This document shows positions 1 to 64,000 of a DNA stretch of 64,000 bases, piece by piece. Under the pieces are notes generated by a model. It saw only the letters and a list, made by a program, of their open reading frames with translations, made no database searches and was not told the DNA's origin. This stretch comes from Nitrosopumilus sp. (GTDB lineage: Archaea; Thermoproteota; Nitrososphaeria; Nitrososphaerales; Nitrosopumilaceae): NCBI GenBank assembly GCA_965207075.1, contig CBDBLO010000002.1:1952001-2016000 (forward strand). The letters run 5' to 3'. Numbering within the stretch: the first letter of the stretch is position 1; each line of letters starts with the position of its first letter. A program made the position numbers and the translations under genes.

Positions 1-183
1 AGACACGTACATGCACCAGATTGTACTTCTCACCCCTTCCCCCTCTCACGCCAAGGCTACGGATTTGGGCGTCAGACAGCGGCAAGAACGCGGTACTGTT
101 TCCAATTCGTGATATGGGCGTCATGTACCGGGATCGTCGCCATAGACCATCATGTTTATAACATATTCGCCCCCACTTTGGAT

Positions 184-663
184 ATGATTCGTGGCGGCGA
201 ACACGAAATTGCAAAAATTAGAGACAAATTAAGACCGGATGAGGAAGTCGCTCTTGTGTCAACACAGAAAAAAGCCGTCAAGCCATCCACGTTCTTCATA
301 ACCAATGAAAGATGTCTAATGCGCGTGCCTGGCATGGTAGGTGACACGATACAATCATGCGAATGGACTGATGTTGGGGACTTTACAATCAAGAAAGGAA
401 TGATGAGAGCCACGATATCATTTGTTCGAACCCAAGGAGGCAGCTTCATAATGTCGGATGTCAGCAAAAATGACGTTGACAAAATGCATGCTCTCATAGA
501 ACGTTATGTTTCCGCAGTAAAGGAGGCAACAAAAACACCAAACCAACCTGCGGCAGCACAATCCGCGCCAGCACAGGATCCGCTTGATGCGCTCAAGATG
601 AAATTGATTAGCGGCGAGATCACCGAAGAGCAATACGCTAAGATGAAGAAGATTTTAGAGTGA
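184..663 (+). CDS. PH-domain protein with C-terminal SHOCT domain
   Basis: bPH-like core (FFITNERCL...IKKGMMRATISF), then a linker and a SHOCT motif (LDALKMKLISGEITEEQYAKMKKIL). ATG at 184 preferred over GTG 109. Confidence 0.7.
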   Translation: MIRGGEHEIAKIRDKLRPDEEVALVSTQKKAVKPSTFFITNERCLMRVPGMVGDTIQSCEWTDVGDFTIKKGMMRATISFVRTQGGSFIMSDVSKNDVDKMHALIERYVSAVKEATKTPNQPAAAQSAPAQDPLDALKMKLISGEITEEQYAKMKKILE

Positions 664-753
664 TTTCTGTTCACACATCCCGATGGCTTCTGACTTTTGG
701 GTATTCTCAAAGATGGGCAAGGAGCTGGCGGATCTATAGTCACGATCAAAAAT

Positions 754-921
754 TCATGCATATTCATATGTCTTTCTGTCAAGGTACGCAAATATATCAA
801 GATTGAATTTTGCTGTTCTATAATATTCTGATACCACATTGCGCATATCCTCAAAAGTGGGATAATATTCCGAGTTCATGACGTCGTGTTTTCCCCTGCC
901 CCAACGGTGCTCCGAGGCATT
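754..921 (-). pseudogene. C-terminal fragment of IS630-family transposase (continuation of 2599-3450)
   Basis: The minus frame reads NASEHRWGRGKHDVMNSEYYPTFEDMRNVVSEYYRTAKFNLDIFAYLDRKTYEYA*. This continues the LPKASPYL motif interrupted at 2599, giving the IS630 SPxLNxxExxW motif. Confidence 0.75.
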
Positions 922-991
922 AGACAATATGCGTAATTGAAGAAAAAATTAAAACAGGCACACATAATGAAGACATATCACGGTGATTCTA

Positions 992-2541
992 GGCGCTTTG
1001 GGGAATTAATCGCATGCGGGAGCGCATAGCCAGGGCCGAGAATTAGTTACGGCTCCAAAAATGTCGTAAAAATGCCCGAATTTCGGCTAATTATGGTGAC
1101 TGCGGCCGCGGAAAAATCCCGACGGGAGGCCGGCTTTTCCGCGATTTGTTTTTGGCGGCGGCAGCCGGCGGCAGGCTGCCGCCGGCGGCACGTCAGCGGC
1201 CCTTTCCGCCGCCGCCGCCACCCAAGACGGACTGCCAGTGGCAATACGTGCCTTTTCGGAGCATGAGCCTCGCGTTGGCAAGCCCGCACGCGACGTTGAA
1301 CTCGGCGTTAAAGCCCTCGAGGGTCCCCTCGTATATGGACGAGACGCGCCTGTAGTGCTTGACGGACGCGATGGCGTTCTCCACTGCGACCCTCTCCTTG
1401 GACAGCCTTTTGTTGTGCCTCTTCTCCTTTTTCGTGAGCTCCCCGCCCCTCGGCTTCCTTATCGGGGTCACCACGTCGGCGCCCGGCAGGTCCTTGTCCA
1501 GGCCTTGGAACCCCGGGTCGCCGAGCACCCGGAGGATCATCCTGCGCGTCCTTTTGGGCGGGTCGGCCTTGAGCACGTCGTCCGCGAACGCCCCGAGGCC
1601 CTCGATGAGATCCCTGGTTATCGTAATATCGTGCGCGCGGCCCTCGCGCGTGCGGCTGATCGCGATCACCATGCCGTCGGGCATGGTCATGAGCACCGTG
1701 TTTCCCGTGTACGCCTTCTTCTTGCCCGAGTACATGGCGTCGCGCACCTCCTTGCCCTGCGCCCTGACGAACCGGACGTGCGTCCCGTCGACCAGTATGG
1801 TGTCGGCCGCCACGCCCCCGGGGAACAGCGCGGAAAACTCCTTGGGCGAGTGGGCGTGCCGCAGGACATCCATGAACCTGTGCGGCGTCGGGAGCATCGT
1901 CGCCAGTATGCGGTCCGCGACCCTGATGTACCTGCACACGGCGGCCTGGTCGACGCCGAACATGACGCCCAGCTGGTCCTGGCAGTTGTTGCGGTACTTG
2001 CGTGTCAGGTCGAGCAGCAGCACGTACGCGGGGTGGAGCGCGCACCTGTTGCCCGGCTCCGACGCCCTCATGGGATCGTCGCGTACGAGCGGGACGTTCC
2101 TGATATAGTCCTCGTACGCGTCCGCGGCCGGGCGCGGGCCCCTCTTTCCCGCGCGCGCCTCCCCGTACTGCCGCCTCCTCTCGATCTCCTCGGCCTCCAT
2201 GACCTCCCACCTCGCGACAAAGGCGCGGTACAGCATCCCGAACTCTTCGCGGTTGTACCCGGTCATCGCGTGCAGTTTTGCATCAGACGCCAGCACTCTT
2301 CTCAGGCTCGCAAGACACAGTTCCGTGTCTCCCGCGCTTTCCAGCAGGGTTCCGGTGGCAGGCACGTCCGACAACCAGTCTTTTTCCTCCGCGCCGTCGC
2401 TGACGCAGAAATATTGATCATCGCCTCCATCTTCGGCCTTCCACGCGGCCTTTAACATCCGCATTCCCATGCCGCATTACCGCGGAGTTTGCTTATAGAT
2501 CTTGTGATTAAGATCACTTAACCCGTTTTCTGGGCAGAGCC
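992..2541 (-). mobile_element. IS5-family (ISL2/PIF-Harbinger-like) insertion sequence
   Basis: CTAG at both ends (989-992, 2541-2544) and imperfect TIRs (ggcgctttggggaa vs ggctctgcccagaa). Encloses a transposase ORF. Confidence 0.65.
1193..2470 (-). CDS. IS5-family transposase (HTH_Tnp_4 + DDE_Tnp_4)
   Basis: Motifs LGVMFGVDQAAVCRYI, ILVDGTHVR, YSGKKK, GRAHDI, GDPGFQG, HNKRLSKERVAVENAI. Confidence 0.9.
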   Translation of the reverse strand: MGMRMLKAAWKAEDGGDDQYFCVSDGAEEKDWLSDVPATGTLLESAGDTELCLASLRRVLASDAKLHAMTGYNREEFGMLYRAFVARWEVMEAEEIERRRQYGEARAGKRGPRPAADAYEDYIRNVPLVRDDPMRASEPGNRCALHPAYVLLLDLTRKYRNNCQDQLGVMFGVDQAAVCRYIRVADRILATMLPTPHRFMDVLRHAHSPKEFSALFPGGVAADTILVDGTHVRFVRAQGKEVRDAMYSGKKKAYTGNTVLMTMPDGMVIAISRTREGRAHDITITRDLIEGLGAFADDVLKADPPKRTRRMILRVLGDPGFQGLDKDLPGADVVTPIRKPRGGELTKKEKRHNKRLSKERVAVENAIASVKHYRRVSSIYEGTLEGFNAEFNVACGLANARLMLRKGTYCHWQSVLGGGGGGKGR

Positions 2542-2598
2542 TAGGCACAAAATTGTCCATGCTCATTATGAATATGCCTATTACGCATATTGTCTAAT

Positions 2599-3450
2599 AA
2601 GGTACGGAGAGGCCTTGGGCAGCTAAATAATCTCGAGGTTTTTGTTTTTGTCGAACTTCTTTTTCATCATTTTGGATTTGTGCGTGGATGCGCGATTCAT
2701 TATCAGTGTGACTTTTTTAAAGTGTCGGAGAAGGGCCCTGACAAACGGGATGAACGTCTTGCTGTTAAAACCCACGGTCGTGGTTCTAAAGAGCTGCCGC
2801 CCCTTGTCAGTAATTGCTCCCAGCACTGTCAGCCTCTTGCGTCCCTCCGCATGTGTAACCTTTACCGGGGTTCCCATGGGGGACCAATACTTGTGACCCG
2901 CCGCGTCATTATGTATGAAGAATGCCTCGTCCATCGCCGCAACGGCGAATCCGGCCCTTTTCGGACGTACAATGCGCCTCTTCGTCCGGTGGCGCTGCGA
3001 GCTTGTCGTCCCGCTGCCCGCGCGTATGGCGCGCCGCGGTGGCTGTCTTGGTGGAGGGCCCGGCCCTCCCTACATGAGCCTCCTGACGTACGTCGCGTGG
3101 AACAGGATCCTCTCCCTCCCTTTTGACGTACCTTGTGCGGGGGTTCCGCGGGGCGGTCTCTGCCCGTCCCGCCCGACAGCATGTCATCCATCGTCGCCCG
3201 TCTGATCTTCGGAGGCCTTCCGCTACCGGGAGGGCTAAGGGGCGTCTACCCCGCCCTCCTCAAACCGCCTTGCCCGCGCCAAGACCCGGTTCAGACACCG
3301 CATGAGCGAGTTAGCCTGCGCGCTGCGCGCTCTCCGGGTTGCAATACGCTGCGTTCACCGCGGCCATCCTCTCGACCGCCCTTGGATCCTTTTCCCTTCG
3401 GTAGACCTGTTTGGGCCCGCTACTGCCCTTTGCGAGTAGTTTTTAGACCC
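2599..3450 (-). pseudogene. IS630-family transposase pseudogene (N-terminal and central part)
   Basis: DDE_3-type motifs MDEAFF...YWSPMG...LTVLGAI...FNSKTFIPFV...IMNRASTHKSK, an in-frame stop before LPKASPYL, and frameshifted HTH remnants (YRREKDPRAVERMAAVN, RFEEGG, GSGRPPKI). Confidence 0.8.
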
Positions 3451-3566
3451 GCAATCGTCTTTTCCGAGTCGGAGTAGGACTCGCGCCGTCTTGCCTGCTC
3501 GGATTCCCTTCCGGATGATTCGCCCGGACGCCTTCCCGTCCGGTCCCTTTTTTGCGCCCCCTGGCG

Positions 3567-4256
3567 CTAAGTGCCGGCAGGTATGATGCCGCTGCCCACG
3601 AGCCACTCTATCCCGGCCGCAAACTCGTCGTCGGACACGTCGCCGGACACCCAGTACCCGGCGCTCGTTCTTATCCAATCCGGCACGGCCCCGGACCCGT
3701 CAGGGTCTGTCCCGCCCGGATCCCCGATGACGATCACCCCACTCTGTATCAGAAATCCGACTGCCCGGACAAAGTCGTCGTCGTCGATCTGGCCGTCCAC
3801 CCAGAACCCCGCAACTGTCTTCACCCACTCCGGTATGTGGACGCCCGGATCGGCCCCCGCTCCCGTCACGCTCACCGTGGCCTGCGCGGTCCTGTGTGTG
3901 CATATCTGCCTGTGCTGCTCCCAGCACATGCTGGTGACCGTGACTGAATAGTCACCCGGCATGCTGCCCTCGGGCAACCCGAACACGTACTCGAACTCCC
4001 CGTTGGAATCGCTGGTTACAAAGGTTTCGGAGACCTGCGTGCGGTCCGGATCCGAGACCCTTATGTTCAGCAGCACGTCCGGGGTGGGACTCCCGCCATA
4101 CTCGACCCAGCCCGCAATGATCAGATCATCTGCAAAAAGGTACTCCAGATCCCCGCCGGCCGTCAGGACCGGCACGGAGACGTGGGTCGAATGCGCGTCT
4201 TGGATTCCGGCCACGGCCGTTACGGCGGCGACGGCGGCCAGCGCCACTGCGGCCAT
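3567..4256 (-). CDS. Secreted Ig-like protein with two thaumarchaeal IPxW-type C-terminal repeats
   Basis: Signal peptide (MAAVALAAVAAVTAVAG), a beta-sandwich segment, then IPEWVKTVAGFWVDGQIDDDDFVRAVGFLI and VPDWIRTSAGYWVSGDVSDDEFAAGIEWLV. Confidence 0.75.
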   Translation of the reverse strand: MAAVALAAVAAVTAVAGIQDAHSTHVSVPVLTAGGDLEYLFADDLIIAGWVEYGGSPTPDVLLNIRVSDPDRTQVSETFVTSDSNGEFEYVFGLPEGSMPGDYSVTVTSMCWEQHRQICTHRTAQATVSVTGAGADPGVHIPEWVKTVAGFWVDGQIDDDDFVRAVGFLIQSGVIVIGDPGGTDPDGSGAVPDWIRTSAGYWVSGDVSDDEFAAGIEWLVGSGIIPAGT

Positions 4257-4416
4257 CTCACGGTTCCCCACGTTGTAATTCCGGACGCGGCAAATAACTA
4301 GATTGCGCGCGGGCCCGGATCCCGGAGCGGCCCTTGGGGGGAGCGTGCGGCCTGCAAAATACGCGCGCCCGCCTCGGCTGCGGAAACGTGGGGACAAAGT
4401 CCGCACGGCCCTCCGT

Positions 4417-5412
4417 CTATCTGTATTCGGATCCGCAGTCCCCGATCGCAGAATACAGATCGTTTGAGCGAGCAGTCACCTCCTCAATCTGCGAATAGTC
4501 ATCGGAGCCGAGCCTTGATGAGAACACCCCTAGGTTGTCACCTATGTGGTTGACAATCCCGAGCCTCGCGCCGATGATGGCGCCCGCCACCCCGGGCCTG
4601 TCCAGAACGTAGCGTACAGCAACGTTTGCGATGCTTGCCTGGCGCCTCTCTGCAACCTGATCCAGCGCCGACAAGAGCTCTTGGAACAGCGGCCATCCGC
4701 CCCAGGCGTCTATCATGTTCTTGTATTTCTGCAGGCTGTACGTTGAAAGCTCCAGACGTTCAGGCTCCGCGGCCCCCAGGTACCTCTCGGAGAGGAACCC
4801 GCCAAGCAGCGTCCCGTAGGCCAGCATCCCTATCCCGTACCTCTGGCAGAACGGAGCCATTGCAACCTGCGGCCTGCAGTCGAGCACCGAGTGCTGCACT
4901 TGGTTTGAGACCGGCGTCACGCCCTTGTCCACCATCACCTCCATACGCCGCGTGTCAAAGTTTGTCAGCGCCAGATGCCTGATCTTTCCCTCGTCGCGTA
5001 GGATCTCCAGATGGCGCAGTGCGTCCAAGTACGACGGGTTGCCATAGTCCCACCAGTGAAACTGCAGCAGGTCTATGGCGTCCACGTTCATCCTGCTGAT
5101 CGACCTGTCAATGTGGTGCTCCACGATGCTCCTCGTCATGGGTCCGGGGCTGGGAACGAACTTTGTCAACGCGACCGACCTCTGTCTCTGCCCGGGGTCG
5201 AGTCCGTCCCGAAACCTGCCAAGAAATTCCTCGGCGGGGCCGTAGATGTCCGCCATGTCCCATGCGGTCAATCCCGCGTCGTGGTAAAGCCCCATCTCGG
5301 AGACCGCGTCATCCGGCGCAATCACGCCGTGGCCCCCGGCCACCTGCCACATCCCGTTTATGATCCGCGGGATTGCAAGACTTCCAAGCGTGGCAGACTC
5401 TATTGCGGCCAT
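4417..5412 (-). CDS. Aldo/keto reductase
   Basis: Motifs GMWQ, DMADIYGPAE, TKF, IDLLQFHWW, GKIRHLALTNF, NQVQHS, IIGAR. Confidence 0.9.
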   Translation of the reverse strand: MAAIESATLGSLAIPRIINGMWQVAGGHGVIAPDDAVSEMGLYHDAGLTAWDMADIYGPAEEFLGRFRDGLDPGQRQRSVALTKFVPSPGPMTRSIVEHHIDRSISRMNVDAIDLLQFHWWDYGNPSYLDALRHLEILRDEGKIRHLALTNFDTRRMEVMVDKGVTPVSNQVQHSVLDCRPQVAMAPFCQRYGIGMLAYGTLLGGFLSERYLGAAEPERLELSTYSLQKYKNMIDAWGGWPLFQELLSALDQVAERRQASIANVAVRYVLDRPGVAGAIIGARLGIVNHIGDNLGVFSSRLGSDDYSQIEEVTARSNDLYSAIGDCGSEYR

Positions 5413-5853
5413 CGTAACCGACACGCGGGCATGCTCATTGAATAATGTATTGTGCCCAGAATCGCGTTCGGGTCGGCTTCGATTCGTGTCCGGATTCCCG
5501 GAAAGCTTTCGTGCGTAAATGGATTCATGCACGCCTATGCCGTTATCGCCGCCGTCACGGCCGCAGCCGCCTCACTGTCCTGGGGTGACACAGCATGGAG
5601 CTGTGCGCGGCCAAATTTGTGCCGATCCCATAGCTTATGGTAGTCCCCAACGAAGTAGAGCCCGCTGATCTGCCAGATCTGGTGGGGCATCTTGCCCTCG
5701 GGTTTAGGGTTATGGCCACGGCACTGTGCTGGTGCCTGTAGCGCCTCTAGCACGCGCTCAAGCTGTCCAGCGCAAACTTGATGCACAGAGAGTCGGTTGC
5801 GACAGGGTCAAAGACTACTAGTTCGTGTGACATTCCTACCCATAATCCTTTTG

Positions 5854-7233
5854 TTATTGCATCTCTAGGATTGCTTCTCTTTGTGTAATGCTTTCTATTC
5901 CACTCGACAGGTCATTGCTTGCCCTTCGCAGTTGATCCTGCAGTGACTTTCTGGTCTTCCATAGAGTCTCGTGATCTCTCTCCTCCTTGCTCTGTAGTGT
6001 GAACAGGTCCTCGTTGACTCTGTGGAATGATTCTAGAATCATTGAGAATTCACTGCTGTTTATGTACTCGTACAGTTTTGACTGTTTTGCATCCTGATCC
6101 TCCTTGCTCTTTGTCAGCTTTGATATCTCGATTATGCCAGTACGGATCTGCCGTGCCACCTCTGTCACTATGGAATGATTGACAAGTAGTACGCCGTCTT
6201 GGTTTCCCAAGAGTCCGTTGGGTACCGATTTTTTGGGCAAGTTGCGTGCAACTATAAGTACATAATTGGTGCCGTGAATCTTTTTGTACTTTTTTGCTTT
6301 TTCAATGTCCTTTTTTGTCACAGTGGCGGCAGACTTGTTGTCGTATACGATCAGTGTGTCCAAGAATCCAGTCGTTGTACGTATCTGTTGAATCAAATCC
6401 CCGCTGGAGGTTCCCCTCTTCTGTCTTTTGAACAGGTCATCGGTAAAGGTGTGCGTCAAGGTGGCGTACAGATCCTGTTCCCCGACCTCGCCCTTGAGCT
6501 CCGGCTGTGTTTTGGCAATCTTTAATTCTTCAAGATCTTTGTTGGCGCGCTCGATCTGAGTCTCTTTTTGCCTCAGGTCATCTTCTAGTTTGAAAACACG
6601 TTCACTAAACTCATTTCTCACTGAGCTTTGAATTTCTTTTTTAAACGAAATTTGATTCTTCTTCATCTGCTGAATTTCTCTATTCTTTTCTCCAAGTTCT
6701 TTCTTGAGTCTTTCTTGACCTTCCCTCTTGAGATCTGCCTGCTCTTTCTTCATGTCACGAATCTGTCGGGCTTTCTCTTCAAGATCTTTTTTGTGGGCGG
6801 ATTTGACTTCGCGCTCATACGTCTTTAGTCTCTTCTTTTCCACCTGAATCATTGTGTCATAGTTCTGTTTTTGTTGCCTACCCAACTCCTCAAACTGCTT
6901 TTGGTTTTGTTTGGTGATTTTTTCATAGTTTTTTTCCATGTCGGCGATTTGTTTGTCGTGCATTGACTCTAAGCTCTTTTTTAGTTTCTCTACCTCTTCG
7001 TCATGGATGACTTGGTTGCTCTTCTCTTCCTTTTTGTGTTGTTCTTCAAGTTTTCTTATTTGTTCTTCATATTTTTCGGCTCTCTTCTTCCCATCCTGCT
7101 CGTATCTCTGTTTGACTTCAACCTCTAGTTGCGAGCGGGCCTTGACATACTCGTCAGATGCAAGGGGCTTGTTGCATAATGGGCACCTTGTATCTTTCAG
7201 GTCTAGAACCTTTGCCTTCATATGGCTCTGCAT
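5854..7233 (-). CDS. DUF2130-like coiled-coil protein with N-terminal Zn knuckle and C-terminal nuclease-like domain
   Basis: CPLC, a long E/K coiled coil, then KGEVGEQDL...F..D....K.G..GD..Q...IVYDNK. The DNA is noticeably more AT-rich than its neighbours. Confidence 0.75.
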   Translation of the reverse strand: MQSHMKAKVLDLKDTRCPLCNKPLASDEYVKARSQLEVEVKQRYEQDGKKRAEKYEEQIRKLEEQHKKEEKSNQVIHDEEVEKLKKSLESMHDKQIADMEKNYEKITKQNQKQFEELGRQQKQNYDTMIQVEKKRLKTYEREVKSAHKKDLEEKARQIRDMKKEQADLKREGQERLKKELGEKNREIQQMKKNQISFKKEIQSSVRNEFSERVFKLEDDLRQKETQIERANKDLEELKIAKTQPELKGEVGEQDLYATLTHTFTDDLFKRQKRGTSSGDLIQQIRTTTGFLDTLIVYDNKSAATVTKKDIEKAKKYKKIHGTNYVLIVARNLPKKSVPNGLLGNQDGVLLVNHSIVTEVARQIRTGIIEISKLTKSKEDQDAKQSKLYEYINSSEFSMILESFHRVNEDLFTLQSKEERDHETLWKTRKSLQDQLRRASNDLSSGIESITQREAILEMQ

Positions 7234-7289
7234 CTACATGCCATAAGATAAACATGTCTATTCTTGGCCTCAGTTGAGTTGTCCTGTAA

Positions 7290-7600
7290 GTACTTCATCC
7301 TTTATGCACGCACGACAGGATAGAAAAGGTGGCAGTAAAGATGCCGGAGAAGCTGCGCAAGACGGGAGACACAAAGACCACGGATCTGATCTGGTGGCGC
7401 CAATCATGAAAAGTTTGATTGGAGAGGGAGACAAAGTATACAATCCCAAAGGCATCATGATGCAAAAGACATGCAGTTATGACAGCACTTGAATGAGAAT
7501 ATTTTGAGAAACAGAGGTCAGGCCAATTCTCGAGATGGACGTTTCATTATGTTGTCGCAACAGTCGTATATACTCTGCAAAATCAGACGGAGACGAGCAA
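7290..7600 (+). pseudogene. Possible degraded IS5/IS903-like transposase remnant
   Basis: Interrupted frame DHGSDLVAPIMKSL...SYDST*..F*E.EVRPI, which resembles the HD...YDS...I.PI region of IS903-like transposases. Weak. Confidence 0.3.
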
Positions 7601-7609
7601 ACTAAGCGA

Positions 7610-9136
7610 TTATACGCTCTTGGCCTGCTTGTTGAGGGACGCGAATGCCTCGTCAACACTTTTTTGGCGCTCCCCAAGCGCGCTCCGGAGCCTTGTGATG
7701 GCCCTTTTGCGGGCAGATATCATGCGTTTTTGCTCCGCGTACCCCGACGAGCCCTTCGAGACCCGGCCGCGCAGGGACGGGACAGGCCCAAGGGACGACG
7801 TGATGACATGCAGTATCTTTGGATCAGATGCGGTGGGGGACAATTTTGCATCAACTAAGCCCCCCTTCCTGAGCGCGCCCCTGACATCGCTTGCAGTCAT
7901 CTTGCGGACTGATTTTCTTATCGCATGGGCGTGCTGTACAAGCAGGGCCGCCGTGCCGTGCGCCGTCCGGAACGGCACGTCATGCTCAAGCACGAGTCGC
8001 TCGGCCACGTCTAGCGCCACCAGGTCGCTTGCCTCCGCCACGCGGCGCATACGGGTCTTGTTTACGCGCATGCCGCCGAGCACTGACTGGACTGCAAGCA
8101 GGGCCGATACTCCGGTATCCGATATCATCCACAGGAGTGGCTTTGTACGCTGCAGGTCTCGCCCGTACCCGGAGGCAAGCCCCCCCACTATCCCCAGTAT
8201 GGCGCCCGTGTATCCGGCCGCCTCGGCCGCCCTGGCGCGCGTGATCTCCAGCACGTCTGGGTTCTTCTTCTGGGGCATTGCGCTCGACGGCGAAGATATG
8301 TCGTCCTCCAGCTCCACAAATGAGAACTCCGACGTGGACCACACCACTATATCCTCGGCCAGTCGACTTAGGTTGGACATCATTATGGAGACCGCGGCCG
8401 CGTACTCGGCCGCAAAGTCGCGGGTGCCGGTCGCGTCAAGTGAGTTCTCCAGTATACCATCAAAGCCCAGCAGCTCTGCTGTATAAGCGCGGTCAATCGG
8501 CAGGCTTGTCCCGCCCACGGGCCCCGCCCCGAGCGGGCTCTTGTTCACGCGCCCGTAGGCGTCAGACAGCCTCTCATAGTCCCTGAGCAGCGCGTCGGCG
8601 TGGGCGAGCAGCCAGTGCGAGAACAGCCCCGCTTGGGCCTGCTGCATGTGCGTGTACAGCGGCATGACGGTGCGCCTGTGGTTTGACGCGAAGAGTACCA
8701 TGGACTCGGCTACATCCAGGATGTGGCCACACATCACATTGATGTCGTCTCGGACCTTCATGCGTATATCGAGCGCCACCTGGTCGTTCCTCGAGCGGGC
8801 CGCGTGCATCCTGCCGCCGTGCGCGGCCCCCGCCCTTTCGACTACGAGCGACTCGACGAGCTCGTGTATGTCCTCTGCGGCGCCCGCGTTCTTCCCGTCA
8901 TACGTGGAGCCGCTCCGCGCAAACAGGCTCCGCCGTCTCCGCAGGATCTCGGATAGCGCCCCCAGTATGCGGCGGGCCGACGTCCGCGATATGATCCCCG
9001 TCTTTAGCAGCATAAGCACGTGGGCCTGGCTGCCCAGTATGTCATAGCGTATGATCTCCGCATCCTCCTCTGCCGAGGACAGGTAGCCGAGGATCCTGGG
9101 GTCGGGCCCGCCGTCCCCCATGCGCGCACGGTACAT
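7610..9136 (-). CDS. argH: Argininosuccinate lyase
   Basis: Motifs EDIHELVES, H.ARSRNDQVA, MPLYTHMQQAQ, SPLGAG, SSAMPQKKNPD.LE, VPFRTAH. Confidence 0.95.
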   Translation of the reverse strand: MYRARMGDGGPDPRILGYLSSAEEDAEIIRYDILGSQAHVLMLLKTGIISRTSARRILGALSEILRRRRSLFARSGSTYDGKNAGAAEDIHELVESLVVERAGAAHGGRMHAARSRNDQVALDIRMKVRDDINVMCGHILDVAESMVLFASNHRRTVMPLYTHMQQAQAGLFSHWLLAHADALLRDYERLSDAYGRVNKSPLGAGPVGGTSLPIDRAYTAELLGFDGILENSLDATGTRDFAAEYAAAVSIMMSNLSRLAEDIVVWSTSEFSFVELEDDISSPSSAMPQKKNPDVLEITRARAAEAAGYTGAILGIVGGLASGYGRDLQRTKPLLWMISDTGVSALLAVQSVLGGMRVNKTRMRRVAEASDLVALDVAERLVLEHDVPFRTAHGTAALLVQHAHAIRKSVRKMTASDVRGALRKGGLVDAKLSPTASDPKILHVITSSLGPVPSLRGRVSKGSSGYAEQKRMISARKRAITRLRSALGERQKSVDEAFASLNKQAKSV

Positions 9137-9186
9137 GGCGTTACTTCTCTAATGGTTATATATAGCATAAATGGGAGTGATGCCAT

Positions 9187-9672
9187 ATGAGCCAGCAGGA
9201 GATCAAGCAGAAGAGGGTCAAGATATTTGACGAGCTCTCAAAGATCGTGGATCCGGAGATAGACATGTCCATAGTGGAGCTGGAGCTCATAGACGAGGTC
9301 GACATAAGCGACAGCGACGTGAGGGTGGACCTTCACCTCACAAGCCCGTTCTGCCCCGCGATATACGGGTTCAAGATATGCCAGGACATACACGACAACC
9401 TGCTGATGGTAGACGGCGTCGACGACGTAAAGGTGAACGTCTCAAACCACTTTATGGCAGAGCAGATAAACCAGCAGGTCAACAACTCGCCGAACCCCAA
9501 AAAGGCGGCCGGTGGGAGTCAGGGCGCGTCGCAGGCAGGCGAGCCGGCAAAGGGAGCGGAGGGTTCCGATTCATCAACGTCAACAACATCACCATCGCCA
9601 TCAACATCACAGCCAGAGGCATCCACGCCCCCGCCACAGGCGTCATCGTGGTCCACTGACGCGCCGAAATAG
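9187..9672 (+). CDS. DUF59/SufT (PaaD-like) Fe-S cluster assembly protein with S/T/P-rich tail
   Basis: IVDPEIDMSIVELELI...LHLTSPFCP motif. Confidence 0.85.
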   Translation: MSQQEIKQKRVKIFDELSKIVDPEIDMSIVELELIDEVDISDSDVRVDLHLTSPFCPAIYGFKICQDIHDNLLMVDGVDDVKVNVSNHFMAEQINQQVNNSPNPKKAAGGSQGASQAGEPAKGAEGSDSSTSTTSPSPSTSQPEASTPPPQASSWSTDAPK

Positions 9673-9785
9673 TTGGCGGCGGCAACCGCAGCACCCACCA
9701 CAATTACCAAGCATCCTTGTCTTGCTGTGTGACGGCAACGGATCCGTCAATCTCTTTTGCGCCGCACCCGGCACAATAACCATTG

Positions 9786-10586
9786 TCACTTTTGGTTATT
9801 GCCGCTGCCGCCGCCAAAACCCAGCATGTACCCGCGGAGCATCTGTATGCCCATCGCGGGATCCACCCCCTTCGGGCAGACCTGGCTGCAGGAGCCCGCA
9901 AAGTGGCACCGCCATATGCCGTGCGAGTCGTCTATTACCTTGAGCCTCGAGTCCTTGCCCCGGTCCCTGCTGTCGCCCACGTAGCGGTACGCTTGGGCTA
10001 AAGCCTGCGGCCCCAGAAACGAGGAGTCCGTCGCCATCGTGGGGCAGGCCGCGTTGCAAAGCCCGCACTTTATGCAGTTTGCAAACTGTATGTATTGCTC
10101 CAGCTCCTCCGGCGACTGCGGGTACTCCTTTAGCTCGCCGTCCGCGACATCGTCAAGCTCCGTGTCGTCCCTGTCCAGGTACGGCCTGACCTCGCGGTGA
10201 TTCTCAAACAGCGAGTCAAACCCGACTGCAAGGTCACGTATCACCGGAAAGTTCTGCAGCGGCTCCACCGTAACCACGGAGGAGTTCAGCTCGTCGATTT
10301 TAGTAAAGCAGGCAAGCCCGGGCCTGCCGTTTATCATCATGCCGCACGAGCCGCAGGTGGCCTGCCTGCACGAGTACCGGACTGCCACGGAGTGGTCCAG
10401 CCTCTTCTTGACCTCCAGTATGGCGTCCAGGACTGTGGTCCACTTTTCGTACGGGACCTCAAAGTCGTCGAACCCGACTGTGCTGCTGTCGTGCGCGGGG
10501 TTGCTGCGGGCTATGCGGAGCGTGATTGAGCGCTGCGTGCCCGGCCGCTGCGCGGAAGCCGGACCAGATGCTGCCTGCAATGCCAT
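9786..10586 (-). CDS. sdhB: Succinate dehydrogenase iron-sulfur subunit
   Basis: SCRQATCGSCGMMING...LAC; CIKCGLCNAACP; CHFAGSCSQVCPKG. Confidence 0.95.
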   Translation of the reverse strand: MALQAASGPASAQRPGTQRSITLRIARSNPAHDSSTVGFDDFEVPYEKWTTVLDAILEVKKRLDHSVAVRYSCRQATCGSCGMMINGRPGLACFTKIDELNSSVVTVEPLQNFPVIRDLAVGFDSLFENHREVRPYLDRDDTELDDVADGELKEYPQSPEELEQYIQFANCIKCGLCNAACPTMATDSSFLGPQALAQAYRYVGDSRDRGKDSRLKVIDDSHGIWRCHFAGSCSQVCPKGVDPAMGIQMLRGYMLGFGGGSGNNQK

Positions 10587-10588
10587 GA

Positions 10589-10957
10589 TCAGACCATCCC
10601 CATGTTGGTCATAATAATGGTTCTAGACCCGTACGCGATCAGTGCGAACATGGCAGCCACGCAGCCGTAAGATACTGCCTTCTCGTATCTGGGCCCCTGG
10701 CGCAGCTCCAGCAGTATGACGCGCAGCCCGTTGAACCCGTGTATTGACAGCAGCACCAGTATGATCTCAAGCATAAGCGCGTACGGCAAAAACCTATAGT
10801 TTGCAAGGACGGTCTCGTACTCCAGCGATTCGGCAAACCCTCCCGAGGTAAGCCTCATCAGCACGTGCACCGCGACCAGGGCGACTGCCGCGAGCGCCGT
10901 GCCATAATGGATCTTCATTATGGTCGATTCCCGGAGTATCGCAGACGCCATTGTCAC
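10589..10957 (-). CDS. sdhD: Succinate dehydrogenase small membrane anchor
   Basis: Three hydrophobic helices, HGFNGLRVILLE motif, position in the sdh operon. Confidence 0.85.
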   Translation of the reverse strand: MTMASAILRESTIMKIHYGTALAAVALVAVHVLMRLTSGGFAESLEYETVLANYRFLPYALMLEIILVLLSIHGFNGLRVILLELRQGPRYEKAVSYGCVAAMFALIAYGSRTIIMTNMGMV

Positions 10958-11478
10958 ACCCCGAACATTACGGCAAGGCCGTACATCATCGCTATCGCGG
11001 CAAGCACGATTGCCGTGTATATCCCCAACTTGTGCCTATAATTCTGGGACGCCGGCACGTACGGATAATCGGGGCGCGCCGCCCTGCCCACGCCGACCCC
11101 GCCGTGCCCGAGCATGACACGTATGCCGTTTACCGTATGGAACACGCACATCCCTATCACGATTGCAAGCAGGATGTGCCCCTCCGTAGTCTGCGTGATG
11201 GCCAAAAACTCGTCCCACCCCATCTTGCCCTGCAAGATGCTGCTCGTCTCGTAGATGTGCCCGATAAAGTACGCAAGCAGCCCGAGGCCCGTCAGGCGCA
11301 TCAGCCAGTACGCGACGCGCTCTATCCCGTACTTGCCGGGGTTTGCCATGCCCCCGATGCCGGCCCTGTTGCCGTCGGCCTTGGCGCCGCTGTCACTGCT
11401 GGCGCCGTCATAGCGGCCCTGGGAATCTGTCCCGGCCTCTACACCCGCATCCCCCTCCTCTTGGTCCACGGAAGCCAT
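10954..11478 (-). CDS. sdhC: Succinate dehydrogenase cytochrome b subunit
   Basis: MRLTGLGL...H and FHTVNGIRVML motifs. ATG overlaps the sdhA stop. Acidic N-terminal extension. Confidence 0.88.
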   Translation of the reverse strand: MASVDQEEGDAGVEAGTDSQGRYDGASSDSGAKADGNRAGIGGMANPGKYGIERVAYWLMRLTGLGLLAYFIGHIYETSSILQGKMGWDEFLAITQTTEGHILLAIVIGMCVFHTVNGIRVMLGHGGVGVGRAARPDYPYVPASQNYRHKLGIYTAIVLAAIAMMYGLAVMFGV

Positions 11479-13199
11479 TAGTACTTCCTCTCCACCGGCT
11501 TGTATTTGGTGATTGTGACCGGGTGCGTCTTCATTATGGGGCCCTGCGGGTCGTAATACGCGAGCGTGTGGTGCAAATAGTTCTCGTCGTCGCGCTTTGG
11601 ATAGTCGGTGCGGGCGTGAGCTCCCCGCGACTCCTTGCGGTTTATGGCGCCCACCAGCACGATCTCGGCCACCCTGAACATCGAGTCCAGTTCCATGACG
11701 TTCGTAAAGTTGGTATTGTACTCGGCCGCCTTGTCATCCACATGCTTCCATGATTCCTTGCGCAGGGCCCGCACGGTGCGCAGTCCCTCTGCAAGCTCGT
11801 CGCCGTTCCTGTACACGTACGCGTTGGAGTTCATGGCATCGGTCAGTTCCTGCCGTATTTCGTACGGGTTTGCGCCCCCGCCGCCCCGGAATATGCCGTC
11901 GTAGATGCGCTTCTCCTCCGCATTCACCACGTGGTGCGGCCACGGGGGCCTGGACGCGGAGGACTGCCGTTCCGCATACATGGCCGCCTGCTCGCCGGTT
12001 ATCTTACCCCATACGATACACTCGGACGTCGAATTTGCGCCCAAACGGTTTGAGCCGTGCACGCTGTTGCAGGCGGCCTCGCCTGCGGCCCACACGCCCT
12101 GTATCTCTGTCGCCCCATCAATGTTGGTGTGCAGCCCCCCCATCATGTAGTGGCACACGGGCCTGACGTCAAGCAGGTCCTTTGCCGGGTCTATCCCGGA
12201 GAACTTTATCGATATCTCGCGTATGCCCCCCAGCTTCTCCTTTATGCGCTCGTCCCCTATGTGGCGTAAATCAAGCTTCATGCAGTCCACGCCGGTCTCG
12301 TGCTTGAACCCGCGGCCCTCCCGGATCTCGGACATTATAGACCGCGACACTATATCGCGTGGGGCCAGCTCCATCTTTGAGGGCGCGTACCGCTTCATGA
12401 ACCGCTCGCCGGCGCTGTTCAGCAGGTATCCGCCCTCGCCGCGGGCCCCCTCGGTAATCAGGATGCCGGAGGGCATTATCCCGGTGGGGTGGAACTGGAC
12501 GAACTCCATGTCCTTGAGGGCCATGCCGGCCCTCAGCCCCATGTCAAGCCCGTCGGGGGTCGACGACAGCGCGTAGGTCGAAAAGCTGTACAGCCGGCCT
12601 GCCCCCCCGGTCGCGATGATTAGAGCCCTTGCCCTTATCGAGTAAAAGGCGCCCGTCTTCAGCTCTATGGCGGTAAGCCCCAGGAACTTGCGGCCGTCAT
12701 GAACTATGCAGGTGGCAAACCACTCGTTCAAATATGATATGTTCTCAAACTTTTGGCACGTGTCGTACAGGGTCTGCATCTCAAAGAACCCCACCTTGTC
12801 TGACGCGTACGTGGCGCGCGGAAAGCTGTACCCCCCGAAGTTGCGCTGGTCGATGCGGCCGTCCTTGCGCCGGGACCACGGCATGCCCCAGTGGTCGAGC
12901 TGGTGTACCTCGCGGGGCATCTCGACGCAGAGCCGCTCGGCCACGTCCTGGTCGGCCAAAAAGTCGCTTCCCTTTACAGTATCGTACACGTGCGACTCTA
13001 TCGTGTCGCCCTCGTCCTCGAACATCACCGCGGCGGTGCCGCCCTCGGCGGACACGGAGTGCGAGCGCATCACCTGCAGCTTGGAAACGACGGCTATCTT
13101 CAGGTTGGGGGCGGTCTTGGCCGCCGATATGGCAGCCCTGAGCCCCGCTAGACCGGAGCCGCATATAAGCAGGTCATACTCGTCTATGGTATCGACCAT
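11478..13199 (-). CDS. sdhA: Succinate dehydrogenase flavoprotein subunit
   Basis: GSGLAG, RSHSVSAEGG, QFHPTG, ITEGARGEGG, HYMMGG, HGSNRLGANS, ESRGAH. Confidence 0.96.
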   Translation of the reverse strand: MVDTIDEYDLLICGSGLAGLRAAISAAKTAPNLKIAVVSKLQVMRSHSVSAEGGTAAVMFEDEGDTIESHVYDTVKGSDFLADQDVAERLCVEMPREVHQLDHWGMPWSRRKDGRIDQRNFGGYSFPRATYASDKVGFFEMQTLYDTCQKFENISYLNEWFATCIVHDGRKFLGLTAIELKTGAFYSIRARALIIATGGAGRLYSFSTYALSSTPDGLDMGLRAGMALKDMEFVQFHPTGIMPSGILITEGARGEGGYLLNSAGERFMKRYAPSKMELAPRDIVSRSIMSEIREGRGFKHETGVDCMKLDLRHIGDERIKEKLGGIREISIKFSGIDPAKDLLDVRPVCHYMMGGLHTNIDGATEIQGVWAAGEAACNSVHGSNRLGANSTSECIVWGKITGEQAAMYAERQSSASRPPWPHHVVNAEEKRIYDGIFRGGGGANPYEIRQELTDAMNSNAYVYRNGDELAEGLRTVRALRKESWKHVDDKAAEYNTNFTNVMELDSMFRVAEIVLVGAINRKESRGAHARTDYPKRDDENYLHHTLAYYDPQGPIMKTHPVTITKYKPVERKY

Positions 13200-13287
13200 A
13201 ATCGTTCACGGACGCTCCGCACAGAGATATTAAAAATGTAATAACCGGCGCGGCAAGACTAAAATATATCGCTAGCGATATAACGTC

Positions 13288-13842
13288 ATGAGCTCGGCCT
13301 GGTTTGAGAGGGTGAAGAGCGCGATTCCGAGGGGCTTTTCGAGGTATTACATCATAAGCATACTGCAGGAGGGGCCCCACACGGGCAAGGAGATCATGGA
13401 CAGGGCGGCAGGCGAGAGCGGCGGGGAGTGGAAGCCCTCGCCGGGCCTGATATACCCGCTGCTCGGCAGGCTGCTTGACGAGGGGCTGATCGAGGAGTCC
13501 GAGGACAGCGGGGGCGGCAGGTACGCACTCACGCAGAAGGGGGCAGACACGGCAGAGGACATGAAGAGGATCAAGGACGGCATAGACAGGCAGATCGACG
13601 TGCTCTCCAGGCTGGGCAACGCCGGCAGGTTTGTCGCGGCAGACGTGATAGAGCGCATCGCCTCGATTGCGGCCATACTGGGCCAGAACGCGGCAAGGAT
13701 GACTGCAGAGGATGCCGAGCGGTACAGGCAGTTTCTGAGGGACGAGCTTGCCAGGATGGGGGAGCCTGCCGAGAGCGACGGAAGCCCGGAGGAGGATTCC
13801 AAGGACGAAGACGTGGACGAGACAAGCATCCCCGTAAAATAG
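13288..13842 (+). CDS. PadR-family transcriptional regulator
   Basis: PRG..RYYIISIL.EGP.TG.EI...WKPSPGLIYPLL.RL..EGLI...YALT.KG. Confidence 0.9.
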   Translation: MSSAWFERVKSAIPRGFSRYYIISILQEGPHTGKEIMDRAAGESGGEWKPSPGLIYPLLGRLLDEGLIEESEDSGGGRYALTQKGADTAEDMKRIKDGIDRQIDVLSRLGNAGRFVAADVIERIASIAAILGQNAARMTAEDAERYRQFLRDELARMGEPAESDGSPEEDSKDEDVDETSIPVK

Positions 13843-13852
13843 CGCGGGTGAC

Positions 13853-15102
13853 GGCGCTGTCCAACTTTTCACCGCCAAAGTCACGAAAAGCTTAAAGATC
13901 ATGACGCGCCCCGGTGGCAAAGCTTATTGATCATATTGTAATCGCCACGTCAATGGCTTCCAAAAGAAGCAGGAAGGACGACAAGAGAAGACAGGATGCC
14001 CATGTGCGGGCGTACAAGGCGGAACGGCGAAGGCAGAAGATCAAGGAGTGCCGCGACTACAAGACGTATGAGAGAAAGCGAAGGGGCGAGGGCAGGGTGA
14101 AAAGGATCAGGATCAAGCAGCTAGCAAAACTGATCCGCGACACCCTGCCAGACGCCACCGATACGAACGTTTCCAGGATCGTGTGCGTCGTAGACATGAC
14201 ATACCGCGGCCACTCGTACCGCAGACACGTCGAGTACCTGGATGAGCATTCAGGCTCCGTAAGCATGTACGGGCTAAAAAGAGTTCCCTCAAAATCCGGC
14301 CTCCACGGCTGGGCAGGAGAGCTTGCAGACGACATGGAGTTCGTGCTGGGGCTCCTCGCCGGACAGGCAGGGGACGACGCGCGCGGTACCCTGCTGGGCG
14401 ACTCGTCGGGGTTCTCCATAGTGAAATACGAGGACTGGGAGGACGCCAAGCGCGGGATCATATCCCGGCGCGAGTTCAACAAGCTCCACATACTGGTCGC
14501 GCCGCACGGCAGGATCGCGACGTGCGCGATAACCGCGGGGCGGCGGCACGACTCGCCGGTGTTCCGGGAGATGTACGGGCGCATACCGCAGGGAAGTGGC
14601 CGCACCATACTGGACGCCGCGTACCTGTGCAAGGCAAACTGCAAGGTGATCGCGCGCAGCGGGCGCAGTCCGGTCATATGCCCAAGGAGGAACTCCCGGG
14701 CAAGGGGGCTGCATCCGATGGGCCAGATGCTGAAGTGGTACGAGAGCGACCGTGACGGGTTTGACAGGGCATACCACCAGCGGAGCCTGGTAGAGACCGC
14801 GTTCTCCGTCATCAAGGAGAGGTTTGGCGCCGTCGCGCGCGCAAAGACGTTCCGCATGAGGCAGCTGCAGCTCGCGCTAAAGTGCGTCTGCTACAATCTC
14901 GTCGCCTGATTCTGCATCCGTCCGCAGGGGAGCAGTGCACCCCCCAGCGTACGCTGCAGACTGATGCGCCACACGCAATCAAAAACCGGAGACTTGCCGC
15001 CGGACATGCCACAATTGCGGCAGAAACGGACCCGCCCATCGCCCAAAGCCTGCTTAATTGTCCATAAAATTGGGGCGCGGCTTACAAGAGTTGGACAGCG
15101 CC
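13853..15102 (+). mobile_element. IS5-family (IS903-like ends) insertion sequence, 1250 bp
   Basis: TIR ggcgctgtccaact at 13853-13866 and agttggacagcgcc at 15089-15102. 9-bp TSD gcgggtgac at 13844-13852 and 15103-15111. Confidence 0.92.
13953..14909 (+). CDS. IS5-family DDE transposase
   Basis: DSSGFS, KLHI, HDSPVF, LDAAY, YHQRSLVETAFSVIKERFG. Confidence 0.9.
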   Translation: MASKRSRKDDKRRQDAHVRAYKAERRRQKIKECRDYKTYERKRRGEGRVKRIRIKQLAKLIRDTLPDATDTNVSRIVCVVDMTYRGHSYRRHVEYLDEHSGSVSMYGLKRVPSKSGLHGWAGELADDMEFVLGLLAGQAGDDARGTLLGDSSGFSIVKYEDWEDAKRGIISRREFNKLHILVAPHGRIATCAITAGRRHDSPVFREMYGRIPQGSGRTILDAAYLCKANCKVIARSGRSPVICPRRNSRARGLHPMGQMLKWYESDRDGFDRAYHQRSLVETAFSVIKERFGAVARAKTFRMRQLQLALKCVCYNLVA

Positions 15103-15147
15103 GCGGGTGACGTCAAGCATAAATAACAACCGGGACGCTCCTGCGCT

Positions 15148-16068
15148 GTGTCAGGTTCCGCCGACAAACCCGGAAAGAAGAAGAAGAGCATCCGCAGGAT
15201 GGTAAGGAGGGGCGGCTCGCCCCTGGTCATACCCGGCGTGTACGACGCGCTGGGCGCAAGGATAGCGGAGAACGCGGGGTTCGACGCCATGTTCCAGACC
15301 GGGTACGGCACGTCCGCGTCGCTTCTGGGCATGCCGGACTACGGGTTCGTCGGGGCCGCCGAAACGGTGGAGAACGCGAGGCGCATATGCGCGGCGACCA
15401 AATCTCCAGTAATAGTGGACTCGGACACCGGGTACGGCAACGCCCTGAGCGTCTGGAAGCTGGTGGGGGACCTGCAGGCTGCCGGCGCGTCGGGGATGTT
15501 CCTTGAGGACCAGAGGTGGCCCAAGCGGTGCGGCCACATGCAGGGCAAGGACGTCATATCGCAGGAAGAATATACAGAAAAGCTCGGGGCCGCGGTGGAC
15601 GCCAGGGGCGACTCTGACTTTGTCATAGTGGCGCGCACAGACGCCCGCGCGACGCTGGGGCTCGACGAGGCCATAGAGCGCGGCAGGCAGAACAAGAAGA
15701 CGGGTGCGGACGCCGTGTTCATAGAGGCCCCCAGGGATATAGGCGAGATGAAGAGGATAGGGCGCGAGATAAGGGCCCCCCTCGTTGCAAACATGATAGA
15801 GGGCGGCGTCACGCCCATAAGCCCGGCGCAAAAGCTGCACGGGATGGGGTTCAACATGGTACTGTACCCGCTGTCGGTGCTCTTTGCAAGCGCGTACGCG
15901 GCATCAAGGATACTTGCGGAGCTGCGGCAGACTGGCGCCACCAGAAAGTCGAAGAGGAGCGCGGTGAGCTTTGACCAGTTTAACGAGATCGTAAACCTCT
16001 CAAAGTTCAGGAGCATGGAGAGCAAATACGGCGGCGGTGGCAAAAGCAGTAACGACAAGGGTCACTGA
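15148..16068 (+). CDS. Isocitrate lyase/PEP mutase family protein (2-methylisocitrate lyase-like)
   Basis: PGVYDALGA, G.PDYG, DSDTGYG, EDQ.WPKRCGH, ARTDA, NMIEGG.TP. Confidence 0.9.
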   Translation: MSGSADKPGKKKKSIRRMVRRGGSPLVIPGVYDALGARIAENAGFDAMFQTGYGTSASLLGMPDYGFVGAAETVENARRICAATKSPVIVDSDTGYGNALSVWKLVGDLQAAGASGMFLEDQRWPKRCGHMQGKDVISQEEYTEKLGAAVDARGDSDFVIVARTDARATLGLDEAIERGRQNKKTGADAVFIEAPRDIGEMKRIGREIRAPLVANMIEGGVTPISPAQKLHGMGFNMVLYPLSVLFASAYAASRILAELRQTGATRKSKRSAVSFDQFNEIVNLSKFRSMESKYGGGGKSSNDKGH

Positions 16069-16154
16069 CCGCCCGCGATAGTAGCAATAGGCGCGGCATG
16101 CGCGCAGCCACGCCGCCAAAAATAGTATAAAAAATGCCAAAAAAGAGGGACTCG

Positions 16155-16439
16155 CTAGGAGTTTCTCTTTACTTCGATCTCGATCGTCGATACGTTTCGC
16201 GTTCGTCCGTCTTGAGACTTGAGGGACTCGGAACCTATGCGGATCTCTCCGATAGAGCAGCCAGCAATCTCGGTCTTTCTCAAGACGAGCTGGGCGACGT
16301 CTACGGCGTGCCCGATGCTGAGCCCCCGAGCCTTGATGTTCACTTTTGGCAGGTTTACCAGCTGAATCGCCGTGGCAGTCACGTACGTCATCAGTGGCTT
16401 CTTGCCTATGAATATGGTGTCCCTTGCTTCGGTAGACAT
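16155..16439 (-). CDS. albA: DNA/RNA-binding protein Alba
   Basis: IFIGKKPLM.YV...V.IKARG.SI..AVDVA...IGSE...RNVSTIEI. Confidence 0.92.
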   Translation of the reverse strand: MSTEARDTIFIGKKPLMTYVTATAIQLVNLPKVNIKARGLSIGHAVDVAQLVLRKTEIAGCSIGEIRIGSESLKSQDGRTRNVSTIEIEVKRNS

Positions 16440-16547
16440 TGCAGCTCGACAGGCTGTGTATTATTTATAGTTAAGATGCGGTGCCGGAAGAGCGCTACGA
16501 TGACAATAGTAGCGGTGGCAACCGTACTGCTCGAGCGCGCCCGTGCC

Positions 16548-18002
16548 TCAGGGAAGGTGTATGGTGCCAAAGCCGTACTCGCTACACGTCTGGTAGTGGG
16601 CGTGAATCTCTGCCTCCCACCCCCTGCCGCGGTCAAGCATGTCAAGCGATTCTCTCAGCTTGGGGATCTCGTCGCGGTGCCTGCGGTTTCTCTCCACGAG
16701 CCCGTCACGAAACTCGTCCTCCGGAAGCGAGTTGCTCTTTTTGCAGTTGCACGGCTGGCAGGCCAGCACCATGTTCCACGCGTTGTCGTCGTATATGTAC
16801 GTCCACGGGATCAGGTGGTCCACCTGTATGCAGCCGGGCTCGAGCCTGTCGCGGCAGTAAAAGCAGCAGTCCGTGAACGGTCTGAACATGTTGTGATACT
16901 CGGTCAGCGCCTTCCTCTTGGCGTCCATCATCTCGATCTTTGTCATGAGCCTCGGCAGGGTCGGGTTTATCGGCTCGAGGAACCTTGTCCACTCTACGAG
17001 AACGGCCTTTGAAAGCAGCGCGTAATACTTTTGGAAGAACTCAAACGCCTCGGGTTTCAGCGTGATGGCTTGCTCGTCGTCGTCATAGTCGTAAAACGAC
17101 CGCACCTCCACCGTCCGGTTTCCGACGGGGACCCTCTGAAAGCGTGGCACCACTATTGAGGTCTTGGATCTGGCGTGCCCGAACACGTTTTTCAGTACGA
17201 GCCTCCTGGCCCTGTCCTTGTCGTTTCTGTCAAGGAGCGAGTAGTCGCTGGGCGTGCTCTCCCCGAACACACCCCTGAGCTTTGTTATGGCGTGTGGCAC
17301 GTGCTTTGCGTCATAGTTCTGGCGCATGTGCAGCACGTACTCCTGGTGCCAGTAGTACCTGAGGAACTTGTCGGCCAGGTACTCGTATGGTATGCGCAGG
17401 ACTGACTGCCTTTCTTCCCCCTCTTCCTCCCGGCCCGCGCCGCGGTAGTCGCCCCGGCAGTACTCCAAGATGGCGCGTGCGAGTGCGAACTTGTACGTGT
17501 TGGCCTTTGAGCCGTGACTCAGTATGGACAGAAAGCTCTTGGCCAGTCCGGCGTACGACGTGGCCGGAGACGCCCTGGCGTACGACGCGGGGCGCAGCCC
17601 GCCCGGGTCGATGGCTGGCAGCCTCGAGGGATCCGCTAGGCGGAAGACCCCTAGGCGTCCGCCGGCCCTCCAGTCCGCGATGCACCCCCTGGCGCGTAGC
17701 GCCGAGATCTGCGCCATGACGGACTGGTAAAAGTCGACTGCCAGTATGCCGCCCCCGAGCACCATGTTGCGGTCAAGGTTCAAGAGATCGGCTACCTGCT
17801 CGATAACGCTGCCGGCGCCGTGCCACACGGCGTCATCTCTGTGGATGCGCTGCGTCAGGTCCCCCCTGCCGCACGTCCTGCCCCGCGCATCCTCCATTTT
17901 GGAGATGGTGCTGCCGGGCCCGCGCACGACCTGCGCGAGTGCCCACATGACCATCTTTCCGGAGGGCAGTACCGGGGGGCTGCCCGTAGCAGGGCCGTGC
18001 AT
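16548..18002 (-). CDS. HNH endonuclease with N-terminal winged-helix-like extension
   Basis: NTYKFALARAIL motif and C-terminal CFYC...QVDHLIPW......WNMVLACQPCNCKKSN.LP. Start codon uncertain. Confidence 0.85.
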   Translation of the reverse strand: MHGPATGSPPVLPSGKMVMWALAQVVRGPGSTISKMEDARGRTCGRGDLTQRIHRDDAVWHGAGSVIEQVADLLNLDRNMVLGGGILAVDFYQSVMAQISALRARGCIADWRAGGRLGVFRLADPSRLPAIDPGGLRPASYARASPATSYAGLAKSFLSILSHGSKANTYKFALARAILEYCRGDYRGAGREEEGEERQSVLRIPYEYLADKFLRYYWHQEYVLHMRQNYDAKHVPHAITKLRGVFGESTPSDYSLLDRNDKDRARRLVLKNVFGHARSKTSIVVPRFQRVPVGNRTVEVRSFYDYDDDEQAITLKPEAFEFFQKYYALLSKAVLVEWTRFLEPINPTLPRLMTKIEMMDAKRKALTEYHNMFRPFTDCCFYCRDRLEPGCIQVDHLIPWTYIYDDNAWNMVLACQPCNCKKSNSLPEDEFRDGLVERNRRHRDEIPKLRESLDMLDRGRGWEAEIHAHYQTCSEYGFGTIHLP

Positions 18003-18033
18003 GTCTAGTCACAACAGGACGGGCCGCAATATC

Positions 18034-18330
18034 TTAAGGATTACGATCTTGCGCGTTCCCGCCTGCCCCGGGCCCGTCCGCGCCGCCTGCAGGCGCCTCC
18101 GCTATGGCACCCCTCGAGCGGTTCTCCCTGTACGCTGCAAGGTGCTGCTCGTAGACGTCTTTGGGGTCCACGTCGGGGCCGCAGTACTGGGCATAGTACT
18201 CGCGCCTCGTCAGGGGCGAGCCGGCGCCGCTGTTGTCGGACCTGGCCGGATCCGAGTTTATCATGATGAACTCGTCGAGCCACTCCTCGTAGGACGACGT
18301 GATGCCGAGGTTTTCTTCCATTGGGGTCAC
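18034..18330 (-). CDS. Hypothetical protein
   Basis: ORF with host-like codon bias, co-oriented with its neighbours. Confidence 0.45.
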   Translation of the reverse strand: MTPMEENLGITSSYEEWLDEFIMINSDPARSDNSGAGSPLTRREYYAQYCGPDVDPKDVYEQHLAAYRENRSRGAIAEAPAGGADGPGAGGNAQDRNP

Positions 18331-18452
18331 CTGCTACTGTCGCCGCGCACTATGCCGCGACAAACGAGCCACGCGCCAGAACCACGCCCCCCACATGTAT
18401 AATCAGCCATCATAATTACCAGCCACCATCACAACAACGACGTAAATGGCAG

Positions 18453-19040
18453 TCACGCGCCCCTCTCCTTGAGTCGGCCGAGCAGCACACCGAGGTCCGG
18501 ATCGTCCTGCACGTCCCCGGCCCACAAGTCCGACACCCGCTCGACCACGTCCGGCGCTATATCGATACCAGTAGTGATTACGGCGTGGGCCGCGCTCTTC
18601 CGGACCTCCGAGCTGTCATCAAGCAGCGATTCGGCCAGCACCCTCCCCACTTCGGGACCACCCGCGTGCATGTGCCCCAGGGCTCCCACGGCGCACGACC
18701 TTACCATGGACCGCTTGTCGCGCGCGAGCTTTACCAGTTCCGGAATCGAATCGGTCTCATTCCTGTTTGCAAGTATCAGCGACGCAAAGCCGCGCACGTT
18801 CTTGCTTGCGGAGTCCAAGCCCTTTATCAGGTGCTCGTATATGCGGTTCTCGTTGAGTATCAGCGAGCTGAACGCCTCGCCCCTCACCCGGATGTCGTCG
18901 TCGTCGAGCCTTGCAATCATCTTTTCTATTATGTCGGGGCGATCCGTGGCGGCAAGCCCCTCAAGGACGCTTATCTTTTGCGCGCTGTCACCTGTCTCCA
19001 GGATCCGTGCAACGTCGTTCAAGTCAAGGCAGATTGGCAA
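18453..19040 (-). CDS. HEAT-repeat protein
   Basis: Repeated L.D....VR..A...L units. Confidence 0.85.
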   Translation of the reverse strand: MPICLDLNDVARILETGDSAQKISVLEGLAATDRPDIIEKMIARLDDDDIRVRGEAFSSLILNENRIYEHLIKGLDSASKNVRGFASLILANRNETDSIPELVKLARDKRSMVRSCAVGALGHMHAGGPEVGRVLAESLLDDSSEVRKSAAHAVITTGIDIAPDVVERVSDLWAGDVQDDPDLGVLLGRLKERGA

Positions 19041-19074
19041 CGCAGGTTAATAATGGTAACAGTCAGCGGTCCTG

Positions 19075-19128
19075 TTGTGAATTCATGAGCTGACTAGAGA
19101 CGGCCGACAACTCACGAATTTGCAACAG
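19075..19128. repeat. Palindromic 54-bp site A (inverted copy at 19970-20023)
   Basis: ttgtgaattcatgagctgac-tagagacggcc-gacaactcacgaatttgcaacag; 46/54 identical to the reverse complement of site B. Confidence 0.85.
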
Positions 19129-19154
19129 AAACCAGAAACTGAAAAGCCCAACGC

Positions 19155-19550
19155 TCAAGGCGTTTTGCCTACCAACGTCCAATCCAACCAAATCCAAGAA
19201 TTAATGCTGGCGCCGGCCGCAGCGATGGAGCCCAGCAACGCCAGAAAGATTACTCTACCGGTGAGCCCCTCCGCCCGGATCTTGACGCCCAGCATATCTA
19301 GGCGAAACGGCTCTTGCTTGCCGCCCTTGTTTTCCTTGACCTGTTCAAATTTCCGGTCCATCACGATCCTTGCGCATTCGAATATCTTTTCGGTGGGCAA
19401 TCCCGCCACACGGCCGATCAGACGAATCGCTCCGATGACGATTACGGCAAGCAACACGGCAGCACCAATCCAAATGACAATGTCCGCTACCACAAGGATC
19501 GCTGATTGCAGCATGACAACAACTTCGGCTAGCGTATCAGTCAGATTCAA
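19155..19550 (-). CDS. Hypothetical membrane protein (two hydrophobic segments)
   Basis: 131-aa ORF with N- and C-terminal TM-like stretches inside the repeat-flanked cassette. Start uncertain. Confidence 0.55.
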   Translation of the reverse strand: MNLTDTLAEVVVMLQSAILVVADIVIWIGAAVLLAVIVIGAIRLIGRVAGLPTEKIFECARIVMDRKFEQVKENKGGKQEPFRLDMLGVKIRAEGLTGRVIFLALLGSIAAAGASINSWIWLDWTLVGKTP

Positions 19551-19618
19551 CCCATGACCATGCGGGCTATGTTTATTTCAACGTAGCGTTCACCAGTATG
19601 GCAAGATCCACATTTGGC

Positions 19619-19927
19619 CTAGGACGTGACCGGCTTGATGATGTAGATTGGTGGGCCGGATTTTTTGTTTGTACCGTATTCGTATATCTGGACGGACCTT
19701 ACGCCGCGTTTTTTCAGCATGTGTGTGTACGCCTCCTTGTCGCACGTCATCAGGTCGCAGCCGCGTTCCAGACAGAATGATGCAAGTTCCGAGTCGGAGC
19801 TGTCGGCGGCAAGAACATCCGGTTTGCCCACGCGATGAATGTCGGAGTAATCTTTGCGGATTTGCGATTCGTTATCGGTTGACCATCCCGCCAATTGATA
19901 GTCGATCAACACGCCGCGGTTCATCAA
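19619..19927 (-). CDS. PIN-like (DUF5615/Mut7-C type) domain protein, putative RNase toxin
   Basis: VLIDYQL ... SSDSELASFC...G..LMTCDK pattern, matching the acidic-residue spacing of DUF5615-type PIN domains. Confidence 0.6.
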   Translation of the reverse strand: MMNRGVLIDYQLAGWSTDNESQIRKDYSDIHRVGKPDVLAADSSDSELASFCLERGCDLMTCDKEAYTHMLKKRGVRSVQIYEYGTNKKSGPPIYIIKPVTS

Positions 19928-19969
19928 CGGTGCATGCTCGACACGTCATTTATTGGTATGTCTAATCGG

Positions 19970-20023
19970 CTCTCGCAAATTCGTGAGTTGTCAGCAGTCT
20001 CTGGTCAGCTCACGGATTCGCAA
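19970..20023. repeat. Palindromic 54-bp site B (inverted relative to site A)
   Basis: ctctcgcaaattcgtgagttgtc-agcagtctctg-gtcagctcacggattcgcaa. Confidence 0.85.
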
Positions 20024-20196
20024 GAACCCAGCCGGTATCGCGTTTCTCGGCACGGCGGGCGGCATAGCCGGCACCGGCGGCATGCCTGCATGCTTGCCGG
20101 GCGTCAAACGGCCGCGCGGCAAGAAAGGCTCTCAACACTTTTAAAACCAAAGTCTAGAGCCCAGTCTGAGAATGATCCAAAAGGTGACTACAGGCA

Positions 20197-20583
20197 ATGG
20201 CAAAGGCATATTACGTTAAGTTCGAGACGCCCGAGGATCTGGTAAGCCCGATTCTGGAGGCCGTCCGCGTGGCCGCGACAAGCGGCAAGGTTAGAAAGGG
20301 CACAAACGAGGCCACAAAGGCCATAGAGCGCGGCACCTCAAAGCTGGTGGTTATAGCAGAGGACGTGGAGCCCCCCGAGGTGGTGGCCCACCTGCCCATA
20401 CTGTGCGAGGAGCAGGGCGCGGCGTACGCGTTCGTCCCCTCAAAGGACGACCTGGGCAAGTCCATCGGCATAGACATCACGTCCGCGGCGGCAGCGATAC
20501 TAGACCCCGGCGATGCCCAGCACATAGTCGACCAGGTGGTCGCATCCATAGCCAAGATAAAGGACGGCGCTGACGGCAAATGA
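20197..20583 (+). CDS. rpl7ae: 50S ribosomal protein L7Ae
   Basis: [44 protein letters not shown]-like ttttaaaa at ~20139. Confidence 0.97.
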
Positions 20584-20828
20584 GCGCGGCGGGCTCGTCC
20601 AGTGGTTCAAAGCAGGCCATGGCCTCGGCTGACGACGTGGTCCAGTCAGAGGTGATACAGATAGTGGGCAGGACCGGCATAGCAGGCGAGGTGATACAGG
20701 TCAGGGTGCGCATACTGACGGGCAAGGACAGGGGGCGCATACTGACTAGAAACGTAAAGGGCTCCATCAGGACCGGCGAGATACTCATGCTCAGGGAGAC
20801 GGAGCGCGAGGCCAAGAAGATAAAGTAA
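20580..20828 (+). CDS. rps28e: 30S ribosomal protein S28e
   Basis: [48 protein letters not shown]. Confidence 0.95.
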
Positions 20829-20847
20829 CACAGGGGGTAATGACAGG

Positions 20848-21048
20848 ATGAGCCTACTTGTAAAGCCGTGCAGCTTTTGCGACAGGCCGGTCCCAAAGGG
20901 CTCCGGTACGATGCTTGCAAAGAACGACGGCACCGTCCTGTGGTTCTGCTCCTCCAAGTGCAAGAAGAACGCGCTGGAGCTGAAGAGGGACCCGCGCAAG
21001 CTAAAGTGGACGAAAAAGTACGTAAAGGGCGGAATCAAAAGAAAATAA
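20848..21048 (+). CDS. rpl24e: 50S ribosomal protein L24e
   Basis: CSFC..PV..G.G.M....DG....FCSSKC.KN......R.PRKLKWT. Confidence 0.96.
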   Translation: MSLLVKPCSFCDRPVPKGSGTMLAKNDGTVLWFCSSKCKKNALELKRDPRKLKWTKKYVKGGIKRK

Positions 21049-21087
21049 TAGCCATGCATGGCGGCACCACGCGAGGGATGATACAAG

Positions 21088-21495
21088 ATGACCACTGAGA
21101 AGACACTGTTCATAGTAAAGCCGGACGCGGTATCCAGGAACCTTACGGGCTCCATCATAGCCAGGTTCGAGCAGAAGGGCTTCAGGATCACGCACCTGAA
21201 GATGTTCCAGTTTACAAAACAGCAGGCCGAGCAGTTCTACAAGGTGCACAGCGAAAAGCCGTTCTTCGGCGAGCTGGTCTCGTTCATATGCTCGGGGCCG
21301 GTGGTGGCGGCCGTCATGGAGGGCGGACACGCGGTCCCGGCCGTGCGCACCATGATAGGGGCCACAAAGTCGTTTGAGGCCCAGCCGGGCTCCATACGCG
21401 GCGACTACGGCCTGGGATTCACGGACAACATCATACACGCGTCGGACTCGGGGGAGAGTTTCGAGCACGAATCGAGGGTGGTCTTTGGTGGGTGA
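21088..21495 (+). CDS. ndk: Nucleoside diphosphate kinase
   Basis: IVKPDAV, HSEKPFF, SGPVV, PGSIRGD, NIIHASDS. Confidence 0.97.
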   Translation: MTTEKTLFIVKPDAVSRNLTGSIIARFEQKGFRITHLKMFQFTKQQAEQFYKVHSEKPFFGELVSFICSGPVVAAVMEGGHAVPAVRTMIGATKSFEAQPGSIRGDYGLGFTDNIIHASDSGESFEHESRVVFGG

Positions 21496-23346
21496 TGCAG
21501 TACGTCGCCAGCCACGCAGAAAGGACAGCAGTCCCCGGAGAGCAGGGCCGTACGCCAGCCCATAGTGGCCGTCCTGGGCCACGTCGACAGCGGCAAGACC
21601 TCGCTGCTTGACCGCATACGCGGCACCGGCGTGCAGGGCAGGGAGGCAGGCGGCATCACGCAGCACATCGGCGCGAGCTTTCTGCCAATCGAGGTCATAC
21701 GAAAGATGTGCGGGCCCGCCCTGTACGGGCGGCTCGAGTCGCAGGCAGGCAGCCTGATCCCGGGCATACTCGTGATTGACACGCCCGGGCACGAGGTGTT
21801 CACGAACCTGAGGTCCAGGGGCGGCTCGGCTGCAGACATAGCCATACTCGTGGTCGACGTGAACAGGGGCTTCCAGCCGCAGACCACCGAAAGCCTCAAG
21901 ATACTCGGCGAGCGCAAGGTTCCGTTTGTCGTAGCCCTCAACAAGTGCGACCAGATATCCGGGTGGCGGCAGACGGAGTCGCCCTACATATCGCAGGCCC
22001 TAAAGGAGCAGGACCCGTCGGTGCAGGCCGACCTGGACCAGAAGATATACGATGTCGTCGGCACGCTGTCAGTCAGGGGGTACAAGGCAGAGGCGTTCAG
22101 CCGCGTGCGGGACTTTAAGAGCGAGGTCGCGATCGTTCCGATATCGGCCCGGAGCGGGGTCGGGATACCCGAGCTGCTCGGCGTGCTCGTGGGGCTGACC
22201 CAGCAGTACCTGCAGAAAAAGCTGGGCGTCTCCGGCAAGGAGACCCGCGGCATGATCCTCGAGGTCAACGACGAGGTGGGGCTTGGGCCCTCGGCCAACG
22301 TCATACTCATCGACGGGTCCATGGGAAAGGACGACATTATAGTGGCCGCCAGGCGCGACTCCGTCGCGGTGGCAAGGCCCAAGGCGATCCTGCTGCCAAA
22401 GGCGCTCGACGAGATGCGCGACCCGCGAGACAAGTTCACGCCCGTCAGCCGCGTCGACGCGGCGGCGGGCCTGAAGATAACCTCGCCGGAGCTCGACGGC
22501 GTGCTGCCCGGCAGCACCCTGTACGTGGCGTCTGGGGACTCCGCGGAGTCCGACGCCGAGAGGTACGCGGAAATGATCAAATCCGAGATGGAGTCGGTGT
22601 TCGTTGACGACACGCAGACCGCGAGCGGCGTCATACTGAGGTGCGACACCATAGGGTCCCTGGAGGCCACGGTGTCCATGCTCCGGGACGCGGGCGTCGC
22701 CGTCTCAAAGGCCGACATCGGGCCCGTCAACAGGCGCGACATCGTGCAGGCAAAGGCGATAAAGGAGAAGGACAGGCACCTTGGCGTCATACTCGCGTTC
22801 AACGTGAGGGTGCTTCCGGACGCGAGGGAGGAGGCCGACACGGCGCACATACGGATCTTCGAGGACAAGGTGATCTACAGCATGATAGACTCGTACAGCG
22901 CGTGGGTCACCGAGGACACGGCAGACCAGGAGAACGCCGTGTTCTCCGAGACGACGCCGGTCGCAAGGTTCACCTTCCTCAAGGACATGGCGTTCCGCAA
23001 CAGCAACCCGGCCGTGTTCGGCATACGGGTCGACGTGGGGACGCTCCGCCAAAAGGCGCCGTTCATGAGCGAGTCGGCAAGGAGGATAGGCACCATACAT
23101 CAGCTGCAGCTTGACAAGAAGACCGTGCCGGCCGCCTCGGCGGGCCAGGAGGTGGCGTGCTCCGTCAACGACGTGGCCATAGGCAGGCAGGTGACGGAGG
23201 GCTCGACATACTATACTGCCCCCTCCTCAAGGGAGGCAAAGGAGCTGCAGAACAGGTTCTGGGGCAGGCTGAGCCCCGAGGAGCAGCAGGTGCTCGAGGA
23301 GATAGTGCGGATGCAGCGCGAAAAGGATCCCGCGTACGCGTACTGA
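21496..23346 (+). CDS. infB: Translation initiation factor aIF5B (IF-2); start codon ambiguous
   Basis: RQPIVAVLGHVDSGKTSLLD.IR, EAGGITQHIGA, IDTPGHE.F.NLR.RGG, NKCD. The frame is open from 21496 but the first canonical start (GTG 21565) lies inside the conserved motif. Confidence 0.93.
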   Translation, partial: CSTSPATQKGQQSPESRAVRQPIVAVLGHVDSGKTSLLDRIRGTGVQGREAGGITQHIGASFLPIEVIRKMCGPALYGRLESQAGSLIPGILVIDTPGHEVFTNLRSRGGSAADIAILVVDVNRGFQPQTTESLKILGERKVPFVVALNKCDQISGWRQTESPYISQALKEQDPSVQADLDQKIYDVVGTLSVRGYKAEAFSRVRDFKSEVAIVPISARSGVGIPELLGVLVGLTQQYLQKKLGVSGKETRGMILEVNDEVGLGPSANVILIDGSMGKDDIIVAARRDSVAVARPKAILLPKALDEMRDPRDKFTPVSRVDAAAGLKITSPELDGVLPGSTLYVASGDSAESDAERYAEMIKSEMESVFVDDTQTASGVILRCDTIGSLEATVSMLRDAGVAVSKADIGPVNRRDIVQAKAIKEKDRHLGVILAFNVRVLPDAREEADTAHIRIFEDKVIYSMIDSYSAWVTEDTADQENAVFSETTPVARFTFLKDMAFRNSNPAVFGIRVDVGTLRQKAPFMSESARRIGTIHQLQLDKKTVPAASAGQEVACSVNDVAIGRQVTEGSTYYTAPSSREAKELQNRFWGRLSPEEQQVLEEIVRMQREKDPAYAY

Positions 23347-23409
23347 CGGGAGTCCAGAAAGGGAAGTGTTGCAGGTGCGGCGGGAGTGTCCGCGCGCAGG
23401 GCGTATGGG

Positions 23410-23919
23410 TCAGCCCGCATCGCCGGGGCGGGCCGCGGCTGTGGCAGCGGCGGCTGCGGCGGCGCGGCACATCGAGTCGAGCGCGTCGCGTCCCACCGCG
23501 CCGGCCACGCGTGACACCGGGGCGCCCGACCTGAACATGACAAAGGTCGGAATCGAGCTGATGGAAAGGCGGGCCGCCACGTCCGGGCACTCGTCCACGT
23601 TGACGCGCGCAAACGCGATGCCCGGGTACGAGCCGGACAGATCCTCGAATATAGGGTGCATTGCCCTGCAGGGCCCGCACCACTGGGCCCAAAAGTCGAC
23701 GAGCGTCGGGCGGGGGGAGGACACCGCGCCCGCAAAGGTGGCAGACGACAGGTTTGCAACGCCGCGGGAGGTTTCCGGGTGCTGTTGCTGCTGTTGCCCC
23801 CGCTCCCTGCTGCGCTGCGCGCTTATCATGTCCTGCAGTTTCTTGCGCTTTAGCCTCTCAAGCTCGGGATCGTCCGCGCCGCCGCCGTCCGGACTAGCAC
23901 CGCTCGCCATGGCAGCCAC
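23410..23919 (-). CDS. trxA: Thioredoxin
   Basis: VDFWAQWCGPC...SIPT, with an N-terminal DPELERLKRKKL helix typical of archaeal thioredoxins. Confidence 0.92.
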   Translation of the reverse strand: MAAMASGASPDGGGADDPELERLKRKKLQDMISAQRSRERGQQQQQHPETSRGVANLSSATFAGAVSSPRPTLVDFWAQWCGPCRAMHPIFEDLSGSYPGIAFARVNVDECPDVAARLSISSIPTFVMFRSGAPVSRVAGAVGRDALDSMCRAAAAAAATAAARPGDAG

Positions 23920-23927
23920 GCACCGTC

Positions 23928-24077
23928 CTAGTCGTCATCCTGATCCTTTATGGGGATCTGCTCGTACCGCCGCGACTTGCATATGGGGCACTGGTCGATA
24001 TACTTGGTAAAGCTCACAGAAGAGTACACGATTCCGCAGTTGCCGCAGACGCGCAGGTTCCTTGAGAGCTTGCCCAT
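23928..24077 (-). CDS. Small zinc-ribbon protein (49 aa; not in the ORF track)
   Basis: MGKLSRNLRVCGNCGIVYSSVSFTKYIDQCPICKSRRYEQIPIKDQDDD*: two CxxC motifs. The stop is 8 nt upstream of the trxA GTG. TATA-like ttttaat lies ~25 nt upstream. Confidence 0.75.
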   Translation of the reverse strand: MGKLSRNLRVCGNCGIVYSSVSFTKYIDQCPICKSRRYEQIPIKDQDDD

Positions 24078-24154
24078 GACGCGGCGGCCACGCATTGTGA
24101 TTAAAAGCTACTGGTTTGGGCAGGGGGCGGCCGTTGCCGTTGTCGCGTATGCGC

Positions 24155-27100
24155 CTACCCATTATTTACGATCGTGCAGACGCCCTCGATCAGCTTCGTG
24201 CCGGGCCCGCATATGCCATACTGCTTTGCAGGCGGCTCGGGTTCCTCCACGTCGGGTTCGGGCAGCCCCACGGCGTGGTATATCGAGAAGTATTCCGCAT
24301 AGTTCTGGTCAAACCACTCCTTGTACGAGGGCTCCGCGTTGTACCGGTCCACGTAGGTCTGGGGGTCGACTGACTCGTCGACGAACGGCGCGGGGATCTC
24401 AAACAGTCCCACCGCCCTGTATATGGTGCCGTATTCGGCCGCATAGTTCTGGTCAAACCACTCCTTGTACGAGGGCTCCGCGTTGTACCGGTCCACGTAG
24501 GTCTGGGGGTCGACTGACTCGTCGACGAACGGCGCGAGTGGGACATCAAGCCTGAGTTCAGGGCGCGCGGGCTCATCCGGCGTCTCCCCTGAGCCGGTTT
24601 CATCCAGAGCCGGCTCGGTGGTGTCGGCGCCATCATCACCATCACCGCCAACAGCGCCACCAGAAGTGTCGTCCACTGCGGCAGGATCGTCGAGTCCCAC
24701 GGCATGGTATATGGAATCATACTCCGAGTAATGCGCGTCAAACCACTCCTTGTACGAGGGCTCCGCGTTGTAGCGGTCCACGTAGGTCTGGGGGTCTACT
24801 GACTCGTCTACAAAGCTGGCGGGCACCTGCAGCACGCCCACCGCGTCGTATATCGAGCCGTACTCTGCAAGGTAGTTTGCGTCATACCACTCCTTGTACG
24901 AGGGCTCCGCGTTGTAGCGGTCCACGTAGGTCTGGGGGTCGACTGACGGGTCGACGAACGGCGCCAGGCCGGTGCCGGCATCGGGCTGCTGCGCGTCCCT
25001 TGGCTCCTCAGACCTTGTCTGCTGTTGCTGCTGCTGTTCCACATCGGCATCCTGCACGTCGTTGACCTTTATGCGGACGGTCTTTTTGTCGCTGTGCTCG
25101 CCCCGGGCCGCCACGACGTCAAACGTGTACGTCTTGCCGCCCTGGTCGTATGAAGGCGTCCATGAAAAGGCCCCCGTCCCCGGCACGATGCTGGCCCCCT
25201 CCGGCTCGTTGGCAAGCGAGAGGGCGGCGCCTGAGGAGGCGTCGCCTGACACCGTCACTATGAACGTCGCCGGCTTGCCCTCGTCGACTGTCAGCGAGCC
25301 GACGGAATTTATCACCAGTCCGACTATGCGCGCCTCGGTGGTGCTCTCGTTTGAGGCCCCGCTTGACCCCTGCGCGTTTGTCGCGTATACGCGGTAGGTA
25401 TACTCGGAGCCGGGATCGAGCCCCCTGTGCGCGTACTTTGTCCCAGTCACGCCGCTGGCAAGCTCCGTAAACGAGGACGAGCCCTTCTTTTTGGCCTCTA
25501 CCGTGTATCCGGTGACGGCCAGGTTGCCGTCGTCGGCCGGCGGGCTCCAGGTTACGTCTATGTGCCTGTCGTTTACCGGCTTTGCGCTCACCTTTATCGG
25601 CGGGCTGGGCGCCGACAACGACACAAGCTCCACGGTATCGGGCTCGATTACTCCGGTATGGAACGACGAGTCGATCGCCCTGATCGTGACGGGATCCGAG
25701 GGCAGCGAGTTTGCATTTCCAATCTGGGCGTACACGTGGAACGAGTTCTCCGTGTTCGTATCCACCCTGTACATGAACGAGCGCTCACTCCTGCCCACCT
25801 CGCCGTCATCTACCGTGAAATAGGTCCTGCCAATCTTCTCTTGCACGACGTAGCCGTTGATCGGCAGATCGAACGTGTCTGAGGGAGGCAGCCACGTCAT
25901 CTTTACATGGGTTGGGGACATCGCCACGATGTCCACCATGGTGGGCTTGTCGGTCCCCTCAGGCTGTGTCGGTGCAGTCGCAGACGGGGCGCTGGCGGCG
26001 TCCGCGCCGCTCGCGATTGCAGAGACCCTGTAGGTGTAGGTGGTGCCGGGGTCAAGGTTGGTGTGGTAGAGCGCAGTCGCATTCGTGCTGGTTCTTGACG
26101 TGAGCGTTGTAAAGTCGATCACGGAGGATCCCGTGACGGCCTTGTACTCTACTGCATATCCGATTATGGGTAAAACGGTACCGCCCCTCTGCCTCGGCGC
26201 CTCCCAGTCGACTAGTATGGACGTCGGGGAGATTGGGACCGCCCGGACGCTGCGCGGCGAGTCCGGCTTTGTGACGGTGGTGCCGGAGGAGGAGGAGGAG
26301 GAAGTGCCTGACGACGACGATGATGAAGATGAAGATGAAGACGATGAAGAGGCGGACTGCGCGTCAAGCTCTATCACCTGCACGCGGTCGTTGCCGGTGT
26401 CTGCCACATACAGCAGTCGCTCCTTCGTGTCGATTGCAATCCCATGCGGCGACCTGAACTCGCCGTCGTCCTCGCCGAAGGAGCCGTACTTGCCCACGTA
26501 GCATACCACGTCAGTCAGGTTCTGCGTCCCGTCGGGACACGACTCGCCTCCCCCCCTCTCAAGGAAGCTGAAGATCTGTATCCGGCCGTTGACGGTGTCT
26601 GACACGTACAGCTCCCCCCTGTTGGGCGTGGTCTTCTTGTCTATCGCGAGCCCGGTCGGTCCGTTAAATGTGCCGTTCGCGGTGCCTATAATGCCTGCGC
26701 TGCCGAACTCCCCCACGTAGCAGATCCCCTTGGCCGCCTCCACCGTGTAGCTGTGACATCTTTCCCGCTCAGTAAGTATTTTGAATATGCCTATACGGTG
26801 CTTTTCGGTATCCGACACGTACAGGTATCTGCCTATCTCGTCTACTACGAGGCCCGAGGGGTTCGACATGTCGGTCGTGTTGAACTTTTTAATCGCGTCC
26901 TTGTACGTGCCGTCAGTGGAGAACACGTGGATCCTGTCCCCGTCCTCATCCGATACGAACACCCTCTGGGTCGCCGTGTCCACCGCGATGTCAGTAGGCG
27001 ATGACAGCTCGTCCGAGCCGAACTCGCGCACAAACTTGTTGTCCCTGTCCACCACCTTGACTCGCTGGTTGCCCGCATCAAGAACAAAAAATTCGAGGTC

Positions 27101-27469
27101 ATACTTCACGATTGATACCGGGTCGGAGAACTGCGAGTCGCCGCTGCCGGCAGAGCCGAACCGCTTGTCAAACTTGTCGTGAGTCCGGAATATGCTGACC
27201 CGATCCTTGTCCTTTTCCACGACGTAGATGTCCACGACATTGCCCCTGAGGTTCATGTTCAGCTCGACATCATAGGGGCCGTCGATTGCCCCGCCGGCTA
27301 TGTCTTCATCATCAAATATGTGGGCAAATTCCGGCGCGGCATAGGCGCCGGATGCCAGCGATGCGGCCGCGAGCGCAACTGCGGCGACGGCTACTGTAGC
27401 CGCGAGCGCGTAACTCCCAGGGATCGGCAGGGCCCGCCCCGTGCCGCCGCGGCCGGCCTTCATCAGCAT
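24155..27469 (-). CDS. Large secreted protein: NHL beta-propeller, FN3 x3, Ig-like domain, 4 Tyr-rich repeats
   Basis: Signal peptide; NHL motifs (F..P.G.AID, LYV.DT.N.R.Q); poly-Ser linker; FN3 motifs (W..P..., L.P.T.Y.YRV.A); repeats APFVD..VDPQTYVDRYNAEPSYKEW.D; terminal YGICGPGTKLIEGVC. Confidence 0.88.
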   Translation of the reverse strand: MLMKAGRGGTGRALPIPGSYALAATVAVAAVALAAASLASGAYAAPEFAHIFDDEDIAGGAIDGPYDVELNMNLRGNVVDIYVVEKDKDRVSIFRTHDKFDKRFGSAGSGDSQFSDPVSIVKYDLEFFVLDAGNQRVKVVDRDNKFVREFGSDELSSPTDIAVDTATQRVFVSDEDGDRIHVFSTDGTYKDAIKKFNTTDMSNPSGLVVDEIGRYLYVSDTEKHRIGIFKILTERERCHSYTVEAAKGICYVGEFGSAGIIGTANGTFNGPTGLAIDKKTTPNRGELYVSDTVNGRIQIFSFLERGGGESCPDGTQNLTDVVCYVGKYGSFGEDDGEFRSPHGIAIDTKERLLYVADTGNDRVQVIELDAQSASSSSSSSSSSSSSSGTSSSSSSGTTVTKPDSPRSVRAVPISPTSILVDWEAPRQRGGTVLPIIGYAVEYKAVTGSSVIDFTTLTSRTSTNATALYHTNLDPGTTYTYRVSAIASGADAASAPSATAPTQPEGTDKPTMVDIVAMSPTHVKMTWLPPSDTFDLPINGYVVQEKIGRTYFTVDDGEVGRSERSFMYRVDTNTENSFHVYAQIGNANSLPSDPVTIRAIDSSFHTGVIEPDTVELVSLSAPSPPIKVSAKPVNDRHIDVTWSPPADDGNLAVTGYTVEAKKKGSSSFTELASGVTGTKYAHRGLDPGSEYTYRVYATNAQGSSGASNESTTEARIVGLVINSVGSLTVDEGKPATFIVTVSGDASSGAALSLANEPEGASIVPGTGAFSWTPSYDQGGKTYTFDVVAARGEHSDKKTVRIKVNDVQDADVEQQQQQQTRSEEPRDAQQPDAGTGLAPFVDPSVDPQTYVDRYNAEPSYKEWYDANYLAEYGSIYDAVGVLQVPASFVDESVDPQTYVDRYNAEPSYKEWFDAHYSEYDSIYHAVGLDDPAAVDDTSGGAVGGDGDDGADTTEPALDETGSGETPDEPARPELRLDVPLAPFVDESVDPQTYVDRYNAEPSYKEWFDQNYAAEYGTIYRAVGLFEIPAPFVDESVDPQTYVDRYNAEPSYKEWFDQNYAEYFSIYHAVGLPEPDVEEPEPPAKQYGICGPGTKLIEGVCTIVNNG

Positions 27470-29106
27470 GACTCCCTCCTATCACTCCCGTGCGCAACCG
27501 CGCCGTCTTCCCGGCATCGCGCGTAATACCTGTGCATGTACGACGCCGCCAGCACGGGCGCCCCCACGTATATCATCAGGATTGCAAGCAGCGCGGCAAT
27601 GCCGTACGCCAGCACCTCGGACTCGGAGCCGGCGTGATCCATGATGCCCAGCGTGTAGAGCATCGGGGTCAGGAGCGTCCTGACCATGTCCCTGAATACT
27701 GGATTCTCGCGCTCATAGTCGGCCACGTGCGGCGAGAACGAATAGTACACGACGTTGAACCCCTCCACAAACGACGAGCCGGCCTGCGTCTGCGCGAGTT
27801 GGTTGTCCCGTATCTCCCGGAGCAGCTGAACCTGGGGCGCCATCTCAGAGCCGTACGCGGCAGTCGCGATGAGGCATCCCCCGCCCCTCTCGTCGTCACT
27901 GCCGGCCGCGTCAGGCCCCGTCGTGGAGATTACTGGGGGCGGGGGCGGCTCGGTCCCGATTATGACGCAGTATCCGTTGGCAAGCTCGGTCCCCTCGCCG
28001 CACTCGCCGTACTCTTGGCCCGGCTTTAGCTCAAGCCCGGGCGGGAGCTCGACTCCGGGGGCCACCACGGGAGGGGGCAGCTCCGGCTCGGCCGGGACAC
28101 CGCCGCCGCTGCCGCCGGCAGGATCAGGCAGCCCGACGGCGTGGTATATGGAATCATACTGCGCGTAGTTCGTGTCAAACCACTCCTTGTACGAGGGCTC
28201 CGCGTGGTAGCGGTCCACGTAGGTCTGGGGGTCGACTGACAGGTCTACAAAACTGGCAGGTATCAAAAGTATGCCCACCGCGTCGTATATGGAGCCGTAC
28301 TCTGCAAGGTAGTTTGCGTCATACCACTCCTTGTACGAGGGCTCCGTGTGGTACCGGTCCACGTAGGTATTGGGGTCGACTGCCGGGTCGACGAACGGGG
28401 CGAGCGCCGAGAGATCCCTTGCGGGCTGGGACGGTTCCGGCTCATCTAGAAACACGTCGGGGTCGGGAATCCCCACCGCGTCGTATATGGAGCCGTACTC
28501 TGCAAGGTAGTTTGCGTCATACCACTCCTTGTACGAGGTGTCGGTGAGGTACCGGTCCACGTAGGTCCAGGGGCTGACTGTCGGGTCGACGAACGGGGCG
28601 AGCGCCGCGATGTCCCTTGACGGGGGCGGTGCCATCTCGTCTACAAACGTGTCGAGGTCGGGAATCCCCACCGCGTCGTATATGGAGCCGTACTCTGCAA
28701 GGTAGTTTGCGTCATACCACTCCTTGTACGAGGGGTCGGTGAGGTACCGTTCCACGTAGGTGATGGGGTCGACTGCCGGGTCGACGAACGGGGCGAGCGC
28801 CGCAGCATCCCTTGCAAACGGTGGTGCCGGTTCCGGGGCCGCGTTGGGGTCGGCAAGCCCCACAGCGTGGTATATCGAGTCATATTGTGAATAGTTATTG
28901 TCAAACCACTCCTTGTACGAGGGCTCCGCGTGGTAGCGGTCCACGTAGGTCTGGGGGTCGGTGCCGGGCTCTACGAATCCGGCGGGGACAGGCGGGGACC
29001 CGGCGGCCTGCGCGTGGGCGGGTATGGCGGACGGCACGAGGCAGGCGGCGGCGATCGCTGCCACTGCCACCACGGCGATCATATGCGGGATGCTTGCGTG
29101 CATCAT
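27463..29106 (-). CDS. Secreted protein with 5 Tyr-rich repeats and CFI-box-CTERM anchor
   Basis: Signal peptide; five (A)PFVD..VDP.TYV.RY...PSYKEW.D.NY...Y.SIY.AVG repeats; YGECGEGT.L..GYC; GGCLIATAAYGSEMAPQVQLLREIRDN plus a TM helix. Confidence 0.88.
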   Translation of the reverse strand: MMHASIPHMIAVVAVAAIAAACLVPSAIPAHAQAAGSPPVPAGFVEPGTDPQTYVDRYHAEPSYKEWFDNNYSQYDSIYHAVGLADPNAAPEPAPPFARDAAALAPFVDPAVDPITYVERYLTDPSYKEWYDANYLAEYGSIYDAVGIPDLDTFVDEMAPPPSRDIAALAPFVDPTVSPWTYVDRYLTDTSYKEWYDANYLAEYGSIYDAVGIPDPDVFLDEPEPSQPARDLSALAPFVDPAVDPNTYVDRYHTEPSYKEWYDANYLAEYGSIYDAVGILLIPASFVDLSVDPQTYVDRYHAEPSYKEWFDTNYAQYDSIYHAVGLPDPAGGSGGGVPAEPELPPPVVAPGVELPPGLELKPGQEYGECGEGTELANGYCVIIGTEPPPPPVISTTGPDAAGSDDERGGGCLIATAAYGSEMAPQVQLLREIRDNQLAQTQAGSSFVEGFNVVYYSFSPHVADYERENPVFRDMVRTLLTPMLYTLGIMDHAGSESEVLAYGIAALLAILMIYVGAPVLAASYMHRYYARCREDGAVAHGSDRRESC

Positions 29107-29176
29107 ACGATGCTCGCGCTAACTGTTTAAAAGCGTGAGCAGTCCGCCGCGCGCTGGGTGTACGCCTGCCTGCAGG

Positions 29177-29659
29177 TCACAGATCAAGCAGAAATCGCAC
29201 AGACGCGCCCGCCTCCGACCTCTTGATGCTCATCTCATGAAAGGTCGGCGCCTTTATCTCCAGCTTGAAGCCGTGCCGTTTCAGGTCAAGCGGCTCGCCG
29301 TAGGCTCGCGCGCGTATGGAAAGGGGCTCCGCGGCGCTGCTGCCGCTGCCATCGCCACCGGAGGCGGCCGCGGCGTCCAGGTCAGACGACGCCCCCTCGT
29401 CAATCTCGACCCGCCTTATCGCAAACCCGCGCGTTATCAGCGCGAATATTATCTCCTCAAGCCAGCTGTACAAGAGGTACGACAGGTCCTCGCCCTCCGC
29501 CCTTATCTCCACATAGTCACACTCGGCCACCGAGCCCCGGTCAAGCGTCAGGTCGACTGCCGCGTCGGCGGCCGCGGCAAAGGCCTCCCGCATGCTCTTC
29601 CCCTCCGCCTCGACGACCGCGTCGGTGGCGTGCTCCAAGAACCGGTAGCCTCGCTCCAC
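29177..29659 (-). CDS. Archease
   Basis: YRFLEHATDA...A.G....EAF...LL..WLEE...GE.......EIKAPTFH.M. Confidence 0.92.
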   Translation of the reverse strand: MERGYRFLEHATDAVVEAEGKSMREAFAAAADAAVDLTLDRGSVAECDYVEIRAEGEDLSYLLYSWLEEIIFALITRGFAIRRVEIDEGASSDLDAAAASGGDGSGSSAAEPLSIRARAYGEPLDLKRHGFKLEIKAPTFHEMSIKRSEAGASVRFLLDL

Positions 29660-29714
29660 GCGGTTGCCTGAGTTGTGCCACTATTAACGTCTCACGCGCG
29701 GCAAAGCCGGGGCG

Positions 29715-30254
29715 TCACCGGGCGGAGAGCTCCGCGCTCCCGAACAGGACGCTGAACGGCTCGCACCATATCAGCACGTGGTCGTACTTTTCAAGGTCGA
29801 GCCCCTCTGGAATCTCATAGTTCTGGTTTCCGCGGTTTGCCTTCAGGTCGCCCAGGGATACGTAGTCCGTGGCCCTTGTGTCGGTGGCAAGGTAGACGCG
29901 CAGTCCGGGGCCGTTCGTGGAGTAAAAGTCCTCCAGGCGCAGGACGTTGCTGCCGTCCCCGAGGGGTATCGTGTAGGCGCTCCCGCCGGCGTCGTGTATC
30001 CCGTCTCCCACCCCGACAAAGGTCCCGGCGTACGATACGGGAGTCATCATATCCTGCAGATCGGACGGGCCTGCACCGCTGCCGTCGCCGCCGCCAACAA
30101 CTGGGACGGCAGGATCCGCGGGCGGCATCACCGTCACGCCCTGCGGCATCGGCTCGTCGATTGTAGATTCCGTGAAATATGGGGATACGGCATAGCCGAC
30201 CCCGGCCCCCACGATGACGATCGCCGCAATCGCGGCGAGCTTTTTTGCTCCCAT
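29715..30254 (-). CDS. DM13-domain protein with N-terminal membrane anchor
   Basis: GTF.G....H...G....LRLEDF..TNGP.L.VYL....LG.LK.N.GNQNY.IP...DL..Y..V.IWC..FSV.FG.A.L. Confidence 0.9.
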   Translation of the reverse strand: MGAKKLAAIAAIVIVGAGVGYAVSPYFTESTIDEPMPQGVTVMPPADPAVPVVGGGDGSGAGPSDLQDMMTPVSYAGTFVGVGDGIHDAGGSAYTIPLGDGSNVLRLEDFYSTNGPGLRVYLATDTRATDYVSLGDLKANRGNQNYEIPEGLDLEKYDHVLIWCEPFSVLFGSAELSAR

Positions 30255-30341
30255 GCGGTCACGGCGTCCTCTCCATATATAGCAGATTGTCCTATTCTGG
30301 GCATCGGAAAGGTAGTTAGTGAGGCACAGGGGCCGCACAGC

Positions 30342-30887
30342 ATGGAGCCGTTTGAGGAGTTCCTTGCATGGATTGCGGAGATTCTCGGCGGTCACCTGTA
30401 CGAGGGCATATTTCTGGCCGCCCTGATAGAGACCATCGTGCCGCCCGTCCCGACGCTTGCCGTGTTCCCGACGGCCGGGTTCATCGCGTCGCAGAGCGGC
30501 GTTCCGCCGGAGGGCCTCATCCCGCTCGTCATGCTGGGGGCCGCGGGCGCCACGATAGGCTCCACTGCAATATACGCGGTGGCGCTAAAGCTCGGCAGGG
30601 CCGTGATGCTCAGGTACCTCGGGCGCCTCCGCATATCCGAGGAGAAGCTAGAGCGCGTCGAGGAGTGGTTTGGGAGGCACGGCGACAAGACCGTGTTCAT
30701 ATGCAGGATGATGCCCGTCATGAGGGAGATGATATCCATACCGGCGGGACTGTTTAAGATGAGGGCGCTCAAGTTCGTCACATACACGTACGCGGGCTCG
30801 GCGGTCTGGGCGTGCGCGACCATACTGGCGGGGTACTACTTTGGAGAGGCCATCGGGCTTGCCGGCGCGGCGGCCGGCGGGCCATAA
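30342..30887 (+). CDS. DedA/SNARE-associated membrane protein
   Basis: ET..PP.P.......G; WF.RHG..TVF.CR..P..R..ISIPAG...M....F. Confidence 0.9.
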   Translation: MEPFEEFLAWIAEILGGHLYEGIFLAALIETIVPPVPTLAVFPTAGFIASQSGVPPEGLIPLVMLGAAGATIGSTAIYAVALKLGRAVMLRYLGRLRISEEKLERVEEWFGRHGDKTVFICRMMPVMREMISIPAGLFKMRALKFVTYTYAGSAVWACATILAGYYFGEAIGLAGAAAGGP

Positions 30888-32719
30888 CCGGGGCGCGCGC
30901 CCGCGCTGCGCGCGGCACGCAGCGCGCCGTGCGCCAGCGACTGCGGGGCTGCCGCGGCAAGGACAAGGGTCGCGACGACGGCAACTGCGGCCGCGGCCAT
31001 CACGAGTATCGCGCTCGGATACTCCGGCACCACGTGCTCCCCGATTATCGCAACGCGCCCGCTCTCCAGTCCCGTGCCGACCGTTATGATGTAGTGGTCC
31101 GGCCCGTGCCGTACCGCATAGGCGGCCGCGGGATCTGCTGCGTCGCCGTTGCCGTTGTCACCTCCATCCAGATAGCCTGCATGCCCAGAGGCCTCCGAGA
31201 CGGGTATCATGTCCCCGGACTCGTCATATATCACGACCTCAAAGGGGGCCGAGACCAGCGGCCTCTGCACGTACAGGGAGAGGGACGAGCCCGCATGCCC
31301 GTGGCCGCTGTCCGTGCCGGATTTGGCAAACCCAAAGTCCAGGCTCTTCTGTCCTATGTCAAATGTGAGGGACGGGACCTCGTATCCCGGATGCCGCAGC
31401 GCGGCCGTTAGCGGCCCCGTGTCGGCCGTCTCTGGGCCGTCATACGTGAGCACGCGAAGCTGTTGTTGCTGCTGCTCTGGGGCCGCGCCGCTGTGCGCCG
31501 CCTCGTACAACGGTTCGATGCGCAGTATGCGGTCATCCTCCGGAACCGGGGCCCCCCGGCCGTCCCTGTTGCTTGTGAGCACGTACAGGTGCCCGTCGGG
31601 GCCCGTCTGGACGTCGCGCAGCCTGCCAAACTCGCCCCCAAACAGCGGCGTGTGCGACACTATCGCGCCGTCGGGGTCCAGCTGTACCATCTGGAGCGTG
31701 CGCCCAAGCAGCGTCGCCACAAAGTAGCGGCCCTGCCACTCGGGTATCACGTCGGACTCGTAGAACTCGGCGCCCGACGGGGCCCACGTGCTGCCGCCCG
31801 TGTGGAACGCGGGGTTCTCGTACGGCGCTCCGTCGCCGCCGTTGTCGGTACTGTCACCGATTACGACGGGCCAGCCGTAGTTACCGCCCTTTGCAATCAC
31901 GTTTATCTCGTCGTGCCCCACCCCCAGGCGCCCGGACGGCCCGTGCTCCGTTATGATCATGCGCCCGTCGCGATCCCAGTCCATGCCCTGCGGGTTCCTG
32001 TGGCCCATCGAGTACACGAGCGAGCCCTCCCACGGGTTGTCGGTGGGCGCCCCGCCGTCGCGGTCCATGCGCAGTATCTTCCCGGCAAGCGACGATATAT
32101 CCTGCGACAGCTCCGGAACTATGGCGTCACCCGTGGCCGCGTACAGCATGCCGTCGGGCCCGAACTGTATCCTGCCCCCGTCGTGCCAGGAGCTTGCCGG
32201 TATGCGGTCAAGTATGATGTGCGCGTCGCCCAGCCGCGGCGGGTCGGTGGCGTCCCCGCCGCCGCTGCCGTCAGAACCGTCGTAATACGTATAGCGCTCT
32301 ATCCTGTTGTAGGGGGGCGACAAGAGATCAACGTAGGTGTAATACAGGTAGACGTACCCGTTCTCCTCAAAGTCCGGATCGACTGCGACTCCCAGCAGGC
32401 CGGCCTCCGCCCCGCCCCCCGCGGCGACGGACAGCACGGCCTCTGGCTCCTGCAGGCCGTCCCTTATGACGCTGACGGTGCCGCCCCTCTCGGTGAATAT
32501 GGCGGTGCCGTCCGGAAGCCAGTCGATGCTCCAGGGCACGGCCAGCCCGTCCGCGATGGTCTGGACGCGGACGCCCAGTCCCGGATAGTCGGCCTGCGCG
32601 TACGGCCCGGCGGCGTGGGCCGGCCCGGCGGTAAAGGCGGCCGCAGCAAAGAGAAGGACTACGGAGACTGCCGTAGCGGCAGCCGCAGGGGCCGTCTTCG
32701 TGCCGCATCCCGCGCCCAT
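30836..32719 (-). CDS. PQQ-dependent glucose/sorbosone dehydrogenase family protein with PEF(G)-CTERM-like sorting signal
   Basis: GL..PW....PDG....TER.G; GLLG.A.DPDF..N; H.GGR..FGPDG.LY..TGD; GHRNPQG; DEIN....GGNYGWP; C-terminal VVPEYP plus a TM helix. Start may be at 32740. Confidence 0.9.
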   Translation of the reverse strand: MGAGCGTKTAPAAAATAVSVVLLFAAAAFTAGPAHAAGPYAQADYPGLGVRVQTIADGLAVPWSIDWLPDGTAIFTERGGTVSVIRDGLQEPEAVLSVAAGGGAEAGLLGVAVDPDFEENGYVYLYYTYVDLLSPPYNRIERYTYYDGSDGSGGGDATDPPRLGDAHIILDRIPASSWHDGGRIQFGPDGMLYAATGDAIVPELSQDISSLAGKILRMDRDGGAPTDNPWEGSLVYSMGHRNPQGMDWDRDGRMIITEHGPSGRLGVGHDEINVIAKGGNYGWPVVIGDSTDNGGDGAPYENPAFHTGGSTWAPSGAEFYESDVIPEWQGRYFVATLLGRTLQMVQLDPDGAIVSHTPLFGGEFGRLRDVQTGPDGHLYVLTSNRDGRGAPVPEDDRILRIEPLYEAAHSGAAPEQQQQQLRVLTYDGPETADTGPLTAALRHPGYEVPSLTFDIGQKSLDFGFAKSGTDSGHGHAGSSLSLYVQRPLVSAPFEVVIYDESGDMIPVSEASGHAGYLDGGDNGNGDAADPAAAYAVRHGPDHYIITVGTGLESGRVAIIGEHVVPEYPSAILVMAAAAVAVVATLVLAAAAPQSLAHGALRAARSAGARPGYGPPAAAPASPMASPK

Positions 32720-32771
32720 GCAGACACAAGCTCGCCGCACGCTAAAAAGAGTCCCGTCACGAAGCCACGGG

Positions 32772-34607
32772 GTACACCCTCAGGTCGTTCGACATGGAGC
32801 CACGGGCTGACGCCGTCCCGTTCGCGTCAGGCGGGATCGTAACCGGAGGCCGGGGTGCGCGCCATCCGCCTGATTCTGGCGCGCGCCGCTCACGCGGCCA
32901 CCGCGGCCCTGTCCCGGGGCGGGCCGGGCCCGCCAAAGACGGAGTATCTGGTGCCGTCGGGGTTTGTGAGCGAGTACGGGGTGTCACCGGCCCTCTCAAA
33001 CAGGCTCCAATCGCGGTCAAGCAGGTATTCCAGGAGCGCCCTGCCCGGTGAAACATTTTGCCGGTGGCATGTGCGGGTGAACGTGAGGAGGACCGACATC
33101 AGGAGCCTGCCCCCTGCCGTCATGGTCTTGCGCCTGACGTTCCGCTGCGGTATGAGCCCGTCCCGTATCTCGCGCTCCACGTCGTTGCTGTGCGGCGACA
33201 TTCCCGGGTGCGCCTGGAACGTGAACAGGTTGGGAATGGCGTTTAGCAGGTGCGTTCGGAACCCGGGATCCTCGTACGACGCGGCGATCGCGTATGCCCG
33301 CCGCGAGAGCTCCATCATGGTGAGCGGCGCCAGCGTCTTGATCCGCTTGGCGTCGCGGTACAGCCCGAGCAGCATGTCGTACCTTGCCTCGTCTTCCGGT
33401 TTTTTGCCGACCACCGCCACCCTTTCGGCCTTGCGCAGTATGTGGACAAAGTCCCGCTGTATGGTGCCGGTCAGCTCCGGGTACCCGGCGTAGCCGTCGC
33501 ATGTCACGGGCTTGCCCCGGAGCCACGCAAAGTGGACGGAGAGCACCGAGGCGGACCTGGTCGGCGAGAACAGGACGAACACCGCGGCGGGCGTGTACGC
33601 CACCCAGACGTATCCGTGGTGCCCGTCGCCGCGCCCGTACCTTGACTCGTCCATCTGGATGTGCGGCCGGAGCTGAATCATGCGCATTATCCGGGCGAGC
33701 ATGCCCGACTGTATGTGCGTGGAGACCGCGCTCCTGCCGTTTCTCACGGCGTTGGGACTCAGCTCGAAGCCGAATATGCCGCGTATCATGTCCGCGATGC
33801 CCTCGTCCGTGTTTGCCGCCGCAAACATCATCAGTATGACCGACAGCAGGACGGGCCCAAGCGACGTCCCGTCAAGAAACGGGCTCGGCGCCCTGAAGAC
33901 GCGGCCGCAGGACGGGCACCCGGCCCTGCCGATGACCGCCATGGCGCACTGCACCGCGTAACACGCGTCAAGGTCGTACACGAGCTTGCACGCGGGACGC
34001 ATCCCCGCGAGCGGCCTTTTGCAGCACTCGGACACCGCGTCGTCCACGGGGTAGTACAGCGGCGGAAGGGTGGCCCTGTTGTGGTGCGAGGCCCCGGCGT
34101 GGCCGACCGGGGGCCCGATCCTCCCGCCGCTTGGACCGCGAGTGACGTCGTCCTCATCGCCGCCGTCCTCCCGGCTGATCTTTTCCCCGGGCCCGCCCTT
34201 TGGGTCCTCGCCGCGCCTCCTCCGGAACTTGTCGCGCGCACCGTTATAGCCTGACGGAGTCGACGTTGGCATGTTCTCGCTCTCGTAATAGGCAATCTTC
34301 CTTCTCATCCCTTCCATCTCTTCCCGCTGCCTCCGGTTCTCCTCCTCCAGCTCGCGTATCCTCCCAAACGCCTTCCTGAGCTCCCCCCTCAGCAGCTTGG
34401 ACTCTGCGCCGCCCGTCTGAGCATCAAGGAGGATCCCAATCGTGTCCTCCAGGCTGTCAATCCGGGCGTGCAGCCTTTTGATATCCTCTCGCAAGGCTTC
34501 CTCTGACACGCGGACGGTGTCACGGGGTCGGATCTAAAGCTTGTGAACTGTTTTTGTACACCATTTGGTCAATTTTCACACATTTTGATTTCGACCTGAG
34601 GGTGTAC
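32772..34607 (-). mobile_element. IS66-family (single-ORF, ISBst12-like) insertion sequence, 1836 bp
   Basis: 16-bp TIR gtacaccctcaggtcg at 32772-32787 and cgacctgagggtgtac at 34592-34607. 8-bp TSD gccacggg at 32764-32771 and 34608-34615. Confidence 0.92.
32890..34509 (-). CDS. IS66-family transposase
   Basis: N-terminal coiled coil, STPS, GHAG, CPSCG, QMDES, YVWV, TCDGYAGY, QRDFVHILR, SNDVEREIR. Confidence 0.9.
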   Translation of the reverse strand: MSEEALREDIKRLHARIDSLEDTIGILLDAQTGGAESKLLRGELRKAFGRIRELEEENRRQREEMEGMRRKIAYYESENMPTSTPSGYNGARDKFRRRRGEDPKGGPGEKISREDGGDEDDVTRGPSGGRIGPPVGHAGASHHNRATLPPLYYPVDDAVSECCKRPLAGMRPACKLVYDLDACYAVQCAMAVIGRAGCPSCGRVFRAPSPFLDGTSLGPVLLSVILMMFAAANTDEGIADMIRGIFGFELSPNAVRNGRSAVSTHIQSGMLARIMRMIQLRPHIQMDESRYGRGDGHHGYVWVAYTPAAVFVLFSPTRSASVLSVHFAWLRGKPVTCDGYAGYPELTGTIQRDFVHILRKAERVAVVGKKPEDEARYDMLLGLYRDAKRIKTLAPLTMMELSRRAYAIAASYEDPGFRTHLLNAIPNLFTFQAHPGMSPHSNDVEREIRDGLIPQRNVRRKTMTAGGRLLMSVLLTFTRTCHRQNVSPGRALLEYLLDRDWSLFERAGDTPYSLTNPDGTRYSVFGGPGPPRDRAAVAA

Positions 34608-34619
34608 GCCACGGGTCAG

Positions 34620-34700
34620 GCAAGGTATGAATATTTACAATATTATGTAAACTATGCATAGTATGGTAATGATACTTAATAGTTATAGACGGGTTCGGAC
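34620..34700. promoter_or_regulatory. AT-rich intergenic segment with palindromes (putative promoter/operator)
   Basis: tttaca-atatta-tgtaaa and the perfect palindrome actatgcatagt in a strongly AT-rich patch within GC-rich DNA. Confidence 0.4.
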
Positions 34701-34992
34701 TGTATGCAAAAACAGATCACGCTATTGCACAGTCATCGGGGGGGTGAGAGGCCCCCGCCCATCTTCTTTCCGAGGATAGTGCGAGAGTTTTCAGACGAGT
34801 AGCAGGCATCCGCACATTTCTTTTCTTTTCTTTTCTTTTTTTTCGTCTGCTTGCTTCGCGCACGCCCCGCACCGCGCAGCAGTCAGTCCGCCCCGAGGCG
34901 GACGGCCATGCGTCGAACCATCCGTTTTGGCCACCGTATGCCTTGGCGGCCCTGTGAGTACTGCGGCATGTGGTGGCCGGTCGGAACTCTTT

Positions 34993-35448
34993 ATGGGCAT
35001 GGCGGGCCTAACCGGGGTGTTGAGGGCAAGGTACAAGATTCCGCTGATAGTAGGCATCGCCGTCCCGGCCGGATTGGTGGCAATCATCATGGGGCCGGTT
35101 CTCTTTATGATTGCCTTTGGCGCTATTGCCAGCATAATGCCGGATCCCTCAGAAGAGGCAGTTGAAAAAGACTTTGCACGGATTCCAGAGGTAGGGGTCT
35201 TCACTGAAAGATATCCGGATTACGGCACTTCCCACTATGGCGATTTTATGGGATGGAGGGTAGTCCAGTACACCTCAGAAACCAGCGACGCGCAAAGCAT
35301 CTCAATGGCGGTAAGAAAGAACGTCCTGCATCAGGGGATAGAGATCAGCGCGGGCTGCGGCCCCGAGTTTTCGTACGCGCTGGACGTCCCGCACGACCAG
35401 GTAATTGACTTTTTACAAAGCGGCAGATGCTTTGTGGATGGAAGATGA
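34993..35448 (+). CDS. Hypothetical membrane-anchored protein
   Basis: Long hydrophobic N-terminal segment followed by a ~90-aa soluble domain with two Cys. Confidence 0.6.
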   Translation: MGMAGLTGVLRARYKIPLIVGIAVPAGLVAIIMGPVLFMIAFGAIASIMPDPSEEAVEKDFARIPEVGVFTERYPDYGTSHYGDFMGWRVVQYTSETSDAQSISMAVRKNVLHQGIEISAGCGPEFSYALDVPHDQVIDFLQSGRCFVDGR

Positions 35449-35488
35449 TTAGGGGAGGCGTCCCCGGCTGCACGTTACGAAGATACCG

Positions 35489-38029
35489 TCATGGCGCGCG
35501 CCTCCTGCCATACCCCGCCGGCTTGCCCGACACCGAGCGCATTATCGACTCTGCGACGGTGGGCCCTATCTGCCGTATGGTGGCAAGCCTGGCCGGGGAC
35601 GCGGCCCTGATGTCGGAGATGCTCCGCAGTCCGGCGTCATATATGGCGCGCGCCCTGACCCTGCCCACCCCCCGGATCGACGCCAGCTCCACAAGCTCCT
35701 CCTTGATCCCCGACCTCAGCCTGGTGCGCAGGGTGGCAAGCTCCGCCAGCAGGTCGTCGCGTCCCGCGTCCCGTGCCATCTCGCGCATTACATATGCAAG
35801 CCACGCCGCGCTCTCGGTCATGCGGTGCAGGTCACCGGACTGCGTCTTGTATGCGGTCTCTATCTCCCTGTCCGTGCGCTCGTTCATCCAGTCGTACAGC
35901 ACCAGCAGGCTCCGGGAGCACTCCTCGGCGTATACAGGGGAGAGCAGCTCCGGGCGGTGCGGGCCCGACAGCAGGCTCTCGGCAAAGTGGTAGTGGTTCT
36001 TCAGGAGGTCCTGCCTCGGGTTGAACTCGTCGCAGGATATGACCGCGTGCAGGAACCCGAGCGTGTGCCTCTGCGCGCGCCGGCCGCTGCCGCCGCGCGG
36101 GGCGCCCGCGGCCACATTGCGCAGGTATGATGCCGTTACGGGATCCACGTAGAGTCCGGAGGTCCTCCTCCCCAGGGAGGTGGCCGCGTACCTCCCGCCC
36201 TTTGAGACGATCATGCCGTGCTCGAGCAGGAACTCCACCGCCGTGCCGACCGCGTCCTCCACCTCGCTCCCGGGGTACTGGAGCCCCCCGAGCGTCGCGG
36301 AGAAGAACGACTGCAGGTCGTCCTGGCGGATTCCGGGGTTCAGCACGGCCACGGTCAGGAGGTGCGTGCGCATGGCCTTCTCGGCCACGATGCCGGACTC
36401 CAGTGGCTCGGGCTCGCCGTCCACGTACCGCTCCAAAAGCTCGTACAGCGGGCCCGTCGCGGATATGACTGCCTCGCCGTACTTGTCGTACTGGGGCCTG
36501 CCGGCCCTCCCGCAGAGCTGCTTGTACTCGAGCACGCTGATGGGCCTGTTGTACCCGTACCTCGCGTCGTAGCGGCTGACTGATGCTATGACGACCCGCC
36601 TTGCGGGGAGGTTGACCCCCGCCGCGAGGGTTGGGGTCGACGCAAGCAGCCTTATCGAGCCGCGGCGAAACTCGGACTCGACTATATCACGGAGCCGCTC
36701 TGAGAGGCCCGCGTGGTGGAACGCCACGCCGGTGGAGACGAGGGTGGCCAGGTCCTTTTCGAGCTCCGTGGGGGTGGATGCGGGGGTAGCGGCAGCGGCT
36801 GTAGCGGCTGTAGCGGCTGTAGGAGGTGGAGAGGAAGCAGCAGATTTGGGAGCTGCTGCTGCGGTGGCGGCGCCGTCCCGCCTGCGCCCGCCCTTGGGGG
36901 CCCCTGCGGCATCGGTCCTCATCCTTGCGGGCAGTATCCTTGATGATATCCTTCCAAGCGCCCTTCTCTCGTCATCTGAGAGCATCTTGCCAACCCGCTT
37001 TGACGCCTTTACCGCGGTCGCCCTGGCGCTCGCCCGTGTGGCCGCGAACACCAGGCTCTGGCCGCCCTCTGACACCGCGTGTATGCCCAGCCGCGCCGGC
37101 ATCCCCTCTGTGCCGATCCCGACCTCGAACCTGCGGCCGTCGTTCATCATGACGCTGCCGGCCTCGTCGCAGACGCCCTCCGCAAGCGGGACGGGCCTCC
37201 ACGTGCTGCGGACCAGCGTGCAGCCGAGCCATTTGGCGATCTCCTCGTCGTTGCTGACGGTGGCGCTCAGGCCGACGATCTGCATCTTGGCTGGCGGCGG
37301 TGGCGGCGGTGGCGCGTCCGTACTGCCTTTTGAGGGCGAGGGTCCCTTTTGGCGCCGCTTCTCCTGCTGCTGCTGCTGATGTTGTATCTGCTGCGTCAGT
37401 ATCATCTCCAGCGTAGGGCCCCGCGACTCGTCGCCGATGAGGTGTATCTCGTCGATTATCATCAGGCCTATCTCCTGCGTCCATTCGCGCCCGCGGCGCA
37501 TGGCCGCGTCCATGGCCTCGTTTGTGGCCACCACGATGTCCGCGTCGTCGATCTTCACGGGGCCCCGGGAGGCGGCCGCGGCCCCCCGCTCGCCGGTCAG
37601 GCGGGCAGTCGTGATTGCGGCATCGGCACGCGCGGCCCCGCCCTGCTGCCGCAGCGCTTGGAGCCTCCCCCGCCACCCGGCCCCCGACACCTTCACCCCG
37701 GAGAGGGCCGCGAACTCGTCGTACTTTTCTGCCGCGAGCGCCCGGAGCGGGCTCAGGTACACCACGCGCCCGCCACCGCGCGCCAGGTGAGACAGGATGG
37801 CTAGAGTCGCGACCAGCGTCTTTCCGCTTGCGGTGGGCGCCGAGACGAGCAGGCTCTTACCGTCAAGCAACCCAGATTCGACGGCCGCGGCCTGCGGCGG
37901 GTACAGGTCTACAAACCCGCGCGACCCGAGGAATTTTCTGGCGCTGGCCGGTATCGCGCCAAGCCCGGATACGCGAAAATCTCCTCCGGGCTCCCCTCCC
38001 GTCTTCTTCTTCTTCTTCTCCTTCGTCAT
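35489..38029 (-). CDS. hel308: Hel308/Hjm Ski2-like DNA helicase
   Basis: LYPPQ, APTASGKT, PLRALA.EK, DEIH, RGPTLE, LSAT, FHHAGL, TPTLAAGVNLPA, GRAGRPQYD, C-terminal HhH. Confidence 0.93.
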   Translation of the reverse strand: MTKEKKKKKTGGEPGGDFRVSGLGAIPASARKFLGSRGFVDLYPPQAAAVESGLLDGKSLLVSAPTASGKTLVATLAILSHLARGGGRVVYLSPLRALAAEKYDEFAALSGVKVSGAGWRGRLQALRQQGGAARADAAITTARLTGERGAAAASRGPVKIDDADIVVATNEAMDAAMRRGREWTQEIGLMIIDEIHLIGDESRGPTLEMILTQQIQHQQQQQEKRRQKGPSPSKGSTDAPPPPPPPAKMQIVGLSATVSNDEEIAKWLGCTLVRSTWRPVPLAEGVCDEAGSVMMNDGRRFEVGIGTEGMPARLGIHAVSEGGQSLVFAATRASARATAVKASKRVGKMLSDDERRALGRISSRILPARMRTDAAGAPKGGRRRDGAATAAAAPKSAASSPPPTAATAATAAAATPASTPTELEKDLATLVSTGVAFHHAGLSERLRDIVESEFRRGSIRLLASTPTLAAGVNLPARRVVIASVSRYDARYGYNRPISVLEYKQLCGRAGRPQYDKYGEAVISATGPLYELLERYVDGEPEPLESGIVAEKAMRTHLLTVAVLNPGIRQDDLQSFFSATLGGLQYPGSEVEDAVGTAVEFLLEHGMIVSKGGRYAATSLGRRTSGLYVDPVTASYLRNVAAGAPRGGSGRRAQRHTLGFLHAVISCDEFNPRQDLLKNHYHFAESLLSGPHRPELLSPVYAEECSRSLLVLYDWMNERTDREIETAYKTQSGDLHRMTESAAWLAYVMREMARDAGRDDLLAELATLRTRLRSGIKEELVELASIRGVGRVRARAIYDAGLRSISDIRAASPARLATIRQIGPTVAESIMRSVSGKPAGYGRRRAP

Positions 38030-40155
38030 GCCTTGCTGTAAAAGCCGGGATGCCGCTCATAAATAATTCCATCACGCTTTAGCTTTTCAATAAAGTTGCG
38101 CGCGTCGTCGGCCGTGAACTTTTCGGTGTTCTCCAGCTCGGCGACCAGCGCCTTTTCCTCCACCGGCTCCTTCTGCTCGCCGGAGAGGCGCCCCAGCACG
38201 TCCATGAAGAGCTGCATCTTTGTGACCTCGCTGCGGGGCCTGCCCCTCAGCACCCCGACGTCGATCTCCCCCGTGTTGACGTCCACGCCGGCGTCCTGGA
38301 GCATCTGCTCCAGCAGGTATATGGCCCTCTCCGCGTCCTCCTTCTCTATCATGTCCTTCATCAGGAGCCGGGCGCGCGCAGTCGATATGCGTATGAGTCC
38401 CTCAAGCTGCCTTGCGGTTACGGGCGTCATGTCTTCCGACTGGGCCATCTTGCGCATCTTGATGTAATAGTCCACAATCAGCTGCTCTGCCTCCTTTGTC
38501 ATCTTGGGGGTGAAGCGCTTTGCGTACGCCAGGTACTTTGTAAGCAGGTCCGCGTCGACCAGGTTGGCCGTGTCGGCCCCCTGCAAAGAGTGCAGCTTTA
38601 TGACGTGCTGCGCGATCTCCGTGTCCATCTCGACTGACGGCTGGTCCCTGACCACGAATATCAGGTCGAATCTGGAGAGCAGCGGGATCGGCAGGTTGAT
38701 GTTCTCAGTTATGTTGCGGAACGGGTCGTACTTGCCGTACAGCGGGTTTGCGGCAGCCAGTATCGACGTCCTCGCGTTCAGGGTGGCCACGATCCCGCCC
38801 TTTGCGATGCTTGCCGACTGCTGCTCCATCACCTCGTGTAGCGCGCTCCTGTCCTCCGCGCTCATCTTGTCAAACTCGTCTATTGCGACCATCCCCTGGT
38901 CGCCCAGCACGACGGCGCCCGCCTCGAGCATCATGATGCCGGTCTTGTCCCTGACCACCGAGGCGGTGAGCCCCGCGGCAGTCGAGCCGCGTCCGGACGT
39001 GTACAGCCCCCGCGGGGCCGTCCTGGAGCAGAACTTTAGCATCTCGGACTTTGCCGTCCCGGGGTCGCCGACCAGAAACACGTTGATGTCGCCCCGTATC
39101 TTGCTGCCGTCTGCGCGCTCCCGCTGCACGGACCCGACCATCAGCAGCAGGATGGCCTCCTTGATCAGGTGCTGCCCCTTGATGTGGGGGGCAAACGACT
39201 CGATCAGCCTGCCGTATATGTCCGGGTCCTGCTTTAGCGCCAGTATGGCCCTCTCGTCCTCCGGCGATATCGACTCGCGCTCTATCTTCCGCGACGACTT
39301 TGAGCGGCCGCCGAGGAACTCTATGTTGTTGCCCTCCAGGCGCAGCCTGTACAGGCTGCTGCGCGTCCTCGCGATGCCGGCGACGGACTCCTGCTCGACG
39401 CGCACGAGACCCGTCAGCGCGACGCGGTCGCCGGGCCTGGCGTTGTCGACCAGGTCCTGCTTTACCATGATGTCGATGTAGTCGGGCAGCTGGCCCGGCG
39501 GCAGGTCCTCGGGCAGCTCCTGCAGCCTCAGGATCTGGAAGTCGATGAACTTTGAGGACTCTGGCTTTAGCTCAAAGTCGCGCAGCTTGCAGTCCGGGTT
39601 GTCGCATACCGCGGGCGGCTTTGTGTCCATGCCCTTTATCTGCACGATCTTGGTGTAGTGGCCGTCCCCGCACGCGTACACCAGCTCCTTTGCAAGCGGG
39701 TTGACCTCAGACGCCCTGACCACCATGCCCGACACGCTGGTCATCGTGCCGATGGTGTCGGCGTTTATCTTGCGGAGGCTGCGCATCAGCGGGTAGTTGC
39801 TTATGCGCGCCCTGATCTCCTCGCCCACCTGCTCCGCGTAGTCGTAAAAGCGGACCTGGAGTATCTCCCATATGGCCCTCGAGAACGCGGCGAGTATGAG
39901 GTCTGGGCTGTGCACGAACATGTCTGCAACCTCGCGCTCGTCGATGAGGTCGTTGTAGTCCACCACGATGTGCCGCGTCTCCCTGGGCATCATCTCGTCT
40001 ATCATCTTCACGTACTTGCGCTCGCCGTTTTGGTCCTGGAAGCCGGTCAGAAACTGCCTTGCCTTGTCTGACAGCGCCGAGCTCGTGTAGTCGGGGCCCG
40101 AACCGTCGTCGGTCCCTTCCGCGGGATCCATCTGGGCCGAGTCCTGCCCGCTCAC
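38026..40155 (-). CDS. mcm: Minichromosome maintenance helicase
   Basis: LQELPE..PPGQLP, GDPGTAKS, GLTA.V......LEAGA.VL.D.G...IDEFDKM, MEQQ..SIAKGG, SRFD. No intein. Confidence 0.97.
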   Translation of the reverse strand: MSGQDSAQMDPAEGTDDGSGPDYTSSALSDKARQFLTGFQDQNGERKYVKMIDEMMPRETRHIVVDYNDLIDEREVADMFVHSPDLILAAFSRAIWEILQVRFYDYAEQVGEEIRARISNYPLMRSLRKINADTIGTMTSVSGMVVRASEVNPLAKELVYACGDGHYTKIVQIKGMDTKPPAVCDNPDCKLRDFELKPESSKFIDFQILRLQELPEDLPPGQLPDYIDIMVKQDLVDNARPGDRVALTGLVRVEQESVAGIARTRSSLYRLRLEGNNIEFLGGRSKSSRKIERESISPEDERAILALKQDPDIYGRLIESFAPHIKGQHLIKEAILLLMVGSVQRERADGSKIRGDINVFLVGDPGTAKSEMLKFCSRTAPRGLYTSGRGSTAAGLTASVVRDKTGIMMLEAGAVVLGDQGMVAIDEFDKMSAEDRSALHEVMEQQSASIAKGGIVATLNARTSILAAANPLYGKYDPFRNITENINLPIPLLSRFDLIFVVRDQPSVEMDTEIAQHVIKLHSLQGADTANLVDADLLTKYLAYAKRFTPKMTKEAEQLIVDYYIKMRKMAQSEDMTPVTARQLEGLIRISTARARLLMKDMIEKEDAERAIYLLEQMLQDAGVDVNTGEIDVGVLRGRPRSEVTKMQLFMDVLGRLSGEQKEPVEEKALVAELENTEKFTADDARNFIEKLKRDGIIYERHPGFYSKA

Positions 40156-40799
40156 TGCCGCTGCTCACCCCCCGCCGCCGCCGATGCCGCTGCCGATGCC
40201 GCCGCCGTACTGCCGCCGGGCGTCCGGCCCGGTTCGGGCTCCTCGTGCACGATCTCCATGTCGCCCATGCCGTCAGACGAGACGGCCGTTATCTGCGCCT
40301 CGAACTCGGCGCACTCGCGGTGCACCACGGTATAGAACGCCTGCTCCTCGACGGTCAGCTTTGACTTCATGTCCGCGCTCAGCTTCATGGAGCTTGCCTT
40401 TGAGACGATCTTGGCGTTGCGCATGCGGAACAGCTCCAAAAGCATGTCGTACACCCTGTCATAGTCGCGCCCCTCAAGGTGCCTCATGGCCGCCTTTAGC
40501 TTTACGTAGAACAGCGGCTCGAGCGCCTGGAACGCGCGGGAGCCGGCAATCCTCTCCTTTGCAAGCGCCTGCTTGAGCGCCGCTATCATGTCAGGCAGCC
40601 TCATGCTCCCCATGTTGTTCTTCTCAAGCACCAGCCCGGCCCAGTAGGGCACCCTGGTCGTCTCGCCGCGGCGCGCGGCGACGTCTATTCCCCCGACCCT
40701 CACCTTGAAGTCGCTGCCGGCCTCAAACTCGACCTCCTCAAGCCCGTACTCGACTGCGTGTATCTGGCCAACCTTATCGACGCTCATTTGTCCCACCAT
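40152..40799 (-). CDS. gins: DNA replication GINS subunit (Gins23/Psf2-like)
   Basis: Immediately upstream of mcm with a stop/start overlap; motifs VP.W.G..L, L...FY, R..KI, LT.EE..FY. Confidence 0.8.
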   Translation of the reverse strand: MVGQMSVDKVGQIHAVEYGLEEVEFEAGSDFKVRVGGIDVAARRGETTRVPYWAGLVLEKNNMGSMRLPDMIAALKQALAKERIAGSRAFQALEPLFYVKLKAAMRHLEGRDYDRVYDMLLELFRMRNAKIVSKASSMKLSADMKSKLTVEEQAFYTVVHRECAEFEAQITAVSSDGMGDMEIVHEEPEPGRTPGGSTAAASAAASAAAGGEQRQ

Positions 40800-40937
40800 T
40801 ACAAAGTCTGTATTTATCCATCATGTGCGGTAACGGCCGCGCGGCCCCATATAAATACCGTACTTTACCGTTGCATGGCCGGCCCCGGCGGCGGGAACCG
40901 ATCCTGAGTTTATTAATGGGATCGCCGCACGCGCGGC

Positions 40938-41912
40938 ATGTCACTGGGCGAGGCTGCCGCGGGCATGTGGGTCGAAAAGTACAGGCCCGCAAGGCTCGCA
41001 GACGTGGTGAACCAGTCGGAGATAATCAAGAGCCTGGAGGCCCTGCTCAAGAACCCCGAAGAGATGCCGCACCTGCTCTTCTCGGGTTCTGCCGGCGTGG
41101 GCAAGACGACCACCGCGCTGTGCATAGCAAGGCAGGTGCTGGGCAAGCACTACAGGGACCACACGCTGGAGCTGAACGCGTCAGACGAGCGCGGCATCGG
41201 GATGGTCAGGGACAAGATAAAGCGCTACTCCCGGTTTGCGGGCATAAGCGAGGTGCCCTTCAAGGTGGTGATACTCGACGAGGCCGACGAGATGACGGCC
41301 GACGCGCAGACCGCGCTGCGCCGCATCATAGAGGACGCGTCGCGCACGTGCAGGTTCATCATGATTGCAAACAACATATCGAAGATAATCGAGCCCATAC
41401 AGAGCAGGTTTGCGACCTTCAAGTTTATGGCAGTCTCCAAGGAGGATATAGTCTCGAGGCTGGCGCATATAGCCAAGAGGGAGGGCGTGAGCGCCAAGAA
41501 GGACGGGCTGGAGGCCGTATACGGATACGCGGGGGGCGACATGAGGCACGCCATCAACATCATGCAGGCCGCAGCCGGCATGGACCGGTCGGTCACGCCA
41601 GAGGGCGTGGAGGCGGCGGCCGGGCTCTCAAAGGTATCGGACGTGGACAAGGTGCTCGCGTCGGCCATTGCGGGAGACGTCGCAGGGGCGCGCGAGAGGA
41701 TGATAGAGCTGACCCGCGTGTACGGCATGTCGGAGTCGGACTTTGTAAAGTACGCGAGCGCCGCCGTGACAAGGTCGGCCGGCGCCGAGAGCCTCGGCGC
41801 CATGCTGAGGGTGGTGGCCGAGTACGACTACCGCATACTGTCGGGCGCAAACCCGGAGGTGCAGCTTGCCGCCATGCTCGCGGAGCTTGCGGCGCTCGGG
41901 GCCGGCAAGTAG
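40938..41912 (+). CDS. rfcS: Replication factor C small subunit
   Basis: WVEKYRP, PHLLFSG..G.GKTT, ELNASDERGI, ILDEAD.MT..AQ.ALRR. Confidence 0.96.
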   Translation: MSLGEAAAGMWVEKYRPARLADVVNQSEIIKSLEALLKNPEEMPHLLFSGSAGVGKTTTALCIARQVLGKHYRDHTLELNASDERGIGMVRDKIKRYSRFAGISEVPFKVVILDEADEMTADAQTALRRIIEDASRTCRFIMIANNISKIIEPIQSRFATFKFMAVSKEDIVSRLAHIAKREGVSAKKDGLEAVYGYAGGDMRHAINIMQAAAGMDRSVTPEGVEAAAGLSKVSDVDKVLASAIAGDVAGARERMIELTRVYGMSESDFVKYASAAVTRSAGAESLGAMLRVVAEYDYRILSGANPEVQLAAMLAELAALGAGK

Positions 41913-42019
41913 CTGCCGCGCGGCATCGGTACTGCACGGTGCGCAGGCCATTGGAGATGCCGTCACCATGAGCATATCATAAACATGAACGCCAGGGCCG
42001 CACAGCGGCAGCAAGCAGC

Positions 42020-42042
42020 AGCGCAGGGAGGGGAATTTTAAG
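42020..42042. repeat. Degenerate att-like copy of the tRNA-Ser 3' end
   Basis: agcgcagggaggggaattttaag; 20/23 identical to 44773-44795. Confidence 0.6.
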
Positions 42043-42343
42043 CATGCATGCAGGAAAACCGTCCATTCCGTTCACCTTGCATAATGGATCCAATGCGCGG
42101 TGGCGCCAGCCACGCGGATCGCATTTCTGCTCCGGTATCCCCACCAAAAGGGCTACGGCGCAGGAACCTCGTCTCCTAATTCGCCCCGCGACACCTGCCG
42201 GGCCCCTGTCGGACAACGAGTGACGTGCCTACAGGAGCAATCAGGAACGGGGTTGGAAGCCGACATGTTACGGCTTGTGCTACGGTACGTTTGGGGCGGC
42301 ACACGGGCAGCGGCGCTCGCCAGTACTAGTGCCCCGGGCACGT

Positions 42344-42913
42344 TCAGGAAGTCGGCATGTTACGCTTCCGTCCGGTTGTGGGAAGCACCGCCCCGATATT
42401 GTACGAGCCGTCTTCCTCCCACGGGTGGATCATGAGGCCGTACGTGCCCCCCTTGGCAATGGCGTCTGCAACCGACACGCCTGACACCGCCCGGTACTCG
42501 GCTCCTCCTGCCTCGGAGCGAAGCAGAAACCTGCCGCTTTCACGATCCGCATCCAGCACCCTAAAGGTATCGACGAGGATCCTGTCCGCGCGCCGTATCC
42601 TTGACGCGATGTCCGGATCACGGACGCGCTTTTTGGCATAATCGTCAACCAGGCGCGTCTTGGTTCCGGGCAAGATCGCCGCATACGTACCCCATACGTG
42701 CGACACGAAATAATCCAGATCCTCGCTATCAAACTCGTACGGGCACTCTATCGCATACGTGTCGATCAGTTCGTGGTGGTGCTCCATCAGGTAAGTCGAC
42801 ATGCGGTGGATCACGTCGTCGTCCCTTCTTGGGCGAACCATACGGCCGTCACGGAATCTCGTGGCATATGTGTTGCGCGGGCCTGCCCATGGCGGTCGTG
42901 CGGCATACCTCAC
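42344..42913 (-). CDS. Hypothetical protein (island cargo)
   Basis: 189-aa ORF with globular composition (...TRLVDDYA...TFRVLDAD...FLLRS...EYRA...YGLMIHPW). Start uncertain. Confidence 0.55.
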   Translation of the reverse strand: MRYAARPPWAGPRNTYATRFRDGRMVRPRRDDDVIHRMSTYLMEHHHELIDTYAIECPYEFDSEDLDYFVSHVWGTYAAILPGTKTRLVDDYAKKRVRDPDIASRIRRADRILVDTFRVLDADRESGRFLLRSEAGGAEYRAVSGVSVADAIAKGGTYGLMIHPWEEDGSYNIGAVLPTTGRKRNMPTS

Positions 42914-43416
42914 CCACCTTAACGCCCCGCCGGAGTGGTTGCGGCCGCATTGTCGGTTTCGCGTCGGTTCCGTGTTGACATGGGCGAGCTTACACGGGCC
43001 GAGAACCGTCGTCCCCCGTCAGATCTGCCATGCGTGGCAGGCATGGCGAACAAGTAGTATTTTGAAGCATCTGGAAGGCATTGCTTCAAGGCCGTTCTGC
43101 CCACCCTCCCCCCTTCCCTCCCCCTCCCCCCGCCGCCGCACAGGCAGGACGCCGCGATTGGCCGGATTGCCGAGATTCGGAGCTGTAGCTACACCAGCAT
43201 CAGCCCGAGCCAGTACGCCAGCGGGACAGACGCGGAAAAGAGCGCAAATTTTGCCCGGGTAGACCTCGTCTCGAGGGGCTTCCACTGGCCGGGCCCACGT
43301 AATCGAACCGTCTGAAGACGCACGGCATGTTCCCCCCCCCCCCCCGGCCCAGATGCCCAAAGAACCTGCCCAGATCACTGGAGAACCGTGTCACTGCGGC
43401 TTCCAGAGCGGCGGCC

Positions 43417-43829
43417 TCAGCTCGTCCTGAAGGATTGGGCCCGTCTTGCAAGAGCCGCGGCGATCTCATAGTCGTCGTATGCGTATCCGAATATGCCCGA
43501 GTGGGACGCGTCTCCAGGCCTTGGCATGTGCCTGATCCGTATCCGCTTGTTGGCAGCGTCAAGCGCAGCGGACACGGCCGTACCTACGCCAATTACTGCC
43601 ATCCTTCCGCCGGGCTTGACTTCGTAGTCCTTGCCGCGCAGTAGTCTGCAAACCATGCCGGCCGCCTCCGCCACGTCCCATGCTCCGAGATATTCGGCCC
43701 AGTTGACCGACAAGTGATCTTCGTTCCTGCGAATTCGAAAAGCTCCGGCCATTAGTTCCCGTCAACGACGGAAGACGGCTTGCAATACCAGTATGCGTGA
43801 GCTCCCGTCGGAATACCCTTGTCGGTCAT
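43417..43829 (-). pseudogene. Putative toxin-like gene, probably frameshifted near 43758
   Basis: ATG at 43829 overlaps the upstream stop (ATGA). MTDKGIPTGAHAYWYCKPSSVVDG joins (E)LMAGAFRIRRNEDHLSVNWAEY...SHSGIFG if one G is added to the GGG run. Confidence 0.55.
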
Positions 43830-44260
43830 GCGGAGATCAACTTGTCAACGAACGGCCGAATCGCGTTCATCATGTCATCAGGTGGTAGCAGGCCGCCAAG
43901 GCTGCGCTGCCGGGGCGCGGACTCGTATGTGGCAAGAATGACTGCAAACCCGACGTCACCGACGGGCAAAAAGTACATCGACAGCATGTCCCCGCCGGAC
44001 GTATCCCAGGCAATCTCCATAAAGCCCTCGTGGGTGAGGCCTATGCGCGGGCATGGCAGGTGACGCCGCGTTATGATAAAAGCGGCAAACCTTTGCAGCG
44101 ACTCCAAGTCGACGGTCGGCTCGTCGGGATCGTCGGCGGCCAGTCCGTCAAGGTGCGTGATGCTCTTTGCTATACGCGGATCCATGTTGTCTTGCTCCAT
44201 CACGGCGACAACGTCCTTGCAGCTCTTGGTTAACGCGATCTGCCCATCCTGTGAAACCAC
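43826..44260 (-). CDS. Hypothetical protein, putative antitoxin/immunity partner
   Basis: Acidic 144-aa ORF (P.PRIGLTHEG..EIAW....LSMYFLP.G.V.FAV) translationally coupled to the downstream gene. Confidence 0.6.
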   Translation of the reverse strand: MVSQDGQIALTKSCKDVVAVMEQDNMDPRIAKSITHLDGLAADDPDEPTVDLESLQRFAAFIITRRHLPCPRIGLTHEGFMEIAWDTSGGDMLSMYFLPVGDVGFAVILATYESAPRQRSLGGLLPPDDMMNAIRPFVDKLISA

Positions 44261-44772
44261 GCGCTCATGGTGGTACTGCGTGTCCGCAGCATATTACGTT
44301 TATCCGGCCGCGACTGTATGCTTTCACGCCACTGCAGATTCATGCCCGAGTGAGTCTCACACAGTGCAAATTTAGGCACAAAAAAACGGAGGCGAGGATA
44401 TGTCGTAATCACTCCACGCCCCCGTATAAAAAGGGGGTTTAGTCCCTAGCCTTCATCGCCAGGTTCTTCACGACTGTGCCAGCACTCGTCGTTATTTGGA
44501 CTACGCTGGTTTGCGTGCTTGTCTAAATCGGATTGCCTGTTCATTTGCATTTCACCCCCCGTCTCCCAACGTTTTTTTCAGAAAAAACCGCAAGACTTGT
44601 TGGCAATGACGCGGACTCAAGTTTTTGTATATTCTTGGCCCGGTAGGCCTGAGAATGGTCGGACGTTAGGCCGGTAGCGGTAGCAACGGCTGCAACGGCG
44701 GCCGCAGCAACACCGTAACAGGCCGCTGCGGCGACGGCCGCGGTGACCGCATCTGCCACAAAACAAAGCAAC

Positions 44773-44791
44773 AGCGCAGAGAGAGGGATTT
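44773..44791. repeat. att site: exact 19-bp direct repeat of the tRNA-Ser 3' end
   Basis: agcgcagagagagggattt, identical to 53928-53946. Confidence 0.85.
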
Positions 44792-44902
44792 TAAGTGCGT
44801 ATATAGAAAGGGCGTCTATTCCTTGTCGGATTACAGATCACACGGCCGCCGGTCGACACGGGCTCCCGCGAGGCGGCCGGCGTCCGGGCCGAGTGTTTCT
44901 GC

Positions 44903-47900
44903 CTACCTGCAGACCTTCGGGGCGGCGAGCGTGGGTGGCACGTCCCGGACGATCACAGTTACGGTGTCGGCATCGGTGGCGCCGTCGTCGTCAGTGACGG
45001 TGAGTGCGAACGTGTAACCGGTGTCGGCCGATACCGAGGGCGCCGTGAAGGTGGGAACCGCAGTGTTGTCGTTCTGGAGGGTTACGCCCTGCGGGGCGGC
45101 CCAGGTGTACGATACAATGGAGCCGTCGGGGTCCGAAGATCCGGATCCGTCAAGCGTCACAGCGTCGTCCTCGTCGACTGTCTGGTCGGGCCCCGCGTCC
45201 GCGGAGGGCGGTGAGTTGGGTGGTGGGGGTGTTGGCGCGGGCATGCGCACCGGCGTGTCCTGAACGGTCACGGTGGCGGTGGCGGTGGCGGATAGCCGGC
45301 CGTCAGACACTGTAAGTGTAAAGTTGTATTGGGTGTCCGCAGAGACTTGGGGAGCCTCAAACGACGGGGTCGCGGTGGCGGCATTTTGTAGGGTTATACC
45401 GGAGGGCGCCGTCCAAGCGTACGTTATGGCATCATTATCAGGATCCGAGGAGTTGGAACCGTCGAGACGCACAGTGTAACCCTCATCCACGGACTGGTCG
45501 GCCCCTGCCTCGGCGGCGGGGGCCCTGTTGACGTGCCGAACCGTTATGGTTACGGTGTCGGTATCGTGCAGCGTGCCGTCAGTGACGTTGAGCGTTATGG
45601 TGTAGGGGGTGTCAGACGCGACATCGGGGGCCGTGAAGGACGGGGTGGCCGAACTGGAGGTCTGCAGGGCAGGTATGGCAGGCGACGACGTCCAAGAGTA
45701 CGTCAGCCCGTCGTTGTCGGGATCCGAGGAGCCGGTGCCGTTGAGGTTCACGGTGGCGCGCTCGTCCACCGCCTGGTCGGCGCCGGCGTTTGCGGCGGGG
45801 GCCCTGTTGACCTCCCTGACGGTGACGGTGACGGTGTCCGTGTCCCACAACTGGCCGTCAGTGACGTTGAGCGTTATGGTGTAGGGGGTGTCAGACGCGA
45901 CATCGGGGGCCGTGAAGGACGGGGTGGCGGTGGTGGCGCCGCTGAGCGCTATGGCCGCAGGAGCCGTCCAGCGGTACGTGAGGGCGTCGCCGTCCGGATC
46001 GGAGGAGGACGAGCCGTTGAGGTTCACGGTGGCGCGCTCCGACGCGGACTGGTCGGCCCCTGCCTCGGCGGCGGGGGCCCTGTTGACGTGCCGAACCGTT
46101 ATGGTTACGGTGTCGGTATCGTGCAGCGTGCCGTCAGTGACGTTGAGCGTTATGGTGTAGGGGGTGTCAGACGCGACATCGGGGGCCGTGAAGGACGGGG
46201 TGGCCGAACTGGAGGTCTGCAGGGCAGGTATGGCAGGCGACGACGTCCAAGAGTACGTCAGCCCGTCGTTGTCGGGATCCGAGGAGCCGGTGCCGTTGAG
46301 GTTCACGGTGGTGCGCTCGTCCACCGCCTGGTCGGCGCCGGCGTTTGCGGCGGGGGCCCTGTTGACCTCCCTGACGGTGACGGTGACGGTGTCCGTGTCC
46401 CACAACTGGCCGTCAGTGACGTTGAGCGTTATGGTGTAGGGGGTGTCAGACGCGACATCGGGGGCCGTGAAGGACGGCGTGGCGGTGGTGGCGCCGCTGA
46501 GCGCTATGGCCGCAGGAGCCGTCCAGCGGTACGTGAGGGCGTCGCCGTCCGGATCGGAGGAGGACGAGCCGTTGAGGTTCACGGTGGCGCGCTCCGACGC
46601 GGACTGGTCGGCCCCTGCCTCGGCGGCGGGGGCCCTGTTGACGTGCCGAACCGTTATGGTTACGGTGTCGGTATCGTGCAGCGTGCCGTCAGTGACGTTG
46701 AGCGTTATGGTGTAGGGGGTGTCAGACGCGACATCGGGGGCCGTGAAGGACGGGGTGGCCGAACTGGAGGTCTGCAGGGCAGGTATGGCAGGCGACGACG
46801 TCCAAGAGTACGTCAGCCCGTCGTTGTCGGGATCCGAGGAGCCGGTGCCGTTGAGGTTCACGGTGGCGCGCTCGTCCACCGCCTGGTCGGCGCCGGCGTT
46901 TGCGGCGGGGGCCCTGTTGACCTCCCTGACGGTGACGGTGACGGTGTCCGTGTCCCACAACTGGCCGTCAGTGACGTTGAGCGTTATGGTGTAGGGGGTG
47001 TCAGACGCGACATCGGGGGCCGTGAAGGACGGCGTGGCGGTGGTGGCGCCGCTGAGCGCTATGGCCGCAGGAGCCGTCCAGCGGTACGTGAGGGCGTCGC
47101 CGTCCGGATCGGAGGAGGACGAGCCGTTGAGGTTCACGGTGGCGCGCTCCGACGCGGACTGGTCGGCCCCTGCCTCGGCGGCGGGGGCCCTGTTGACGTG
47201 CCGAACCGTTATGGTTACGGTGTCGGTATCGTGCAGCGTGCCGTCAGTGACGTTGAGCGTTATGGTGTAGGGGGTGTCAGACGCGACATCGGGGGCCGTG
47301 AAGGACGGGGTGGCCGAACTGGAGGTCTGCAGGGCAGGTATGGCAGGCGACGACGTCCAAGAGTACGTCAGCCCGTCGTTGTCGGGATCCGAGGAGCCGG
47401 TGCCGTTGAGGTTCACGGTGGTGCGCTCGTCCACCGCCTGGTCGGCGCCGGCGTTTGCGGCGGGGGCCCTGTTGACCTCCCTGACGGTGACGGTGACGGT
47501 GTCCGTGTCCCACAACTGGCCGTCAGTGACGTTGAGCGTTATGGTGTAGGGGGTGTCAGACGCGACATCGGGGGCCGTGAAGGACGGCGTGGCGGTGGTG
47601 GCGCCGCTGAGCGCTATGGCCGCAGGAGCCGTCCAGCGGTACGTGAGGGCGTCGCCGTCCGGATCGGAGGAGGACGAGCCGTTGAGGTTCACGGTGGCGC
47701 GCTCCGACGCGGACTGGTCGGCCCCTGCCTCGGCGGCGGGGGCCCTGTTGACGTGCCGAACCGTTATGGTTACGGTGTCGGTATCGTGCAGCGTGCCGTC
47801 AGTGACGTTGAGCGTTATGGTGTAGGGGGTGTCAGACGCGACATCGGGGGCCGTGAAGGACGGGGTGGCCGAACTGGAGGTCTGCAGGGCAGGTATGGCA

Positions 47901-50900
47901 GGCGACGACGTCCAAGAGTACGTCAGCCCGTCGTTGTCGGGATCCGAGGAGCCGGTGCCGTTGAGGTTCACGGTGGCGCGCTCGTCCACCGCCTGGTCGG
48001 CGCCGGCGTTTGCGGCGGGGGCCCTGTTGACCTCCCTGACGGTGACGGTGACGGTGTCCGTGTCCCACAACTGGCCGTCAGTGACGTTGAGCGTTATGGT
48101 GTAGGGGGTGTCAGACGCGACATCGGGGGCCGTGAAGGACGGCGTGGCGGTGGTGGCGCCGCTGAGCGCTATGGCCGCAGGAGCCGTCCAGCGGTACGTG
48201 AGGGCGTCGCCGTCCGGATCGGAGGAGGACGAGCCGTTGAGGTTCACGGTGGCGCGCTCCGACGCGGACTGGTCGGCCCCTGCCTCGGCGGCGGGGGCCC
48301 TGTTGACGTGCCGAACCGTTATGGTTACGGTGTCGGTATCGTGCAGCGTGCCGTCAGTGACGTTGAGCGTTATGGTGTAGGGGGTGTCAGACGCGACATC
48401 GGGGGCCGTGAAGGACGGGGTGGCCGAACTGGAGGTCTGCAGGGCAGGTATGGCAGGCGACGACGTCCAAGAGTACGTCAGCCCGTCGTTGTCGGGATCC
48501 GAGGAGCCGGTGCCGTTGAGGTTCACGGTGGTGCGCTCGTCCACCGCCTGGTCGGCGCCGGCGTTTGCGGCGGGGGCCCTGTTGACCTCCCTGACGGTGA
48601 CGGTGACGGTGTCCGTGTCCCACAACTGGCCGTCAGTGACGTTGAGCGTTATGGTGTAGGGGGTGTCAGACGCGACATCGGGGGCCGTGAAGGACGGCGT
48701 GGCGGTGGTGGCGCCGCTGAGCGCTATGGCCGCAGGAGCCGTCCAGCGGTACGTGAGGGCGTCGCCGTCCGGATCGGAGGAGGACGAGCCGTTGAGGTTC
48801 ACGGTGGCGCGCTCCGACGCGGACTGGTCACGGTGGCGCGCTCCGACGCCGTCAGTGACGAGCGTTATGGTGTGGTCGGGGGGCCTGACGGGGTGGCCGA
48901 ACTCGGCAGGTATGGCGGGATCCGAGGAGTACCGTCGTTGTCGGGATCCGAGTGCCGTTGCCGTTGAGGTTCACGGTGGTGCGCTCGTCCACCGCCTGGT
49001 CGGCGCCGGCGTTTGCGGCGGGTGTAGGGGGTGTCAGACGCGACATCGGGGGCCGTGAAGGACGGGGTGGCCGAACGTGTCCCGCTATGGCCGCAGGAGC
49101 CGTCCAACGGTACGTGAGGGCGTCGCCGTCCGGATCGGAGGAGGACGAGCCCGCGTGAAGGACGGCGTGGCGGTGGTGGCGCCGCTGAGCGCTATGGTGT
49201 AGGGGGGTCAGACCGACATCGGGAGCCGTGAAGGACGGTACGTGATCCGAGGAGCCGGTGCCGTTGAGGTTCACGGTGGTGCGCTCGTCCACCGCCTGGT
49301 CGGCGCCGGCGTTTGCGGCGGGGGCCCTGTTGACCTCCCTGACGGTGACGGTGACGGTGTCCGTGTCCCACAACTGGCCGTCAGTGACGTTGAGCGTTAT
49401 GGTGTAGGGGGTGTCGTGCTCAACGTCACTGAGGAGGACCGAGGAGCCGTCCAGCGGTACGTGAGGGCGGTCGCCGTCCGGATCGGAGGAGGACGAGCCG
49501 TTGAGGTTCACGGTGGCGCGCTCCGCACGTGCCGGACTGCGTCGGTAGGGGGCCGGCGTTTGGCCGCAGCGGGGGCCCTGTTGACCAGCCCCCTGGTTCA
49601 CGGTGGGGGGGTGTCAGAGCGCGACTGTCGGGGGCCGTGAAGGACGGGGTGGCCGAACTGGAGGTCTGCAGGAACCAGGTATGGCAGGCCGTCACGACGT
49701 TGAAGAGTACGTCAGCCCGAACCGTTGTCGGGATCCGAGCGTGGAGCCGGTGCCGGTGGACATCGGGGGCCGTGAAGGACGGGGTGGCCGAACTGGAGGT
49801 CTGCAGGGCAGGTATGGCAGGCGACGACGTCCAAGAGTACGTCAGCCCGTCGTTGTCGGGATCCGAGGAGCCGGTGCCGTTGTCGGTTCACGGTGGTGCG
49901 CTCGATCCGAGGAGCCGGTGCCGTTGAGGTTCACGGTGGTGGTGGCGCGCTCGTCCGTCCGGATCCGCCGTTGAGGTTCACGGGTCGTGCGGACTGGTCG
50001 GCCCTGCCTGCGGCGGGGGGCGCTGTTGACGTGCCGAAGTTATGTTATGCCGTCAGTGACGTTGAGGGTGTAGGGGGTGTCAGACGCGACATCGGGGGCC
50101 GTGAAGGACGGCGTGGATCCGAGGTGGTGGCGACCTCCTGAGCGCTGACCGCAGGAGCCGTCAGCGGTTATGGTGTAGGGCGTCGCCGGGGCCGTGATCC
50201 GGAGCGGTACGTGAGGGCGTCGCCGTCCGGATCGGAGGAGGACGAGCCGTTGAGGTTCACGGTGGCGCGCTCCGACGCGGACTGGTCGGCGCCGGCGTTT
50301 GCAGCGGGGGCCCTGTTGACCTCCCTGACGGTGACGGTGACGGTGTCCGTGTCCCACAACTGGCCGTCAGTGACGTTGAGCGTTATGGTGTAGGGGGTGT
50401 CAGACGCGACATCGGGGGCCGTGAAGGACGGGGTGGCCGAACTGGAGGTCTGCAGGGCAGGTATGGCAGGCGACGACGTCCAAGAGTACGTCAGCCCGTC
50501 GTTGTCGGGATCCGAGGAGCCGGTGCCGTTGAGGTTCACGGTGGTGCGCTCGTCCACCGCCTGGTCGGCGCCGGCGTTTGCGGCGGGGGCCCTGTTGACC
50601 TCCCTGACGGTGACGGTGACGGTGTCCGTGTCCCACAACTGGCCGTCAGTGACGTTGAGCGTTATGGTGTAGGGGGTGTCAGACGCGACATCGGGGGCCG
50701 TGAAGGACGGCGTGGCGGTGGTGGCGCCGCTGAGCGCTATGGCCGCAGGAGCCGTCCAGCGGTACGTGAGGGCGTCGCCGTCCGGATCGGAGGAGGACGA
50801 GCCGTTGAGGTTCACGGTGGCGCGCTCCGACGCGGACTGGTCGGCGCCGGCGTTTGCAGCGGGGGCCCTGTTGACCTCCCTGACGGTGACGGTGACGGTG

Positions 50901-53104
50901 TCCGTGTCCCACAACTGGCCGTCAGTGACGTTGAGCGTTATGGTGTAGGGGGTGTCAGACGCGACATCGGGGGCCGTGAAGGACGGGGTGGCCGAACTGG
51001 AGGTCTGCAGGGCAGGTATGGCAGGCGACGACGTCCAAGAGTACGTCAGCCCGTTGTTGTCGGGATCCGAGGAGCCGGTGCCGTTGAGGTTCACGGTGGT
51101 GCGCTCGTCCACCGCCTGGTCGGCGCCGGCGTTTGCGGCGGGGGCCCTGTTGACAGGCAGGTTCGCGCTCAGAGTTACCTGCCGCGTGAGGGTGGTGAGC
51201 GCACCTATGTCGATGATCCTACCGGTAGACTCTATGCACACGCTGTACGAACTCTGGGCAAGGGCGCTGGGGTTCAGCTTCAGGACGTTGTCCGATATGG
51301 AAAAATCCTCATTGTCGTCACATCCGGTGCCGGTTACGAGGGAGTAATTCGGGTTGTGGCCTGTCAGATAATCGTTCTGGGGCGAGATGAGGGCCGCGAA
51401 CGAGCGGTCCGTTCCCACGTCCGTGGTGTTGAGCTGTATGTACCAGAGCCCCAGGTTCGGGTTGAAGGAGGAGGCGTGGGCGAACATATGGTTCATGTCG
51501 GTCACACCCGACACGTCCCACGCGGAGATGTCTTGGTTGAAGGAGAAGGCGTAGGTGAACATGTAGCTCATGTCGGTCACGCCCGACACGTCCCACGCGG
51601 AGATGCTCTGGTTGAAGGCTAAGGCTTCATAGAACATGCGGTTCATGTCGGTCACGCTGGAGGTGCTCCACGCGGAGAGGTCACCATCAAAGTCCCAGGC
51701 GTCTTCGAACATGCTGCTCATGTTGGTCACGCCCGACACGTCCCACGCGGAGATGCTCTGGTTGAAGACAACGGCGCCGGAGAACATATAGTTCATGTCG
51801 GTCACACCCGACACGTCCCACGCGGAGAGGTCGCCGTCAAAGAGGACGGCGTAGGCGAACATGCTGCTCATGTCGGTCACGCCCGACACGTCCCACGCGG
51901 AGATGTTTTGGTTGAAGACATTGGTTTCATAGAACATGCGGTTCATGTCGGTCACGCTGGAGGTGCTCCACGCGGAGAGGTCGCCGTCAAAGAGGGAGGC
52001 GTCTTCGAACATGCTGCTCATGTTGGTCACGCCCGACACGTCCCACGCGGAGATGTCTTGGTTGAAGGAGGAGGCGTAGGCGAACATGTAGCTCATGTCG
52101 GTCACGCCCGACACGTCCCACGCGGAGATGTCTTGGTTGAAGGAGGAGGCGTGGGCGAACATGTAGCTCATGTCGGTCACGCCCGACACGTCCCACGCGG
52201 AGAGGTTGCCGTCAAAGAGGTGGGCGTAGGCGAACATGCTGCTCATGTCGGTCACGCCCGACACGTCCCACGCGGAGAGGTTGCCGTCAAAGAAGGAGGC
52301 GTAGGCGAACATGTAGCTCATGTCGGTCACGCCCGACACGTCCCACGCGGAGATGTCTTGGTTGAAGGAGGAGGCGTGGGCGAACATGTAGCTCATGTCG
52401 GTCACGCCCGACACGTCCCACGCGGAGAGGTTGCCGTCAAAGAAGAAGGCGTCTTCGAACATGCTGCTCATGTCGGTCACGTCGGAGAGGTCGGGCGAGT
52501 CGGGCGCGTAGAGTCTCATGTTGCTCGCGCCCTTGAACGCGGATGCCATGGACGTCCACGACGCGTTGCCCCACTGGTCGATGCTCCGCAGCTGGGCGGC
52601 GTTTGCAGGGTCGCCACCCAAGTATATCCGGGTAAAGTCGCCGGATATGTTGACCGCATAGTCGCCCGGCTCATCGTATGTGTGCGATATGTCACCGGAC
52701 ACGCTGGAGTTGGTGGTGCCGTCGCCCCAGTCCACAGTGTAGGAGCCAGTGGCGCCATCCACAGGTATCGTTATGGCCTTGTCGGTTTCAGTGGCCGCCC
52801 ACGTGGTGACAAAGTCCGTAGAGTCGGCCCACGCGTACTGGAACATGCCGTGGCCGCGGGCTCCCTGATCCGCGTCCCATTCCCACCAATCTCCGGCGCT
52901 CCACGCGTTCTTCCCACCACCATCATGACAACAGCAGCAGATTAGCAAGCATGCCGCGCACAACCCCAAGTTCGCACACGTGGCGCGACGTGCGGACTTC
53001 GTTCCGTTTGCGTCAGGCGGAACTGTGTGACAGCAGGAACCATGGGCGTGGCATCTATCCGAAGGGTTCACATGCTGTTGCAGTTGCGCGCCCCAATTTA
53101 ACAT
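44903..53104 (-). CDS. Giant surface protein: PKD domain + DUF285 (BspA-like) repeats + tandem PKD/Ig-like repeats; frame broken at ~48830-50200
   Basis: FVTTW...YTVDWGDG; ~13 25-aa [15 protein letters not shown] repeats; many NRAP.A.AGADQ...V.L.G..SSDPD.D.LTY.W repeats in ORFs 50168-53104 and 44903-48802. Start uncertain. Confidence 0.8.
45490..48830. repeat. Near-perfect 555-bp tandem repeat x6 (two PKD domains per unit)
   Basis: Identical blocks recur at 45609, 46164, 46719, 47274, 47829 and 48384. An alternating ERAT/ERTT SNP gives a 1110-bp higher-order period. Confidence 0.95.
51470..52480. repeat. 75-bp tandem repeats encoding DUF285 units
   Basis: Recurring ...tcatgtcggtcacgcccgacacgtcccacgcggaga... 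every 75 nt. Confidence 0.92.
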
Positions 53105-53139
53105 AACCGGCCAAGATGGGAAAAAACCGAGGCCATGCG

Positions 53140-53350
53140 TGAGTGTCCATAGGGGAGCTCGGCATCACGGTCACGGCGGGAAGTTCCGCGGGCAGGCGGT
53201 GATCGACCTGCACTGTCCGTACTTTGGCATTCCGACCGTGACGGACGGGTACGCGCCATACAACGGGTTCGGGGTACGGCGCTGCTGCCGCTGCTGGGCC
53301 CACCTGCTCCGCGACGCGGAGCTGCTTGCCGCCATACATGGCGGCATCGA
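53140..53350 (+). pseudogene. IS66-family transposase fragment
   Basis: FRGQAVIDLHCPYFGIPTVTDGYAPYN......RCWAHLLRDAE, the IS66 DGY..Y / CWAH..R motif. Confidence 0.75.
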
Positions 53351-53359
53351 CCTCGCCCT

Positions 53360-53880
53360 TGGCAGCGGCGCCGTCTTTTGTCATGGGCGTGACGTCCCCC
53401 AGCACAGGTCCCCAAACGCCCCCACCCGCACCCCTGAGCTGGCGCAAGTCAGCATGATGCACCGCAGGCGCAGGTCAGCCGCGTCCATCATCTGCCGCAT
53501 CTCCTGTATGGTGTGCGCGCAGTCACCGCCGCTTGCGGACGCGGGGCATCATCTTTGCGATCTTCTTCTAGGATATTGTATCCTCGGCATCGTTCATCTC
53601 AAAAAAAGTGCTTGAGGGCCGCCATGACCCGGTTTATCGTGGAGCCGGACACCCGGCTTTCGCGCTCCTCCATGTAGTCTATCATGAGCCGCTGCACCCC
53701 CGCCGGGCTGCCGCGCGCCTACGCCAGGAACGCGTCGGGCGCCACTCCGCACGCGTCCAAGAACTGGCACAGCTTGCGCGCGTACCCCACCTTTGTGGCC
53801 TCGCTGTGGAACCCCTTGAGGAGCCGCCGCACGGACTCCGACCCCGTGTCGAGCGCCATAGGCAGCAGCTGCGCATGCAT
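53360..53880 (-). pseudogene. Tyrosine integrase pseudogene (N-terminal half)
   Basis: Reconstructed ...FHSEATKVGYARKLCQF...LMIDYMEE...VSGSTINRVMAALKHFFEMND..IS*KKIAK...TIQEMRQMMDAADLRLRCIMLTCASSGVRVGAFGDLCWGDV. Stops at 53719-53721 and 53568-53570, frameshift in the A7 run at 53601-53607, truncated by the IS66 fragment. Confidence 0.8.
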
Positions 53881-53929
53881 CGCGTATGGTATGCACGCCT
53901 TGAATGCAGGTATTCTACCCTACATGTAG

Positions 53930-54013
53930 CGCAGAGAGAGGGATTTGAACCCCCGCGTGCTTTCGCACACAGGCTCTCAAGGCCCGCGCCCTACCGAACT
54001 AGGCGACCTCTGC
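53930..54013 (-). tRNA. trnS: tRNA-Ser(UGA)
   Basis: GCAGAGG acceptor stem, anticodon arm CGGGC-CTTGAGA-GCCTG, long variable arm, T arm GGGGG-TTCAAAT-CCCTC, discriminator G. Confidence 0.93.
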
Positions 54014-54152
54014 AAGGGGCCGCGCCCCCTTGCGGTTAAAATTTGTTGCACTGCGGCCCATGAAGGGACTGCGCCGTGCCGCAGTACGCGCGTGCGCGTG
54101 CATGCGGCCACGCGTGCACATCAGGTGGAAAAAAAGTCAGAGGAGATATCCT

Positions 54153-54689
54153 CTAATCGTGTGCGTGCGGGTTGACCGAGCTGCCCTGCATCTTGACAAA
54201 GGTCCCGTCTGCCTTCTCGTGGTACTCGAGGTATGACGGCTCTATCAGGATGGCGTGCGTCGGACATGCCTCCTGGCATGCCATGCACTGGGTGCAGTCG
54301 TGCTCCCTGATCGGCTGTGACTTGTCGGAGTAGTCCAGGCGCTCGTCCTGCTCTGTCAGGCCCGTGCCCTCAAAGGTGGCGTCCAGGCAGTCGGCCGCAG
54401 CAATGTCCTGCTCGGTCCGGTACCACTGGAATGTCTGCACGGGACAGACGCTCATGCACGAGCCAGCGGCGACGCACGAGTCCCAGTCGACTGCCACGGT
54501 GGTGCCGTGGATGCCGAGCGGGACCTGCTCCTCGCCGTGCTCCTCGTATGCGGCCTTGACATCGTCGTTGGAGAATGCATCGCCCTCGGTATTACCAGGC
54601 CCCCAGATGAAGTGCTTGTTCTCACCATCTGCGTGGCTGGTCTTGCCGATGACTTCAAGATTCTCTACAAATTTCTCGTCTATTGGCAT
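54153..54689 (-). CDS. Ferredoxin (thaumarchaeal Zn-ferredoxin-like, paralog 2)
   Basis: [27 protein letters not shown]; DCTQCMACQEACP. Confidence 0.9.
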   Translation of the reverse strand: MPIDEKFVENLEVIGKTSHADGENKHFIWGPGNTEGDAFSNDDVKAAYEEHGEEQVPLGIHGTTVAVDWDSCVAAGSCMSVCPVQTFQWYRTEQDIAAADCLDATFEGTGLTEQDERLDYSDKSQPIREHDCTQCMACQEACPTHAILIEPSYLEYHEKADGTFVKMQGSSVNPHAHD

Positions 54690-54751
54690 GATCCCACGTG
54701 CCTGTGATTATTATTTAAATCTAAATAAAATTAGTCGAAACTAAAGGGTTG

Positions 54752-55303
54752 TCAGTCGTGCGAGTGCGGGTTCGGCGTGCCGGCCTCTATCTTTACAAAG
54801 GTCCCGGCCGCCTTTTCGTGCGCCTCCAGGTTCGACTGGTCCACCTTTATGGCCTGGGGCGGGCATACGGATACGCACGCCATGCACCATATGCAGTCGT
54901 GCTCCCTGATGGGGTCGGCCTTGTCGGTAAAGTCGGCCCTCTCGTCCTTGACGGAGCTGCCCGTGCCCTCAAAGTACTGCCCCGGCACGTCCTTGGCGGG
55001 TATGTCCTTTTCCGTGCGGTACCATTGGAAGACCTGGACGGGGCACGCCTCTATGCAGGCGCCGTCTGCCACGCACGAGTCCCAGTCGACTGCCACCATC
55101 GTCCCGCTGACGCCTAGCGGAACCTGCTCCTCGCCGCGCGCCGCGTACGCGGACTTTACGTCCTCGTCGGAGAGTACCTCCGCCGGCGATCCGTCCGCGT
55201 TCTTGTCCTTGCCTGGGCCCCACACAAAGTGGAACTGGCCGTCGGCCGTCTCGATCTTGCCTATGGGCTCCAAGCCCTCGGGAAAGTTTTCTGCTATCGG
55301 CAT
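54752..55303 (-). CDS. Ferredoxin (thaumarchaeal Zn-ferredoxin-like, paralog 1)
   Basis: [20 protein letters not shown]; [17 protein letters not shown]. Confidence 0.9.
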
Positions 55304-55447
55304 GACAAGATAAGAGAGACATTGTTATTTAAAGATAAACAGTGCGGGCGCCGGCAGGCGACACCGCCGGGCCGGAACGGGGGTGCCGCGCGGCGCAGGA
55401 TGCGGTACCGGTATCGAATCCCCTAGGTTCATAACGCACCGCCGCCC

Positions 55448-56128
55448 ATGTTTCGCGTGGACATCATAAAGTACGACCTGTACCGGGGGCCCAACGTGGG
55501 CGTGTACGCAGCCGCAAACGACTCGGTCCTGCTCCTGCCAAGCGGGTTCGCGCCCGAAAAGGCCGACAGGCTTGCCGGGCACCTGGGGGTGGAGCGCCGC
55601 GTGAACGCGTCGGTGGCAAACACCAGGCTGCTTGGCACCCTGCTTGTGATGAACAACTCGGGGATCATGCTGCCGAGGACGGCGTTTGAGGACGAGTACG
55701 CCGTGCTCAAGTCGGAGACCGGCCTCAACGTGGGCGTGCTTGACTCCAAGTTCACGGCGCTCGGCAACCTGGTGTGCGCAAACGACAGGGGGGCCATAGC
55801 GTCCCCATGGCTCTCAAGGGGGGAGTGCGGCGCCATATCGGACATACTGGGGGTGGAGGTCATGCAGGGCAGGATAGCCGGCATGTACCAGACGGGATCC
55901 GTAATGGCCGCGAACAACGCGGGCGCTGCGGTCCACCCGGAGACCGACGAGGAGGAGATGAAGGCGTTTGCAAACCTGCTGGGGGTCCGCGGCATAGAGC
56001 ACGCGTCCATAAACAACGGGATACCCTACGTGGCCTCCGGCATGCTTGCAAACAACAACGCGATAGTGGTCGGATCCCTCACGACGGGGCCCGAGATAAT
56101 GATGCTCACAAGGGCCTTTCTTGGCTGA
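55448..56128 (+). CDS. eif6: Translation initiation factor aIF6
   Basis: PNVGVY..AND, LLG.L.V.N..G, ALGNLV.AND.GA, GS....NN.G..VHP, VG.LTTGPE. Confidence 0.95.
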   Translation: MFRVDIIKYDLYRGPNVGVYAAANDSVLLLPSGFAPEKADRLAGHLGVERRVNASVANTRLLGTLLVMNNSGIMLPRTAFEDEYAVLKSETGLNVGVLDSKFTALGNLVCANDRGAIASPWLSRGECGAISDILGVEVMQGRIAGMYQTGSVMAANNAGAAVHPETDEEEMKAFANLLGVRGIEHASINNGIPYVASGMLANNNAIVVGSLTTGPEIMMLTRAFLG

Positions 56129-57500
56129 CGCGTGCAATGACCGAGCGCGGGTCGCCTGTCAGCTCCTCGAGTCTTACCGTGCTCTGCTCCCCGGTGTCCA
56201 TCATGCGGAGCAGCGCCTGCCCGCTCTGCACCTCCTCGGTTCCTACGATTATGGCGGCGCGGGCGCCCGCGCGGGACGCCGAGGCCATCTGCTTTTTGAG
56301 GGGGCGGCCCGCGATGTCAAACTCGGTCGTAATGCCGCCGCGGCGCAGGGCCGACGCGATTCCGGCGGCCACCCCCCTGGCGTCCGGCGTGGCGCATATC
56401 ACGGCGACCAAGTACGCCGCGCCGGCCCGGGCGCCGCCGCCGCCGTCACGGTCACCGCCAAGCAGCCCCCTGCGGCGCATCGCAAGCATCGTGCGCTCCA
56501 CCCCGCCTGCCACGCCGGCGGCCCCGAGGTCGGGCCTGCCAAAGGCCTTCATCAGCGCGTCGTACCTGCCTCCCCCGGCAAGCGAGCCGTACTGGGAGGG
56601 CGGGCCGCCGCCGTCATCATCGCGGTCATCGAACACCTCAAAGACCATCCCGGAGTAATAGTCAAGCCCCCGCACGATTCCAAGGTCTACCACGGCGCAG
56701 TCCACGCCGCGGCTCCCAAGCGAGTCGGACAGCGACGCGAGATCGTCCCACCCGTCCAGCGACGAGATCTCCCCCCGCCTGCCGGCTATCTCGTCCGCGC
56801 TTCCGCGCATGGAGGCATACTCGAGCAGCTCGCCTAGCATGTCGGCGCGGTCCGGGCGCCCACCGCCTCCCGCGGCGTCCGCATACTCGGATATTATTAC
56901 ATCCCTCGGCTTTTTTGCGGCCTTGTCCATGGCGCGCAGGATCTCGGACATCTCGCCTGCAGGTGTCTCCCGCCCGAAGACGCTGCGCACGAGGGACTCC
57001 ACCACCCCGCGGTGGCAGACCCGTATCGATATACCCTTTTTCATCCCGAGGGACTCGAACAGCAGTGACGTGGCCTCGATTATCTCCGCGTCCGCGTCAG
57101 CGGAGGGGCTGCCGAACACCTCCATGTCCCACTGGTGAAAGTACCGGTACCTGCCCTGCTGCGGCTCGTCGTACCTGAACACGCCCCCAAAGCTGGCGAC
57201 CTTGGAGGGCAGCCTCTCCGAGCGCTGCTGCGCGGCGCGCCTCGCAAGCCCCATGGTAAAGTCAAAGCGGAGGGCCACCCGGCGGCCGCCCTTGTCCTCA
57301 AAGTGGTATATCTCGTCCCTGATTGCGGGCCCCGACCTGGTCTCCAGGGTCGAGAGGCTCTCAAGCGGCGAGGGATCCACGAGCCCGTACCCGTACAGCC
57401 CGCACGCGCGTACAAAGCGCTCCCTGATGCGCTCGATTCCCGCAGAGTCGGCCCCGTCAAAATCCCTCATGCCGCGGGGCAGGTTAGGAGACAATAGCAA
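56106..57500 (-). CDS. hisS: Histidine--tRNA ligase
   Basis: PRGMRDF, LRFDFT, FRYDEPQ.GRYR.F.Q, IVRGLDYYSG.VFE, GGGRYD.L, G.ER. Confidence 0.95.
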   Translation of the reverse strand: MLLSPNLPRGMRDFDGADSAGIERIRERFVRACGLYGYGLVDPSPLESLSTLETRSGPAIRDEIYHFEDKGGRRVALRFDFTMGLARRAAQQRSERLPSKVASFGGVFRYDEPQQGRYRYFHQWDMEVFGSPSADADAEIIEATSLLFESLGMKKGISIRVCHRGVVESLVRSVFGRETPAGEMSEILRAMDKAAKKPRDVIISEYADAAGGGGRPDRADMLGELLEYASMRGSADEIAGRRGEISSLDGWDDLASLSDSLGSRGVDCAVVDLGIVRGLDYYSGMVFEVFDDRDDDGGGPPSQYGSLAGGGRYDALMKAFGRPDLGAAGVAGGVERTMLAMRRRGLLGGDRDGGGGARAGAAYLVAVICATPDARGVAAGIASALRRGGITTEFDIAGRPLKKQMASASRAGARAAIIVGTEEVQSGQALLRMMDTGEQSTVRLEELTGDPRSVIARVSQERPL

Positions 57501-57542
57501 CGGCGCGCGCGCATGTGGATGATTTAGAGATTTCGCACAAGG

Positions 57543-57818
57543 TCACAGGTGCCACGGATTCGCGCGCGCGGTTATCTTTTCGGGGAGCGACCCGGCGTGC
57601 CTGCCGAGAAACTCCGTCTCCTGCTCCTTGTCGCGCAGGTCGTCGGGGAGCATTATCGGGATCTCCTCCATAATCGGGTAGAACCGGGAGCATTTGTCGC
57701 AGTACAGCGCGCCCTCCGACACGGTGCCGTCCCCCTTCTCGCTTACGACGTGGAGCTCCAGCGGGTGGTGCTTGTCAATGGGGCACGCCAGTATGTCCAT
57801 CATCACGCTCTTCTTCAT
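57543..57818 (-). CDS. Trm112-family protein
   Basis: MDILACPIDK..PL....G.L.C..C.RFYPI.EEIPIMLPD. Confidence 0.9.
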   Translation of the reverse strand: MKKSVMMDILACPIDKHHPLELHVVSEKGDGTVSEGALYCDKCSRFYPIMEEIPIMLPDDLRDKEQETEFLGRHAGSLPEKITARANPWHL

Positions 57819-58952
57819 CTATCTCAGATCCAGGTATATGGGGATCCCCCGCCTTGCAGATAAAAGTGAAGCTTTGGCGGCCTTGATTGCAGCGAGCGCG
57901 TGCACGGCGCTCCGCGCAACGCGGCGGCCGCGGCGCTCCGGTTTGCCCCCGCGACTTGCGGCGTCCACGAAATCCCCAAGCCAGGACCGCAGCTGCGAGT
58001 CGGGGTCCAGGCTGCCGCGCGGATGGCCCCGGCTCCCTGCGGCGCTGTCTGGGCCGCTGCCGGCCGCGGCAAGCTCGGTTGTGACGAGCCCCTCAGACAG
58101 GTCTGCCCTTATGACCGCCCCCTCCAGTACAACCTCCGCCGTCTCAGAGCCGCAGCCGGCCTCCAGGTTGATGGATATCGTGGCAGCCGAGCCGCCGCCG
58201 TATCCGAGTATGGTGGTCAGGCGGCCCTCCGGGCGGCCGCCCCCCGGGCCGCCCGATACGGCAAAGACCACGTGTGGCGCGGCGTCAAACGCCAGGTTTG
58301 CGGCGTATACGTAGTCTGCCTGCATGGCGCGCATGGCGCGGGCGCGGGCATTACCGGCACGGTCATTATCTGCATGGTCATTATCTGCATGGTCATTATC
58401 TGCATGGTCACCGCCCGGGCTACCGCCGCGTTCGTCCCCATAGTCGCAGTCGTCCCGGTCGGCGTACGCCGGTGCGGAGCCGCCCCTTGCGCGAACGTCA
58501 AGCGACATCAGGCGGCCGTACGCGCCAGACGATGCCGCGTCGCGCATCGCTTCTGCGGCCATGCCCGAGGGCGCCACTGGAAGGCACGACAGCACCGCCT
58601 TCTTCCGGCCTGCCAGCTCCAGCAGCGACTCCATCCCGGCCACGTCGCACGCGGGCGGCCACTGCACGCACACGTGCTTTCCCGCGTAAAGCAGCTCAGA
58701 GGCCGCGGCTGCGCGGGCATCAGCAGCGGGTGCGGCCACGACGGCCCCCTCAAACGCCTCGCCCCGGATCATGCCGCCGACGTCCCCGTAATGGCCCACA
58801 GAGTACTCTCGGCCGCACGACGCGGCCCTGCGCCCGTCCGGGTCGCACACGGCCGCAAGCGCGCCCATGGCAGACAGCACCCTTGCAATCCGCCCGCACC
58901 CCGGCCCGCCCGTGCCGACGAGTGCCAGCCTCGTGCCGCCGCCTTCGGTCAT
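57819..58952 (-). CDS. Gfo/Idh/MocA-family oxidoreductase (divergent)
   Basis: Rossmann-like LALVGTG..G..IAR.L....L.AVCD, AGKHV; ATG 58952 overlaps the ilvE stop. The canonical EKP motif reads QWP. Confidence 0.7.
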   Translation of the reverse strand: MTEGGGTRLALVGTGGPGCGRIARVLSAMGALAAVCDPDGRRAASCGREYSVGHYGDVGGMIRGEAFEGAVVAAPAADARAAAASELLYAGKHVCVQWPPACDVAGMESLLELAGRKKAVLSCLPVAPSGMAAEAMRDAASSGAYGRLMSLDVRARGGSAPAYADRDDCDYGDERGGSPGGDHADNDHADNDHADNDRAGNARARAMRAMQADYVYAANLAFDAAPHVVFAVSGGPGGGRPEGRLTTILGYGGGSAATISINLEAGCGSETAEVVLEGAVIRADLSEGLVTTELAAAGSGPDSAAGSRGHPRGSLDPDSQLRSWLGDFVDAASRGGKPERRGRRVARSAVHALAAIKAAKASLLSARRGIPIYLDLR

Positions 58953-59878
58953 GTGCCATACACCGGTGTCAGCCAGCGGTCGGCGTACTCTGGCGCGCGC
59001 CCCATCACGATGTCGGTGTACCGCTCCATCATATTGCGCGTGACGGGGCCAGGCCCGCCGCCGTCCCCTATCCTCTTGGAGTCGATCGCCGTCACCGGCG
59101 TGATCTCGGCGGCCGTCCCGCTCAGAAACACCTCCTGCGCCGACATCATCTCGGCGCGCGTCATGTCCTGCTCTACTGCCTCGATTCCAGCGGCGCGGGC
59201 CACCTCCAGTATCGTGTCGCGGGTGATGCCCTCCAGCGCGGAGGACGCCAGGGTGGGCGTGACCAGCCTGCCGTCTATGACCGCAAAGATGTTCTCGCCG
59301 GGCGCCTCGCTCACGTTTCCGGACAGGTCCAGCAGTATGGCCTCGTCCGCGCCGGCCTTTTTGGCCTCGCCGGTGGCGATTATCGAGTTGAGGTAGTTTC
59401 CGCCCATCTTTGCCTGGACCGGGGTCGACGCGTCGGAGAACTTTCGCCACGAGGACGTGACCGCCGATATGCCGCCCTTCTCAAACAGGTCGCCGAACGG
59501 GAACGCAAAGACGGCCATTACGGTGGGCGCGTCGGGCGTGACGTGCAGGTTTATGCCGTGGTTCCCCACAAAGTAAAAGGGCCTGACATAGCACGACTCC
59601 CTGAGCTTGTTCTCCCTGCAGATCCCGGTGATGGCGTCAGACACCTCGGGGTCCGTATGGTTGAGCGATATCCCGTAAAAGCCGCCGGAGCGCCTAAAGC
59701 GGCGTATATGGTCGTCGAGGCGGAACACGTTGAGGTTATCGCCGTTCCAGTACGCCCTGACCCCCTCAAATATGGTGGTGCCGTAGTGCATCGCATGGGT
59801 GGTTATCGGTATGGTGGCCTGCTCAAGCGGCACGTACGAGCCGTCAATCCACACGAGGCGGCACAGTGGAAGCTTCAC
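58949..59878 (-). CDS. ilvE: Branched-chain amino acid aminotransferase
   Basis: HAMHYGTTIFEG.R, FRL..H..R, AK.GGNY, E..GENIF, L.GITR, GTAAEI.PV. Confidence 0.95.
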   Translation of the reverse strand: MKLPLCRLVWIDGSYVPLEQATIPITTHAMHYGTTIFEGVRAYWNGDNLNVFRLDDHIRRFRRSGGFYGISLNHTDPEVSDAITGICRENKLRESCYVRPFYFVGNHGINLHVTPDAPTVMAVFAFPFGDLFEKGGISAVTSSWRKFSDASTPVQAKMGGNYLNSIIATGEAKKAGADEAILLDLSGNVSEAPGENIFAVIDGRLVTPTLASSALEGITRDTILEVARAAGIEAVEQDMTRAEMMSAQEVFLSGTAAEITPVTAIDSKRIGDGGGPGPVTRNMMERYTDIVMGRAPEYADRWLTPVYGT

Positions 59879-59953
59879 GCATGTTGCGGCCGTGTTTCTG
59901 TATTAATCTATTTTCAACCGGGCTCAGGCGGCGAGGCGCGTGTCGCACCGGCG

Positions 59954-60700
59954 CTACTCCTTTGGGAACTTCATGCCGACGATCCTGGTGGTCATGTCCT
60001 CGGCGCCCGCAAACCTCCTGACCACGTCCCACTCCCTCCTGATTATGCGCGCGACCGGCTCCGGTACGTCGGACTCCCACCCGCCGGGGGCGCTTCCCTC
60101 TTCTGGGCCGGCTCCCCTGCTGTCGTCGTCGCCGGCGCCATTATGATCGTCACTGCCATGATCATCGCCGCGATCATGATCATCATTGTCATCAGGACCG
60201 TGATCACCGCCGGCGCCCCCCTCCGCCAGCGCTGCCCCGTACATCCTCTCCTTGACTGACGCGGCCGAGATGGGCCTCCTCGTGCCCACCCGCGGCTTTA
60301 GCCTGTAGAGCCGCAGCATGTAGCCCTCCGTGCGGTCGCCCGTGTACGAAAAGTACCTCCGGTGCTCCACCCCGCGCAGTATCTGCCTCCGCAGCCTCCA
60401 GGACATAGGCGAGAGCAGGGGTGGCATGTAGCGTTTGAAGGGGGCGTGGAACGTATAGTCGTCGGATATCACAATGGAGTCGCCAAAGACGGACTCTAGC
60501 ATCTCCCTCCTGCACTCAAAGCTGAACGGAAAGCTCCGGCTGTTGACCTCGTTGTGGTCGCGGTCCCTGAACACGACCGGCATCACCTTGACCCTGCCGG
60601 CGGCGCCCCTGAGGTCCGATATGATCTCGACGTGCGCGTTCGTGACGGGGTTGAGGTGGGCAAGGTACAGGGCCGTAGCATCATCGTCACGGGTGGCCAA
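59954..60700 (-). CDS. Cytidyltransferase-like (HIGH-superfamily) protein
   Basis: YLAHLNPVTNAH...PF..E.R..ML, ISA..V...M, W...VP..V. Confidence 0.7.
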   Translation of the reverse strand: MATRDDDATALYLAHLNPVTNAHVEIISDLRGAAGRVKVMPVVFRDRDHNEVNSRSFPFSFECRREMLESVFGDSIVISDDYTFHAPFKRYMPPLLSPMSWRLRRQILRGVEHRRYFSYTGDRTEGYMLRLYRLKPRVGTRRPISAASVKERMYGAALAEGGAGGDHGPDDNDDHDRGDDHGSDDHNGAGDDDSRGAGPEEGSAPGGWESDVPEPVARIIRREWDVVRRFAGAEDMTTRIVGMKFPKE

Positions 60701-60765
60701 CTGCGCCTAAACCGTAATGTCTCTTATTTCAACTGTGGCTATGCGGCGGCGGGAGAAGGAGGAGG

Positions 60766-61611
60766 TCACCCGTACGACTCGTACTTGACCTCAAAGCTGC
60801 CGTCGTCGCGCTTGTCGTGCTCCGTCACAAACCCTCTCGGCTTTAAAAAGTCCATCACTCCGTCTATCGTGCCCTGCCAGCCGCACACGTAGAACATGGT
60901 GTTCTCCTTTGTTATCTCCTCGCCGACCAGGTCCTCCAGCGGGGACACGCCGTCCGCGCGCGGGCGCAGGAACGTCTCGACGCGCCCAATCTGGCCCGAC
61001 CACGACCGGTTGAACCACTCCTGCGGCCTGCTGATTGCGGCCCTGTACCTGAAATTCCACTGGTCCTTGCCCCTCTGTGTGCTGTCATATTCCAGGTCGG
61101 TCAGCAGGTCCTTGTAGGACAGCTCGTCGACGTAGCTTGCGCCGTGCAGCACCACGATCTCGCGCTTGTCGCCGACGTGGTGCAGGTGCTGCGCATAGCT
61201 GACAAACGGGGCAAGCCCGGTGCCGCCCCCGATGCAGACCATCCTTCTCGTGTCAGGCGAGCCGTCCGGCATGGTCTCGTTTATCTCGAGTGCCTTGCCG
61301 CTCGGCTTGAGCCACAGCACCTCGTCGCCCTCCTTGGCGTTGAACAGCTGGGTGGTGAGCCTGCCCGGCAGGGGCTTGCGGACCCACCGGATTACGAGCT
61401 CGATATAGTCCCTGTTCTCCGGATGCGACGCTATGGAGTATGCGCGCCTCACAATCTTGCCGCCCTCGTTGGGGTTCGGCATGCCAAGCGTTATGAACTG
61501 CCCGGCCTTGAACTCTGGCACGGGCCCCTCGTTTGGGACGAGCCTCATGATCACCAGGTCCTCCTTGAGCAGCTGGACGTACGTGACCGTAGCCTTGTTG
61601 TCTACTACCAA
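60766..61611 (-). CDS. Ferredoxin--NADP+ reductase / FAD-binding oxidoreductase
   Basis: FKAGQF, RRAYSIAS, G..T, GGTGLAPF, FYVCG. TTG start at 61611. Confidence 0.9.
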   Translation of the reverse strand: MVVDNKATVTYVQLLKEDLVIMRLVPNEGPVPEFKAGQFITLGMPNPNEGGKIVRRAYSIASHPENRDYIELVIRWVRKPLPGRLTTQLFNAKEGDEVLWLKPSGKALEINETMPDGSPDTRRMVCIGGGTGLAPFVSYAQHLHHVGDKREIVVLHGASYVDELSYKDLLTDLEYDSTQRGKDQWNFRYRAAISRPQEWFNRSWSGQIGRVETFLRPRADGVSPLEDLVGEEITKENTMFYVCGWQGTIDGVMDFLKPRGFVTEHDKRDDGSFEVKYESYG

Positions 61612-61761
61612 TAGCAAAACGGCCACTCCAGATGTTAAATATATTGTGATGATCACATGCAGGTACGGCGCCCCCGAGAGCCGCGCCGGGGCGCCAATCC
61701 AGGGGCCCGTCACGCAAGGGAGGATCAGCATCCATATTTAGCGCCGCCGCGGTGACAGGGC

Positions 61762-63831
61762 GTGAGGGCGTACTATTCGGACGGTCTGGAGTCCTTTTTG
61801 AGGACTGACGCCGCGCAGGTGCGCTCGGCCCTGGCGGACCGGAGCGAGATGCCCCCCACGGACGAGCAGAAGCGGGCGTGGAGGGGCCAGCTGGACATAA
61901 TGGCGCGCGAGCTGCGCAAGATGGACGGCGGCGATAGCAGCAGCGCCCACGTCTACTTGGAGTTTGTCATACCCCGCATGGGAAAGAGGGCCGACGCCGT
62001 AATAATTTACGGCGGCGTGATATTCGTACTGGAGTTCAAGATCGGCGAAAGCCAGTACAGGCGGGCGGACATGGACCAGTGCACGGACTATGCAGTGGAC
62101 CTGAAGAACTTCCACGAGGGGAGCCACGACAAGCCCATACTGCCCGTCTTGGTGGCCAGCGAGGCGGGGGCGGGGGCGGCATACGGCCTGGACATGCGGG
62201 AGGACGGGGTCTTTGAGGTCGTGTGCTCCAACGGATCAAACCTGCGCGAGATCATATGCGGGGCGGCGGGGATTCAGGGCGGCGGGGTTACGATAGACCC
62301 GCTCGAGTGGGAGAGAACAGCATACAAGCCCACGCCGACCATCATCGAGGCCGCGCGCGCCCTGTACAACAACCACGACGTGTGCGACATAACGCGCTCC
62401 GAGGCGGGAGCGGAGAACATCACCAGCACCAAGTCGGCAGTCGAGGACGTGATAGAACATTCCAGAGAAAACGGCAGGAAATCAATATGCTTTGTGACCG
62501 GCATACCGGGGGCGGGCAAGACCCTGGTGGGGCTGAACCTGACTGTAAAGCCACGTGACGGGCCGTCCCATGACGATGACGATGACGATAATGATGACGC
62601 CGGATCCGTCTTCCTGTCCGGCAACGGCCCACTCGTAAACGTCCTGCGCGAGGCGCTCGCGCGCGACAAGTACGACAGGGAGCGCTCCAAACGCGCCAGG
62701 GATCCCACCATTGCCAGGGTCACGAAGAGCAGCGCATACAGGGAGGCCGCGGCCCTCATACAGCCCGTCAGGGAGTTCATCACGGAGGCCATGGACTCGG
62801 ACCGCCCGCCGCACGAAAGGGTCGTGGTGTTCGACGAGGCGCAGCGCGCGTGGAGCAGGAACGAGCTTGACAGGTTCATGAAGAAGAGGAAGGGAAGGGA
62901 GATCGGCATGTCGCAGCCGGAATACGTGATCAATACGATGGACAGGCACGCGGACTGGGCGGTGCTCGTCTGCCTTGTCGGGGGAGGGCAGGAGATCAAC
63001 CACGGGGAGGCGGGCCTGCCAGAGTGGTTTGATTCCATGAGGCGCAGCCATCCCGGATGGGACGTGTACGTCTCCCCGGAGATAAACGGGGAAGAGTACT
63101 TGGGGAAGAATTACGACGACGGCCGCGGCCGGATCGAGGACATGCTTGGCGGCATACGGCCCGTATACCGCGCAGAGCTCCACCTTGCCACGTCCATAAG
63201 GTCGTTTAGAAGCAGGCACGTGTCGGAGTTCGTCAGGCTTCTTCTGGACCTTGACGCCGGGGCTGCGGGCGTCACGCTGTCCGGCATAAGCAGGTATCCC
63301 ATCATGGTGACAAGGGACTTTGGGCGGGCAAAGAGGTGGCTCCGGAGCAGGGCGCGGGGCACGGAACGGTTTGGGATCGTCGCGGCCGCAAAGTCGTACC
63401 GGCTGAGGCCGCACGGCATATACGTGGAGCTCACGCCAAAGGCCACCCACTGGTTCCTCAACCCCCCAGACGACCCGCGCTCCTCAAACGGACTGGAGTA
63501 CGTGGCGACCGAATTCGAGATACAGGGACTGGAGCTTGACTGGGTGTGCGTCGCATGGGACGCGGACCTACGGTATACGGAGGACGGGTGGAACTACAAG
63601 GAGTTTGTAGGGGACAGGTGGAACAACATACACAAGGATCACAAACGGAGGTACCTGAAGAATGCGTACAGGGTGCTTTTGACGCGGGCAAGGCAGGGAA
63701 TGGTGATATTCGTCCCGCACGGCGATGACAGTGACAGCACCAGGGATCCCGGATATTACGACAGGACGTACGAGTATTTGCGCGGGATAGGGATACCGGA
63801 GCTGGCATGCCCGGAGGCTGCCGGCCGCTAG
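61762..63831 (+). CDS. DUF2075 (Schlafen group 3-like SF1 helicase) with N-terminal nuclease-like domain
   Basis: LEF.IPRMGKRAD....G..FVLEFK; G.PGAGKTL; LSGNGPLV.VLREAL; FDEAQRAW; TEF.IQGLELD; NAYRVLLTRAR.G. Confidence 0.88.
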   Translation: MRAYYSDGLESFLRTDAAQVRSALADRSEMPPTDEQKRAWRGQLDIMARELRKMDGGDSSSAHVYLEFVIPRMGKRADAVIIYGGVIFVLEFKIGESQYRRADMDQCTDYAVDLKNFHEGSHDKPILPVLVASEAGAGAAYGLDMREDGVFEVVCSNGSNLREIICGAAGIQGGGVTIDPLEWERTAYKPTPTIIEAARALYNNHDVCDITRSEAGAENITSTKSAVEDVIEHSRENGRKSICFVTGIPGAGKTLVGLNLTVKPRDGPSHDDDDDDNDDAGSVFLSGNGPLVNVLREALARDKYDRERSKRARDPTIARVTKSSAYREAAALIQPVREFITEAMDSDRPPHERVVVFDEAQRAWSRNELDRFMKKRKGREIGMSQPEYVINTMDRHADWAVLVCLVGGGQEINHGEAGLPEWFDSMRRSHPGWDVYVSPEINGEEYLGKNYDDGRGRIEDMLGGIRPVYRAELHLATSIRSFRSRHVSEFVRLLLDLDAGAAGVTLSGISRYPIMVTRDFGRAKRWLRSRARGTERFGIVAAAKSYRLRPHGIYVELTPKATHWFLNPPDDPRSSNGLEYVATEFEIQGLELDWVCVAWDADLRYTEDGWNYKEFVGDRWNNIHKDHKRRYLKNAYRVLLTRARQGMVIFVPHGDDSDSTRDPGYYDRTYEYLRGIGIPELACPEAAGR

Positions 63832-64000
63832 AAGAGTAACGGGAGAGGGCGGCAGCTTTTTACAAATTCAGCGGCTTTGGTTTTTCCAAGAGCGTTTGTC
63901 ACGTGTGGGGGTACCCTTCACCATACTGACAGACTGACGTAGAGGGACCAAGCAAGCAGTTACGACAATAGCGGTGAACGAGGGCCGCACAAGGTGCTAA

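Follow-up and report, generated by a model that had tools for sequence, protein, structure and literature searches.

Between the core genes for a HEAT-repeat protein and for rpl7ae lie two small genes, hereafter the cargo, which are bracketed by a pair of related quasi-palindromic sites, A and B (Table 1). The window, meaning the whole 64-kb stretch of DNA that was analysed, represents about 3% of a 2,185,281-base (2.19-Mb) contig. The HEAT protein shows 94% identity to a protein of a Nitrosopumilaceae MAG and some 54% to its counterpart in Nitrosopumilus ureiphilus. DNA enclosed by the two sites has a GC content of 52.2%, versus 61.9% for the window, and 4% of 834-nt windows are equally low. 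An earlier note on this DNA had described a lower-GC interior between these two neighbours, encoding a PIN-like protein and a small membrane protein and free of any recombinase or transposase. Each of these points holds; the gene calls are borne out by DUF5615 likeness and conserved Asp residues in the one protein and by the hydrophobic N-terminal part of the other. High GC in the Nitrosopumilaceae typifies sponge symbionts, among them transposase-rich ones (PMC7848895), and the host presumably derives from a sponge.

Table 1. Coordinates of the paired sites, cargo, neighbouring genes and insertion sequences in the window
Feature	Position	Strand	Remarks
Site A	19068-19133	+	Quasi-palindrome of 66 bp with GG...CC tips; arms of 27-28 bp on either side of an 11-bp centre; probably a minimal MITE
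Site B	19968-20028	-	Inverted copy of A, 61 bp long, likewise with GG...CC tips
Left copy of possible decayed 8-bp target-site duplication	19060-19067	+	Compared with 20029-20036
Right copy of possible decayed 8-bp target-site duplication	20029-20036	+	Compared with 19060-19067
Possible third end of the same family	92-116	+	GG tip and arm; beside low-GC PH-domain gene
Cargo gene 1	19619-19924	-	101 aa, DUF5615-like (PIN-like), Asp D8, D44, D62; TATA-like box 19948-19954
Cargo gene 2	19155-19550	-	131-aa membrane protein, hydrophobic residues ~6-52; TATA-like box 19571-19578
HEAT-repeat protein, flanking core gene	18453-19022	-	Start 19022 by orthologues; TATA-like box 19047-19054, outside site A
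rpl7ae, flanking core gene	20197-20583	+	PF01248, E 2e-26
IS5-family element, intact	13853-15102		14-bp perfect ends, perfect 9-bp duplication, 331-aa transposase
IS66-type single-ORF element, intact	32772-34607		16-bp ends, perfect 8-bp duplication
IS66 fragment	53031-53612		Near tRNA 53930-54013
IS5-like element	919-2598		Perfect 19-bp ends
IS630 fragment	2623-3069		Adjoins IS5-like element 919-2598

The window is rich in insertion sequences, with three elements bearing terminal repeats in 64 kb, two of them flanked by perfect 8-9-bp duplications. The intact IS5-family element begins with a GG-N-N-CTGT tip, but its ends diverge from the site arms after base 8, and no insertion sequence in the window has ends that match the arms. 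Pfam searches of 41 of the 51 called genes and of 82 further frames in the gaps revealed neither an IS6 transposase nor any enzyme of the tyrosine, serine or HUH classes. Eight of the ten remaining called genes we take to be housekeeping genes, and the other two to be doubtful frames. Within the phylum, IS6 elements of other Nitrososphaerota occupy 35 rows of a published survey, with many of the longer type among 30 of these 35 rows (PMC6563490).

Several other features of the window may be recorded here. Low-GC DNA beside the IS5-like element carries a PH-domain/SHOCT gene (184-663), and a second low-GC stretch (39-46%) at 5857-7233 contains a DUF2130 gene. Two genes away from the cassette is a gene (16548-18002) for an HNH endonuclease of 484 aa. 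At 42344-44293, where GC is slightly lower, there are three ORFs without a Pfam match, and positions 61762-63831 encode a protein of 689 aa with a Schlafen group 3 DNA/RNA helicase domain. The region 44903-53104 is taken up by a very long PKD/DUF285 repeat surface-protein gene whose 555-bp units are identical at the DNA level; it is frameshifted around 48800-50200, which may reflect either an assembly error or real repeat instability.

Cargo genes

Judging from its homologues, the product of gene 1 is probably a PIN-like protein and a candidate nuclease. Its close relatives number eight, at 74-84% identity, and 71 representatives make up its wider family, a few of them spurious long repeat proteins. 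An alignment of 36 members shows D44 and D62 in every sequence and D8 in at least 90%. Eleven of the 22 homologues scanned match PF18480 (DUF5615) below the cut-off, with a best E of 2e-4, and in the Atlas the protein lies nearest to Nitrososphaerota clusters, with a value of 0.86 to a DUF5615 cluster. Its structure model (pLDDT 90.7) has no match among solved structures at E<=0.001, the best hits (Z 6.2) being unrelated alpha/beta folds; this lack of a solved-fold match does not speak against a PIN fold. PADLOC flagged none of the 36 PIN-family members, and tblastn with gene 1 against phages and plasmids found no match. The 20 relatives of gene 2, of which 14 are at 73-85% identity and six at 59-68%, differ by in-frame indels. 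Gene 2 itself belongs to no known family in Pfam or NCBIfam, the latter having no match for gene 1 either, and its best Atlas value (0.75) is uninformative.

Four of the eight gene 1 relatives apparently share a contig with a relative of gene 2, and one such pair has the consecutive locus tags OXI27_06140 and OXI27_06145; thus the two genes appear to travel together. This common occurrence in relatives suits a resident pair and a mobile unit equally. No second copy of the cargo is visible in the host 2.19-Mb contig among the clusters listed. In relatives the cargo pair is about 80% identical pairwise, versus 91-94% for the HEAT protein to its nearest clusters, a faster change that may reflect either relaxed selection or exchange. 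None of the HEAT clusters listed (at least 120) has the lengths of the four contigs that the cargo genes share, although the three close clusters comprise 32 more members beyond that listing. TATA-like boxes, identified by eye, lie 21-32 nt upstream of the HEAT gene and of both cargo genes.

Structure and distribution of the paired sites

Compared without gaps, 19075-19128 and the reverse complement of 19970-20023 are identical at 46 of 54 positions and are separated by 841 nt, exactly as the earlier note had placed them, with an interior that it put at about 840 bp. As direct repeats the same segments are identical at only 35 of 54 positions. When A is compared with B by blastn inside the window the match extends over 49 nt (E 3.6e-13), and the pair ranks longest among the 323 inverted-repeat pairs of the 64 kb. 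An ungapped scan finds two full copies of the site in this DNA, A and B only. Gapped alignment lengthens the sites to 66 bp (A) and 61 bp (B), each starting with GG and ending with CC; the inverted pair described earlier therefore stands, but the 54-bp extent given for it had missed these GG tips. The dyad axis falls on a single base in each site (A, 19100; B, 19998), within a centre of 11 nt. Both arms of B are 2-3 nt shorter near the tip, and in the ungapped register this appears as a G-C pair in A and a C-G pair in B at offset 26. Mirrored changes of this kind can arise by template switching between arms. The mirrored difference between A and B could reflect such switching, selection for symmetry, or descent from a second subfamily.

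Sites of this form might serve an unlinked recombinase of the tyrosine or serine type, by which the two-gene cassette would be inverted or exchanged, an explanation that we consider unlikely. The inverted orientation, the dyad arms and the asymmetric centre all agree with it, as does the possession of TATA-like boxes by the cargo genes themselves, and the symmetric arm difference at offset 26 is what would be expected if symmetry were maintained. The centre, however, points the other way. Conservation within the sites is lowest in the 11-bp spacer, with 8 of 11 positions identical versus 17/20 and 19/20 in the arms; the dyads and the 11-nt centre of the earlier description are upheld, whereas the conservation it attributed to the spacer is not. 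Serine recombinase cores are 2 bp long and tyrosine recombinase spacers 6-8 bp, and an odd 11-bp centre suits neither. Spacers of pdif sites, 6 bp long, must be identical or nearly so (PMC13141974). Nor does a recombinase occur among the scanned ORFs of the window.

Searches beyond the window bear on the same explanation. GTDB was scanned with a pattern comprising the inner arm core and a gap of 10-12 nt, which would miss diverged archaeal copies, and eight stretches were returned, none of them archaeal by title and none reaching into the outer arms. Since roughly a dozen matches would be expected by chance (a rough estimate), these are treated as unrelated, and since the host genome is not among the eight the scan is silent on copy number in the host. 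One match (L004) is situated 2.2 kb from a phage integrase gene, in keeping with a recombinase system, but it is bacterial and bears no likeness to the sites beyond the searched core. One integrase was found among the 31 of 38 ORFs near the matches that were scanned. Two Acidobacteria contigs (L004 10001-10060 and L005 5885-5950) have in common a 9-nt motif, which is repeated, and a stretch of 20 nt, with different genes downstream; in L004 these are near ParA-like and integrase genes. The likeness between the two contigs is apparently unrelated to A and B. Site A has no blastn match in plasmid and phage collections, and Rfam has none for either site. A full-text search with two 13-nt arm motifs retrieved no paper. 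Keyword searches of the open-access literature found no such element described in the phylum, and an archaeal MITE list may include the family (PMC11602168). The word MITE is absent from the four supplementary files of the Nitrososphaerota survey, which lists IS families (PMC6563490).

These results also touch on the proposal of the earlier note, namely an undescribed cassette or inversion system acting in trans. A wider version of it would be that a symmetric site of 61-66 bp with an odd 11-bp centre is used by an unlinked recombinase or transposase to bracket, invert or swap small defence-type modules across high-GC Nitrosopumilaceae, the fast-diverging PIN-like and membrane-protein pair being one such exchanged module. 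We regard both the system and this role for the pair as doubtful. A mobile origin dependent on functions in trans is plausible, but the features offered for a new system weaken on inspection: the spacer is divergent, its 11-nt length is awkward and the wobble pairs favour neither strand (see below). The note had itself held that the proposal would fall if only two copies existed or if the motif proved to be a dispersed solo MITE, and the data go part of the way in that direction, with two full copies in 64 kb and no archaeal GTDB match to the pattern tested.

A hairpin function would bring in a different enzyme. The sites may be single-stranded hairpins recognized in trans by an HUH transposase of the IS200/IS605 or REP/RAYT type, although this is improbable. 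All four strands fold better than their shuffles (z -3.25, -3.68, -2.45 and -4.47), three stem mismatches are common to A and B, a clean duplication is not required for such elements, and IS200/IS605 elements are present in Nitrososphaerota (PMC6563490). Good folding, on the other hand, is expected of any palindrome. Neither site has a GTAG or a terminal CGTC tag as defined for REP and REPIN sequences, the single CGTC lying inside the centre of A, and the stems exceed 20 bp as against 5-13 bp for REPs (PMC3733652). No HUH gene was seen among the scanned ORFs. Non-Watson-Crick stem positions capable of wobble pairing (offsets 6-28, A orientation) are divided evenly, five favouring one strand and four the other, so that neither strand is singled out. 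Six of the eight differences between A and B are transitions, an excess that had earlier been read as a mark of retained hairpin or protein-binding structure. The count is correct, but the excess is no sign of hairpin selection; transitions are frequent in the lineage anyway, by the rough proxy that a single one can account for 46 of 72, and for 57 of 83, of the amino-acid variants seen in close homologues of the cargo. Together, the poorly conserved spacer and the strand-neutral G-T wobbles leave the case for recombinase sites or for hairpin selection weak.

The sites could also be retained as regulatory elements, whatever their origin, either as the operator of a dimeric regulator or as RNA hairpins, and this too is improbable. 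The end of each site lies 12-13 nt upstream of a TATA-like box, that of the HEAT gene for A and that of the PIN-like gene for B, these being the next genes on the minus strand; site A begins 21 nt past the stop of gene 2. The two sites are nevertheless oppositely oriented relative to the HEAT and PIN-like promoters, and identity of 87% along the whole length, centre included, suggests a copied unit of DNA. The genes concerned, one core and one accessory, have no evident shared control, and the sites, as noted, match nothing in Rfam. Moreover, MITEs tend to be multicopy and to favour AT-rich intergenic DNA, a preference that would explain the position of A and B equally well (PMC10969869).

Tips, flanks and origin of the pair

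The ends of the sites resemble those of ordinary transposons, which makes decayed miniature transposons a likelier source than any new system of recombination. For 65 short bacterial members, the IS6/IS26 end consensus reads GGTTCTGTTGCAAA (PMC6807381). IS6 elements, bacterial and archaeal members alike, share a GG tip and the motifs cTGTt and caaa, and they generate duplications of 8 bp (PMC7986276). Against the former consensus, which is bacterial, the right tip of site A matches at 13 of 14 positions, with one extra T after the GG, and the left tip at 11 of 14 (PMC6807381). The right tip is the only match of at least 12/14 among the 128,000 positions scanned in the window, and the left tip is one of three at 11/14. 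A match of 13/14 anywhere arose in three of 300 second-order shuffles, a figure weakened somewhat by the choice of IS6, made by recall, among many IS families. The tips of site B score 8/14 and 6/14 without gaps, low values that follow from the shortening of both B arms by 2-3 nt. IS6-type ends of archaea bear only a loose relation to the bacterial consensus (PMC6807381), and since ISAba12-type ends have a similar tip (PMC6382973) the family of the sites cannot be fixed as IS6. A head-to-head IS circle junction, which would have its tips at the centre, was considered and rejected on account of the gap and of the IS-like motifs, which are at the outer tips of the sites. Eleven bp is long for such junctions.

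A further end of the same family may exist at 92-116, where a match of 11/14 to the IS6/IS26 consensus runs on into arm sequence. This stretch is identical to the right arm of A at 19 of 25 positions (none of 300 shuffles reaches 19) and to the left arm at 18 of 25 (22 of 300 shuffles); a four-arm nhmmer profile scores it at E 0.82. It has no partner or hairpin, and its assignment as a third end is borderline. A second arm-like stretch at 202-214, within the start of the PH-domain gene and devoid of a GG tip, faces it at a distance of 110 nt.

The flanks were compared for traces of target-site duplication. Immediately outside the pair, the 8 bp at 19060-19067 and 20029-20036 are identical at five positions and differ by transitions at the remaining three. 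The chance of such likeness is 0.002 with fixed ends, 0.014 when end shifts are permitted and 0.036 for identity alone; among the 12 comparisons of flanks made at 8 bp this match ranks first, and it is also the one that a composite predicts. Neither site has an 8-bp duplication of its own (A, 0/8; B, 0/8). Intramolecular inversion by IS6 would render inner and outer flanks reverse complements of each other (PMC7986276), a pattern not seen here (3/8 and 4/8).

Paired terminal repeats around passenger genes might also mark a single non-autonomous element, such as a mini-casposon, of which A and B would be the two terminal inverted repeats. This we consider very improbable. Casposons do occur in Nitrososphaerota, and their terminal inverted repeats have a median length of 56 nt, some with internal palindromes (PMC4046053; for background see also PMC8464041). 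The sites are, however, unlike the four thaumarchaeal entries tabulated for such repeats when compared by eye, and in the casposons tabulated the two members of a repeat pair hardly differ and have perfect repeats at their flanks (PMC4046053, supplement). Most known casposon targets are 3' ends of genes, ef-2 among them (PMC6563490), and neither cas1 nor polB is present inside the unit.

The explanation that we favour, though by a modest measure of confidence, is that A and B are two minimal MITEs of a DDE transposase family, inverted relative to each other and now decayed. Each site would consist of two DDE-type IS ends 11 bp apart, with arms bound by a transposase encoded elsewhere, which would cut at the GG tips, and two copies would have come to flank the PIN-like and membrane-protein genes in inverted orientation. 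Two variants share this likelihood about equally, and either one alone is tentative. In the first, the whole 961-bp unit would have been inserted between the HEAT gene and rpl7ae by means of its two outer ends, in the manner of Tn5 or TIME-COMP1, leaving an 8-bp duplication that has since decayed. In the second, a single MITE would have been copied locally around a resident gene pair. Divergence of about 13% between A and B, together with the altered tips of B, suggests that the unit is old and probably immobile now.

Prokaryotic MITEs are defined as non-coding, intergenic elements of less than 500 bp (PMC10969869), and examples as short as 41 bp are reported from archaea (PMC11602168; reviewed in PMC10969869). 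The two sites, of 66 and 61 bp, are non-coding and both intergenic, and their imperfect arms of 25-28 bp with GG tips fall within the range of MITE terminal repeats (about 4-30 bp). Points in favour of paired MITEs are the GG...CC tips, the consensus matches of A, the further 11/14 match at 92 with its arm sequence, the 8-bp likeness of the outer flanks, the IS-rich genome and the presence of IS6 in the phylum. Counting against them are the B tips, the lack of an IS6 transposase among the scanned ORFs, the absence of a duplication proper to either site and the degeneracy of the outer one, and the copy number, which amounts to two full copies and one borderline half copy in the 64 kb, about 3% of the contig.

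If A and B are indeed MITEs, they add a very small MITE family, and possibly a MITE-bounded carrier of genes, to the mobilome of the Nitrososphaerota. They would show one route by which accessory genes enter core regions of IS-rich genomes, and their ends would offer a handle for finding the transposase. Such a finding extends a known kind of element and is not field-changing; far greater weight would attach to the sites if they proved to be active recombination sites.

Comparison with known systems

The earlier note had judged the arrangement to match neither pdif modules nor integron attC cassettes nor REPINs, and the features of all three are indeed wanting. Integron attC sites occur in direct orientation, one per cassette, unlike A and B, which are inverted. 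The attC boxes RYYYAAC and GTTRRRY are absent from both strands of both sites and from the adjoining 12 nt (definition, PMC5027507). Like the pdif modules of Acinetobacter, the locus has inverse sites around a small module, which in pdif modules is often a toxin-antitoxin pair (PMC13141974). Sites of the pdif type are 28 bp long (11+6+11), with conserved XerC/XerD arms and matched spacers, and nothing of this kind is found at A and B when the tabulated sites are compared by eye.

ISAba12, which we take to belong to the IS903 group of the IS5 family, has ends that recall the sites described here. The likeness of these ends and of MITEAba12, an element of 113 bp moved in trans, lies in the GG start, a TGTTGC motif and a run of A (PMC6382973); the ISAba12 type differs in its 9-bp duplication, and site A fits the IS6 consensus better. 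With IS6/IS26, site A shares the GG tip and the CTGTT and CAAA motifs, and the locus shares the 8-bp length of the possible flanking repeat (PMC6807381, PMC7986276), but the arms are 25-28 bp long as opposed to 14-20 bp and the tips of B are shortened. The two catalogued IS6 MITEs, at 227 and 336 bp, are far larger than A and B. Functional IS6 composites are direct repeats, whereas A and B are inverted, which counts against an IS6 composite (PMC7986276).

TIME-COMP1 of Pseudomonas is bounded by MITEs in opposite orientation, transposes in trans and duplicates its target, all of which has been shown experimentally (PMC4133298). The MITEs of TIME-COMP1 and of Acinetobacter are 262-502 bp in length, unlike the present archaeal sites of 61-66 bp, which are nearly all end sequence and are known from sequence alone, and the copies in Acinetobacter are identical where A and B share 87%. 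The layout is nonetheless that of TIME-COMP1 (PMC4133298) and of the MITE-flanked integrons of Acinetobacter (PMC6382973, PMC10969869): two miniature elements bracket a set of genes with no transposase inside, and, as in TIME-COMP1, they stand in opposite orientation with the duplication, here a possible and degenerate one, outside the pair.
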